Below, piece after piece: positions 1 to 64,000 of a stretch of 64,000 bases of DNA. Positions within the stretch are counted from its first letter, which is position 1; every line of letters begins with the position of its first letter. Under the pieces are notes generated by a model, which did not search any database, had not been told where the DNA came from, and saw only the letters and a list, made by a program, of their open reading frames with translations. Both the position numbers and the translations under genes were made by a program. The DNA is from Tubulanus polymorphus (taxonomy: Eukaryota > Animalia > Nemertea): positions 7,440,001 through 7,504,000 of the forward strand of contig NC_134025.1 of assembly GCF_964204645.1 (NCBI RefSeq), read 5' to 3'.

Positions 1-2536
1 TGTATCAAGGGTAAGGACTCATTTTTCTATCGAGAACCAATCCATGTAACTGCCATTGGTTTGTGTATGATACGCGAAGTATAATGAATCATGATTTTGA
101 TTGTAGGTGAATGCTATCCTTAAATCAGTTGAGGAGGATAAAACATCATTACATCAACGACTTATCATAGAACAGGAGTCTCGTAAAGAATTAGAAGGTT
201 AGAAATGAATACCATTGGATCCAGTTCCATAGTCATAGTTGAAAGATTAAACTTATTCAAATAGATCTGTGAACTTGAATGAAATGAAAAAACGTTGATG
301 TAAATGTTACCTGCAGTATTGGCTTATTGTTGCACGATGATTTGTAGATCAAATTGAAAAATTGAAATCCGAGGTTCAAACTTTACAAGAAGGTCACCAT
401 CAGGCAGATAAACAAAGTCAAGAGTCGATGACTAAATTATCCGTATTATCAACATACTTTAAAGAGAAAGAAATGCAGCTTCAAAGGTATGTTTCCACTG
501 AAGTGTGATTAGATACATTCATATTAGTTATGAGATAGTGAGGAAGATTATGTAATTTTCATTTAACCAGAGAGCTCGGAGAGCAGCAGGCCTTACGTAA
601 ACAGACAGAAGGCAAAGCCAGTTTTTCAGATAGTAGATGTGAAGAATTAGAGACAGAAATGTCAATGTATAGGTGAGTTGAATATTAATTTACTGAAGTT
701 TAACAATTCCCAATAACCACTGTTATTTGATTGATTAACTTATTAGAGGAATCAATTCTTCTATTTAATAGACAGCAGATTGAAGATCTTCAAAAAGAGA
801 TATCCAATGTAGAAAGAGATTTTAGAATGCAGGTATACGAATACTGAATTAACACCATTGAACGATATGTGTATTAAAATGTTTAATTATCATTTGCTTA
901 TTCAATGCTTACAACCTCTTTTAAGATATCGGTTCAAGAGAAAAAAGCACATGAGAATTGGGTAGGTTTATATAATCATTTCTACATTCCGTTCGTAGGT
1001 GTGGATATTACTCGATACTGTAATATAATCTTGCTATGATATTTTTTCTTCAGCTTACAGCGCGAGAAGCTGAACGGAAACTCAAAGAAGCTGAACAGAA
1101 TAACACTCTTCTTCGACAAAAGTAAGTTAATTTTGTATGGACATAATAGTATTTGCTCTAGAAAGTAAGCGCGATAAACTATGGGACTGACTCGTGTATT
1201 TCAGGCTTTCCGAGGTTGAAAATCGTAATCACTACGATGGAGTGATTCGACCATTGCCAACAAGGCCCTTACCACCTCCTGGTATGATGAATGGTCCACC
1301 ACCTCCACTACCTCTTGGAGATAGACCTATATCGAGGTCGTCTGGCATGCCCCCTTCACCTTTAATGAGGTAAATAACGATCATACTGACCAAAGAAATG
1401 ATTATCTTTACTTAATACTCTACTTATTGTATACCGGTTACAATTATTTTCAGAGATGCTGAGGTTGTGTCACCTCCGTTTGATAGGATGCCTCCTCCAC
1501 CTCTTGATCGACGACCATTCCTTCCCCCTGACCGGCCATTACCTCCTCGTGGACCTCCGCCTCCGTTAGACAGGCGGCCATATCCTCATCCAGACGGGCG
1601 ATCACCTCCTCTGATCGACCGACGACCATCTATGGACCGCCGGTCGCCGCCCCCTCCATTAGATCGACGACCGATGTCATCAATTGATCGTCGATCTCCG
1701 CCTCCTCCGATGGACCGACGTTTTAGCGACAGACGAAGTCCGCCTCCATATCGACACGCTCCGGATCCACGGATGGCGCCGCCTGGGGTTAGTCCGGTGC
1801 CGTACATGCCCCCTCAAGGTCCTCCACCACGAGGTCCACCTCCACACAGAAGAGATCTTGATCGAGGTAAGTTGAAAAATTTCATTAATATGTCTTTAGT
1901 GGGAGGTTTATAGTGATACACTGGTTATTGTATAATCTATGTTGTTTGTCTGGTGTGGATGGTATAAATGATAAAAGTCCTGTGTTGTGTATTATATGTT
2001 AGGTGGAAAAAAAGGTGCCAAGAATGTATGATTATCAGGTATACAATCTTCATTAACATGTGGCAGCATGTTATATAATGCTATGATCTATATACATGTA
2101 GTTATCTTGTTCTTTATGAACTCCTGATATTTTTTATCCTGGCCTGTAGTATGAATTTTCTAATGTTCAAGCTCAAATTACATTTTCTATAAGGAATTAA
2201 CTGCATGCACATTTAGGGCTCATCCATTTATTTCATCCTTCAGTATTTACTTCCCTTCACTTTTGTAATAAATGGATGACCCTTTAGCTCTGCAATTTCT
2301 AGCTTATGTTGTATTAATCTTCATAGACTTCATTCTTAGTAGTGGATTTTGGTGAAAGATTATTGACACACTATCCAAATATTGAGTTTCTGATAATTTT
2401 CTGCATTGTTATTTCAGGTCCACCATTCCCAGGGCGACCATCACCCTATCATCATCCACATTATATGCAGTCACCACCACAAAATAACAGCAACCATAGT
2501 AGCAACCACAGCGCTGAAAATCCATCGGATGTATAG
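1..2536 (+). CDS. MIA3: MIA3/TANGO1 (cTAGE5 family) C-terminal part: coiled coil plus proline-rich domain; 5'-truncated, multi-exon
   Basis: Spliced exons (e.g. 107-197, ~348-486, ~928-961, ~1054-1121, ~1455-1866, 2418-2536) give ...YFKEKEMQLQR...QEKKAHENW|LTAREAERKL..., the cTAGE/TANGO1 hallmark, followed by PPP-rich tail; stop TAG 2534-2536. Confidence 0.85.
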
Positions 2537-4143
2537 TTTAAATAGCATTTAGGGAGAATAATTGTGATAAATGTCTCGATGGATAGACCTTTATGTTAAT
2601 TATGGAAATGGAATCATTAGTGCTAGTCAATAATTAGATGACAGTTTTTAATAATCTTAACTTTTCTTCTTTCTGACTCACTAAACTGAACTACTCAATA
2701 TTATTCTTTTTCTTTTCTTTAATTCACGCTAATCTCATTTATTGGGTTGTGGATAAAACTCTTTTTATTTAGTTTAGGTTAGTTTTTCGTTTTATTTTTC
2801 AATGCATATGGAATACTCAATACATGTAATGATAGGTAATAAATTGTCCGTAGCTGCTGAAATGTTTTAAGGTGTTTCCTGCAATGTTGCAATTTTCAAG
2901 GCTTTGTTAATATTGTTAGCTGAGTTAATACGTTAAACAGTTCATTGATACTGATTCTGGACCAGAATCAGTACTGATCTGATTCTGATATGTTTTAGAA
3001 TTTTGTTTCTACCACGTAGTACTTACTTGCATAATTTTTGCACAATTCAGTGGATTCAAAGAATCTGTTGATTGAAATCTAACGTGATATTTAGTGAAAG
3101 GAATAATTACTCAAGATTAGCTAGGTATCAATGATGCCAAGGGTATTGACATTTTGAAAAGTCTTAATGTGTGGTGTCAAAATTATTTGTGGCAAATATA
3201 CCCTATATTCTTCGCTGCAAAGATTCTAGTCATAATGTTGATATTATTATTAATTGTTAACTGCATGCAACAAAAAATCTATTGATAATCTATTTGCATT
3301 AAAATTTCTTTGAGGCAAAATTCCCTCTTGAGTTCACAAAAATTCGTATGGAATTGCTCAAGTGTATGATCAGCTTTGTTGAGTAATCCAACAATGTCTA
3401 CTCCGTGTTGGTCATATTGAATGTTGATATGTTTTTTGATATGAAAAAATTTAAGTTATTTGAGAAATATGAGGTGCCTCATCACAGACACAACATATCG
3501 TGTATATTTATTCATTATGTATTTTAACTTCTCTTAAATCGCCTAAAGGCACACGGTGCATATGTGGTAAATATGTAATTATGGTGTAACCACTATTAGC
3601 AGAAATTTCCTTTCATCATCTTGTATCCTGTTCAAGCTGTAAGGAGGGCTTGCTGAAGAATTGAGGTTGTTGATGTATATTTTGGTATGAGATGTAAATA
3701 TTACGACAGATACATTGATTATTATAAGAATGAATGTGTGTAAAATGTAATATTTAATTGCAAAATAAATGATGATTTGTAGATAATTTGAGAACTTCTT
3801 TAATGGATCTAAAATTCAGGATTCGATCCCGCAATTTACGGCCGCTAAGAAATAGCTACTTGAAGGTCGCGGAGTGGAGGTATTGCGCAATGACACCTGT
3901 CTAGTCTCAATAAACGTAACCACCATAATACGTGTCTATGTTTCCTTTGTCTCGACTAATTGTATCAAATTAAATACGGTGCTTAGAAATAATTAAGGTT
4001 AGAATAGAGAAGTCCAACATATTGAGAGAAATGTTATTATTTCACTTGATTAAGGTCTGGAAGATCTGTTCCCATTCAAATAAAATATATGTCGTACTAA
4101 TTACCAAATGGAAACTTTTATCGCCTAGGCTAAAAAGCGTAAG

Positions 4144-5585
4144 ATGAGCGTTTTACAGAAACAAGGTGATGGATACGACATTGAATATGATAGTGACGAA
4201 GAGCCCGTGAGGTAAGTTATTTCACCGTTGAGTTAGGCCTGCTGTTGGGGTTCTATTTGGATGACCTAAATAAAAAGGGAAGAAGAAGACATTTCATCCC
4301 TATTCCATGCAATGCCTCAGTCAGTGATATGCTTGATTAATGATTAAAATCTTTTCTTTTAGTTCTGGATCTGATGATGAACTCAACACTTATCTCGTCG
4401 GAGATAAAAATTCTCAAAAAAAGAAACCACGACAGACACTGAAGCGACGTCATAAGCTTAATGACAAAAATGCCGAAGAAACTAGCAGCAGTGACGACGA
4501 TTTTGAGAAAGAAATGAAGGAAGAACTGAATAAAACCGTCGATAATCTGGAGGGTCGACTCAAAGTAAACTGTAAGTTGTATTTCATAGAAAAAGATGAA
4601 GTTTTGTCTGACTGAAATTAATTTTAAGGAAATGAATATTTTTACAATTTCAGCTTCAGAAGCGAGCTGTTCTGCTGGTAAGAGCGGCACAGCAAATCAA
4701 GCGAAAAAATTCTATGATGATATTTATTTCGATTCAGACGAGTCTAATTCTGAAGAAATGGATTCAACTTCCCCCGCCAAAAAGTCAGGTATTTTGAACT
4801 TTTGAGGCATTGATTGGAAAGAGTCCCAAGTCTGCGTACGGGGTACTAATCAACTCAGACTTGGTTCATTTACAGAAAAGTCAAATCATCCGGTTTTTTC
4901 AAACGATGATCTGTTGTACGATCCTCAAATGGATGACGATGATCAGAAATGGATCGATAATCAGCGCAGCAGATGTCGCCCGGCAATTAAAGCATCGAAA
5001 AACGATAAGAAGCATTCTAAAACTGACGCGGTACTCAACTGTCCTGCTTGTATGACCACAGTATGTCTGGATTGTCAAAGGTATTTCAAAATAATCTATT
5101 TACAGTGGAACCTTGTGATGACAAACTCAGATAAAACAATAATAGAATTCCATCCAACTGGAATTAACTGACGATTGGTTAAAATGAAAAAATTTTTTGT
5201 CCAGTTTATTGTAACGAGGTTCTGTATACCATACAAAATACAAATACCCAAAATTAGTTGGTAAAAATTTCAGAATATTTTCTTCCTTGCATGTATAATC
5301 CATATATTCAAGATTTTAAAATTAATCTTTTTCAGGCACGAGCTCTACAACAATCAGTACAGAGCTATGTTTGTACTGAACTGCGATGTGGATTATACTC
5401 AACAACTGAAATATCCCGTCAAATCAAAGAAAAAGAAAACCAAACGATCGGATAATACGGACTCGGAAAATAGCGATATGGATTTATATCATCCTGTAAA
5501 ATGTACTGAATGTCAGACGGAGGTGGCAGTCATGGATAAAGACGAAGTTTTTCATTTTTTCAATGTTTTAACCAGTTATTCATAG
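4144..5585 (+). CDS. EAPP: E2F-associated phosphoprotein (multi-exon)
   Basis: ATG 4144; exons encode YDDIYFDSD, NDDLLYDPQMDDDDQKW, TDAVLNCPACMTTVCLDCQRHE..YRAMFVLNC, YHPVKCTECQTEVAVMDKDEVFHFFNVL; stop TAG 5583-5585; AATAAA 5635-5640. Confidence 0.93.
5103..5224. mobile_element. Short Tc1/mariner(pogo)-like MITE remnant in EAPP intron
   Basis: TA-CAGTGGAACCTTGTGATGAC ... ATTGTAACGAGGTTCTG-TA imperfect terminal inverted repeats flanked by TA. Confidence 0.5.
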
Positions 5586-5894
5586 TGAACTTGTGATGTG
5601 AATTTTATAAACTGGTAGGCCTATGTGCTCTTATAATAAAGGTACGTAATGAAATGTTGCAGTATCTCCTTGTGCGTGAGAAATTGGAATAATAGAGTTA
5701 AATACAAAATCAGAAACAGATAAGTTGTGAAAAATATTCCCTTTATTGAAGACTACGTTCTATAAAAAAGATTTACATTTACGCAAGTCACCGTGGTCAA
5801 TAATTAATGCAATGAGTACAAATAGTTATCTAGTGTAATGATAATCTACCAGTGGTGGTGGATGACTTTGTTCGGTTTACAACAGAGATCGTTT

Positions 5895-8377
5895 TTAGTC
5901 CTGTGAAAGTTTAGCTTGCTTTAGCCAGTGACCGATTCGTGAAGATATTTCCTAAAACGAGCAATATATTTTAGTATTAGTCTTTTTCTGGAAATTAACT
6001 TAAAAAATTTTTCATTACATATTGACACTATTGTTTGCGTCAAACTTAGGAAAATTCCATTTACTTATCGAACACATATTTTGTATACTCACAATCCTGG
6101 CAATTTTAAGTGGCTCTGGATCTGTTGGCATACTCGATCGCATATTGGCGCAATGTGCAGTACCATTTATGTAAATAGAAATTTCACTGGCACTCGCATC
6201 TTTGAGTACACTTAGTGCATGCCATGGATCTATCGAACCTAGATTGTACAAATTTTGAAAAATGTACGATCTTCCAATATATTTAGCAAACATTCAACTA
6301 CCTGCATTCTATCAACTTACCATTGACAAACACGATTCTGCTGCCTTTTGGTCGATCAGCTCCATAGTAATCATTAGAGAATTGAATACGCTTATCAACG
6401 AGGTATCCGGGAATTTTGAATACCATCGTGCAGATGTCAATATTCGGTTGTAAGGTCATATATTTAGAGAAAATGCAGTCGGTATTCTGATCACAGGTCT
6501 GATCTAGAATTCAAATAGAAGAAATTCTTAATACGGAACAATTATTTTGAAAGAGGTATCCTGCCTGATATTTTCTATGCCGTTACTTACAATATCCAAA
6601 CTGCGTACAAGTTTGATAAAGCCACTGGCGCAGTCCCACTCCTTCAGCAATAGCATGTGTGTTCATTACTTGTTTCAGAAAGTGTGCCCATGAATTGTCC
6701 GTACAGTTGGAACCTTGCTCTTTCAAAAGTTCCTAGAATTGAGAGCAAAAAGCTTGCTTTTCAACTGGAAAAAAAATTAGATTGAAACATCTTCATTATA
6801 AAATTTGTATGCTATCTTCTCTGTTACCTGATTGAGAACTTTCAGATTTTCATAACCGTCTGAAGATTTTTCCATTCGTTGACAAATTCGCTCGACATTC
6901 AGTCCCGGAACTTCATTGTTGTATTGAACAACACCCATGAAATTACCAGCTAGATTACTCACTAACTGATTGATATCATACATATTCGACAATGGTTGAC
7001 AGGATCTGAAATCCTTTTCTAGAATTGAATACTGTTTACTGCTGATTAACTTGTCAATTTTCTTGAAAGCAGCTTTTACCATTTCAACGCACTACAATGA
7101 AAATTCAAAAAGCATTTCAAAATGATACCCAGAATTCTACCAAGATTTCAGTGAAATTTGCTTTTACCTTTTTTGAACCCTTCACGACTGGATCTCCTAA
7201 ACTTGCGGCTACTACATTATTATATCCTTGAAAGTTTGTTTGGGCTCGAACTGGAGCTGATGAAGCAATCGAACCGAATACAAGATGTGGGTACTGTAAA
7301 AGAAATGAAAGAGTTAGAACAAAATTATGGGGTCATCAAAGATGATACATTATTAGATAGCATAAACGCTGGTGAAAAATCAATACCTTTAATCTAAACC
7401 AAGCTGAAAGGGCTCCAGGATAAGATCCACCAAAACAAATCCAAGTGTTCTTAGATGTCAGTTGGTATTTTTCAACAGTGTGGTGATGAAAACTGGCTAA
7501 ATCTGCCAAACTGTAATTGACAGATCACACATAACACTATGTGATACATTTTATTGTCTTTTCAGAATCACTTTTTCATTGAACTTACGCTTGTTGACTG
7601 GACAAATATTGAATATACTCCAACTCTAAACCGTCATCATTAACACTTTTACCGTAAAAACGATGCTCCACTGCTAATAACAGTGCTCCATACTTTTCTG
7701 CCAATTCCACAATATGCCCTTAATGAAGTGAAAATTAATATTTAAAAAAATCTAACAGCCAGAAAATGGATATCTAAAATTTTTGAAAACTAAGATATCT
7801 ACCATTTTGAATAGCGAGACTGCTCAGAGCTCCTTCTCCGCCGATGTATAAGAAAACAGGTCCATCTGGTTTTCTCCAGAATTCATCATTGGCCCAATGC
7901 CTCTGTTGATATGTCAACTGCAAAAATATTCAGTGTGTTTCTGTTTGAGGTAACAGTACCTTTCATATTTGCATACAGTACATCGCTAATATATACTGTG
8001 GCAGGCTTTGCGAAGTGTTACTTACTGTCACTCTTGGATCGAAATGGTCGAGAGGTTGAGTCAAATACTCCGGTTCGATCTCAACACTTCCCGTAAACGA
8101 TGGCATCGTGAACCGATTTCGTTCTTTCAATTTCAAAATATCAGATTCGCGTTTATAGTTTTCGACTCGTTCTCGTATTTTAAGAAAGTTACCACCTGAA
8201 ATTCATTATAAAATCAAAATGAACATATTTCGTGTGTTGAAAATTCTTATTCCCAAATGAAATCACAAAAAAGTATATCCGGCTTTGTCTCTTACCCATC
8301 AATCCTAAAGTAGGTGCGATCAAACAAATACCTATCATCAAAACACATATACACTCAAATTTCATAATCACAGCCAT
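5895..8377 (-). CDS. Peptidase S28 family serine protease (PRSS16/K12H4.7-like), secreted/lysosomal; multi-exon
   Basis: Signal peptide [25 protein letters not shown]; [23 protein letters not shown], catalytic [47 protein letters not shown]; stop TAA at 5895-5897. Confidence 0.92.
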
Positions 8378-8503
8378 ATTGGTTAATGGCTTTTCGAAGA
8401 GTTATCAAAAGTCTAAACGAACTATTTGATCTAATGATAAAAAGTAAAGGATCAAATATTTATATAGCAGTAGCAGACAGCTGATCAACAACCGGGTGAC
8501 AAA

Positions 8504-8511
8504 TCATGTGA
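8504..8511. promoter_or_regulatory. M-box/CLEAR-like E-box TCATGTGA in the ~330 bp bidirectional promoter of peptidase S28 / SGPP1
   Basis: TCATGTGA seen between the two divergent ATGs (8377 and 8705); matches MiT/TFE consensus. Confidence 0.35.
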
Positions 8512-8704
8512 TCAGCCCTTGGTTGTACTAATTATCGAGCGAAACATAGTAAATTCGGTAGCAATGCTCCACATTAGTTCAAGGACACAGCTGTCAAATC
8601 TGGTATATTTATACATGCACAGATGTACTTTTATCAGTTAGTCATAGACTATCGGCACTCTCACACGATGGTGCAGTGCTGAAACCAGTTGAGTAGTAGT
8701 GAAC

Positions 8705-10765
8705 ATGGCATTGTTACGCCGAACCTACGAGCTTTTGAAAGCACCTGAACCAGTGCTACATTTTCAGCACCTGTGCGGGGTCAGGTTTGAGAGCGGTTTG
8801 GGAAATGCTCGAGTTGGTAAGAGCCAGCACAATCATCATCATCACGAAAGAAATTCTGATGTAGGAGGACTAACTACCGGCTGTGCCAATGAGGCCAGTG
8901 ATGTTGACAAGGGATGTAATGGCCACTCTCAAAATGTACATGAATTGAGATCCAGAACATTGGCAACTTTACCAACTGCTGCAGAAATTGAAGTTGACAA
9001 AGAAAAGCGCAAAAAAGATAATTCTTCCTCATCATTGGAAAACGATGATGAATATAATTTTGTTATAGAAGACTCATTCATTTACCACTTGCTTTACTAT
9101 CTATTTTCGTTCGGAGCAAACCTTGGAAATGAAGTGTTTTATTGTACGTTTTTTCCGTTCTGGTTTTGGAATGTCGATAGCTACGTATTTCGACGCGTTA
9201 TAACTCTCTGGTTCGTGACGCTTTATTCGGGTCAAGTTTTAAAAGATATAATTCGGTGGCCGCGACCGCCGAGTCCGCCAGTGATACGAATGGAAAAACG
9301 ATACGAGAAGGAATACGGAATGCCTTCCACTCACGCGATGGTCGGGTTCATCATTCCTTTTGCTCTGCTTTATCTAACAATGCATAGATATGAGGTAGGT
9401 CTATGCGCTCTTAACCAGCAAATATTGATTCATTGATTTAGAGCTAAATTATCCATTGATTCATAAGATGAACTCGAGCGTTATTTATTGAACTATTTGT
9501 CTTCTTTTCATTTTGTAGTACGACTTCTCAATAGGTCTCACAATATGCGTATGCTGGACTTCACTGGTCAGTTTAAGTCGTTTGTACTTGGGAATGCATT
9601 CAATATTGGTAAGTTATCAGAGACCCGAGTAAATATGTCTAAGCATTCAGATGAGTATTGATATTATCTCCTGCATTGTGATGATCGACTATTCATACAA
9701 GGCTGAGGTCAAAGTGCAACTGCAGGAACTTCATTTAGTTTGACCAAAAATTTTCTGTTAAACCAGGACGTGTTAAGACAAAAACTGGATTTGTACCAGA
9801 TGGAGTTATAGGGGATTGCTATAGGCCTATTTTGACCCTAATCACTGATATAGTTGACTTGACTCAGAAATTGACTAAAGATAAATGAAATTATGTTTAT
9901 ATCCTTCACTGGTATAAACTAAATGCTTTTTTTAGTGATAAGCTTTTGAACTTCATTATATAATTCATTGACAGGTTGGGTCAAGTTCCATTTGATACAT
10001 TACATTATTTACCTCGTATGTCAATATTATCGTTGAACTTTAAAGTTTCAAAGGGACAATCTTGTGCAATTTGTTATGAATATAAGATATAAATTATATC
10101 CCGTGCTTTAATCTTCAAATCAAAGGGTCAAGCTTATTTACCTGCTTTGCTTAGTATTATTTTGAACTTTCTGTACAATATTGTATTTTTAGGATATAAT
10201 ATGTGGTCTAATGTGTTCGATGGCTATCCTTCCACTAGGGGCGCCGTATCTGGATATAATCGACGAGTTTCTGTTGTCAAGTCGTTACGCGCCGGTCGTT
10301 ATTATTTTCGGCCCGATTGCCGTGTTGTGTTGTCTCAGCCCGCTGTTTGAACGAGGTAACTGTACACTCGGCGACACGGTACAGACTATATCCGTTTACG
10401 CGGGCGTAATGCTCGGTTCGTGGTTTACTCACCACTTCAGCGCTAACGCCGGGCCTGTCGATCCTCCGCCCTACGCGGTCACGCTACCGGACGCGACGTG
10501 GTTCGGATCGATGTTGTTACGTACTTGTCTCGGTGTTCTGTTTCTGATCGCGACGCGGGCCGTGATGAAGCCTCTGATGTTTTATACGATGTGCACGATT
10601 CTACGTTTTGACCGCGACGATCCGAAAACCAAACAGCACATTCTCGTCGAACTTCCGTATAAGTTTGTCGCGTACACGATTGTAACATTTAATGTGGCTT
10701 TTCTTGCGCCGTGTATGTTTCAATACCTGGGAATTGAACGAATCAGTTTTTACTATGAATTCTAG
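8705..10765 (+). CDS. SGPP1: Sphingosine-1-phosphate phosphatase (PAP2 family), 3 coding exons
   Basis: Exons ~8705-9393, ~9519-9608, ~10193-10765; motifs LGNEVFY, KDIIRWPRP, EYGMPSTHAM, SRLYLGMHSILD; stop TAG 10763-10765; long 3' UTR to AATAAA ~13183-13197. Confidence 0.93.
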
Positions 10766-13650
10766 CTGTTATTAGCAATTCTCAAGATTTGTACGATTTT
10801 TTAAGCCTAATCAGTACATTGCTTCATTGAATTGTACATGTTATGTCTTTAAGTTTATGATGTATGTTCATGATTTAATAATGCATATGTAGTTTTAGTA
10901 ATTCGTAATACCTAGCTTGATGATTGTTTGTTGGTAAATTCCTTTTCCAATTCATATCTACTCATATCATTTTACACCATGCATTAATTGTACAGAAATA
11001 CTTTTGAAAAGTTATACCCTGCCATGAAGCCAAACTGAGCATATCATCAATGGACAATTTCATTTTCATCACCCCATTGTATTAATATAAAGATGTGATC
11101 AAAAGTAAACCTATTGATCAGTATTGAAAACATGCTTTGAGGGCTGAAGTCAGGGAGATGTTACTAGGTTGGTTGGTATTTGTCTAATCGTAGCCTCAAT
11201 CATAATGGTGAGCTGAATGCCCTCAAATGTAGTATCAAATTCGCTATGAATCATTGCTTGTTGTTTGGCTACGTCTCAGTAATAAGTGTGTATTACGTAA
11301 ACTGAAGAGATTCATTGAGACTATATGAAATATACAACTGTATTTGAATTTCAGTTGCCTGGATATTTTAATACAAGCATATTAATGTTCTTTTCTGATC
11401 TCAAAGCATACGTACATATCGAATTTATTTCCAATCCATTTTAATATTTTTTTTAAATGTTAATTTACTGCATTCCTCTGTGGTAAGTTTTTTGGTTAAT
11501 GGCCTTTTCCATCGTGCAATGATACCTCATTTTATAGCCGATGTATGTAATGGACATTCCATATGAAAGCTCTCTTTTGCATTCTATTCATCTAGGCTGT
11601 TTTTGGCTGTTGTGAAAACGAATACCGGTGACTGACAAAAATTGTACATATTCCAATGAAATTATGCAATAAAGCACAGGACAGGACAATCATTCATAAT
11701 CATCATGTAGAAAAAAATATAAATTTTAATGTTAGATTTCCTTGGTTGCACTGATGAACATTTTTGTCCGGTTTGCTAATGTACTGATAAAAAGAGGTTG
11801 TAAATTAAGGATTCATGATAAAGTTAGAATCTACTGTGTGTATCTTATGAAATTTTTTATAAATCTTGTAAATTTGTAGGTTTAGTAATTCATAGATGAA
11901 GTGCCTCTTCGGAAAATTCTCCATTGTTAATTCTAAATTTTAGATATTGTAGAATTACAAATTGTATGTGTAATATATTGTATGCAGGCGTGCTGTCTTT
12001 TTTAGGAATGATTATTCTTTTAAGTGTCTTCCAGGTGTGGATATGTAGCATACATGTATGAATTGTGAATGGAGAATGAATGATTTCAAATACTATTCTG
12101 TATGTAGTTGTGATATCTTGCATTTTTATCAATCATGGATTATGCAATGTGCTTCCATATTTTTACTATGTAATTTTCTCAGGTGTTTATGTGAGCGAAA
12201 ATATTTTTAAGATCGTATGTTTTTTGCAGCAGTAGAAGTTGTGAATGAATGAATGAGCATGAATTTGAAAATTTCATTTTGATAGTGAATTTCTACATAT
12301 AATTCAGTAATATTACGTATACATATCATTTTCAATGACAACAAAATGAATTGCATACAAATTTGATAGGGTTTTCACAGCTTCAAATAGTATATACATG
12401 GGATGTATGTAATCCTTGTTTCAACAGTAACTACAATGCATGTTGAACCATAAGATTGAAATTAGTCACCCAATGAATTTATCACATATGTTCATGATAT
12501 GATTACTATTTCGTTTCATTCATCAATAAAATTTAGATTGCATAATGTGAAGCTAACTAATGGACTTCCAGACTATGCACTTAGTATGGCAATGTGTGAC
12601 CTGTATTCTAAATCCAAAGTCAAGTAGTGGAACTTTGAACATCATACGTTTATTAACTTTGGATCCATTGTGGAATCTTTCAAATCATCTAGATTACTTG
12701 TCCAAGATATGGAATATCAACTTCTGTAAAATGTAGAATCCTCTGCTTGGTCTCAAAGTTTCCTGCGATGATTGTTGTTTTTCTTTTGATCTAGTCTATT
12801 GTGTACGTTTAATATAATTGTTATACTTGTATATTTATGCAATACAGTAGATATTGAGATATTTAATAACAATAGATTTTGCAGTGTTTTATCATAGGAT
12901 CTTCAAGTATTTATGAACAACTTCTTAATCTCTTTTCAATATTATGTACTTTGATTAACGGATGACGGATAAAGTCAAAACCGCATAATTCATTTACTAC
13001 CAAAGAAATTGATCCAGTTTTGGTGAAATCTGAATTTTAAAACATCAAATTTTGTATAAATGTATGTATAAGTGGACTATAAATGACATCTGCATTAGAT
13101 CAAAATCCGGATAAAACTAATCCTGATTAAGAAAGTTTGACTGCAATAACTTTAATGCTCAATGTACATGCAGTAAAAAACCAATAAAAGAAATAAATGG
13201 AAGGTATAAATAGAATGGGCTGTTCTCTTAATGTTCTTCCATTGTCACTCTCTGCATTTGCACCAAGGAACCATAGATGAAACCAAGGTGAAACTAAGGA
13301 AATATCGAAAACTTGTTCTAATCTAGCATGCTAAAATTGATAAGTTAACAAGATTTAGAAAATTATTTAAATTTTGTTTTATTTTTACTATACATTTTAG
13401 TTATAATTATATCATTCATATAAAAGCATACTTTTCATTTCAATACAGATATAATCTCCAAGCACATTCAATGCATTTGTCACAGTTTACACCACAAGTT
13501 TAGTTCAAAATTGGAGCCGCAACAAGATACAAAAATATCTGACTTCTGCATTGACTAGAAGAATTAATATACCATTATAGCATATTTTAATGATAGTTTT
13601 CACTACCAATATTTAACAGATGTATAATCAATTAATACAAATACAAGCAT

Positions 13651-14464
13651 TTATTCATGTGTCTGGTAGGAATTAAGTTTTCCTTCTATCTCTTGTAAAC
13701 TAGACAAAACTGAAGAAAGCTTAGATTCATCCATCTCAAATGTTAGAACATCGTCATCCTGAAATGTAAAAAACATGAAAATGAATATCAAACCTACTGG
13801 GTACACTCAAATCCTAAAATCCAAAATGGGATGACCGTAGTCGATAGATGTTTACTTTTTTGCGATTATTTGAAAACTGTAATTCCATGATAGCAGTTGG
13901 TGTGTTGATTTGATCAGAACTACGAGTCTGCGATTTAATGTCTATTCTCCAACAAATATTCTTCAGTCTATTACTCCAAATGGATTGAGAAACCATTTTT
14001 TCGTGCACTTTGTTTTTGTGCGTCTTCCAAAACTTGATGTATGCTTTCGACTGTTCAGCTGTAATTGCGCCTTCTTTCCTGCGAGTTTGCGATGTAAGAA
14101 AGGCGTCCAATTGATTAAAATCCATATCTGCCGATGCAATACTCTGTCAAATGAAGTAAAAACATATCGCTCAATTGTAAAATTGTCATTAACGCTCAAT
14201 AAATTCATTGATTAAAACCAAGAGATCTTTTTACTATAAAAACCTAATAATCGTTGATATGAATAAAGAATCATTAAAAGGAGGAGGCGGAGGTACCTTT
14301 ATCAAGCTGACATTTCTGTCAAATATTTGCTTGAATTGTTCCTCTGTTAAATCAGGATAGATTTGATTGTTTAAAAACGACTCGGTGATCTCATCTCCTT
14401 CATCATAATATATACGCCTTACTAGGCCGTTCAGTAGACCTTGGAATCTCTTTTCTTCGTCCAT
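13651..14464 (-). CDS. COMMD1: COMM domain-containing protein 1, 3 exons (14297-14464, 13856-14143, 13651-~13758)
   Basis: GLLNGL..ITESFL...YP, SIASADMDFNQLDAFLTSQT, KFWKTHK.K, WRIDIKSQTR..QINTPTAIMELQ. Confidence 0.93.
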
Positions 14465-15039
14465 TATAATATCAGTGCGCAAACAAGGGTAAGAAATGTC
14501 AACACCCAATAAAATCCTCATTGACCTTGAATTTACTTATATAATTCATGTTGAATCAGCTTGGTAGCAGCACTATAGGTCACCTAACGGGATTTTTGCG
14601 AACTAATATTACACTAACGGGCTAGATAGACCATTACAACTATAATCGAAATTCAAATTCAGTAATTTTACTTTCATTTATGGTTACAGTGCATTCATCA
14701 TCGGTTACATCAGCAAGCGCCACTGCGCCAAGCTAGATGTTGTGTATTTTATTTCTCCACTGCTCACGATCTGTAGTAATTTGTTTTAGGATTTCAATAT
14801 CTGATGTTCTATTGCTGAGGTTGCAGTGCATTGTATCGTTCAATTGTTATTTTCGGTTACCGCGGAATTATATTAATTCACAGAAATCCCGCTAGGGGAC
14901 CGTATGGTGCTGCCACCATGAATTGGAAACCTCCGAGAAACCAATTCAATTCAATAACATTAGGGTCTTATCAGTCAAGGCCGCAGAGCGATTTTTTTGG
15001 TTTTGGTCCAGACTCAATATTACGGTTTAATAGTGCATA

Positions 15040-18000
15040 ATGGCTGGATTTGTGCATCGTTTATCAAATCAAGATATCGGAATCGGAGAACCGGAGAAAG
15101 ATGCCAATGCTCTATTACTCGAATTAGATAAAGGTTCAACACATACATCCAAAAATACATACCCTCCCACTGTCACTGACGACACTCTAAATTTGCTACA
15201 AAGTCAAAGTAAAAAAAATGTCATGAATGAATAAGAATCAATCACTCTATCTACTACTAACCATCAGTATCTAAGGGCTAGGCCTATCTGTCCCTATCAT
15301 CATAACGCACCAGCTTCTTGGCAGCTAAAGCTAGTTCCCCGATTTTTATCCTAGAAGACCATTTGCTTTTCAGGATTACGATCTGCGAAAAGCGGTGAGC
15401 AATGCGAAGCTATTGTTAAATTTCCGCGGCTGTTCGAGAAATACCCATTCCCGATTCTGATCAACTCTGCATTCTTGAAATTAGCTGATGTATTTCGAAC
15501 CGGGTACGAAACCACCGAACCTGTCGATAGAATTTTTATATTATTTTAGTCTATAAAGCCACCGCATATTTTTCATTTTCAGGAGTAATTTCTTGCGGTT
15601 ATGCATTTTGAAAGTGACGCAGCAATGCCAACGTCACCTAGATAAGATCATAAATGTAGATGAATTTATTCGAAGAATATTTTCCGTCATACATAGTAAT
15701 GATGCCGTAGCCCGGTCTTTAACACTCAGGTTTGTTGTTATAAGCTATAAATATAGGTAATTTTGTTCCCAATTTATTCACGATGATAACATGCACTTTT
15801 AACAGAACGCTGGGAAGTATGGCTGCAATTATTCCTGAAAGAAAGAATGTCCATCACAGCATAGTTAGCAGTCTAGACTCTCATGATGCCGTAGAATTGG
15901 AAGCAGCCATCAAAGCTGCTGCACAATTTGCTGCTCAGTCTCAGTAAGTTAGTCAATTCGAGGGTCTTTTCTCTGATCTAAAAAACCCAACAATTATGAT
16001 AGAAATTTGACTCCCCTGAGGTTTGACACCCTTTTCAAGGTTATAATCAAAACTTAGGGTTCGTCTGTCTAATTAATGTTTATTTCTATCTCAACAATTT
16101 TTCAGATCATTTTCGACGAGTATCAGTCAGAAACTTGCTGATATGATTAAAGGATTGGAAACACCGGTCGAGATGAAACTCAAACTAATACCCATATTTC
16201 AATATATGTACCACAATTCAAAAATATCAGCGCATGTAAATTAAAGTTTTTATTTTCTATTCTGAAATATTGCATCACCAAGTCTGCTAGCCTACTATGA
16301 TGTGTTTTAACACTTTCTATCAGGTAAGGGAGCTGTGCACTGAAATGTTACCAAGCTACCCATCTTCTAGTTTTGTGTTGGTCACTCTGCATACCCTGTC
16401 ATTACTAGCTGCCAGATCTCTTGTGGATATTCCTAATCAGGTAAAAGATCTCAGAAACTTAGTCCTCTACAGTAGTACACTGTATCTCACACACAGTTAA
16501 CCTATTAGAAATGCTTAACCCTTTCATTTACATTTGCTTCTTTAGATCCAGTTATTGTTAAAGTATCTAGAATCAGATCCACGAATTGCTGTTAAACTTC
16601 ACGCTCTACAAGATTTAAGTATGCTTGCCAAAAAAGGACCTCATCTCTGGACGCATACTGACATTCAAGTAACTCTTACTTCATATCTTTATCTTCTAAA
16701 GAAACTGCTTTCATCTTTGTGATTACCGGTAATCCGTTTATATTTTCAGAGATTGTGTAAATTCACAACTGAAGCCTGTTTTGATGATTTGAGCATTGGG
16801 GCTCTTCGGGTGTTGACAGCTTTGTCTAAAACGCTTGCTGTCAGTAAATTTGAAGCAGTCGAAGGTTGTATATTGATGAATACATTGATGATTTTTTTGT
16901 TTCGTATTTGTGAGTAAGGTTTTAATTTTTTGTACTCCAGGATCTCCGGTGTTAGACATATTTGCGCGGTGCAATTATCATGAAAATAACACGATAGCAT
17001 CCAAATCGGCGGAACTGCTTACAGATATGGCCATTCACAGTGTCAGAGGTTTGTCTTGAAGTTTTCACTATGATTACTAAAAAGTGATTTTTGTTGAAGT
17101 AGGCTGATACTGGTTGTATTATAAGCTTATACTGGTAAGTTTTAAATATTTTTTCAGCTGATTTAAAAGGAAGTGCTATTCTATGTCAAGAAGCAACTAG
17201 TTCTCTTGATACTTTAATCATGGTTTGCATTGCCACGGATTTAGATTCTTCATTTCAGTCTCTCAAGGTAAGAATATAGAATATTTATAGAATTGCAGAC
17301 AATTTTATTTTGATCTTTATACTTTCACACTGAGTATCGGTATTTGATCATTCTTGCAGGTGTGTTTGAAGTCGGTGGTCAACCTTTGTAATTCATGTCC
17401 AGATCGAAGTAGCAGTTTTGTATCAACTATTGCCTCAGAACTCAGTACTGATAACAATAGATGTAAGAAATTTAGAATAGATTTCTTATTCTATTTGATT
17501 AATGGTGCCAGTAGAAATTTTGATCACGATCTTATATAATTTCAGTGAAGAAGTCCCTACTTTTGGCTGAATCTCTGGCTGCTATCGGCAGTGAACAACG
17601 AGGGTCCATACATAAATCATTATCAGAAGTCGTTCATTGTTTACGCAATTTAGATGCCTCAAATGGAGACGATGCTAGCAAAATGGGGGTAAGTGCTGAA
17701 CCAGTCAAATGAAATATTGAATTATTTTTCATCATGCCAAGACACCTACTCGCGTTTGATTTTCAGGTGTTACTCATAACAATCATATTTCATGCATATA
17801 TCGGGAATTCACTGTCACAAGAATTGTGTTCGCTGATTGAAAAATTTGCATCTTCGACAAATGAATGGGTCACGTATAAGATTGTACGGTCTGCAATGAG
17901 ATACGGCCATCATTTGATTGCTTCAAAATTATCTGAATCTATCATGACTAAGGTATATTTTCAATCATTTGTATGAACACATATATTGATTTGACTGAAT

Positions 18001-19878
18001 TGAAGAAATATATGATGTAAATCACTATACAGTATATCACAGCATATTTCTTTGTTCATAAAGATTTCTAGAGAGCATTTCTTCTACTGGTTGAGTGCCA
18101 TAAACAATATTAGTAAAGGAGAAACGTGTTTACTGAAGTTGCAAGATGCACCGACTAGTATTATCAATACCATTAATGAAGCGACAGTTGAGTATTATAA
18201 AGGAATTTCAAATCTAAAGGTAATAACATTTATTCGCATTTCAGCTTGCGTAGATATGAATGCAATGCACATTTGATATAAATTTGTGCGTATACCATGA
18301 TTTTTAGGCTGCAACTACCCCGTTGTTTCCACTAAGTTTTCCTGTTGACTACATGCGTCTGAGAGTTGAAACGCTTCAGGCTCACATTCAACTGATGACA
18401 GCCTGTACGAGTTTTCGGACAAACCCACCACCAGCGATCGCTACATCGCTTGCAGCTTCAACCGGTCAGGAACAACATAAATGTGGTCGAGGTGCTTTAC
18501 AGGTATTGGTTAGATAAATGCTCCACGATGAAAGAAATATAGTAAGAGTTTAATACCATTTGATTACCGCCGGTAGTTGTTCTTTTGTTCATCTCTTTCA
18601 GTTGCAAAAATGTGCGGATCTTTTTTCTGCGATAGTCAACCAATATAATAACCTATACCAAGCGTCATTTGATGCTGATCCCCAGACACTCAATAGCATC
18701 CTACTGTATCCTTTCTAAAAATCAAACCCACTCCGTGATTTAATTTGATGCATTTGTCCTTAGCTTGATTTTGTAGATTACAGCAATCTTGTCAGCTAAT
18801 GATATTCTTAGTGGATACTGTACTCAACAAAAAGCCAAGCAGGTATTTGTAATTCATCATTGAATTTATGGGGGTAAAGCTAAAAGATTGGTACATGAAC
18901 AGCGATGAAATCTTTCCTCAATTTCAGCGACGCTTCATACTTGCATGGTATGAAAATACCGCAGACTTTGCGCATTGAGCAGCACGAGTTGATTGATGTG
19001 TTCCAACTTCTGTTGACTGAGTTACGACAAGTTGCTAATCATAGTTCATCATCAAGTGCTGGCAGTGGTGGACTCATTACATTCAAGGTTTATTCAATTC
19101 CGTGTTTGATATTTCAGCAGTGTCAAACTTTTAATTGATATATCAATATGTCCCAGTATTGTTGTTTGTGTCGTTTATAGCATGTTGACTTCCTTTTGAG
19201 AGCGTCACAGACGATAGTAAGAATCCCGTTGTGTGTGCCCAGATACATTTTTCAGAGCTTGCAATCGACACTGATAAAGGTAGATGGGGACCAGCCGCAA
19301 ATTTCCCTAGACATAAAACATTTTTTATGTATGACTGGTACATGTATTTATCGTTTCATTTACAGTTAGCTATTTCTCCACAACCTCGCTCCAGCAATGA
19401 GCCGGTATCAGTTCAGAGTGATACACACTTATCCGTGAAAATTGAAGGTGTCGTGCAGCATGGGGCTCATCCCGGATTGTTCAGAAAGATTCGTTCTGTC
19501 AGACTAACTGTTAACTCAGTCATTCAAAGCCGAGCTCAGGCAACTAATGATGGGAAGGTTTGTACATGTAGTGACTTGATATTTGGTAGAATATTGCAGC
19601 CTTTCATTTATAAAGAAATTAACTAACAATTTTTTCAGCCAATGGAGAACCCTACTAATGATATGGAGCAGGTCGTTGAACCTCATAATGACTATTTCAG
19701 TGCTCAGTTTATTTTCACATTTCCAATCAATGGACTCCATGTGATTAACATTGAGGCATCAATCATCGATCAAGCTGGTTCGATTTGGAAAACTGGACCA
19801 AAGACGAACATGTTTGTCAAGTCGTACGATGATGCTATTCTAAGAGCTCAGCAACAGGCGCAAAAACGAAACTTTTAA
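15040..19878 (+). CDS. INTS7: Integrator complex subunit 7, multi-exon
   Basis: DANALLLELDK|GLRSAKSGEQCEAIVKFPRLFEKYPFPILINSAFLKLADVFRTG; HSNDAVARSLTLR; PPPAIATSLA; VEPHNDYFSAQF; WKTGPK; stop TAA 19876-19878. Confidence 0.96.
18706..18776 (+). other. U12-type (minor spliceosome) GT-AG intron in INTS7
   Basis: 5' site GTATCCTTT (18706-18714), branch-like TCCTTAGC (18757-18764), AG 18775-18776; removal gives in-frame ...TLNSILLLQQSCQL... Confidence 0.85.
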
Positions 19879-21686
19879 GAATCTATTTGTAAAGACGTTG
19901 TTGTTCACTTGTTATTGCATTTCCTCTGAATAAATCATATGTAGTAATTAAACTGACGTATTCATGTCCTTAGCTGGTGTATTTACCATACTATAGAGAA
20001 GTTTAGATGAGTAAACATGGTCCTTAGCAGGTCAACAAGTGGTACTTTCGGGGAAAATGGTTAAGGCTCTGATTTCTGCTTACAATCATCAGATCACTCG
20101 ATATAAATCAGTTGGGCATTGATAATCCTTTTTGTGAAGCTTTAGATGATCAACAATTGGAATAGTTTAAGAGAATTAAGGTCCAATTAGAGCGAGACCA
20201 GTAATTGATTAGCCATTGGATCTGGGTAGTTGCACAATGCCAAAGGAAAAATCTGCTGCAAGACGAACTACACAACTTATCTGATCGATTTACTGAACAT
20301 TTATTTATTGAAAATGAATAGAAAAGGGTTTCAAGAAGTATGTGTCTAGTAATAGACCTAAACCTGAAGTTGAGGAAAACCAATTACAACTTCTTTTTGC
20401 AAAAACATAAAGCAGAAATAAATATTTCGGACGTAAACAACATGATACATAGATAATCCAAAATTTCGATTCAATAATTTATTTTTGTTTCGTTAAACTC
20501 TATGTCGTCATGTGAACAAGATAAAAATATATGACGCAACAAGCTTTATCGATAAAATGCTTGGTATCCATGTGAAGAATATGACGCGGTTAATTACATG
20601 ATACATAAACTAAAGAACTATTGCAGGCCGCAGCTATTACTGATGGTACACAGTACCCTTCTATAAATGTTCAATTCATAAAAAAGACAGATTATAAATA
20701 AATAAACCAAACCAAAAACATTACGGCTGGAGGCCGGTTGGTGCGACAAGCTGTACATATCAATTTACAGCAAACGGTATGCCTCCAGTTTTGACCATGA
20801 AATTTCGGTGAATGATATTACATAATGAATGTCGGCTTATCTTGAAGTCCCGAATGGAGGTCATAAAATCAAATTCGATCAAAACATTTCGAAACGATGC
20901 TTTGATTAATTGAATAAATGACCGTGTACATGGAAAGACTTTATATACACTTCGGTTAATACTACATCTACATGTGATAACTACAATAATGTGTGTGTGT
21001 TGCACAGGGTAATTGTACACTGCACAACCAGTACAAAACAACCCCATCCCCGAAATAGACCGCATCAAATTTACATTACAAGTCACTTCCCTGTTTACTC
21101 ATTCATAAATAAAATCACTCATACATCTGCGCGCCTCGTGGTATATTTTACACAAAAAGAACTAACGTTTTTTACTTTTTGTTACCAAACTCACAATCTT
21201 CTTACAATTTTGGCCATCCGCGTGTTCAGAAATGTTCACCTTCATGAGAACTACAGAAGTTCACACTCTTATTTCATAAATACTATTCACATACCAAGAT
21301 AGCGACCGAACTAATTTGTTTCAAATAGCCCCAACTGAACAATTGCAAAATGTGCAAGTTAAAATTAATCATTTATTAGAAGATTTTAGGTGTTTTTTTT
21401 TCATATCTTAATTTATCGTATTTCATTTAGTTACAAATCACCACAGTAAACCGATTCCGGTTTGAATTTGTTCATTTCTTTTTTTTTCAACGATCGCTTC
21501 ACAACATCCACTCATCATCGCGAATAACGTATAGTTCTGGATTTAAATGCGAACACGATTCGGTGCCGGTTACATTGTAAATCACGCTTACACTGTAGGT
21601 GGGTTTAAACTATGAGCAAATACACTGCGACAGTAACCAAAACATCATCACATTGATGTACGTCACAGTCTCCCTGAATCCATCGT

Positions 21687-24600
21687 TCAATCTAGTACTA
21701 CTACTGCTTCCTGAGAACCTTTATACAGAATTTTCATCCATGGTTTCCGGGCTGCTCGACGAAAATCCTGATTGGTCAGTTGCTTCCTCAGTTTCCTGTA
21801 AGTAAACAAACATCAAAATGAAATAATTCTACTTCTGTCCAAGAGGGAAGGGTAGGGGGTTAGTGTTATTTACGCATCACAGAACCAAACATGTCAAAGA
21901 CACAAATGTGAGATTCATTTGAGCAAAATTGACAGGGAGACAACAACTAGAAAGTTCAATGATTTCTAGAAACGCATGCGTCGTAACTGACCTAGTTGCC
22001 TCTGTGGAGACAAAGTACACATCATCAGGTGCATCTACCCAGTTAACCGGTTTCTTCTGCGGAGGTTTGCCCATCATGGTCCTAGGTCCACGCCCGTTCA
22101 TTCCCTGGTGGTTCAGCAGGGGCCCATAACCGCCCTGCAACAAACCAAACAGAAACACTCGATAGTAAGAGAGAGAGAGAGAGAGAGAGTGAGAGAGAGA
22201 TAGAATTGAATGGCATGCACTACTAGTCGCTATATATTCAATAATTCATAGACAATTAGTGCCATGGCATCCCCAACCAAAATAGCCGTTTATATTCCAT
22301 GCAAATTTCTCTACAACTATGATTATTTACAGATCAGCAACAAGGACTTTTGATCAATAATTAACAGCTACGGTTGTTGGAAACTCTCGGGAAGGAAAGT
22401 GCCATTTAATTGAATCCCAATCCAATAATATTGAAAGCAGCCACCAAGCATAAAATTTCTAATAATGAAATAAAACAAAGAGGCGCCTAGCCCGACTAGG
22501 TTTAGGTGAGTTGGGTTTTTTTTGGGGGGCGGGGGTAAATCTAATTGAAATCCCAAGAAGGAAATTGCTTTTATGATGAACCACACAAAGTCCTGGGGAG
22601 CACATAGACCATGATCTGCAAACTTTCAAAGCCGTTCCACGTATACATATACACCTGTACAGAACTGTGAGTTACCAGTTTCCAACATATGATTAAGATA
22701 ACTTACCAGATATAAGACAGGCAGGTAGCAGATATTATTACCGAATTTTTCATTGCTATCCGTATAAAAATTTGTTCGGTCACAAGGGCAATTAAATATT
22801 CAAAAGGCTAACCTGCCGTGCCTGTAATTGTAATATCCAGGTTTACTGAACCACAATTATAACAGAGAATACTGGAACAGCCTTGAAAAGAAGAATACAT
22901 CTCAACCGGCAAGATGCCATGCAAAACTACACCACATTTATAATATCTTACATGTATTATATAGAAAGCGTACACTGTTTAAACTAATTGATATAAAGCA
23001 TAAATCAAAATCTCGCTAAAATAATTGAATTGAGATTATTTAACACTGGTTTTTGCTGAGGAAACTCTTAAAATCTTCCAAAATGTTTTCTCTCTAAATC
23101 TAACAGTAAATGTATTTTACACTACTGGTACACAATAATATAATCCAAAATCAAAATTCATGCATTATTTTTCGTTTTCCTACATAACATGTGCAATGAT
23201 TTCCAACCCACAAATGAACAACACAACAAAAGAAAGTGATTGATTGATAAATGAATACAAACCTGCTGATGAGTCTTGTTCAGGCTCCCAGCTTGCCTTA
23301 TTACACCAATAGATGGACGCTTTGCAGGTGGACCGTCTAAAATGAGTCAAGTTTGATGAAAAATGTTACAAATTTTTTTATTTAAACCGTGTTACACAAA
23401 TAAGCTAGATAATAGACATAATTACATACTTTCAACTCCGTTGGTCTGTTCGTAACCCCTTTTCTTCATGATAGTTGGCTGACCTGCAGTCACTCTTGGG
23501 GGTGGAGAATCACATGACCGCATGGTAGGCTTTGGTTCTGAAATACATAAACACATACACTACAGCCTAAACCGGATAATCAATTGTTCCACTAGAAAGA
23601 GGTGAAATGCCACGTTTGTCACCCCAGGGGCCAGTTGCTCAAAAGTTGGCTTAAGATAACTGGCAGACAAATACCATAGTAATAATGAACTTTTAAATGT
23701 CACTATGTCAACTATCCACTGCTTTACTCTATCTACAACATCTCAGCGACTGGCTCTTAAGTGTTAAAAGGGATGGTGGCCATTTTGAAAGAGCTTAAGT
23801 GTTAGTTCAATGAGCATAATCTATGGACCTAGCCCCTCACTACTACTAAGTCTCACAAAACCATATGTTATTTGAAGTGCGTAGAGCAATGATTGCGATG
23901 ACGTCAAAATCAGCATTTGCTTCAATTCTAGACGAAAAACTTACGTTCAGCTGGAGCGGGAAACAGTAACACTTCGGCTGGCTTACGAACTCCTTCTCTG
24001 CTGAGTAGCGGCGGTTTTTCTTGATTAGTATCGATACCGAGTCGTGAAGACACGCTCTCCATCAATCCACGTTCACGATTCTTCATCGCTTCAGCTTGGT
24101 CGCCGTTAGCAAGTCTTAACTGACCTGCAATTTACATCAGTCATATATATGTGAAAGATTATGAATATCAATGCAATGAATCATCAGTATGACCACTTTA
24201 ATTTGACGTGACCGTCGCCACCGACTTTTACCCGACTATTCCCCGACATGCACGTTGTGCTCCCTGACTCAATCTGCTAAGAATCTTATCAATTAACACG
24301 GTCAAACATGTAAGACATAGACAGAGACCGTTTGATTTTATATGCGATCTAGCAATCTTAACAAATTTCCTCCCCTTTTTAAAGAAAAGTAATTTCCCTG
24401 ACTTTTTCCTAATTTCCAGGTAAATGGCCACCCTGATCATGAAATGTCACACTCAACAAGAACATTGGACTCTGGCGCGGAAAGAATCTTTTCAGGAGCA
24501 TACATTTTCAATTTCATGTAAGTTGGCCCAATCGGGGCAAGTAGCTGGTTCTAAAACTTACATTCTTGTTTGATGGATGTAATATTGATCGCCTGGAAAG

Positions 24601-27600
24601 GATTTCTAGCAGCGTGTCGAATTCGTAGAATATCTCTGCAGATACGTCGCGATAGACGAGTCAGAGGAGTCGTGATTAAACAGAACGCAGCACGCGTTTT
24701 CATTACAGGACGTGGACTGCCTGCTCTTACAGCTAATCCATGAGCGGTAGCTAAATGCCGAGCCAAATGCGACTTCAACTTAAATTCCTAGTAAAAGGCA
24801 GAAACAATTCGTACGATGATTAATCCAAAAGGTAACAATTGCTCCTTTCATCCTGAATCATAATAATGGATTGATAATTTGAAACTTACCCTTCCGCAAC
24901 CGCTAATAGTACAACGATGGGTCCGAAGGGCTGCCATGTGAGCCAAACGCTCTGAAAATAAAGTTTCTTATCACTAAACACGCTTACTTATAATCTCCTA
25001 GAATATGTTGAGCTTATCTATTGACGATTACGTAATTTCATCATGGAGAACATTCGAAGCATTACAGGCATGCCAAGAAAACATATGCACTAGGTTTCAG
25101 AAGTCATAAGCAAGAAATAATGATGACAAACTACAATAAGTTGTCTATTGAGTGATAGTGGTTGTCAGTGCAAATTTCAAGTCAAATGCTTCATCGATAC
25201 GGTACATTAATAATTTCCAATGATTAAAATGCTTAAGATATGTGCATATTTTATGTTAATGTGATCATATATTTGCAATCGTGTTACTTTTTAAACCAAA
25301 AAGCAGCGACTATTTACTCAGATGGAAATCCTCCGAGATACAGCAAATACTGCTAACAAACACCAGCGATCGATGTTCGAGCAAACTCTAACCTTGACAA
25401 ACACATCTGCTGCTGTCTGGCTTTCAAAGAGTTAATCAGTGTCTAGTCAATGCAATCGACTTAAAGCAACTATCAACATTACATATATTGTCAATGCAGC
25501 CAACTTAAATATTTATATCACAACTGCTGTCTGATGATTTGCAGTTACTATGGTAACCATGTGGATAGATGGATATATTGATATATTTCACGCGCATGCG
25601 GTTGTTGCTTATCTGGTGCTTATCGCAAGTGAAAAAGATAAGAAACGGGTGCTAAATTCTGTTAACAAATTCGAAACAACTCAATACGATGGCAGAACAG
25701 AATTTATCTCCACACTAGCTGTTATTAAACTAAAGGTTATGTGACGACTGATTCCAAGCCCGTTACCATATTTTGGTGATAGTATTTGAATAATAGTAAA
25801 CAAAATCAGAATGTTACCTGCGTCAGACCTAATTTCTCTATGACCTATAGCAAAGCCAAAAAGAAAACAACAAAAAATGTAAAACAAAAAGCTTAATATG
25901 AATTAAAATCAAATGGAATGCTTCATGCAATATATACTTCTCAGTAAATTTGTCTGTGTCTATTTTCAAATGATTTTCAAGATATCTCTGGCTCAAAAGC
26001 TGAACTGAGGATGCTCACAATCCACAATTCAGATGTAAAATATCAATATTTATGTAATCCCTCCACAAAATGATTTTTGATATCTTGGCATACGTAAAAA
26101 GTTTAAAAATATTAAGCATGCACAATATTTGGCCAAAAACTGGCCATAAGTTTAATATAGATGTGTATTTTTTTCCTAAATGATCAATTACTGATTCTCA
26201 GTCTTTGAAGCAACAACAAAAATCATGTGTAACGCAACACATAATCGGAAATTTTGACGGAAGCTGTCGTTTTTGAACAGTCATGCTGAAGAAGACAACA
26301 CTGATACATAGATCGGAACATTGAGAAAGGAGCAACAGACAGAGAGTAAAGAGAGAGAGAGATTGTGACAACAGCTATGATGTGTAAGTGACTTACTGCG
26401 TTTGATAGTATCAGTGAGTACGTCCCCCTCTGTAAAGTCTAGTAGCGTGAAATGAAGAGAGCCCAACAAAAAGTGCACGATTATTAATCAGTTATATACA
26501 ATTGACATGAGACAGGATGTACTGATAGATAGATAGATATATTGCATGTATATGGTACGGTAACTTAGATATTTTTCACTAGTCAGGATACTATAGGTTA
26601 GTGGAGATACCTGGGAGTGGGTTCCTGGGAGAGAAGGGAGATCAGCTGACAAGGATACAGTTTTATTCTATTTTGTGACTTGAGTGCATAGGTGTCATTT
26701 AGTTTTCAACATTACATCTAAAATTCTATTTACTACATACACGGAAATAAGCAGAATAATAGCAGGCACTTCTGAAACATATTTGAAGATCTCTGCGTAT
26801 TCCACTCAAACTACTGGTAGCTAATACAATGACATGCTAAATAGTAAGTACATCTGACACAGGCTTTAAGGTTTTCCATTGAACCAAAGGTATTTGCATA
26901 GTGAAGCGACATCTTATTGGACGTAGGTTCTGTATTATACAATGATAGGTGTTTGGGACAGTGGTTTACATAGAGATTCGAATTTGGGAAACCTTTCAAC
27001 GTAGTTTGGTAGGTATGGAACATACGCTAATATCACACAAACAAAACGTAAGGTTAGAGAATAATGACTGCAGGAATGGTTAGTGAATTCAAACGTCTAA
27101 TACATGAGCCAGGAAATAACATAAAACTGACAAAAAAGCTTCAAGCGTAGAAAACCAACCTATTATTTCAATCATTTTCTAGTACTTAACAGTTTGTCAC
27201 TTCTTGTGCGCCGAGGGATCAAGGAAATCAAGCAACATCCACTCATTATTTCCCGTCTCATTTATTAGATATCAATAAATGAAAAAAAAAAAAATAAAGT
27301 AGCTAACCGTTTCTCTGAGTAGGAGGCGGTCGTTCACCATCTAGTGAATAAACGAGAAAGGATAGAGTTGAGTCACTGAGATTCTGAAATTTATTCAGGT
27401 GGATGGGAATTGCAGATAGAAAGTCCTGCGGACAATTCTGGTGAAGGGATAAACTCGAGAAAGTCTCTGGCGCATGTGAGTTTTGCGAGGCAGTGTAAAG
27501 GTTAATAACGATTAGTATTCATCAACTTTTAAAATATTGGGAGAAGCAACTGATGAGTGTACAAGGGCTTGATGGCCGATCAGTCAGCTTGTCAAATGCA

Positions 27601-30600
27601 AGCAGAGCTGCAGCAGAGAAGAATTCTGATGAAATGATGACATTACCAAAATAAATTCACAGCAAACCACACACGAAGGAAAATAGAATATATACGTATA
27701 CACTATGTAATAACAACAATAAAGATAAGTGACAACATCTTTCAAAACATTTCAAAATCTAGCCAAGAAATTTGAGAAAATTGAAATGTCTAAGGGTCGC
27801 AAGTGACACGTAAGTGGCTAGAATGTGAATTGTTCAATTCTATCCCTAAATGGTCCTACATATATTTTACCTGACAGTATTTCACTCTTAGAGCCATTAG
27901 ACCCATTCACAGATACGACATCTGAATATTGGGCATTCGCTAGATTGTAGAAAATAGATAGCACACGCTGTTTAAACCAAACACTCATTCAATCAAATCA
28001 CCAGTCATTCGCAGATATAAGCTTTTTTTTGTGTTGAAGCTCAAAGCAATTTTTTCGATTAACCAAATGTTACATAATTCTCTCACTTTTAAGTAACGAA
28101 CCACCCCCGAGCAGCATATGTTCACCCTTCACGCAGCAGTATGTTGTTTTGGGTAATAACCAGCCTACATTCTGCTTACCTAATCGTGTCGGCATTTTTA
28201 AACCGCCACATTTTTTCCAATACATCCAACAAGCAGCGCAGAGACGACATTGCATGTGCACCGGACCCCATGAATACCATTGATGGGATGAAGCAGCTGC
28301 AAAAAGACATTTAGAATTCAAAACATGAAGCTAAGATTCAATATTCTATATTCTGTAAATAATAGAAAGTGAACTCATAACAGCTTTAAACTCAGTCCTC
28401 ACCATAACAGCTTTCACATGCACGACCAGACAACAGGTCAGATCCTTTCGAGTTCATTATAGCAGCAGGGTTAGGTTTATTACTGAAATGTATGGAATGT
28501 GGGTTTGAAAATGTTCAGTCAACATCACGTCTGTTGTCTCAGGCAAAGAGAGATCAATAGACAGAAACTTACTAATTAGGAATGTAAACCTGTTTGAGTT
28601 TACTCTCTTGTTCAGCTGCTTTTATTCGTTTTTGTTGAACGTATCGATCCGTCGTTTTCCACATGTAATAATATTCTACTATGCTTTTTAAAGTTTTCCA
28701 CGGTAACTGAATATCAGAAAATAATCCGAAAATTTTACAAGACAATGGCAATTTACACCGGCGTATAGTTCACAGTACGATCAACCTAGATTCTCTCATT
28801 ATAAACTACTTACAAAATCTTGCCGTATGTCATTGAAATCTTTTCCATATTTATCTAAAGCCTCTTCGAATAAGTTTGCCTCCGACGCAGACCATTCCTC
28901 CATTTCATCTCGACATAACACAGGTCCGCCAGTAGGGACTAGACTGGCAACTGCGTCGTGAATCACATAGGTGCTTTTATGTAGCGTATCCATAGCATGA
29001 AACTGTTATATGAAAATAGAGATGCAAATGTCATTCATTAAGAATGATGGCTTACCAGAGGCTTTACTTTATTTCATCGAATATTTAACAAACTCTAAGT
29101 CTTATTTACGACATGAGTGGAAATTCTTGACTCATAACTTTAATAAACATTTTAAACTAAGCGTACTACCGTAAGTAATGCCTGGATTAGCAATTTTGTT
29201 GCATAAGAAGCAGGGTTCAACAAGAATAAATAGTTTCTAAAGACTTCTTGTAAAACTCACTAAAGTGACATCTCTTGATGCAGCAGCCGCACTCATATGT
29301 AGACTAGGTTGTCTGACTGTACTTGAACAATCTAAAGCACGTGCAAAAGTTCCTACAGATCTGAAAAGAGCACCGACAAAAATTTCACCAATCAACTCAA
29401 AAATTCATATTTCTTGAATCGGATAATGGGATGGTATATCGTACTAGCTATTTCTCACCTAGCGATAACCATAAACTGATCTATCTGTTTGTCAGACGAG
29501 CCGTTCTCAGGATTCCAAACCAATTCCTCTAATTTTTCACCTTTCCTATCATTTTCATACTCCTCTATAAAAACAAGATCAAAAGGTCAATTATTTACCT
29601 AAGATTCTTTTATCATTTCAGATCCTCGATATGACAATTCTATACATACCTGGCGTCATTTTTAGGGTTATTTTTTCAACTTGAAACTTCGAGCCTACAC
29701 GGATTTCTCCTTTATCAGCTAATAAAGTCTTTTGTTGCGGGTCATAAACTAACGAATAAAAAAATGTATCCTGAAAAAAGAAATTACACAAATATATATA
29801 CATATACACACGTATATAGATATGGAATATAGGGGTAGATCAAGCAGCTGAACACTCAATTGCATCTGAATCTGATCTAGGTGAAGACTGTGCTGACCTC
29901 TTTATTTAAATATGATAATAATGATTCTGTTTCATTGAGCAATGTCACACAGCATTTTCCTCGTATGTGCGTTGCTGGCAACGTTTCCACTTGTCTGGAC
30001 AGAAATAATTCCCGGTGTTTCAACTGATGACGTTCTTTTTCTGCTATTTCATCATCGCTTTCTTGCTCGTCTTCCAAGGCACCTGGACAGGAAAAAAAAT
30101 GCAAGATGTATGAAATTGATCAAAATGCATAAATTTACACACTACCGGTACTGGGAATATTGCGATAGAGGCGACATCAACCTTTTACAAGAGCAAGCTT
30201 GGGAGGTGTTAATGTCACACATTGCAAATGCCAAATGTAACTAAAAAAGAGTTCCACGTTGTAAATACTAAATATTCGGATATGCAACCAAAAGCGAGCA
30301 AGCCCTCTGTATCATTGTCATGATCAAACACATGAAAGATTTACTGACAGTTCAAAGATGTGATTGTGCGATGTAATTTGATGAAATGGTGTAAACTATC
30401 CTATCATTCAACCGTAGTTATTACTAAATAACTGTGGGCTACAATATTTTCCGCCAACAAAAATGCTGGGAATTACGGCATAAATTGTATACTGTAAGAC
30501 ATGATATATGGAGGTTCACTTTTTGAATAAGTAGAAGTTAATTCAAAATATGATGCCCAATCTATGGACCACGATGTCGGATGGTGGTTTCTATCACGAC

Positions 30601-33600
30601 GACATATCATGACGCATGGTAGGCCTACACAGTGAGTGTAGACATGAGTATACATACGATTTTTCTCTGATTACTGTCTGTCTCGATCAATGACAATAAT
30701 GCAAATCATCATCAAACCACACGAAGATTCAGGGACGAAATATACTTTAAACTTAAAAAAATATCGAGAACTTCGACATCCGTGCACATGTATTTGGCGT
30801 TCGACTACTGTCATAACAATATGACCAAACTAGATATGAATGATGTGGGGCTATAATTCCAGTAACCTTTAACAATGAAAGTAATCGGTAGCTTTTGAAT
30901 TAACCCTTCACAGGCCAGTTCATATCGATAATTGCCAAAAAATATCAAATTAAGTCCTATACTGATGAACATTTTTTTGATCCAATTGAAATGAGGAGTT
31001 CGAAGGTTACGATCTCAGACTTGACGATCGAAACGGCATCCTCGATCTTGAGCAAATTGAAACCACCAGTATGAAGGTTCTAAGGGGGTTATCAAGACGG
31101 GCTAAAAAAGGGGGTCGAAATTTAATACCCCCAGGGGGCATTCGAAAAAGGGACAAAACTCGACATCCTGAGTGGATGGACGAGACAGTTCACTTGTTCC
31201 AAATCAATAGCAAGTACACTTACGAGTGGCAATAACATTGGTTGTCACATAATGCAGTGTAAACTAAATAAGAATAAAATTACTTTTATAGAGTCCATTT
31301 CAGATCGCAAAAGGTTTTTTGGTCAAAATCCTTAAAGGAGGATACCCAACTTTGCGATCTTCGATTTTTTTCAATATTGAAAAAATTGAAATTTCCATTG
31401 TTGTAAAATTAAAAAACAAATCATGGCCTATAATTTCATAAAATTCTCGATAAATAGATTCAGCATGTATTCATATTATCAAAGTTATGCTTTACAACAT
31501 TTTTAGATGTATTTCACGATTTTGCATTGTTGCAATCAGCAGCCAGCACATCTCAGGAGCTTAACAACACAGACTGTAGACTTTTTCACAACTGTGGAGC
31601 CTTTTTCTGGCGCATAATGTAATTTAAACAAACACTTGGGCCTGATTGAAAATGACTATCACTGCTTGTCGATTTAACGCTTGGAACCACTATCATATGG
31701 AAGTGACGATTAAAAATAAAGGAAACAAGCCATTATACTACCCAACTAATCAAGGTTGTACCCAGAAATAAAATGATGGCAAAACACTTCATACAATATA
31801 AACTCAGCATCAACAAACTTTTTGGGCATCCTATGACGCATTAATTGATTGTAATGCTAGTGTCAATATTGTCAAAGTAGATGTAATCTTAGAAGATAAA
31901 ACCATATCACAAACTTAAATGCCTGACGATGGTCTCTAGAAAGTCCGAAACACTGTGTCTTTTGGTTTTAATTTCTTGAATAATTAAATTTGCTTTTAAT
32001 CTTATAAATTTTGTATATAGTGTTGGTTTTAAACTCATTAACTATTCGCCTCATCAGAATGTGCTAATCTACAATATGATATAGTTTGGTCCAGTTGATG
32101 TTACCATAATTGTGTTTCCAGGGTCAATCAGGAATTTCAAAGGCCGAGATTTTAAAATGCCCTTCAAATCAAAGGAAGGGTGATGCGTCCAAACTATTCT
32201 TGACAGGGTCCCTAAATCCATCCAGGAGAGCAATAGGAGTAACTTACTTTGATGTTTGTCTGCCAACTGAATGAGTGAACTCGATATATCTCTTCGTCGA
32301 TAAAAACACATAACTTTTGCTTCAACGTTTCCATTTGGCGTCTAAAATTCAGAATTTAAAGAATGTCCGATAAAGTGCCCCTGCGGTTTATTCAATTTCT
32401 GAGCAATTTTTAAGCGTTGGGAAAGATAGCACTAGTAAAGAAGATGCGGCAGACAGCAGTACAGCGGAACTCGCTTAATTCAGATCTTTCAATCCGGATT
32501 TTCATTTAATTCAGATGAAATATTTGGGTCCATTCATGTTAACTATTATTCATAATTCAGATTTTACTTCGGAGAAATCAGGCCAGTCCTTGGTCATCCG
32601 TATTAAATGAGTTCTACCGTATCTTACATCACTCTGTACATCTTCAGGCAGAACAGGTTCAGTTATAAACGGGTAGAACTTACTTTGTTTAATTCCTCTA
32701 TTCTTCGGATTTGGTAAGGAGTTGTAGATGATGTTTCAAAATAAACATAATCTGTAAGTTAAGCACAATGGAAATACTTTTTAACTAGATTTACATATCT
32801 TCATATGAAATACGATGAACTTGAAGCCCATTTCTCAATTAGGTGACTTTGATTTCTCTAAACCTAGTTTTTTTTTACTCCATCTGAAAGATTTTATGAA
32901 ATAAATCTGTCTCTTTTATAGAGAAAGCGAAAGCGGAATTTTTTTGAAAATGACTTTTTTTCAATGACTCCTTCAGCATTTCACACATTTAGAACTTTTG
33001 GCAATGAATATTTACTCATTTGGATAAAAGCCGCATGAAAAGGCCTATGACGAAACAAATTGCTGTTATTTTGTCATTGGCCAATCATGGCGAGAAAAGT
33101 AGTTCAAGATATGCCTATCAGGGAATATAAGTTTTGAGAAATCTTTTGGGAAAAAAATAAACAACCAGATGGATTGTAAAGGAATAGTTTAAGCACTCAT
33201 CATATACAGTACAATGGGAAAAATCTTCTCAAGAGGGAATGGGGATTCCAGCTTTTCTAGTTCTATCAGGGGCGGATTCAAAGGGAGGATGCGAGCGTGT
33301 GCAACCCCCTAATAATGTCAAGTTACCCAGGAATTTTATAGCAAAGTTAAACATATCAAACTGATACCTAAAAAAAGTTCATAAGGCAAGCTTGTTCTCT
33401 GTATTTCCAAAAATGAATCAACGTTTTCCGGTGAGCATTCTTTTGGGGTGCACTAAATTATATATGCCCTATTTTGGGGGTGCACTCCTCCTTGAATCAG
33501 AACCTAGATATATCCGTATTTGCCCAATGCAAGATCAGTCTTCGCACTGAATAAATACACTTTATGGCGGAATTATTCAATTAAGTCGCGAATGAGGATG

Positions 33601-34163
33601 TGTTATTGCTTCAAAACTATCAGGCTCAGGAGCCTGTTCCAGAGAAGTAGTTGCATAGTTCCCACAGTTTAACAGCTAGGCCACTATCTAAAACTCTCGT
33701 TTAAAGCGGAAGAATTGCAATAATCACAATAAAGTCAAAGAAGGCATTATCAACAAAAATATCAACTTTCGCAAATATCTATAAAAATATCAACCGAAGG
33801 CCTAGGACAATAGGCAAGCGAGCGCTCGCCAAGCTATTAGAATTTGATTACTTTGTATATAATCCTGTGATGACATTGATGATCTGATGATGATGCTGCT
33901 CTTTTTGGTTTTACCTGTGAACAGCTGGCCTCATTCAATATCAATATTATCTGGGCCAACATTTGATTTTGTGTTGAAAACGTAAAAATGATACAGTAGG
34001 CCTATATCAATCGCAAATACACGCAAAAATAAAATGTAAGAAATATAAATTGGATCAATTATACATGCACAGGCAGGCATCATAGCCTATGGCCGGCGAG
34101 CTCGAAAAAAAATCTGCCGACTAAAGTTTACGAACCTCCAACTCGATACATATTTGCCGCCAT
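21687..34163 (-). CDS. MTA1: Metastasis-associated protein (NuRD subunit; BAH-ELM2-SANT-GATA), multi-exon
   Basis: ATG 34161-34163 MAANMYRVG|DYVYFE; [24 protein letters not shown]; [11 protein letters not shown]; [31 protein letters not shown]; GATA finger CESC...[20 protein letters not shown]; C-terminus [22 protein letters not shown] (TGA 21687-21689). Confidence 0.97.
22168..22200. repeat. (GA)n microsatellite in MTA1 intron (polypyrimidine on sense strand, near acceptor)
   Basis: agagagagag... about 16 units with one interruption. Confidence 0.9.
23627..23756. mobile_element. Short MITE-like element in MTA1 intron
   Basis: GGGGCCAGTTGCTCA ... CAGCGACTGGCTC imperfect inverted termini ~130 bp apart. 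Confidence 0.45.
31921..32060 (+). mobile_element. Penelope-like element 3' remnant with degenerate minimal hammerhead ribozyme
   Basis: CTGACGA-TGGTCTCTAGAAAGTCC-GAAA-CACTGTG-TC core at 31923-31959 followed by AT-rich tail; stem I not intact. Confidence 0.4.
32462..32619. mobile_element. Tc1/mariner(pogo)-like MITE in MTA1 intron
   Basis: TA-CAGCGGAACTCGCTTAAT ... ATTAAATGAGTTCTACCG-TA inverted termini with TA flanks. Confidence 0.6.
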
Positions 34164-34299
34164 CCTGTGTATTTAAAACTTCTATCCACCTATAGATGTT
34201 TGTGCCGGGATCGATGTAGCATAAAGATGAATTTGGCGGCCGGATTATCCAGAAATTAAACAAATAAATGGGCCAAACACGACACGCGATTCAAGATCA

Positions 34300-34560
34300 C
34301 CGGATCGCCATTTTCTGAGTGTTCCGCGTTCTCCTGTCTTCCTCCTCCCGTGACGTCATGCGTCCTTCCCGGCCCACTGACACAAAGAAACTGACCGTGA
34401 TTCAAATCATCTATTTTGTCAAAGAGTTTATACATGTTGCCCATTCCATCATCGTAAGGTCATTCGATCATTGGGTTAATGGAAATGTCGTATATAACGG
34501 TATTTTCAAAAATCGAATTTCACAAAAATTTAATGCAAACAATATGGCGGACAAAGGGTT
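34300..34560. promoter_or_regulatory. MTA1 promoter region with CRE (TGACGTCA ~34350-34357) and YY1-like (CGCCATTT ~34306; ATGGCGG ~34543) motifs
   Basis: CpG-enriched stretch upstream of MTA1 ATG with these consensus motifs. Confidence 0.4.
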
Positions 34561-35052
34561 AAATACGTATAAATCGGGTTACAGTAAAATGCGGATTACC
34601 CATTTTCGGGCGGGTTATTTAATCAAATTTATTAATTTTCTTCTCATACCTAAAGCATTTGGGGATCTTATAACATCTTTCTCCCATGAGCCAGTTGGGT
34701 ATTGCAGACCTTCTTGCAGTTTGGATACGGAAAGATCAGAGAGCAAGGACAAAGACGACAAAGAACAAGGACCTTGATTGAGGACCTTCGGTCAACAAAT
34801 GGATAATCAGAAACAAAGTCAGAAACAAATAAATACCGATGTATTATCATTGTGATATTTATTATTCATTACACCAATAAATAAACACATCCATTATATC
34901 ATAGGTGGTATCATTAAAGCATAATGAAAATCATTCCATTGTAGAAAAAAAATTTATAAGCTTGGCAGTTTTCCGGAATGAAAAATATCTATCCTTCCTG
35001 CATATTCTTTGATCACTAGCACAGCACGTTTTCTAGCTCACTCACATGGATT

Positions 35053-38000
35053 CTATTTCAACGTATTCACCTAGAAAAGGGAAATTGAATGAATTTATTT
35101 TTTCAAATACATAAACATAAGTATAAATAATTTTACAAACAATTTTACGATTAATCACTCAGTGCATATCAATTGAAAATTTACATATTTGAGGAGGACA
35201 GTAAGCAGTACCGAGAGGGGGATGCATGCCCTCTATAAACATATAATTTAGGCTACATACAGTACAAATACATCATGCTAATTCCTGATAAAAAGATGTA
35301 AAGTTATTTACACTTATCTACTGATCAGACTTACAATGTCATCAATTTTCATGATGCTGCGCACGGTTTCTGCCGCTAATGTAATGGCGCTCGTTGATAC
35401 TAATAATGGCTGTATAACATTTTCTTCTAGGATATTAGTAATAGCTCCCTGAAAATATAGAGACGGAAACTTGGATAATGGTTTCTATCTGAGAGTTAGT
35501 ATCCGAAAATTTATACTCAACTATCTGGAACCGAAGTATACAATCAAAATTTTCAGGGTTCTAATGTACCTTACGAACATTGATACCAGCTGTTTTTTCA
35601 CCATGAGCGTGTCGATTTCGTAAATCAGTGACCGTTGATATGGGGTTAAGACCGGCATTTTCAGCTAGTGTGAAGGGAATTACTTCCAACGCTTCGGCGA
35701 AAGCGCGGAAACAATACTGTTCCATACCGCTAAGAGTATGTGAATATTCCATAAGACGTAATGCAATTTCGATCTCAGGAGCTCCTCCTCCAGCTATCAG
35801 CGCCCTACAACAAATGAAACAAGTTTCATCAAATATGATCTCCAATAATTTTCCTCGATCTTGGTTTTTCTCTTAAAAGATTAGTTGCACGGTTCCCACA
35901 GTTAAATGAATTAAAACTTAAAAGTATTTCGTGGGCGATTGTTCAATTTTCCCAAATGGAAATGAACAGATACCAGTCATGCTACAGGGAATTACTACTT
36001 CAAATTTCCCAAGTTTTTCCCAATTTCCGTGTTCTGTGGGAACCATGTAGTTGCATTACTGACCTCTTCTTCACCAAGCATCGTATAACGCACAGAGCGT
36101 CGTGAATAGATCTATCAGCTTCTTCCAGCACCAATTTATTGGAACCACGCACGATAATACAAACAGTTCTGCCTTGATTAGTGATACCGGTAACTTTGAC
36201 AACTTTACTACTGCCGGTTTGTACCTCTTCGACAAGATCAGCAGATGCCATCATTTCTGGTTGGAAGTGATCGATGCTCGCGATTGGTTTACAGGCTAAA
36301 CTCTGAAATGAAAATTCAACTTCACTTATTGCTCCTCACTGTATAAGCAATGAAGGGAAGAGACGAAATATAACATCTCACTTACCCTACAATAAAATTC
36401 TACATCTTCTCTTTCGATGTCTTTGATTACCATGATCTTCATTTTGCCCAAAAAGTGAAGGGCTAAGTCATTGACAGCATCTCTGAAAAGGATTTATAAC
36501 GGAATAAAACACATTTTTCAGATATATAGGCTACAACCTTTAGTCAATTCTAAATATTACCTTAAGATAGACTTCTGTATGAGCAGAACGTTGCAGCCTG
36601 ATTTCTTAATCTTCTTCACAAGGTCTAAAATATACTGTCTCTCCTCACGTAGAACACGATCCATTTGAGTGTAGTCGGACACTACAACTTCATTCTCCAT
36701 CTAAAATCCACAGTAGACTTGATTAAACATGTTCAGGATAAATATGAATGAATTACAGTGCATTCACGATAAGAGCATACTCACATCTGTTTTTGGTGGT
36801 GAAAGGCAGAATTGAATGAGACCAATTTTAGCCTTTTCTACTTTACTGGGACCAGCCGCAGCTCGTCCATTGAATACAACTCCATCAATTAATTCTGTAT
36901 CTTCAACAGTACCACTAAATATAAAACCGTTGGCTTAGACATTGCTAACAGATCTTAGTACGACCACAAACCCTAGAAGGATATGTTAAAACTCGAGGAG
37001 CTCACCCTAATTTTTTGATTATCTTGACGTCATTGAGGTCACAATTAATGGCAGTTGCTGGGTCGATCACCTTCATGACAGCGTCCACTGTGATCGGCGA
37101 CAAAATGTTTGAGTATTGAGACACAACCTACAAGAAAACAATGATAAATCCGTCTCAGTTGAAAGTTATTCTGAAAATATTTAGATCAACCCCGAACTTT
37201 TCGCTATGTTCTTCATGCTAAAAAATTCTTAAATCTGAAAATGTTTAGATCAACCCAGAACTTTTTGCTATGTTCTTCATCCTAAAAAATTCTTAATTCG
37301 ACTCTCTTACTCTTTAATGGACTTGAAGTAGCATTTAAGCTTGTTTTTTAATCAGTATCAGTATCAGCTCATAAGTGAGTGACTGCTCTGTGATCGTGCA
37401 TTAGTTTGCACAAAATCCATCGAATTGCTAAAAGGGGTCAGATCTTTTTTAACACGACTCTACATGAAATGCGTACCTTGGAATTCAATGATGTTGAAGC
37501 ACTCTTTAACAGGGAATCGTTATCACTGAGTTTCACCGGCGTGCTCATATCTTCAAGAATCGTGCAACATTTAGCAGCAGCTCGTTGGAAAGATTCCGAA
37601 ATCGTAGTCGGATGAATTCCTTTAGCCAGCAGCTTAGCACTCGCGTCCAATAGACTGCCAGCTATAACAACAACAGAGGTCGTTCCATCACCGGCTTCAA
37701 TATCCTGTGCCTTTGATAATTCAACTAACATCTTTGCCGATGGATGAAGAACTTGCATCTGTTTGAGGATTGTAGCGCCGTCGTTTGTGATCGTAACATC
37801 TCCCGTACCGGACTGGATCTGAATTAGAACACTCAATCTATAAAATCTTAATCTAGTCATTTAAATTAAAAGATCAAAACTTTAAGCCATTTTTGACTTC
37901 GTACCATTTTATCCATTCCTCTTGGGCCAAGACTTGTTCGAATGGCATCAGACACAGCTAAAAATAAAACAAAAAGTTCATCTTCAGGTCATGAGAATGT

Positions 38001-39336
38001 GCGCAGTAGCTTTTACTTGACTTAAGCTTATCAGCAGGTACCAAAATCTCGCAAAGGCAAGCAAATTCTTGGACGGTTGAGTTAAGTGCGGCGAACGCCA
38101 GTCAACAGTTTATGTTAGTAGAAATAGGTAATCTCCGTAGTATCCCCGCCCTGCATGTGTCAATCATATTAGCATGAGCATGTGCTGTCCGCGGCGTCGG
38201 AAATAAACAGTTGTATTTTGCATATAGTACGGAATACCTCAAGGGCCATACGACTTACGTTTTACGAGTTACTAATACATTTCCTACAATACGTTATGAC
38301 TTACGATTTACGACTTAGGTTTTACGACTTACGTTTTACGAATTACACGTTTTTCTCTAATTGGCTTCGGATATCCGAAGCGCGTTATTCAAAGAACGGG
38401 TTTCGAAATGAAGTCGAATTGTCATTTCAAACAGCATAATAAGAGTAATTTATTGTACATAGTGAATCAATCTCGACTGCAGTGGTCTATTACAGGGCAG
38501 AAAATCTGCGCGTTGGCCATCTGCTGTGCGAACCTTCTCAAAATCTATTAAATGCTGACAATACATTTCACACTGACTGATGACTGTCCCGTTACGTGCA
38601 CGATGATTTTAATAGACGATATTTCAATAGATCTTAGCTGGAAATGATTTAAATAATTAGAACAAGATTCATCAATTTAGAAAAAAAATGTATCTATTTT
38701 TTGAAAACACTGGGCTGCATACAGCCATCCATCCTCGTTACAGTGGTTATTCGTCTAATAATTACACCCACACAGTGAAATGCCTACCACGTGGCCACTG
38801 TCCTTGAACTCTTGCGAACCGAAACTCCAACACTTAACTCGTAAATCGTATTTAAGTTGAATTCGTAACTCAAAAAACGGAAGTCGTAACGAATATTCAA
38901 GGAAATGTATAAGTAACTCGTAAAACGTAACTCGTACGGCCCTTGAGGTATTCCATAATATCGAATGAAAAGGGACTTCTCTCATTCTTTCTCTGCATCG
39001 AACTGATTTCTCCTGTGGAACTGCAAGATCTCCACATTTAGTGCCGTGAGTGACCAGGATAAAAACTCCACATTATTAAAAGGCTGGACAAGTAGTATAA
39101 TGGGAGATTTGGATATTTGTTCGATAATAAATTCTTTAGTCATTATCCTAATATGATATGATGACTCTCCAGTGTTTAAAATAAAGAAAGAAACTGAAGA
39201 AAATGTCATATATTCTAGAATCTACATTTTGACAGCTACCTTTTGCAGCGGTGATGTTGCTGTATCGGATTTGAGTGGGTTTATCTTTGTCCTCAAATTC
39301 GGACCTCTTCCCCTGTACGGGAGCAGTTTCAGGCAT
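35053..39336 (-). CDS. CCT4: T-complex protein 1 subunit delta (group II chaperonin), multi-exon
   Basis: ATG 39334-39336; [15 protein letters not shown]|[18 protein letters not shown]; [11 protein letters not shown]; AGDGTTSVV; GGGAPEIE; [11 protein letters not shown]|VNTLK* (TAG 35053-35055). Confidence 0.97.
35888..36047. mobile_element. 160 bp MITE with 14 bp TIR and apparent 6 bp target duplication in CCT4 intron
   Basis: CACGGTTCCCACAG ... CTGTGGGAACCATG; TAGTTG on both sides (35882-35887, 36048-36053). Confidence 0.7.
37171..37296. repeat. Two-copy ~64 bp tandem duplication in CCT4 intron
   Basis: CTGAAAATATTTAGATCAACCCCGAACTTTTCGCTATGTTCTTCATGCTAAAAAATTCTTAA repeated with few substitutions. 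Confidence 0.85.
38228..38957. mobile_element. ~730 bp non-autonomous DNA transposon with long TIRs in CCT4 intron 1
   Basis: TACGGAATACCTCAAGGGCCATACGACTTACGTTTTACGAGTTACTAATACATTTCC at left is the near reverse complement of GGAAATGTATAAGTAACTCGTAAAACGTAACTCGTACGGCCCTTGAGGTATTCCATA at right; subterminal TTACG repeats. Confidence 0.85.
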
Positions 39337-39764
39337 CTTTATCAAGTTTATTCGTCGAATATAAAATCAAATCTGGTCGGATGAAAGCCGATATCGAGAT
39401 TAGTGAATGAAAACTTCACCGTGCGCAGCGGAATATTCCGGAAGGATAGATAGAATTTATGGCGTCGGCTAGTTTCCCGTGACGACGAGATTTCAGATTT
39501 TGACAGAAAAAACTAATCTAAACTTGATTTAAGTCATTAATGAATGATCAAAATGGTTGGAAAATTTAAAAAAACTTTAAAAAAATTAAACTTGGCAATT
39601 TTGATTGGGCAACTACCAATTCAATTTAATAATTTATTAATCACCAGGTGGCAGCAGCGTTTTGCGGGAAGTTCGGACGTAGTTTCCATGAATTCGCCGT
39701 CGTTTTAAGACATTTAACGCCTGAATATCACTTATTGACTAATGCTGTTGATTTATGATAAACT
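39337..39764. promoter_or_regulatory. Bidirectional promoter CCT4/DTL with CCAAT boxes, CTCF-like and E2F-like sites
   Basis: GATTGG ~39603, CCAAT ~39616, TCACCAGGTGGCAGCA 39641-39656, TTTGCGGGAA ~39662-39670. Confidence 0.55.
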
Positions 39765-42700
39765 ATGTATCCTTCTCTTTTTATGAAGAGAGAACTTGGT
39801 CGTTCTAGATTTAATAAGTGTGAGTATGGAAGCTGTGAAAAGTCGAATCAAGAGATTAGATTCAGCATATAGATTCATTGTTTTGCTAATTATCGAATGG
39901 AAACGTTTGTTTAGGGTTGTCTTTCTGTCTTAAAGGCAGTGTTGAAACTTAACCTATATAGAGTTGATTTAAGTAGGTTCTTCGCAAAGATTTCATGGTT
40001 GATTTGTTGTTTTGAATTGAAAAAATAACCGACGTAGCGGAACTCGTTCTGTCTCGTATTCAGATAGGCCTACTTGCTACTGTGTACTGCATCACTTCAA
40101 AGGTGGTCACATTGTGAGGTTAAATGAACCATCCATTTCAATGGGGTTGGTCGAAAGACTTAGGCTGAAACTAGAGTAGGCCCTGCCATCAACAATTCTC
40201 AGTCTCCACATTTTGTTCATCTTCGGTACAAATGTAACATTTACTTTACTGCATATTTTCAGTTGAAATTCCGGTTGATATATTTCTTGAAGACTATACC
40301 AGTTCATCATCTGATTTACATGTGATTGAAGGTCAAGATGGGGCAGTGAGTATATGATTCTAAGGATATGGCCGGCTAATCAGTGATGTCTTTTCATCAA
40401 GATGGGCTTGAGTTGAGCACTTAAAATTTCTTCAGTTAAATTGGCAATTTACAAATTCATTCATGTTGATCTTTCAGTCAAACAGTCTCATTCCACTTTG
40501 GTGTTTGGGTAGTTAGTGACCTATAGTTTGGTGGTTTTTTAACCTGATGAGCTTAAAAACAAAATATCTGAATATTAAACTAATCTACTGACATGTTACT
40601 GACAAGTGCTGAGGTTGTTATTTATGTGTTATACCCCCTGCTTATTTCCAGGTGGAGGTACCACCATTTACTGGCAGTTTTTGTAACGGTAAGTGAAGTG
40701 ATAAATCATGTTGATGTCTGCATTGTTTTTTAAAGTTTTTGAAAATATTCAATTTATGTATTTCAGATATATCTCAGGGGCATATGCTGGCAGTTGCCGA
40801 TGAAGATGGAGCTGTTATTATTTACAACACAAATCTATGCGGACCAATAGCTGCTATAAAAGGTCTGTTCGTCTTCATTATTGCATTGTGATAAGTAACT
40901 GTGCCATACTTTCGTCCTAATTAAAGACATGATTTCAAGCCCTGTCATCATCTTGAATGTCTTTATTTTGCAGAATGGTTAGCTCATACAAATGCAGTGT
41001 TTGATATTTCATGGCTGAAAGGTGAAAATAAATTACTGACTGCCTCTGGTGATCAGACGATCGTATTATGGGATGTCGTATCTGAGGAGAAACTAGATGT
41101 GTTTAAAGGTCATTCTAGTAGTGTGAAATCAGTTGGGCTTCAAACGGACAATACAAGTAAGAATCTTTCATTTTATATTGTATTTGTGATTAGTATTTAT
41201 AGGGTGTGTTAATACATCTAATATTTTGTTGTAATAAATTCATTAAATGTTTTGTAGATGTATTTGCTTCTGGCTCTCGAGATGGTCACATCATGTTGTG
41301 GGACAGAAGATATAGTAAAAAAGGTAAAGGGAATAAGTCGAGAAATTTATGGCTGATTAAGGTTTATTTTATGAGTTCTATAAGAAGTATATTCTTTGCA
41401 GGTGGTGTTGCTACTCCATTGAATTCTATACGTAATGCTCACTTGTTAAAGGCTTCTGCAAACAATAAGACAAAAAGAAAAAGTCGAACCAGTCAATCTC
41501 AGGTAAGAATGAGTCTCAAAAAATTGTATTATGCAGCAGGGCTGGCTGCTTGGATCCATTATCTGTAAGTGATTCATTTGCTTTCTAGGATTTCCAGCAG
41601 AGTGTTACATCAGTTGTATTTCAAGATGAGAATACAGTTATTTCATGTGGTGCTGTAGATGGGTATGTTCTATATATATTATTATTCAACCGATGAAGCT
41701 TTGAAAATATTTTGAGATTTTACTAAATTACGTTTTTGGTTTCCTTGCATCTAGGGCTGTGAAAATGTGGGACCTTCGTAAAAATTACAGCATCGCAAAA
41801 AAAGAGCCGATCCCGAAATTCACGTTTCAATATTCTGGAACTAGTGTCAGAAAACATGGTAAATCAGAAAGTCTATATGATCGATTGAATTATAGCGCTC
41901 TTCTCAAATTGATAACAACAATTCTTCTTTTTATTGTCGGTAGGATTCACTAATTTAGTGCTAGATTCGACACGTACACGTTTATTTGTCAGTTGTATGG
42001 ATGATATAATCTACCAATACAACTGCGCGAACTGTAACCCGAAACCGGTCGCCACCTACAAAGGTCATCAGAACTCAACGTTTTACGTAAAATCTAGTCT
42101 CAGTCCAGATGATCGATTTCTTCTTACAGGATCCAGTGATTACCACGCTTATATTTATGAGGTGAATTCAAACTGCTTTTTTCTTGAATTCTTGTTTAAG
42201 TTCATTATCTTTGAAAAAAAAAACAAGTTCATTATCTTTGAAAAAAAACAACTTAAAAAAGAAATTCTTTGTCTTTTTCGTATTAAGGTTGATAAACCTA
42301 AAGCCAGTCCAGTTATGTTGAAAGGTCATTCTGGTGAGGTGACTAGTGTATGTTGGTCACCATCAAATAATTTGAGAGTAAGTAAGATTAATATTAGATT
42401 GCGTTTGTCTCACTAGTAATAGATAAAATTGTAATAAAGTGTAATTTTTCAGATTGCCACATTATCCGATGACAGCACTGTACGCATTTGGAGAGGAGAG
42501 AGACATGGTGACACTGATGTAGCTACTATCGGTCAAATACTGGGTCAAGCTTGTCGGACGCATAGAGAAATTGGTTAGTGCGAAACTATTTCACGAAATA
42601 TTCTGCAATTTTTCAGAAGTGCCAATGGGCACCTCGTTCACTCGTTTTAACAACAGTTTCCATCTCTGATGAATATTCTTGACATTTCAGGTACGACATG

Positions 42701-43980
42701 CGTAGCTCGAAATGACCGAACATTAACAAGTTGTCACGGTGCTTTCCTGTCACCGATTAAAAATCCAAAGGTTGTCTCTAATCGTAGTATGCCTTTGCTT
42801 CCTTCTCCATCCTTCAAGTATCCGAATCTCAAAGCTTGGGTGGAAAATATGGCTCACAAATCGCCTCGAAAATTGCCACCTGCTTCACCTCGGAAACTGA
42901 TTATTTCACCACTGAAGCATCACATGTTAGGGAATTCTAAATTGGCAAATACCGAACATACAACGCCGGGTCGAGGTGTAAAACGCAAACGGGATGACGA
43001 AAATCTAGTCGACGCGTCCAAACGACAGTGTACGAACATCGCAGAATCAAACAACCGAAAACCATTGAGTCCTTGTTGTATCGATGTTCGAAATATCTTA
43101 CCAGATAAGTCCCGTACGTCAACTCGTAAACACTTAGACTTTGATTGCGTTGACGGACCACTGGGCCTCATTGAGAAAAGTCCTATTCTGATGGCAAAAT
43201 GTTCAAATGTACGTCGTTCATTCAGTTCACCGACGAGCAATTTACCTAATTACGTGCTCGATCCGAAACCTCGAGCTCCAGTTGGTATCGCTGCTGATCC
43301 ATCTGATATTGCCAAATCTCGAGACTGGCTCACTGAAATGAGTCAGAAACGTCGAACTTCAATTCAAATTGAAACCTCTGTTGCTAGTCCGAGAGGTACA
43401 GAGACTCCGTCTCGCCGACGTAGAAGCGTCGATCCGACATCGGCTTCTAAGAAAACACCTCGGCGAAGTCGTCCTAGTTCACCGGCAGTCGGGACTCCAT
43501 CAACAACCAGAACTAGTTCTCCTTCGAATTACCAAACTCCCAGCCGGCGAAAACGTAAATTAGATTTAACGACACCTTCATCAACTGGAGAGTCTCCATC
43601 AATGAGAAAGGTATGTGATTTTGAATATTTCATATTTACATCAAAGATCTTGTTTAACATAGAGAGATAGTACTTAATAGGTTATTACTGGCTTATTTGA
43701 GATATGAGCTTTCGCTACTAATGCATAGTAGCTTTATCACGTAAATAAGTAGAGTCAAGAAACAACGTAAAGTACTATCCATCTTTACATTTCACTGATT
43801 CAACACCAGGTTAATTACAGTCCCTCTACATATCAAAGATTTTGGTTTTATCTTGGCTACATGTAATTATAAAACACTGGATTCTGATTTCAGGGTAGAA
43901 GTCCTGCTGTAAAAGGAAATAAGTCGATACTACAATTCTTCTCGCCAGTATCTAAAGATAAAACTGGTGAAGGGGTATGA
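39765..43980 (+). CDS. DTL: Denticleless / CDT2 (WD40 CRL4 substrate receptor), multi-exon
   Basis: ATG 39765; VPPF, LAVADEDG, WLAHTNAVFD, LLTASGDQT, FASGSRDGHIMLWD, KMWDLRKNY, HQNSTFYVKSSLSPD; S/TP-rich tail and C-terminal PIP-like NKSILQFFSP; TGA 43978-43980. Confidence 0.95.
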
Positions 43981-45212
43981 TGAGAAAGCAATGGTGTGAC
44001 CAGTTCTTGCTTTGAATTTGCATACCGATATTTTAACTTTGTTTATTAATGTTTGGTTCCAATTTTAAACGGTAATTGTGGAATAAATAGAAGATTGTCG
44101 ATTATTTTGAAAAGAAATTATTGAATACTACAGAGCAGGGCCGATAGATAAACGTTCTGAAACTTAAGCTTGTTGGTAGTGCTGCGTACCATCGATGTAT
44201 AAAAGCCATCACTTCACTTCTTGTTTTATGAGTAATACATCAATGTATTATAATAATTTTTCAAACATTTTAGAATACTTTCATTTCATGGAAATCCTTT
44301 CAAACCCGGTTCTATGTGATATCTATATTTGTACCGGTATATTTAACATTTTACTGTAATGTATAGGGGATCTTTTGGATACATTTTAATTAGCATTATT
44401 GATTAATCTCAGCATTGAAAAATATGTCGATACATGTGTAAGCATATTGTACATAAGTTTTTTGTGAATGATTAAATATCTCATGAGAAAATGAAGTTTT
44501 TTAGATTTGATAATCTTTAGTGTCATTAGGTCCAATCTTAGGTTTTCTGAACATGGGTAGTCTCCGAACTCAATTGGAATTATGATTTTTTGGTGAAAGA
44601 GAGTCCGGTTTCAAGATATATATTGGAGAAGTGTTGAATCAGGTGGACACGCCCCTCTTGTGCTGTGATAATGGCCTGAGCAGGCCTCTGGAACTGAGGT
44701 TGCATCCACCTTCGATCAGAGTCCCAACGACTACTTGATTCCTTAAAAAACTTCTAAACATATGTAGATTTTGAAGGTGCTTTAAACCCTTTGCAACTCA
44801 TCGAGCAAAATGCCCAAAACTTTCCATTTTGAGATATAGGCAATTCGAAATGTATTAGTTGCACGGAAAACCGGTATATCAAAACGGATAGACCAGGAAT
44901 TTTTTAATCCAATTAGGTGGTTTGAAAGTGTTAAGGTAAGAAACTTGCTCACAAAACCACTGAATTACTGTTTTACCGAGGTAAACAATACCGATTTTGG
45001 ACGAGTATACAGTAATTAGGATATGCAAGTGATGTGGACACTGATAGAAGTTTGAAATTTCTCCTTTAAAACTCCTTTTATCCTGGGAATGACAGATCTG
45101 TTGGGACCTTATGACTAACAAATACTACATACACATTTATGATAAACAAATACAATATTTATTCATGATATAAAGATCCACCTGCTTTGAATGGTGTACA
45201 CAAATAATGTTC

Positions 45213-48200
45213 TTATTTTGTAACTTTAGATTTCAGCAGTTGTTGTCTGTTATATTCCCACATTAGTAGAGCACCACTGACATGAACGTTTAATGAACGA
45301 ATAATACCATACTGCGGAATCTCGACACAATTATCCAGTTCTTGAATTAGATCTACAGGAATTCCAGTTTTCTCATGGCTGAAACGATGAATAATAAGTC
45401 AAATAAGCTAGGATAAAACAAACTAGTTCTGTTTGTAGTACAGTAGACTTCGCTCAGTTCGGATCTTTTGGGACCATGAAATGTGTCCGACTTTAGTGAT
45501 ATCCGAATCAATTGGGATATTATGTATTTCATATATAGTGTCACAAAAAATATTTAAAAAAGCCGAGATGAACGGTTGAATCAAATACCGTAACCTACCC
45601 TAGTATAAGCATTGTTTTATCGGGAAATTTGAACTCCGATAGGCAAGCGCTATTAGCGGTCTGTTCTACGCCAACTATTGAGTAGCCTTTGCATCTCATT
45701 TCATTGATATACTCCTTCAACTGTATAGGCTTTACCTGATGACGGACAAAAAAGTGATCAACATTTTCATGAAAAGCTGGTAACTCCTAAATCCATCTCG
45801 GGTTTTAAAAAACCTAGAGAATATTTTTGTCGGTGTCTGATCTATGTGTGTATACATACTTCTTTAATGTTGATCCATCTTTCAGAGCTAACACTTAGAC
45901 TCTGAAAATTTTGGTTCTCCAAATACTTCATGCTTCCAATTACAAATTCATTTGCACCAAAGACTTCACAAGTACGACATAATCCTACACCATAAAATGA
46001 ACATCTCTGGTAGGTGAATTCATTCATCAATTTATTTTCCATTTTGATCAATCTGACTTACCACCTAGATTAGGTATTTTGTCAACAAGTGATGCTACAA
46101 GCAAAATTCCTGCATCTGAATTATGATGGCTAACTTTCCTATCTTCAATTTCCCTTTGTGCTTCTTCATTTGGAAACATGGTACGCCATGGTGTTATTTT
46201 CCGCTGAACATCGCCATCCAACAACTCAACATCTTCATTTTCTTATGAAATAGGAATATCCATAGACATTGGAAATTGAATGCTTCTGAATCAATAATGC
46301 TTACTTAATGAACTTACCAGCGCCTTTCATCTTCCAAGTCAAGCTGTTACTTGAGCAACTTTCTAATTCAGATAACTTCTCATTAACAAGAGAAATAAAC
46401 ATACTATTCAGATCAGGCATGTAAGTGAGGAAATCTGTAGGCGTAAGCCATTCATCATCTGCTAGTCCACTAAGTCTTGGAATCGTGTAGAATATACTCT
46501 AAAATATTGTTAGGAATAAATGCTATTCAAGTTACATATATCTAAAAGATCTTTGTTCACAATTATGAAACGGTTTTACCTGTATTGAATAATCTTTCAA
46601 AGGGTCGAACTTGAACATATAATGATTCTGGAGGGCATGGATACTTTTTGATGAATTCCTAATATAATAAATACCGGTTTGTGTAAAATAGAACGTAAAA
46701 TCATTTTTGTATCGGTATTGATGTAAGGAGTAAAACACTCACCCAATTGGCTGCATTAGATACTCTTGCATTGTACCTAGTATCGAGTGACTATAAAGTA
46801 TTTGATTTAAAGCTTTTTCTTTACTTAGATCCCACATCTTAGTCAGTATAACTTGAGCAAAAACCCGTACATTAAACTGATGGGACAAACACAGCGGAAA
46901 CACAAATTGCAGAAACCGGCCAAAATATTCCTCCTGCATATAAGATCAATTTTACATGGTTGATTGATGGTACATGGATAAAGCTCAAGCTGAAGATGAT
47001 GTATCTGTACTTTACCTGTTCTGCATTATCAGTAAGAAGCTTCCCGACATGAAATGTAATCAGCATCAAGGAACAGATAAATGCTGGTTTTTTTGACGAA
47101 ACCTAGAAGTAAATTGTTCACTGGCGGATAACTTCAAACCACCACCATTTCAGATGTAGCTAGTCACTCATCCTAAGCATGTTCCACGTCTGAGTCAACT
47201 TAATTCAAATAAATTGTATATTGTACCTGATTTAGGATTGTCCAAACATGAATATCCCTAAGTGATGCAAATCGATTAAAGATTTTGATGAGCATCCATT
47301 CAACTAGTATTCTAACCGATGGCTGTGTTTCTTTGTTCAATACTTCACATAAGTATGGAATATATTTCTCTTGCGCTTCCTAAAACACATTGTAGTCCAA
47401 ATACTACGAAACAGTACCTGACTGAATCACGTAACAGTAGAATCAGAAAATCAGATTAACAACAATGTTTGATATTACCTGTGAGAGAAATGGCTCTAAC
47501 ATGAGGACAGTAGCTATTAGTCGATGTTTCTCCCTATGACTCATAGAATTTGTAAAACATCGATATTTCTTCTGTTGCAGAACCTGTTTATATTTTGCGA
47601 TTGCTTCATGTACAAAAGTTTCAACAAATGATCGATGATCTTCCTCGTTAGTTTTCAGGTGCATTAACGAAGTCAATAACATAACACGAACCATGTGATC
47701 TTCTCTCAAATCACTGTAAATTGAAGAAATAGAATATGTACACAGAACAGATGCCGTCATCTTTTCAAAAAGCAAATCTGTAATTCTCTCCATCTCACCT
47801 GTCTTTCATGTCCATGTTTTCATAAATGGAAAAGGTATTCAGATAGGACTTCATTTCTGCATTGAACCTACAGGAAAGTTAGTTGCATGTACATGACTAT
47901 AAGCTTGATTCAAACTGAAAAGTTGTCTACAGGACTTACCTCAAACATCTCTTATGTACAGGTCCAAATATGGCAGCTTTTAGAATGTAAAGATGATAAT
48001 AACTAGCCGAAACCATATCATTTTCGAGTATCCATTTTTTACACCAAACAGACACTAGAATGTTTATAATTCCATTCTTCGCATCACCGAGTTGAAAGAT
48101 GCGATCAGCAAACTAAACATATATTGGAAAATATTCATTAATTGAAATTCAAAATATTGCTTAATTAACTTCATACTGTATATAACATTTAACCCTATAC

Positions 48201-51200
48201 ACATATATACCTCTCTTAAACAATCATCCAAATTCGTATTGAGTTTTGCCATTGATGTCATACATGGAGTGTACATGATTTCAATGAGAACTTGATATGC
48301 TGGCCAAAAGATATCTTTATTTTTGAATTGTTCAATCAATCTCGTCCAACACATATCTGACATGTCAATCATTAGTGTGATATCAAATTTTAGGATCTGA
48401 AAATAAGGCGTTTAATGGCAATACATACTACCAGGTAATTTACAGAAAATCTGTCAAAATAAAAACAATTGATGCAGAACCCTATCATAGATTACCTCTC
48501 CACATAGTAATTTTATACACTTGAATATTGGAATGATAGCTGGACTAGCACATGTATCCAATCCAGTTTTAATTGCCTCAAGTAACTGAGTCAGTCTCAG
48601 TTCATCAGTAAACATTGCTCTTATGTGCTCATGTTGCAAACAGAATTGCATGCACTGCCACTGACTGGTGTTATAACGTGAAATCAGACGACCCCATTTG
48701 TGTTTGAAGTTTCCTTGTGCCGAGATATCATTGCTACAATTTGAAAGATATCAATCCATTATCTTTCAGTTATAAAACCAGAGAATTCTCAAAAGGAAAT
48801 CGTGAAAGATTAACATACCATTTGTTAGGTAAAAATTCTGGCTTCTTGATTTCTGAAGTAACAATTTGAAGATCACAGTATTCGAGGATCTTTGACTGAA
48901 TCTTTTCGTAGAGGAGTACATTTCCTGAAAGTTTACACAGATTAGCAAGTACAGCAGTGCCAGTAACTAAGCTCAATTTCTTTTCATGAGATTCCTAAAA
49001 TAAAAAATGAACACAATTCAGTTTAGAGTTATACAGTACATCTGTGTGATCTGTAGGTAAGGAAACTACGTATACCTGGTTTTTTGCAGATTTTAGTAGA
49101 TCTATACAAGAGTCAGTGAAAATATTCAACATCGCAGCCATATCCGAATTAGGTTGAACACAAGAAATTACTTCAACACATCTTACGTATAAATCAACTT
49201 TAGCCACATCATAAAACTGAAATGATACATGAAATTTGAAAATGAAAATTTTACACCAGAACTTTTGTTTTAGCCTATAGAGACCATAACTGATACCTAC
49301 ATCAGACACTTCATGACTAATTCTAATTGATATGTAATCCAGCATCTCTTTTCTACATGTTGAGATAACACTTGAAATAAAATGTTCTAGTTTATCACCA
49401 GTTATGGGACTTGCTATGGAATGTAGATGGACAATGAATGAAAATATCACATCAATCTTATGTCGACTCATGTAAACTCTTGTAGCCACTGTATTAAGTA
49501 CTTCAATAACTTTACTGAGTAAACTTGAAAGGCTATCATTGCTGTTATCAACAGAGATTATCTCAGCATCGACACATAACAAGAGGAATTTTGTAAATCC
49601 ATCCAATATACTTTCTGAAATGGAAAAAGTAAATATTGAGAAAGTTTGAGTTGTTCATTATGAACCATGTAGAATGAATGTACCGGTATAGAATGCATTA
49701 TGATTAATCATACCGATATCGACAGGAGTTTTTTCCATTAATTCGACAGTTGTTCTTAAATATATCCTGGTCTGAGTAGAACTCCATGGGCCATCGCCAT
49801 CTGAGAGATATTTCAGTTTATCCACAGCTTCTTTCCACAATGATGATCCTCTCTCTATCACATCATCATTGACAACACAGAGATATGAAACTAAAGTAGC
49901 CTGATCTACACCTCCAATATCCTGGAAATAAAAGGTTCACCCATAAAAACATCGGTTTTTCAATTCTTAAAGGGTGAACAACGACAAAACATCTATGGCA
50001 TCTATGCGCAACAGTTAATCTTACTGTGTTGATCAAATTCAAAATTGCTTTTGTCAAGAACCACTTGATTCCAATCCTTGTTTTAACAACAACTGTTGAT
50101 GTTCCAATGAGAATTTCTCTGAAATTGAAAAAATAATCCCGATAAATAACATTCAAAAATATATCATATGATGAATGTTACCGAATCAATACCAACTTTA
50201 TAGTCTGAACATCTTCATTCTGCAGTAAACATAAATTTGGCAATTTTGCTAAACCTTGACTTATGAAGAAAAGTACAGATCCTGACCAGGATATAATCTT
50301 CATGCTACCAATAAATCTTCGCCAAAAAGCCCCTGGTGAAGATAAATATTCAATAACCGTTAAATAGAATCTAAGAAGTAAAAGGTAATTATTTTTTACT
50401 GTTTACCTTGCTGATTTGAATCACGCTTCATTGAATCAAAGACACCTTTCATAAACTCATGAAGCTTAGAAGCTACAATTGGGCAACTACCAACTTCAGC
50501 ATCATCATTCCTACAAAAATATCAAATTAGGAATGCAACATTTTCAAAGTTGTCAAATTTGACTTTATTTAGGTTTGTTATTTACCTATAGAAGTATGAT
50601 GCTTCATTGATCAACATAAGGAATGGTTTTGCAAAGAACTGAAAAGGTACAAAATTTCAGTCTTTTATATTCCAATGTCACAATTACCATACTGGTTAAG
50701 ATAATTTTTTGATATCATGGAAGATAAAGATGATAGACATTCTGACAAACCTCTGTTTGTTGAGTGACAATAGGACAGACTCGAGGATCAATTGATAATA
50801 GCTGTTCACATCCCCATTTCTGTATGAATGAACTTTCATGTCCAAAAATCCGATGGAACAAATTGAGAATCCAACTACTATGTAGGTATGCACATCCATC
50901 TACAGTGGCAAATACATTAACATTTACAGTAGAATTAACTTTAATAAATTGTCATTTAAGAAGTAGCTATCAATCGTACTTTCAGTATTTTCATATGTAG
51001 CATCGATTAATGATCTCAGTCTTGGCATCAATGGTTTTAGCACATGTATCTGCAAAAAAAGTCAAAAGGATATATCAGTAGCAGTGATGTCAATATACAC
51101 ATTAGGAATTAATTGTTGTGGGTCATGTAATTATTTCACTTACATGCTTTTCTTCGAGCATTTCAAGAATGAGGATGTAATCCTGCCAAAGAGAACTATA

Positions 51201-52226
51201 TCTTTTAACATTTTCCAGATCCCAGTAGAAGACATTATTAGAAGTTTTTCGAGGAAAACTACTACAATTATTTTCACACATTTCGATGATTCTTTTCAGA
51301 ATGTACAGACTACGTTTTCTCTGCAAGGTATCTGCACTGCTAATACCATTTTGCAAAATCATCCAGATGTTGTAATCCTTCCAACTATCAACAACAGACA
51401 GGTTGAATTCTACTTGAAACAGATAATCAGCAACACCACAGATAATCAACAGAGTACGCTCACTTGAATCGGTGCGTTTGGCAACAGCTTGTAAAATGCT
51501 TCCAAATATTACAGACTTATTCCTCAACAGAGTAGGCACAACAGTATGCAAGAACTGTAATGTAACGTTTTCATCACCATCTACTAGAATATCTTTTGTT
51601 AACTCTTCGATAGAATTGATATGATGCTTGCAGTTGACCGGGTCCTTGTAAAATATCCAAAGGAACATCTTTAACACGCTGCATGAGTGGGACACTGAAA
51701 GGTTGTTGCTTTGTAAACCGGAGTCAGAGTGGATATATTTCTTCGGAAATCCTGTATCATCCAGTTCCGTTGTCTCATTATCAACATAGTCAGATGATTG
51801 AGCTATTTTAAGAGACCTTAAACTTGCTGTCAGTAGAAGCTGAATAACTGGCTCTGCTAAATCAATCGGAACCATAGAAAGACACTCGTTAACAAGTTCA
51901 ACGATCGATGAAAATATTTCTGCATCATTTACTGCCTTCGTAAGAATACATGAACATAATTCATTGAGCACCTTCAGTAGAACGTCATTAGATCGTATCT
52001 GATCGTGAGGCAGTGATAGCCCTCCATCACTGTCGCTATAATTGTAACATGGTGGTGATTCAAGCGCTGTTGTTGTTGGTACTACTAAGTTCCTCAGCAG
52101 GGTTTTTAAGAAGTGACACTCTTTACTATCAATTCTGACCTTTCCACCATCATTTACACGATGAAAAAATGCATCGATCAACGATCTTACACATGAATTT
52201 GGTGTGAAAAATTTGGAATTATCCAT
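45213..52226 (-). CDS. TARBP1: TARBP1/TRM3 tRNA (guanosine-18-2'-O)-methyltransferase, multi-exon
   Basis: RKRSLYILK and [11 protein letters not shown] in first exon; C-terminal SpoU domain [13 protein letters not shown]|[18 protein letters not shown]|[33 protein letters not shown]; TAA 45213-45215. Confidence 0.93.
45441..45580. mobile_element. Probable pogo-like MITE remnant in TARBP1 intron
   Basis: TA-CAGTAGACTTCGCTCAGTTCGGA start resembles other TA-CAG elements here; right end decayed. Confidence 0.35.
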
Positions 52227-52379
52227 ATTTCACTTCTTTAGATGATTCAACATGAGAGGCTCCACATTTTCGAAAAGTTGTTTGCGTGTGATTGTAACAG
52301 AAATAAAATAATAAATTTGTTTACAGGTAGATGTAATAAATCTGAAGCATCCGCTTATAAATCTAAATCGGGGAGAAAA

Positions 52380-54877
52380 ATGGTAAATGTTCTTCTGTAA
52401 TTATTATCCAACTCATCTTCAGTGCTATGGGAGCCATCGCATTGATTCCTTGAAATATGTTAAAGGATTATATAGCTGTCGTTTTTGAGAATTCGTAGGG
52501 CATTTCTTCTAAAACTTTCCTGAATGAAACGAAAATTGTATCCCACAAATTCAATTCAATCTTACAATATTGAAAGGGTATCTACAAATCTTCTACCTGG
52601 GTGGGTACGATTTTTAGGCCACTTGGGCAACACAAAGTTTTGTCCCAAGTAGGCTACCGGTGTATTGATTTCACTTTTCGTCAAGAACGAATGATGTTTT
52701 TGACACGATCTTGATATTTGGTTTATGGCATTGATTATGCCTACTACGCAAGTGTATTGGCATTCTTAAAGTTGGCCCGGTTGCAATTAAGATGGTCATT
52801 ATTTGTTATTCGGCAAAATCTGCTCTTCTGCACATGAATTTGCTTGGGAAATAAATTTGTCTTGGTATGAATATGTATCCCTCTAAGCCTTTTTAGTGCC
52901 TACCATCACAAGAAAAATTGGATCAAACAGATTCAAGTGCGCCATCCTGTGAGATCTTTCTTAGGCCTCTAGTTTCTTAATGCTGATGGTTGTTACATGT
53001 ATTATGATGGATTTGCTATTCAATAGACCTATTGTATACATTCTTTGCTTGAATGGCGTCACTTGGCAGTATTAGTCGTACATGTTTCATGGTTACCAGT
53101 CCGTGTCATTGATTCAAGATATAACCTGGATGACCAGCTCTTTCTGTGACAACTTCTTGTGGAGTTTAGTAATCTGAAAATATACTCTGTATATGACAGT
53201 ACACTATCCAGAAATACCATGCAATGTGTTTGGGTTGTCTTGCTGCTTATTTCGTCTTGGTGCATTCTGAGGGTAACAATGGTTTGTCTTATGGAATTTG
53301 GATTACCCAGTATATTGTTCCCATTATCACAGGGAGTGTGTATTTTGTTACCTCATTTCGATAGCTAAGTTGTAGTTCATGACATGTACTTTAATTGTGG
53401 GGAGTTTCAAGGTCATTAGTTTCTGTTCATCATGGGACTTTGAATATTCAAATTGAAATCAGATTTTTGAGCATTTTTCACCATTTTAGAAGTGGGCATG
53501 GTGTCTCAGGACTCTAGTCTAATATCTAGCCGTTGTTCCTCGTTGTAGGGGACCATAACAAAGCCTGGTATTCAGACTACCAGGACCCCTAGTAATGTTG
53601 TTGATTTAATTTTTTCAGTGCGCACAAGTTACTATATGTGAGGTGGATGAAGATCTCAAAAAAACTCTGAAAAGGTTTAGATTTAGAAAACAGAAAAATA
53701 CTGCTGCTCTTATTTGTAAGTAGTTTAATCAATGAATTAGATTTGACCCAATGTAGAATGGATTGAAAAAAATTATTACTTATAATCATTAAATTTATGA
53801 AATGCATAATTGAAATTAAGAAACTTAATCATTGCTGTTTAATTTGCCAAATTTGACATTTTTTCGTGTCTAGATATCCAAGGAAACTAAAACGATGGCA
53901 CAATTATTTTACAACCTATTTATTCAATTTCAGTGAAGATTATTCCAGAAAAACTACTTGTAGTTTTGGATGAAGAATATGAGGTAGCTTACCAATAATC
54001 CTGTTTTCGATCATTCTGGAAATTGTCAGGATTGTTTATTGTATGTTCAATTATTTTTTAGGATAAAACTATAGAAGACCTCGTTGAAGAGTTACCATCC
54101 CATTTACCGCGATATGTTGTATATAGTTATGTTAAAAACCATGACGATGGAAGGATATCTTACCCGTTATGCTTTATATTCATCAGCCCATCAGGTAAAG
54201 TTGATTTTTGTTAAATTGATTTAATGAGGAACCTGCATAAACAGCAATCCCACTAGTTGGCGTGCTGAAAATTAGGACAGTTGTCTCTTGTCAGAATTAG
54301 TGCATTTTCAATGAACTTTGAACTGGATTTTTAGACTCCAAACCCATATATTATCACAGCATCCACCAAATATACAATACTTTCATTCTACTCGCATATC
54401 GGTATAGTCTTCATAAATAATCAATTCATTTAGGAGAAAAGTTCATTTAGATCTAATTGAAATGTAGAAGAAATCGAAGGCGGACAACCAACTATCTACT
54501 AGTGAACCTGGCGGATCCTTGCCTTGGTTTCCTTGATTGCCACAGTAGCACTGTGGAGACCGCATAAGAATTTTAATTTTTCTTGTTGTAAACAAATACA
54601 GTGGTACTGGTTTATGAACCTATATACTCCATTCATGTATTTCAGGGACAAAACCAGAACTTCAGATGATGTATGCAGGTAGTAAATTGGAGGTTGTCAA
54701 AGAGCTTGGACTGTCCAAGGTAACTATTTTCAATCGCTAGTATCTTGAATAGTTTTTGAACATTTTTATCCAAATCTTGAGTTACCGGTAACTCCTTGTC
54801 TTTAGGTTTTCGAACTGCGAAGTGTAGAAGAATTTACAGAAGAATGGCTGAATGAAAAATTATCATTATTCCGATAA
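52380..54877 (+). CDS. GMFB: Glia maturation factor (ADF-H family); exon 1 contributes only ATG
   Basis: ATG|GTAAAT at 52380; exons ~53619-53715 ([19 protein letters not shown]), ~53933, ~54062 ([14 protein letters not shown]), ~54646 ([12 protein letters not shown]), ~54806-54877 ([15 protein letters not shown]). Not in ORF track because exons are short. Confidence 0.93.
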
Positions 54878-55473
54878 GATACTGGTAATCTGATACTCGA
54901 GGAATTTTTGTATCCCGTAATTACTTTTATCTATTGTTTGGTGCTGCATGAAAATATATAATAATGATTGAAATACTTACACAATTTTTGTATTACACCA
55001 ATGCATTCAGAGTTTAATTGCTTGAAAATTTCTTTGTTAACAAAAATAAAAAGGTACATGTATTTGTAAAGAATATATGATCTGACTTTCTGAGATCGAA
55101 GATATTTGTAGTGTACTGTAATATTAATCAACTGCATTTGTTTGGCATTCCATTTCGTCAATAATGTCAGTGGTAATAAACATCTGTGATGTACTACTAA
55201 GATTTTGCAAACAATCAGAATTAATTATTTCATCATGTATTATATGATGCATAGCATTTTAAGGATACCCGGTATCTGTATTTTGAAAAGAAACCTTCAT
55301 TGATAATCCAGATCAATCAATTTCAAAGATTACATCAGAACATGGATTACTGGTCGCTATGCATATCTAGACACTGAATTTTATAATTTAAGTATTTCAT
55401 TTGTTGAGTTGTATATACCTAAGTATACGAGACTAAGAACACCTCCCAACAGAGCTTCTGCAAGAATGTAATA

Positions 55474-55594
55474 CAGTAAACCTTGCCCAACTCCGACTGG
55501 CGAAATCAGTCAAACCGAGGTAAGCGAACTCACACTGATTAATGATTTCATTTTTGTATGGGTTTGCCATGTCCGAGTAAGGCAAGGTTTACTG
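55474..55594. mobile_element. Tc1/mariner(pogo)-like MITE between GMF and MKKS 3' ends
   Basis: CAGTAAACCTTGCC ... GGCAAGGTTTACTG perfect 14 bp TIR, TA on left. Confidence 0.75.
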
Positions 55595-56090
55595 TTCCTG
55601 TCATTTATGGACAATATGGTTAAAAAGCTGATGTGTTTTTATTAGATTATATCAATTTAATATATTATCAAAGAAAAATACAATATATGTATACTTAAAT
55701 ATTTGCTAATTTTGATTTTATTTAGTTTGTTGGTCTGACACGGCAAAGGTCTTTTTATCTTGGGAGTTCAATTCAGTTGTATTGCTGATCTTATACGAGA
55801 TATGGCCATCACCCTCCTTTTTCGCCACTAGCATCGCCTTCTACTCTTAGAGAATTTTGTTTTCCTCATGAATCCACATGATAATGATAAATCCATGTCA
55901 TGAAATGGTAACGCGCATCAAACTAGAATACATGTAAATTGATTTATTCAAAACCATCACACAATAATATAATTCACACAGCAAATTGATTTCAATCGAT
56001 TCCTACTCACATACGCAATCAAAAATCAATGTATTAAAATCAGCCATTAGAACGAACAAACGATCACAAATGGGATTAGAAGGAAGCTGA

Positions 56091-58023
56091 TTAATTCAAA
56101 TCTTGAATCATACATCCTATTTTTAACATAGTACTTGCTGTATTAAAAATGAGTCGCAGACTACTAACTTTCGCTACAGCTAAATCACAAATTTCAACAT
56201 CACTTCCTAATACTTTTTTGTCAAAGAGGGAGTCTACATAGCCGAATTTGTCAATTTCACACAAATTTTTAAAGTTTTCCGTGTCAGTTCTGGCTACTGC
56301 ACCGCACTGACATTTCGCTTCATCATCCAACCAGCAATGATGGTAGTGATTATCCCGCCAATGTTCTAATATGGTTTTGTCACCATGTCCTGGTATTGTA
56401 TCCATAAATCCCCGCTTAAAATATCGTAACGAAGTCAACAGTTGACTGTCAGAACATCCAAACTTCGCAGCAAGGCTTTTTCTATTGGAAAATATCTGCA
56501 ACACAATTAATTGTTGATAGATTAGATTAGGTGCAATTGATTTAGAATGAGGAGTATCAATGGAGGTATGTTGTTGTTACCTTACTGTGAAGTTTCGTAG
56601 TGATCAAAGTTTCAAAGCAGCCACCGCCTGGTAATATATCTGGATGGAAGATACTCATCTGAAGCACGTGTTGAACTACATTGCTGACATACTGAAAATT
56701 AAAAAAAATTTCGGATAAGAGCATTTAACAATATCACACAACACACTTTGATATATCGAATGATGTGTACCTTCAGTTCCTCTAATGCTTGTTCAGACCA
56801 ATTGCAAAGAATGAGAGTTTTCGTGGCTGAATTGCGGTCATTTTTTAGGTGATAGAACTTCTTTTTATTGACAGTTACCACGTCGATACCATCCAACTTG
56901 CCATAGCATTCACTCAAACTCTGTTCCTTCAATGATATGACTGGTGCACAACCTACAAATATTCAAGAATACTATGGATCATAAACTGTGTACCAGCTGA
57001 TAAATTGATTGACTATTGAACATTACCTGTCAAATGTGTAACTGATTTCATTGCCGCACTTCCAAGCCTATCAATAACATGTACACTATTCTCATGAAGG
57101 AACTGCTGTAAGATTGGATGAACAACTTTTTGACAAAATACCACACTGACACCATCATTCACCAACTGCTGGCATACCTCCATCCACAACTGTATGACAA
57201 CATCATTTACAGCAGTAGTCTGTAGATTCCTTAACTCATATTTGGCATGGATGAACTCATTAGAATCCCCTGATAACGACGTGACTAGCACAACCACTTT
57301 CAATGGTTTTGTAAAATGGCAGGAGTCACTGATTACGCTATGTACAAAAGGCAGAAGAACTCCCGTCCATAATCGTGATTCAGTCACGTCCAATCCTTCT
57401 ACACCGAGTTTCAGAACCTCATTGAAACTACTGTTTTGATCTTCCTGTGAAGGAACTGAATTGAGAAAGCTCTCGAGCAGCAGTTTACACAGAAAGTCAA
57501 GATTAGTTTGTTTAACGTAACATGCATGTTTAGGTCGTACTATTCCGTTCACTAGTCGCAACATTGCTTTCAATGATAAATCATTTTCCATACCAGCAAT
57601 CTTCACTTCTTCGATGAGTGATAAAGTTTCGTGGCCGAAGTACGCAAACAATTCAGAAACAAGCGGAAGTTTTAGTCCGGTTTTAATACCATTTTCAATT
57701 AGACTTAGAGTTAGTAACAGTGTGTACAATCCGCCATCTTTGTATTTTTCTAAATGACCAGCAACGGACGTGACAACGAATTTCAGGTAAGGTTTCGAAA
57801 TTGATAAACAGTTTAAAAGTCTCCCAGATGTTGAAGTAATCGTCAAATGTCCTAATGACTGATTGTGTATGATTTTAAGTTTGCTCCTTGGTCCGTAACA
57901 CGACTGCACAATCTGTCTCAGAGTACACAGACTAGTGAGTACATCCTCGTCAGAAATGTGTTTATAGGTAACAATAGATTGTTGTTTCATACACACTCGC
58001 CCACCCGGAGACATAGCACTCAT
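56091..58023 (-). CDS. MKKS: McKusick-Kaufman/BBS6 chaperonin-like protein, 4 coding exons
   Basis: IVQSCYGP..LKIIHN..G....TSTS.RLL, DGGL, CQKVVHP.L, VIDRLG, TLILCN, LPGGGCFET, CQCG; stop TAA 56091-56093; acceptor AG immediately precedes ATG 58021-58023. Confidence 0.92.
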
Positions 58024-58173
58024 CTGTAAGATTAAAACATGAATACTATCTCTAATGATTCAATTTTATTGCTTCAACAAAAGTATTTAATTCAAATATA
58101 GTATTGATAACTTGTTTATTGATTACTTTTTATTGTAACTTACAATTTTTTATTGGCTCCGATTCAGTTTGGT

Positions 58174-58323
58174 CTATTTCACATTGCGTTGTTGATCAGA
58201 AGCTGATGAGGTAACACTTGTTTTAGCAAATTTCTGAAGTCCATACGTAGTTAAATGTATGCCACCAAATGCTATAACAACTGCTAAAATCTTATTTCTC
58301 ATAATCCACTGTTTGAATTGCAT
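58174..58323 (-). CDS. uMKKS2-like small single-TM protein (49 aa) MQFKQWIMRNKILAVVIAFGGIHLTTYGLQKFAKTSVTSSASDQQRNVK
   Basis: Read directly (below ORF-track cutoff); resembles my recollection of human MKKS uORF2 (W.RKN...G.HL.TY.LQ..AK.SV). Confidence 0.75.
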   Translation of the reverse strand: MQFKQWIMRNKILAVVIAFGGIHLTTYGLQKFAKTSVTSSASDQQRNVK

Positions 58324-58344
58324 TTTCAGTCATGTGCTGACTGA

Positions 58345-58758
58345 TTATTTCTGAAATATGTACAGTAAATTCAATATTACAAGACAAATACCGGTATAAG
58401 CATGACCTACATATATTGATCTGAATCAATAAATCGTTTTTTTTTTCAAAGGTGCTGTGTCTAAATTCTTAAGTATGATTTCTCTCAGTTTTATAGAGGT
58501 CACCTTAGATTGTCTGAGGTGTCATGTACTAATCATCTACCAGCTATTATCATAGAGTCAAAGGAAGTGTAACAGGCCTATCTCTTTGATACTTACATCT
58601 TTTACATCTGATATTTTGGATGCTAAACGTTCTTGTACACTCAATTCTATAGATTCAACCAATGGAAACGTGGCTAAGTATGAAGCACCCATTATCAAAC
58701 AAAATGACAGGATTTTATGCTGTTGGGCAAATAACACCGCATTTTTCAGCAATCCCAT
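58345..58758 (-). CDS. Middle small ORF of MKKS leader (55 aa if spliced 58597-58758 + 58345-58350), hydrophobic segment
   Basis: ATG 58756-58758 MGLLKNAVLFAQQHKILSFCLIMGASYLATFPLVESIELSVQERLASKISDVKD|K*; GTAAGT donor 58591-58596, CAG acceptor ~58351-58353. Confidence 0.55.
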
Positions 58759-58781
58759 CTTTAGAATAGCCAAATCGGCTG

Positions 58782-58973
58782 CTATTCTTCCTGATCGGCT
58801 GAACAGAATTTTTCCTTGTCAAGATTGAGACCAAATATGGAAAGTTTTCTGTCCTCCTTTCTTACTAGTGTCTCGTTGTATTGAATTTGGTACCAGCCGT
58901 AATGAATCAACACCAGGCTAGGAATAGTGATAACAGTAACGTAATACTTCTTTAACAACTGCAACACTCCCAT
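58782..58973 (-). CDS. uMKKS1-like small single-TM protein (63 aa) MGVLQLLKKYYVTVITIPSLVLIHYGWYQIQYNE...
   Basis: ATG 58971-58973 just after a TTTCAG acceptor (~58988); LIH.GWY motif matches recalled human MKKS uORF1. Confidence 0.8.
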   Translation of the reverse strand: MGVLQLLKKYYVTVITIPSLVLIHYGWYQIQYNETLVRKEDRKLSIFGLNLDKEKFCSADQEE

Positions 58974-59297
58974 CGCGTTCAACAGACTGAAATGATAGAA
59001 ACAACCCATTTACCTAATATGATATCACCGACAAGTAGATGTTTTCTTTTGATAAATAGCACAACCATTCCAGAAACGAACAGCCTTTTTAAGATATCAT
59101 AACAAATATCAGACAGAAAACACACCCAGTTAGTCTCAAAATGACGTTTCACAATTAAGTTTAGCAGTTATTTAAGATTCAACCAATAAAACTAGTCAAA
59201 TAGCTATATTTTAAGGAAAATGGAAAAATACGGAGATTCTTACGTAAAGAAATAAAGTCAACGACCTTGCAATCGGAGCGAGTGAAGTCAATCTTAA

Positions 59298-62218
59298 GAA
59301 TCAGCAGAACATGGCGTCACAAGCCCCGGGGCTTGTTACGCCATATCTGACATGGCGTCACAAGCCCCGAGTAAAATGCAGACTATATATAATTCACGCG
59401 GAACGAAGATATATGTTCGCGTCCAACAGACCACGTTTTTAAGTCCGATACGACGTGTAAAACCTGAATGATATAATTTCAAGTACCGGTATGTCAATGT
59501 GTAATGAATTTCTATTTTTTCTTAACTTATTGTCTAAACGTATACACAGTACCGGTACTTATACGTTATTTTGAAGTATTCCGTTCAGTGCAACCACTTT
59601 GAAAGAAAATTATATCCCTTTTTTACTTAAGATTTTTATGTAAAATTCTTCGAATATGTTTTTTGCAGGTTTCCGTTATGGTGCGAGACGATCATCAGCT
59701 ACATTTACCCAAAGCGATTTTTGTATATTTTTACATATGAACAAAATAAAAACAACGATTTATAAACTTTCTAAGACTTAATTATTGTTGTACTACTGAT
59801 TGAAATTTAAGATAATCAGTCACAATTATTCATTTATTTCTACGGAAATCCAATCAGGTCCTCTCACGCCATGAAAATTGAAGTTATTCTGCAGACCATT
59901 TAGGGCTCGATACGCCATATTGGCTGCTGAACATTTGGGGCCTGACACGCATAGAAGACAAATCGCGATTTTTCTAGCAGTATTTGTTTTGTTTTATAAG
60001 ACTTTATGATTATGAACAATATATATAAATAATTGAAACTAAAGATATAATTAGTGGCAATTAGTTGCTTTCATAGAAAACTGATCGGGTCCTCTCACGC
60101 CATATTGGCGGCAGAACACTTTGGGGCCTGACACGCCATGTAGAAGACAGCGTGATTTTAGGAGCTTTTTGAAACAATATTTGCCTTCTTTTCTAAGTCT
60201 AAATGATTGACAAACCATGTATAATGATCAATCTTTGAATATTTATGAAAATTATGCATCAATTGAAGCTATTCTGCAGACCGTTCGGGGCCTGACACGC
60301 CATATTGGCTGCAGAACATCTGGGGCCTGACACGCCATGTAGGAGACAGCGTGATTTTAGGAGCTTTTTGAAACAATATTTGTCTTTTTTCTAAGTCTAA
60401 AGGATTGACAAACCATGTAGAATGATAAATCTTTGAATATTTTTGATAATTAGTGACAATTATTCATCAATTGAAGCTATTCTGCAGACCGTTCGGGGCC
60501 TGACACGCCATATTGGCTGCAGAACATCTGGGGCCTGACACGCCATGTAGGAGACAGCGTGATTTTAGGAGCTTTTTGAAACAATATTTGTCTTTTTTTC
60601 TAAGTCTAAAGGATTGACAAACCATGTAGAATGATAAATCTTTGAATATTTATGATAATTAGTGACAATTATTCATCAATTGAAGCTATTCTGCAGACCG
60701 TTCGGGGCCTGACACGCCATATTGGCTGCAGAACATCTGGGGCCTGACACGCCATGTAGAAGACAGCGTGATTTTAGGAGCTTTTTGAAACAATATTTGT
60801 CTTTTTTCTAATTCTAAATGATTGACAAACCATGTAGAATGATAAATCTTTGAACATTTAACACAATTAATGACAATTATTCATTTGTTTGTACGGAAAA
60901 CCGTTCGGGTCCTCTCACGCCATGTCTCAATTGAAGCTATTCTGCAGACCATTTGGGGCCTGACACGCCATATTGGCTGCAGAACATTCGGGGCTTGACA
61001 CGCCATAGAAGACAAATCGCGGTTTTTCTAGCAGTATTTGTTTTGTTTTCTAACACTTTGTGATTGTCAAATCATGAATAATATATAACTAATTGAAACT
61101 AATAATTAGTGACAATTAATTGCTTCCATAGAAAACCGATCGGGTCCTCTCACGCCATATTGGCTGCAGAACATTTGGGGCCTGACACGCCATGTAGAAG
61201 ACAACGTGATTTTAGGAGTTTTTTGTAACAGTATTTGCTTTTTTCTAAGACTAAATGATTGACAAACCATATAGTATGATTAATCTTTGAACATTTAAGA
61301 GAATTAGCGACAATTATTCATTTGTTTGTAGGAAAACCGATCGGGTCCTCTCACGCCATGTTTCAATTGAAGCTTTTCTGCAGACCATTTGGGGCCTGAC
61401 ACGCCATGTAGAAGGCTTAGTGATTTTAGGAGCCATATTGACTGCAGATCACACTAGATTGGAGCCTGGCTCACCATATATGTTTTTCTAACATTATCTA
61501 TGTTCTTCTAAGACTAATTGATCAACAAATCATGTGAAATAGATGAATGATTCATTGAAATGTAAGATAGTTCATTGAAATTTTTATTCTGTAAAACTCA
61601 TTCAGTAGATATGTAATGTTTTTGTATTTTTCATATGCTGGCGAAATATGTGATTGTTTAAATTGTGTTTCAAAATAAAGTGTGTACACTGCATTAGATT
61701 AACAAACAACGATCAATTTCTATTCTGTAAAACTCATTTTGTAAATATGTATGCCAGTGAAGTAGGATAAGATAAGTTTTTAATTGTGTTTTAAGTGTAA
61801 AATGTTTTCAATCTATCAATACATTCCGTAAATAGATATGTTAAGTTTTACCTTACCCTGGTATTTTCCTGTTCCATCAGATTCTTACAAAATAAGAAAT
61901 TCATATCAAATAAAGTTTGATTCAAACATTACTCGTTATAAGTTATTGATTAAAAGTAATCTTCTGAATCAAATCATTTTCATATATGCGATGTAATATG
62001 TAGTTCTTATTATGTATATATAGTACGTTGTAAATCATCTATGACAAATAAATATCCAATCGAATATTTCAACTTCGGAAGAAAAATCCCGCGAGACGTA
62101 GTCGACGTTTCATCTCCTGCATAGGATTTGATTTTCATTTTATGTTTACCACATGGCGTGTCAGGCCCCAATATGGCGTGACAAGCCTCGGGGCTTGTGA
62201 CGCCATATGCAGCAGGTC
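59298..62218. mobile_element. ~2.9 kb non-autonomous DNA transposon, TTAA flanks, GA..TC termini (Kolobok-like), palindromic TIRs
   Basis: TTAA 59294-59297 and 62219-62222; left GAATCAGCAGAACATGGCGTCACAAGCCCCGGGGCTTGTTACGCCATAT vs reverse complement of right GACCTGCTGCATATGGCGTCACAAGCCCCGAGGCTTGTCACGCCATAT; no transposase ORF. Confidence 0.8.
59780..61480 (+). repeat. Internal tandem array, ~208 bp unit, with ~1.05 kb higher-order duplication
   Basis: GAAGCTATTCTGCAGACC recurs at 60265, 60473, 60682, ~60933; each unit carries paired GGGGCCTGACACGCCAT motifs; GAAGACAAATCGCG at ~59953 and ~61008. Confidence 0.93.
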
Positions 62219-62994
62219 TTAAGATTGCCCTAGATGATCGGAGCCGGTGTCGCGGACGCACTAAATTCCGGTTCCCCCCATTTTGGCGCTAATTTTAATC
62301 GCCTTCACCCGGATTTCACCGCCACAACTTTATTGCATGACTGTAGGCCTACTTATTTTTGTATCGGGAGCAGCCGGTTCTACTATTTATAATCTTTTTT
62401 GGCGGATGTTCCGGCCGCGGCTCGGTGGTTACGGGTTTACATACAATAAAACCTCAAGAACCTCGTTACTTATAGTTTACAACGAGATCGTCAACGAAAT
62501 ACTGAGTTTCGAACGAAGAAATTTCCGTGTTCCAGTTAAAACAAAGTCGTTATTTCCTTTAATTCCCATCGGTTTTAACGAGATTCCCGACGGTTTTAAC
62601 ATCGGCATTTTTACAACGAATAGAACGAACAGTATAAATTTTTGTGCCAAAGACTTTTCGTCACGAGGTCGCAGCAGAAACATTACAAACTTTCGAGACA
62701 GCCGTAACGACGGGCGCGCGAGTTCTGATAATTATCGCTGGCAACAATTTACTGTATTTCTGAAGCCTGCATTTCTGAAGTATGGTTAGCTTTTAAAAAA
62801 AATCGTTTACTTTTTCCAATCCAAAAATTCGCCATTGATTGTCAATTTGTCATGGTAAAAATCCCCCGTTTCTCCATATTCCAACTACCAATCAAAAATT
62901 GCCATCAAACGGCGAAAATATAATTAGCCATATACTAGAGAAAAACCAAAAAATATTGGCTGGATTTGGAAAAAATGTTTTACTTTTTAGCTCT

Positions 62995-63018
62995 CATTCA
63001 TTTCATTTCATTTCATTT
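62995..63018. repeat. (CATTT)n microsatellite
   Basis: cattcatttcatttcatttcattt. Confidence 0.7.
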
Positions 63019-64000
63019 CGTTTATTGTAACTTTGTACAAAGTACAGTATACAAATATCGTTCATGTAATACATAATATAATATAAAACACCATTTCGCA
63101 GATTTGACGAAAACCTGTCACAGAAGAAATTGGAAATTCACTCAAAGACAAGCAGATTCCGTTTATCATATCTCATATGAATGAAAACTTCAGAACATTC
63201 CAACAAGTTTCTCGCTGGTCTTGGTGTTATCAAAAATTCATAAAGACTAGTCTTTATGAATTTTTGGTGTTATTGAAAAATCAAAATGTTTTACACTGGT
63301 GAACGTTTTTAAGTCACGTTCTTTCTAAAAACAGATCAATGGCAGTGCGTACAGCGGCCAGATTACACTATGACCGAAATAGTTGGTAATGAATAAATTG
63401 ATCAATCGACCCGATGTTCAAAATCAAAGCCTTCACCAATAACCTTAAGTCCAAAAGTGGTCTTAATCTTGAATGGTCTTAAGTGGTTAGATTGGGTACT
63501 AACGTGGTCTTCCGCGACTGGTCTCAAGCCTGCCTATGCAACCGATCCCAGCGCTGGGTGAATCAAACTCAAAGCCTTGTTATACTGAAGCTCGACTGGA
63601 ATTATTGTAACGAGGTTTGACTATTTTAACCCTTTTAAATAGATTTGTAATTTTATCATCTTGTCACGCGCGTAGGGTTCGAATCCTTTCTATTTCATAC
63701 CACCGGGTTTCGGGAATTCTTATAATATTCATTTTTTTGTATTATACGGATCACACCTAATGTATCAATAAACTGGAAAATATAAGCTCAGGGACTATCA
63801 AGTTTAAATGTGCATGAGTAGACCGAGTTCTAACTAAAATCAATTAAAACAAGTGAGTACAGGTGATTGTACAGACAATAGATTGAGTTTGAAAGTGTCT
63901 GAGTCCGAGTCGATACTATAATTGAATAGTGTGATTCGATTTAAAGAGCCAAGAGCTGAGTCAACTGTAGATCACAGAAAAATAACAAAAACAATTTGTA

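What the first reader, a model, noticed from the sequence alone, without database searches (positions are those of the whole stretch)
58024..59300. Polycistronic MKKS leader: three tandem small membrane-protein ORFs on one spliced transcript
Seen: on the minus strand, donor ~59240-59245 -> acceptor ~58988; exon with ORF A (58782-58973, 63 aa) and, 23 nt later, ORF B (58758...); donor 58591-58596 -> acceptor ~58351 finishes ORF B (K*), then ORF C (58174-58323, 49 aa); donor 58138-58143 -> acceptor ending exactly at the MKKS ATG. Each small ORF has one hydrophobic helix. Established (from memory): human MKKS mRNA carries uORF-encoded small mitochondrial membrane peptides uMKKS1/uMKKS2; ORFs A (LIH.GWY) and C (G.HL.TY.LQ..AK) resemble them. 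Inference: an ancient bilaterian operon-like mRNA making four proteins, missed by standard annotation.
Basis: partly seen in the sequence, partly recalled or inferred. Interest (0 to 1): 0.85.

Follow-up and report, generated by a model that had tools for sequence, protein, structure and literature searches.

The report
Ancient three-microprotein leader before MKKS
In a ribbon worm, spliced RNA assemblies join three tiny predicted membrane-protein reading frames to the Bardet-Biedl chaperonin gene MKKS; two of them match the human mitochondrial microproteins made from the MKKS leader, so this multi-protein message is likely as old as bilaterian animals, and it carries a third small protein that also turns up in a snail.

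Summary
The finding is real. The window encodes the RefSeq MKKS-like protein of the nemertean Tubulanus polymorphus.

ORF A belongs to a conserved family (30 credible relatives) and matches human uMKKS1 at 13 of the first 31 residues. ORF C matches uMKKS2 at 18 of the first 37. Both counts are ungapped and by eye. ORF B has no described human counterpart but is conserved behind ORF A in the snail Nucella and may be a paralog of C.

Likely mechanism: leaky scanning and reinitiation give abundant microproteins and little MKKS, plus a predicted short A-B-C isoform, as in human. The link is not fixed: ORF A precedes a DnaJ gene in a leech model and three other contigs. Translation and a full-length molecule are unproven. 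New variant of a known kind; interest 0.62.

The parts
58597..58986 (-). Exon carrying ORF A and most of ORF B (second exon; first exon not in the window)
   Evidence: Covered as one piece by the X3 contig (to 58988) and the X2 contig (to 58976); acceptor AG ends at 58987
58782..58973 (-). ORF A, 63 aa, counterpart of human uMKKS1 / micro-MKKS63 / LOC128706665; predicted single membrane helix, residues 11-31
   Evidence: 30 credible relatives among 32 hits; ESM Atlas LOC128706665-homolog cluster 0.94; 13 of first 31 residues identical to the human peptide shown (by eye); model
58597..58758 (-). ORF B, first 54 codons (55 aa in all); extra microprotein with no described human counterpart
   Evidence: 31% identity over 51 aa to residues 74-124 of Nucella P0041, behind an ORF A homolog; 0 of 5000 shuffles reach the score
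58351..58596 (-). Intron, 246 nt, GT..AG, inside ORF B
   Evidence: Skipped in X2 and X3 contigs
58144..58350 (-). Exon carrying the last codon and stop of ORF B (58345-58350) and all of ORF C
58174..58323 (-). ORF C, 49 aa, counterpart of human uMKKS2
   Evidence: 18 of first 37 (19 of 49) residues identical without gaps to the human peptide shown (by eye); no Pfam or Atlas family
58065..58154 (-). Cluster of four AATAAA hexamers (first bases 58154, 58134, 58120, 58070) after the ORF C stop: candidate early polyadenylation
   Evidence: 4 of the 6 minus-strand AATAAA in 55800-59300 lie here; use not observed
58024..58143 (-). Intron, 120 nt, GT..AG, ending at the MKKS ATG
   Evidence: Skipped in X2 and X3 contigs
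56091..58023 (-). MKKS/BBS6-like coding region, 564 aa, exons 57027-58023, 56771-56952, 56581-56691, 56091-56495
   Evidence: Spliced model translates exactly to RefSeq isoform X1 P0059; PF00118; 30% identity over full length to P0003
55943..56090 (-). 3' UTR; contigs end at 55956 next to an AATAAA at 55948
59238..59243 (-).

Best explanation
The nemertean MKKS gene is spliced into RNA whose leader carries three intact small ORFs, two matching human uMKKS1 and uMKKS2, and it likely works as a polycistronic mRNA that makes three predicted single-pass mitochondrial microproteins abundantly and the MKKS chaperonin sparingly. Shown: the exon joins, the ORFs, the ORF A family, and the match of A and C to the human peptides. 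Inferred: scanning ribosomes start mostly at A (G at -3 and +4). They reach B, C and MKKS by leaky scanning and by reinitiation across the 23, 21 and 30 nt spacers; ten ATGs precede the MKKS start, so MKKS output would be low. An AATAAA cluster after the C stop would give a short A-B-C message, as alternative polyadenylation does in human. B spanning one junction, and C stopping 30 nt before the next, would make the RNA immune to nonsense-mediated decay only if B and C are read. The simplest history is an A-C-MKKS unit inherited from the last common ancestor of protostomes and deuterostomes, with B added in spiralians by likely duplication of C, and A moved in front of a DnaJ gene in some lineages.
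For: Joins: X3 contig of 2,455 nt spans 58988 to 55956 with five introns out; the window model gives 2,427 nt plus 28 nt of upstream exon, the same length. The X2 contig (869 nt, another study) spans 58976 to 57742 with both leader introns out. ORF A: 32 hits at E<=0.001, of which 2 are unrelated repeat proteins; invariant H24, W27, Q31 in 29 aligned sequences; pN/pS 0.34-0.70 in all 15 pairs of six coding sequences, with pS saturated; named relatives in Nucella, Anopheles and Helobdella; Atlas cluster 'LOC128706665 homolog', 63 aa, 0.94, 205 of 256 features, a gene that bioRxiv 10.1101/2024.10.01.615885 equates with 'alternative protein MKKS'. By-eye ungapped identity to the human peptides listed in PMC7066179 Supplementary Data 1: A 13 of 31, C 18 of 37; binomial P 3e-5 and 5e-8 at 12% background. 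ORF B. Human precedent for repression of MKKS, early polyadenylation and mitochondrial location: PMC11837024, PMC13577902, PMC7066179.
Against: No raw reads, long reads, ribosome profiling or proteomics; contigs show each join, not one molecule. ATGs are not depleted in the leader (10 seen, 11.9 expected), so translation of C and MKKS from the full RNA may be very poor. No MKKS was found next to any ORF A relative in the 6 fetched loci; 3 have a DnaJ ORF 14-56 nt downstream instead. No invertebrate relative of C was found (Atlas best 0.79; none in the 6 loci or stored proteins), so C rests on the human comparison alone. pN/pS comes from a protein-guided alignment of hits chosen by protein similarity, which biases it downward. 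The short isoform is not seen in the contigs. Mitochondrial location is borrowed from human.
Confidence: 0.72

Rival explanations
1. Overlapping isoforms rather than one working polycistron: a short A-B-C mRNA makes the microproteins, MKKS is made from a separate isoform starting inside the ORF C exon, and the assembler merged them.
For: AATAAA cluster after C; ten upstream ATGs; in human, three of seven annotated isoforms lack the MKKS ORF (PMC13577902); the tool warns that a contig across two genes shows no single transcript.
Against: The contig is unbranched from A to the poly(A) signal in X3, and from A into MKKS in X2. No MKKS contig with another 5' end is listed, though the tables are cut and contigs drop rare forms.
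Confidence: 0.14
2. Only A and C are functional microproteins; B is a lineage-specific regulatory uORF or a decaying duplicate.
For: Both differences seen in RNA contigs within B change the amino acid (codons 36 and 37). B has no Pfam family. Only one strong relative was found.
Against: The Nucella match beats all 5000 plain and 3000 block shuffles and all other 216 small ORFs of the window. A weaker B-like ORF follows A in L002 (3 of 3000 plain, 9-28 of 3000 block shuffles). B has a strong start context and spans a splice junction in frame.
Confidence: 0.06
3. The link to MKKS is not ancestral: ORF A is a mobile passenger that came to lie before MKKS independently in chordates and nemerteans.
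For: ORF A precedes a DnaJ ORF in L001, L003, L004 and in the Helobdella model P0021. The family tree is unresolved (1 of 26 inner branches supported).
Against: Both A and C would have had to arrive before the same gene twice. An earlier unchecked report describes the same layout in a probable mollusc, which is a lead only.
Confidence: 0.04
4. An operon resolved by spliced-leader trans-splicing: the unplaced 26 nt at the 5' end are a spliced leader, also added at the internal acceptors to free C and MKKS.
For: The 5' piece is not in the window; no contig uses an upstream donor in the window; the MKKS ATG sits right behind an acceptor.
Against: No other gene in 39051-59050 shows that loose end among the 14 rows shown (25 rows hidden), although well-covered genes lie there. 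Both internal introns have good donors and are cis-spliced. No paper reporting a spliced leader in nemerteans was found. A high-copy element lies upstream and the window ends 5 kb away.
Confidence: 0.04

Closest known systems
Human MKKS locus with uMKKS1 (63 aa, Q9HB66, LOC128706665, micro-MKKS63) and uMKKS2 (50 aa, V9GZ13); Akimoto et al. 2013, seen only through PMC11837024
   Same: Same main gene; two leader ORFs of nearly the same length (63 and 49 aa) that match the human peptides without gaps from the start Met; candidate poly(A) signals in the leader. The order 1 then 2 in human is taken from the names and from recall.
   Different: A third conserved ORF (B) lies between them; an intron separates C from the MKKS ATG; the host is a protostome, whereas the review describes conservation across mammals; no translation or localisation data here. 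Relation of B to human uMKKS0 was not tested.
Deeply conserved bicistronic smORF loci such as Mocs2A/Mocs2B; Drosophila polycistronic smORFs (bioRxiv 10.1101/2022.04.24.489283; PMC4528330)
   Same: Several proteins from one processed mRNA without trans-splicing.
   Different: The smORF survey found no polycistronic smORF arrangement shared between fly and human. Here three small ORFs precede a functionally unrelated ciliary chaperonin, and two of them are shared with human.
ORF A homolog plus DnaJ-domain gene (L001, L003, L004, Helobdella P0021)
   Same: Same microprotein family, at the 5' end of a transcript-like contig, 14-56 nt before a chaperone ORF.
   Different: The partner is a J-domain protein (DNAJC4-like by recall of its layout), not MKKS; no B or C in between.

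Membership tests
MKKS polycistronic locus (uMKKS1/uMKKS2/MKKS) | Downstream main ORF is MKKS/BBS6 | tested here: met
   Spliced model equals RefSeq MKKS-like isoform X1; PF00118; full-length 30% match to P0003
MKKS polycistronic locus (uMKKS1/uMKKS2/MKKS) | Leader ORF homologous to uMKKS1 | tested here: met
   Atlas LOC128706665-homolog cluster 0.94; 13 of 31 identical by eye to the peptide
MKKS polycistronic locus (uMKKS1/uMKKS2/MKKS) | Leader ORF homologous to uMKKS2 | tested here: met
   18 of 37 identical without gaps, counted by eye against the peptide; no alignment program was run on it; Atlas and Pfam gave nothing
MKKS polycistronic locus (uMKKS1/uMKKS2/MKKS) | Small ORFs spliced into the MKKS transcript | tested here: met
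   Both leader introns skipped in contigs from two studies; contigs, not single molecules
MKKS polycistronic locus (uMKKS1/uMKKS2/MKKS) | Alternative polyadenylation giving microprotein-only transcripts | tested here: inconclusive
   AATAAA cluster after C; contigs cannot show RNA ends
MKKS polycistronic locus (uMKKS1/uMKKS2/MKKS) | Peptides translated and located in mitochondrial membranes | not testable with these tools
   Only a predicted helix for A and hydropathy
MKKS polycistronic locus (uMKKS1/uMKKS2/MKKS) | uORFs repress MKKS translation | not testable with these tools
   Shown in human; here only start contexts and ATG counts
Spliced-leader operon | One common leader on the 5' ends of many mRNAs | tested here: inconclusive
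   Not seen on other genes among 14 of 39 loose-end rows shown; contigs lose short tips
Spliced-leader operon | Downstream cistrons freed at unpaired acceptors | tested here: not met
   The internal acceptors are paired with GT donors and cis-spliced in X2 and X3; a minor trans-spliced form is not excluded

The most novel reading that the evidence does not exclude
A, B and C are tandem paralogs of one ancestral mitochondrial single-pass microprotein. They form a cassette that has stayed on the leader of a chaperone mRNA since the bilaterian ancestor (MKKS in nemertean and human, a J-protein in annelids and others), co-producing a small respiratory-chain assembly module while throttling the chaperone. 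ORF B is an undescribed spiralian member. Support: C scores 13 bits on the ORF A family profile (0 of 1000 plain, 0-1 of 1000 block shuffles; second of 217 window ORFs), and B versus C beats 3000 of 3000 block shuffles. A complex IV link for the human A ortholog is a published prediction.
Probability: 0.27. Interest if true: 0.8.

Novelty: new variant of a known kind. Interest (0 to 1): 0.62.

Why it matters
The human MKKS leader peptide was recently reported to be the locus's main protein in brain and to be needed for microglial respiration (PMC13577902), yet the papers I saw treat these uORFs as mammalian. Finding both peptides ahead of MKKS in a ribbon worm would date the arrangement to the protostome-deuterostome split. 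That is rare for polycistronic small ORFs (none shared between fly and human). It supplies deep alignments that mark the functional residues (H24, W27, Q31 in A), an extra family member (B), and natural cases where A is uncoupled from MKKS. These separate the peptide's own job from its control of MKKS translation. It also shows that real conserved proteins are hidden in invertebrate 5' UTR annotations and mis-fused in gene models (Nucella, Helobdella).

Tried and rejected
Direct word-index search with ORF A: no candidate; the full HMMER search found the family. Pfam: nothing above cut-off for A, B or C; DUF3185 on C is below its cut-off. Atlas for C: best 0.79, uninformative. PDB by sequence with the A profile: 0 hits. 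Foldseek 0 hits; VIA-align best Z 3.0, generic helices only. Model of B is low-confidence, mean pLDDT 67. Tree of the A family unresolved. Rfam 55000-64000: 0 matches. Local folding around the four starts: z -1.3, -1.3, -2.3, +0.9 against mononucleotide shuffles, not pursued. No run is on record as RNA; X2 and X3 are read as RNA assemblies because they lack GT..AG introns at several genes. X5 laid only one stray record. No whole genome is held, so exon 1 could not be located. Complex prediction for A with C was not available. My recollection that the SLIDR paper reports a nemertean spliced leader was wrong. FlyBase lists CG42568/DnaJ-60 as dicistronic, but homology of CG42568 to A is untested and the table marks DnaJ-60 as the 5' member, so it was not used. 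Direct A versus C and A versus B pairwise scores are at chance level (1399 and 4411 of 5000 shuffles), and the A profile does not detect B. Paper searches for invertebrate uMKKS conservation found no such report. The supplement of PMC7530721, which gives the taxonomic range of the MKKS conserved uORF, could not be read and may already list invertebrates.
Full report
Identity of the locus. The long minus-strand ORF starting at 58023 has a chaperonin domain (PF00118, E 2e-33) and is 100% identical to 'molecular chaperone MKKS-like isoform X2 [Tubulanus polymorphus]', a nemertean. With RNA-supported introns removed it translates exactly to the 564-aa RefSeq isoform X1.

The observation. ORF A is 58782-58973 (63 aa). 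ORF B starts 23 nt later at 58758 and is completed after a 246-nt intron (55 aa). ORF C is 58174-58323 (49 aa), 21 nt after the B stop, and the MKKS ATG follows 30 nt after the C stop once a 120-nt intron is removed. Four runs were laid on 55700-60000. X1 covers 55700-59279 unspliced. X3 has one 2,455-nt contig from 58988 to 55956 that skips both leader introns and three MKKS introns. X2, from another study, has an 869-nt contig from 58976 to 57742 that skips both leader introns. X4 gives short unspliced pieces. No run is labelled RNA, but X2 and X3 lack GT..AG introns at several genes. The window model is 2,427 nt; with 28 nt from an upstream exon it equals the X3 contig length. Three non-overlapping ORFs of 45 aa or more arose in 0 of 2000 shuffles of the leader. 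The X3 contig starts with 26 nt absent from the window, so exon 1 most likely lies beyond 64000, past a high-copy element at about 59280-62235. Contigs show each join; they do not prove one molecule, its ends or its level.

ORF A. HMMER against 1.84 billion representatives gave 32 hits at E<=0.001. Two are unrelated repeat proteins and two are long models; the other 28 were aligned with A and share H24, W27 and Q31. A profile search returned 30 proteins, including Nucella and Anopheles entries; a Helobdella model also carries it. Among six coding sequences, all 15 pairs have pN/pS 0.34-0.70 with saturated pS; this is biased by selection on protein similarity. The ESM Atlas places A at 0.95 with an arthropod-rich cluster and at 0.94 with the 63-aa chordate 'LOC128706665 homolog' cluster. 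bioRxiv 10.1101/2024.10.01.615885 (passages read) identifies that gene as 'alternative protein MKKS' and predicts a link to complex IV. The human uORF1 peptide listed in PMC7066179 Supplementary Data 1 (two rows seen) is also 63 aa and matches A at 13 of the first 31 positions without gaps, counted by eye. The model has a helix at residues 11-31 with high confidence.

ORF C. Pfam and the Atlas give nothing, and no relative was found in the six loci or stored proteins. Against the human uORF2 peptide (50 aa) it matches at 18 of the first 37 and 19 of 49 positions, ungapped from the start Met, counted by eye; binomial P is about 5e-8 at 12% background identity. No alignment program was run on the human peptides.

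ORF B. It matches residues 74-124 of Nucella P0041 (16 of 51 identical), a gene model whose first half is an ORF A homolog, so A then B is kept in a gastropod. The score (73) was reached by 0 of 5000 plain and 0 of 3000 block shuffles; the next best of 217 window ORFs is C at 41. L002 has a weaker B-like ORF behind A (3 of 3000 plain, 9-28 of 3000 block shuffles). Against this, both differences in the RNA contigs within B change the residue. B versus C scores above 3000 of 3000 block shuffles, and C scores 13 bits on the A profile (0-1 of 1000 shuffles; hhalign 80%). The three may therefore be old paralogs, although A versus B and pairwise A versus C are at chance level.

The partner is not fixed. 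Of six loci with an A relative, three (L001, L003, L004) have a DnaJ-domain ORF 14-56 nt downstream. One (L002) has the B-like ORF, and two (L005, L006) show nothing recognisable. None shows MKKS, though the contigs are only 1.1-3.0 kb. The Helobdella model P0021 fuses A to a J domain. The tree cannot order these states.

How it likely works (inferred). A has G at -3 and +4, B has A at -3 and G at +4, and C and MKKS have A at -3. Ten ATGs precede the MKKS start, no fewer than expected. Scanning would favour A, with leaky scanning and reinitiation feeding B, C and little MKKS; PMC4705651 (passages) reviews these routes and the length limit on reinitiation. This matches human: the uORFs repress MKKS and poly(A) signals lie in the leader (PMC11837024, passages), repression is partly sequence-dependent (PMC7530721, passages and section 5), and the 63-aa peptide is the dominant product and supports respiration (PMC13577902, passages). 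Here 4 of 6 AATAAA on this strand in 55800-59300 cluster just after C, and a fifth marks the observed 3' end. Under the 55-nt rule described in PMC3951408 (passages), the A stop (185 nt before a junction) would trigger decay unless B is read across that junction, while the C stop (30 nt) is safe. Whether that rule holds in nemerteans is untested.

Novelty. The human arrangement is known. I found no paper reporting it in invertebrates, or describing B. The unreadable supplement of PMC7530721 could already list a wider range, and Akimoto et al. 2013 was seen only through a review. A fly survey found no polycistronic smORF arrangement shared with human (bioRxiv 10.1101/2022.04.24.489283, passages). 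The exact A and C peptides are not in the protein collection. An earlier unchecked report from this scan (e1-8665767) describes two such ORFs before MKKS in a probable mollusc; it agrees but is not independent support.

Verdict. Real feature; new variant of a known kind. Confidence in the polycistronic uMKKS1-B-uMKKS2-MKKS reading 0.72; interest 0.62.

Noticed in passing
window 59280-62235: High-copy element (depth about 260-4300 against 38.6 for single-copy DNA in X1, laid up to 60000) with 43-nt inverted ends and internal tandem units of about 208 nt; probably a non-autonomous DNA transposon upstream of or inside MKKS intron 1.
   Followed up: partly
window 58988, X3 contig 5' end: 26 nt of transcript not found in the window; missing first exon, or less likely a spliced leader.
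   Followed up: partly
L001:18-1021, L003:60-1059, L004:69-1054; P0021: ORF A homolog 14-56 nt before a DnaJ-domain ORF: a probable second bicistronic arrangement of the same microprotein; fused in the Helobdella gene model.
   Followed up: partly
P0041 (Nucella lapillus): 125-aa gene model that looks like an artificial fusion of ORF A and ORF B homologs.
   Followed up: partly
window 53670-55552, + strand: Well-covered spliced gene (X3 contig depth 784, four GT..AG introns listed) converging on the MKKS 3' end; my partial exon model gave only a 41-aa ORF, so its product was not identified.
   Followed up: partly
window 39340 (-) and about 40150 (+): A CCT4-like chaperonin gene and a DTL-like WD40 gene lie head to head (names from recall of the translations); a second chaperonin-family gene within 17 kb of MKKS.
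   Followed up: no
window 58805-58806, 58649, 58653: Letter differences shared by the X2 and X3 contigs against the window and X1: one silent and one residue change in ORF A, two residue changes in ORF B.
   Followed up: yes
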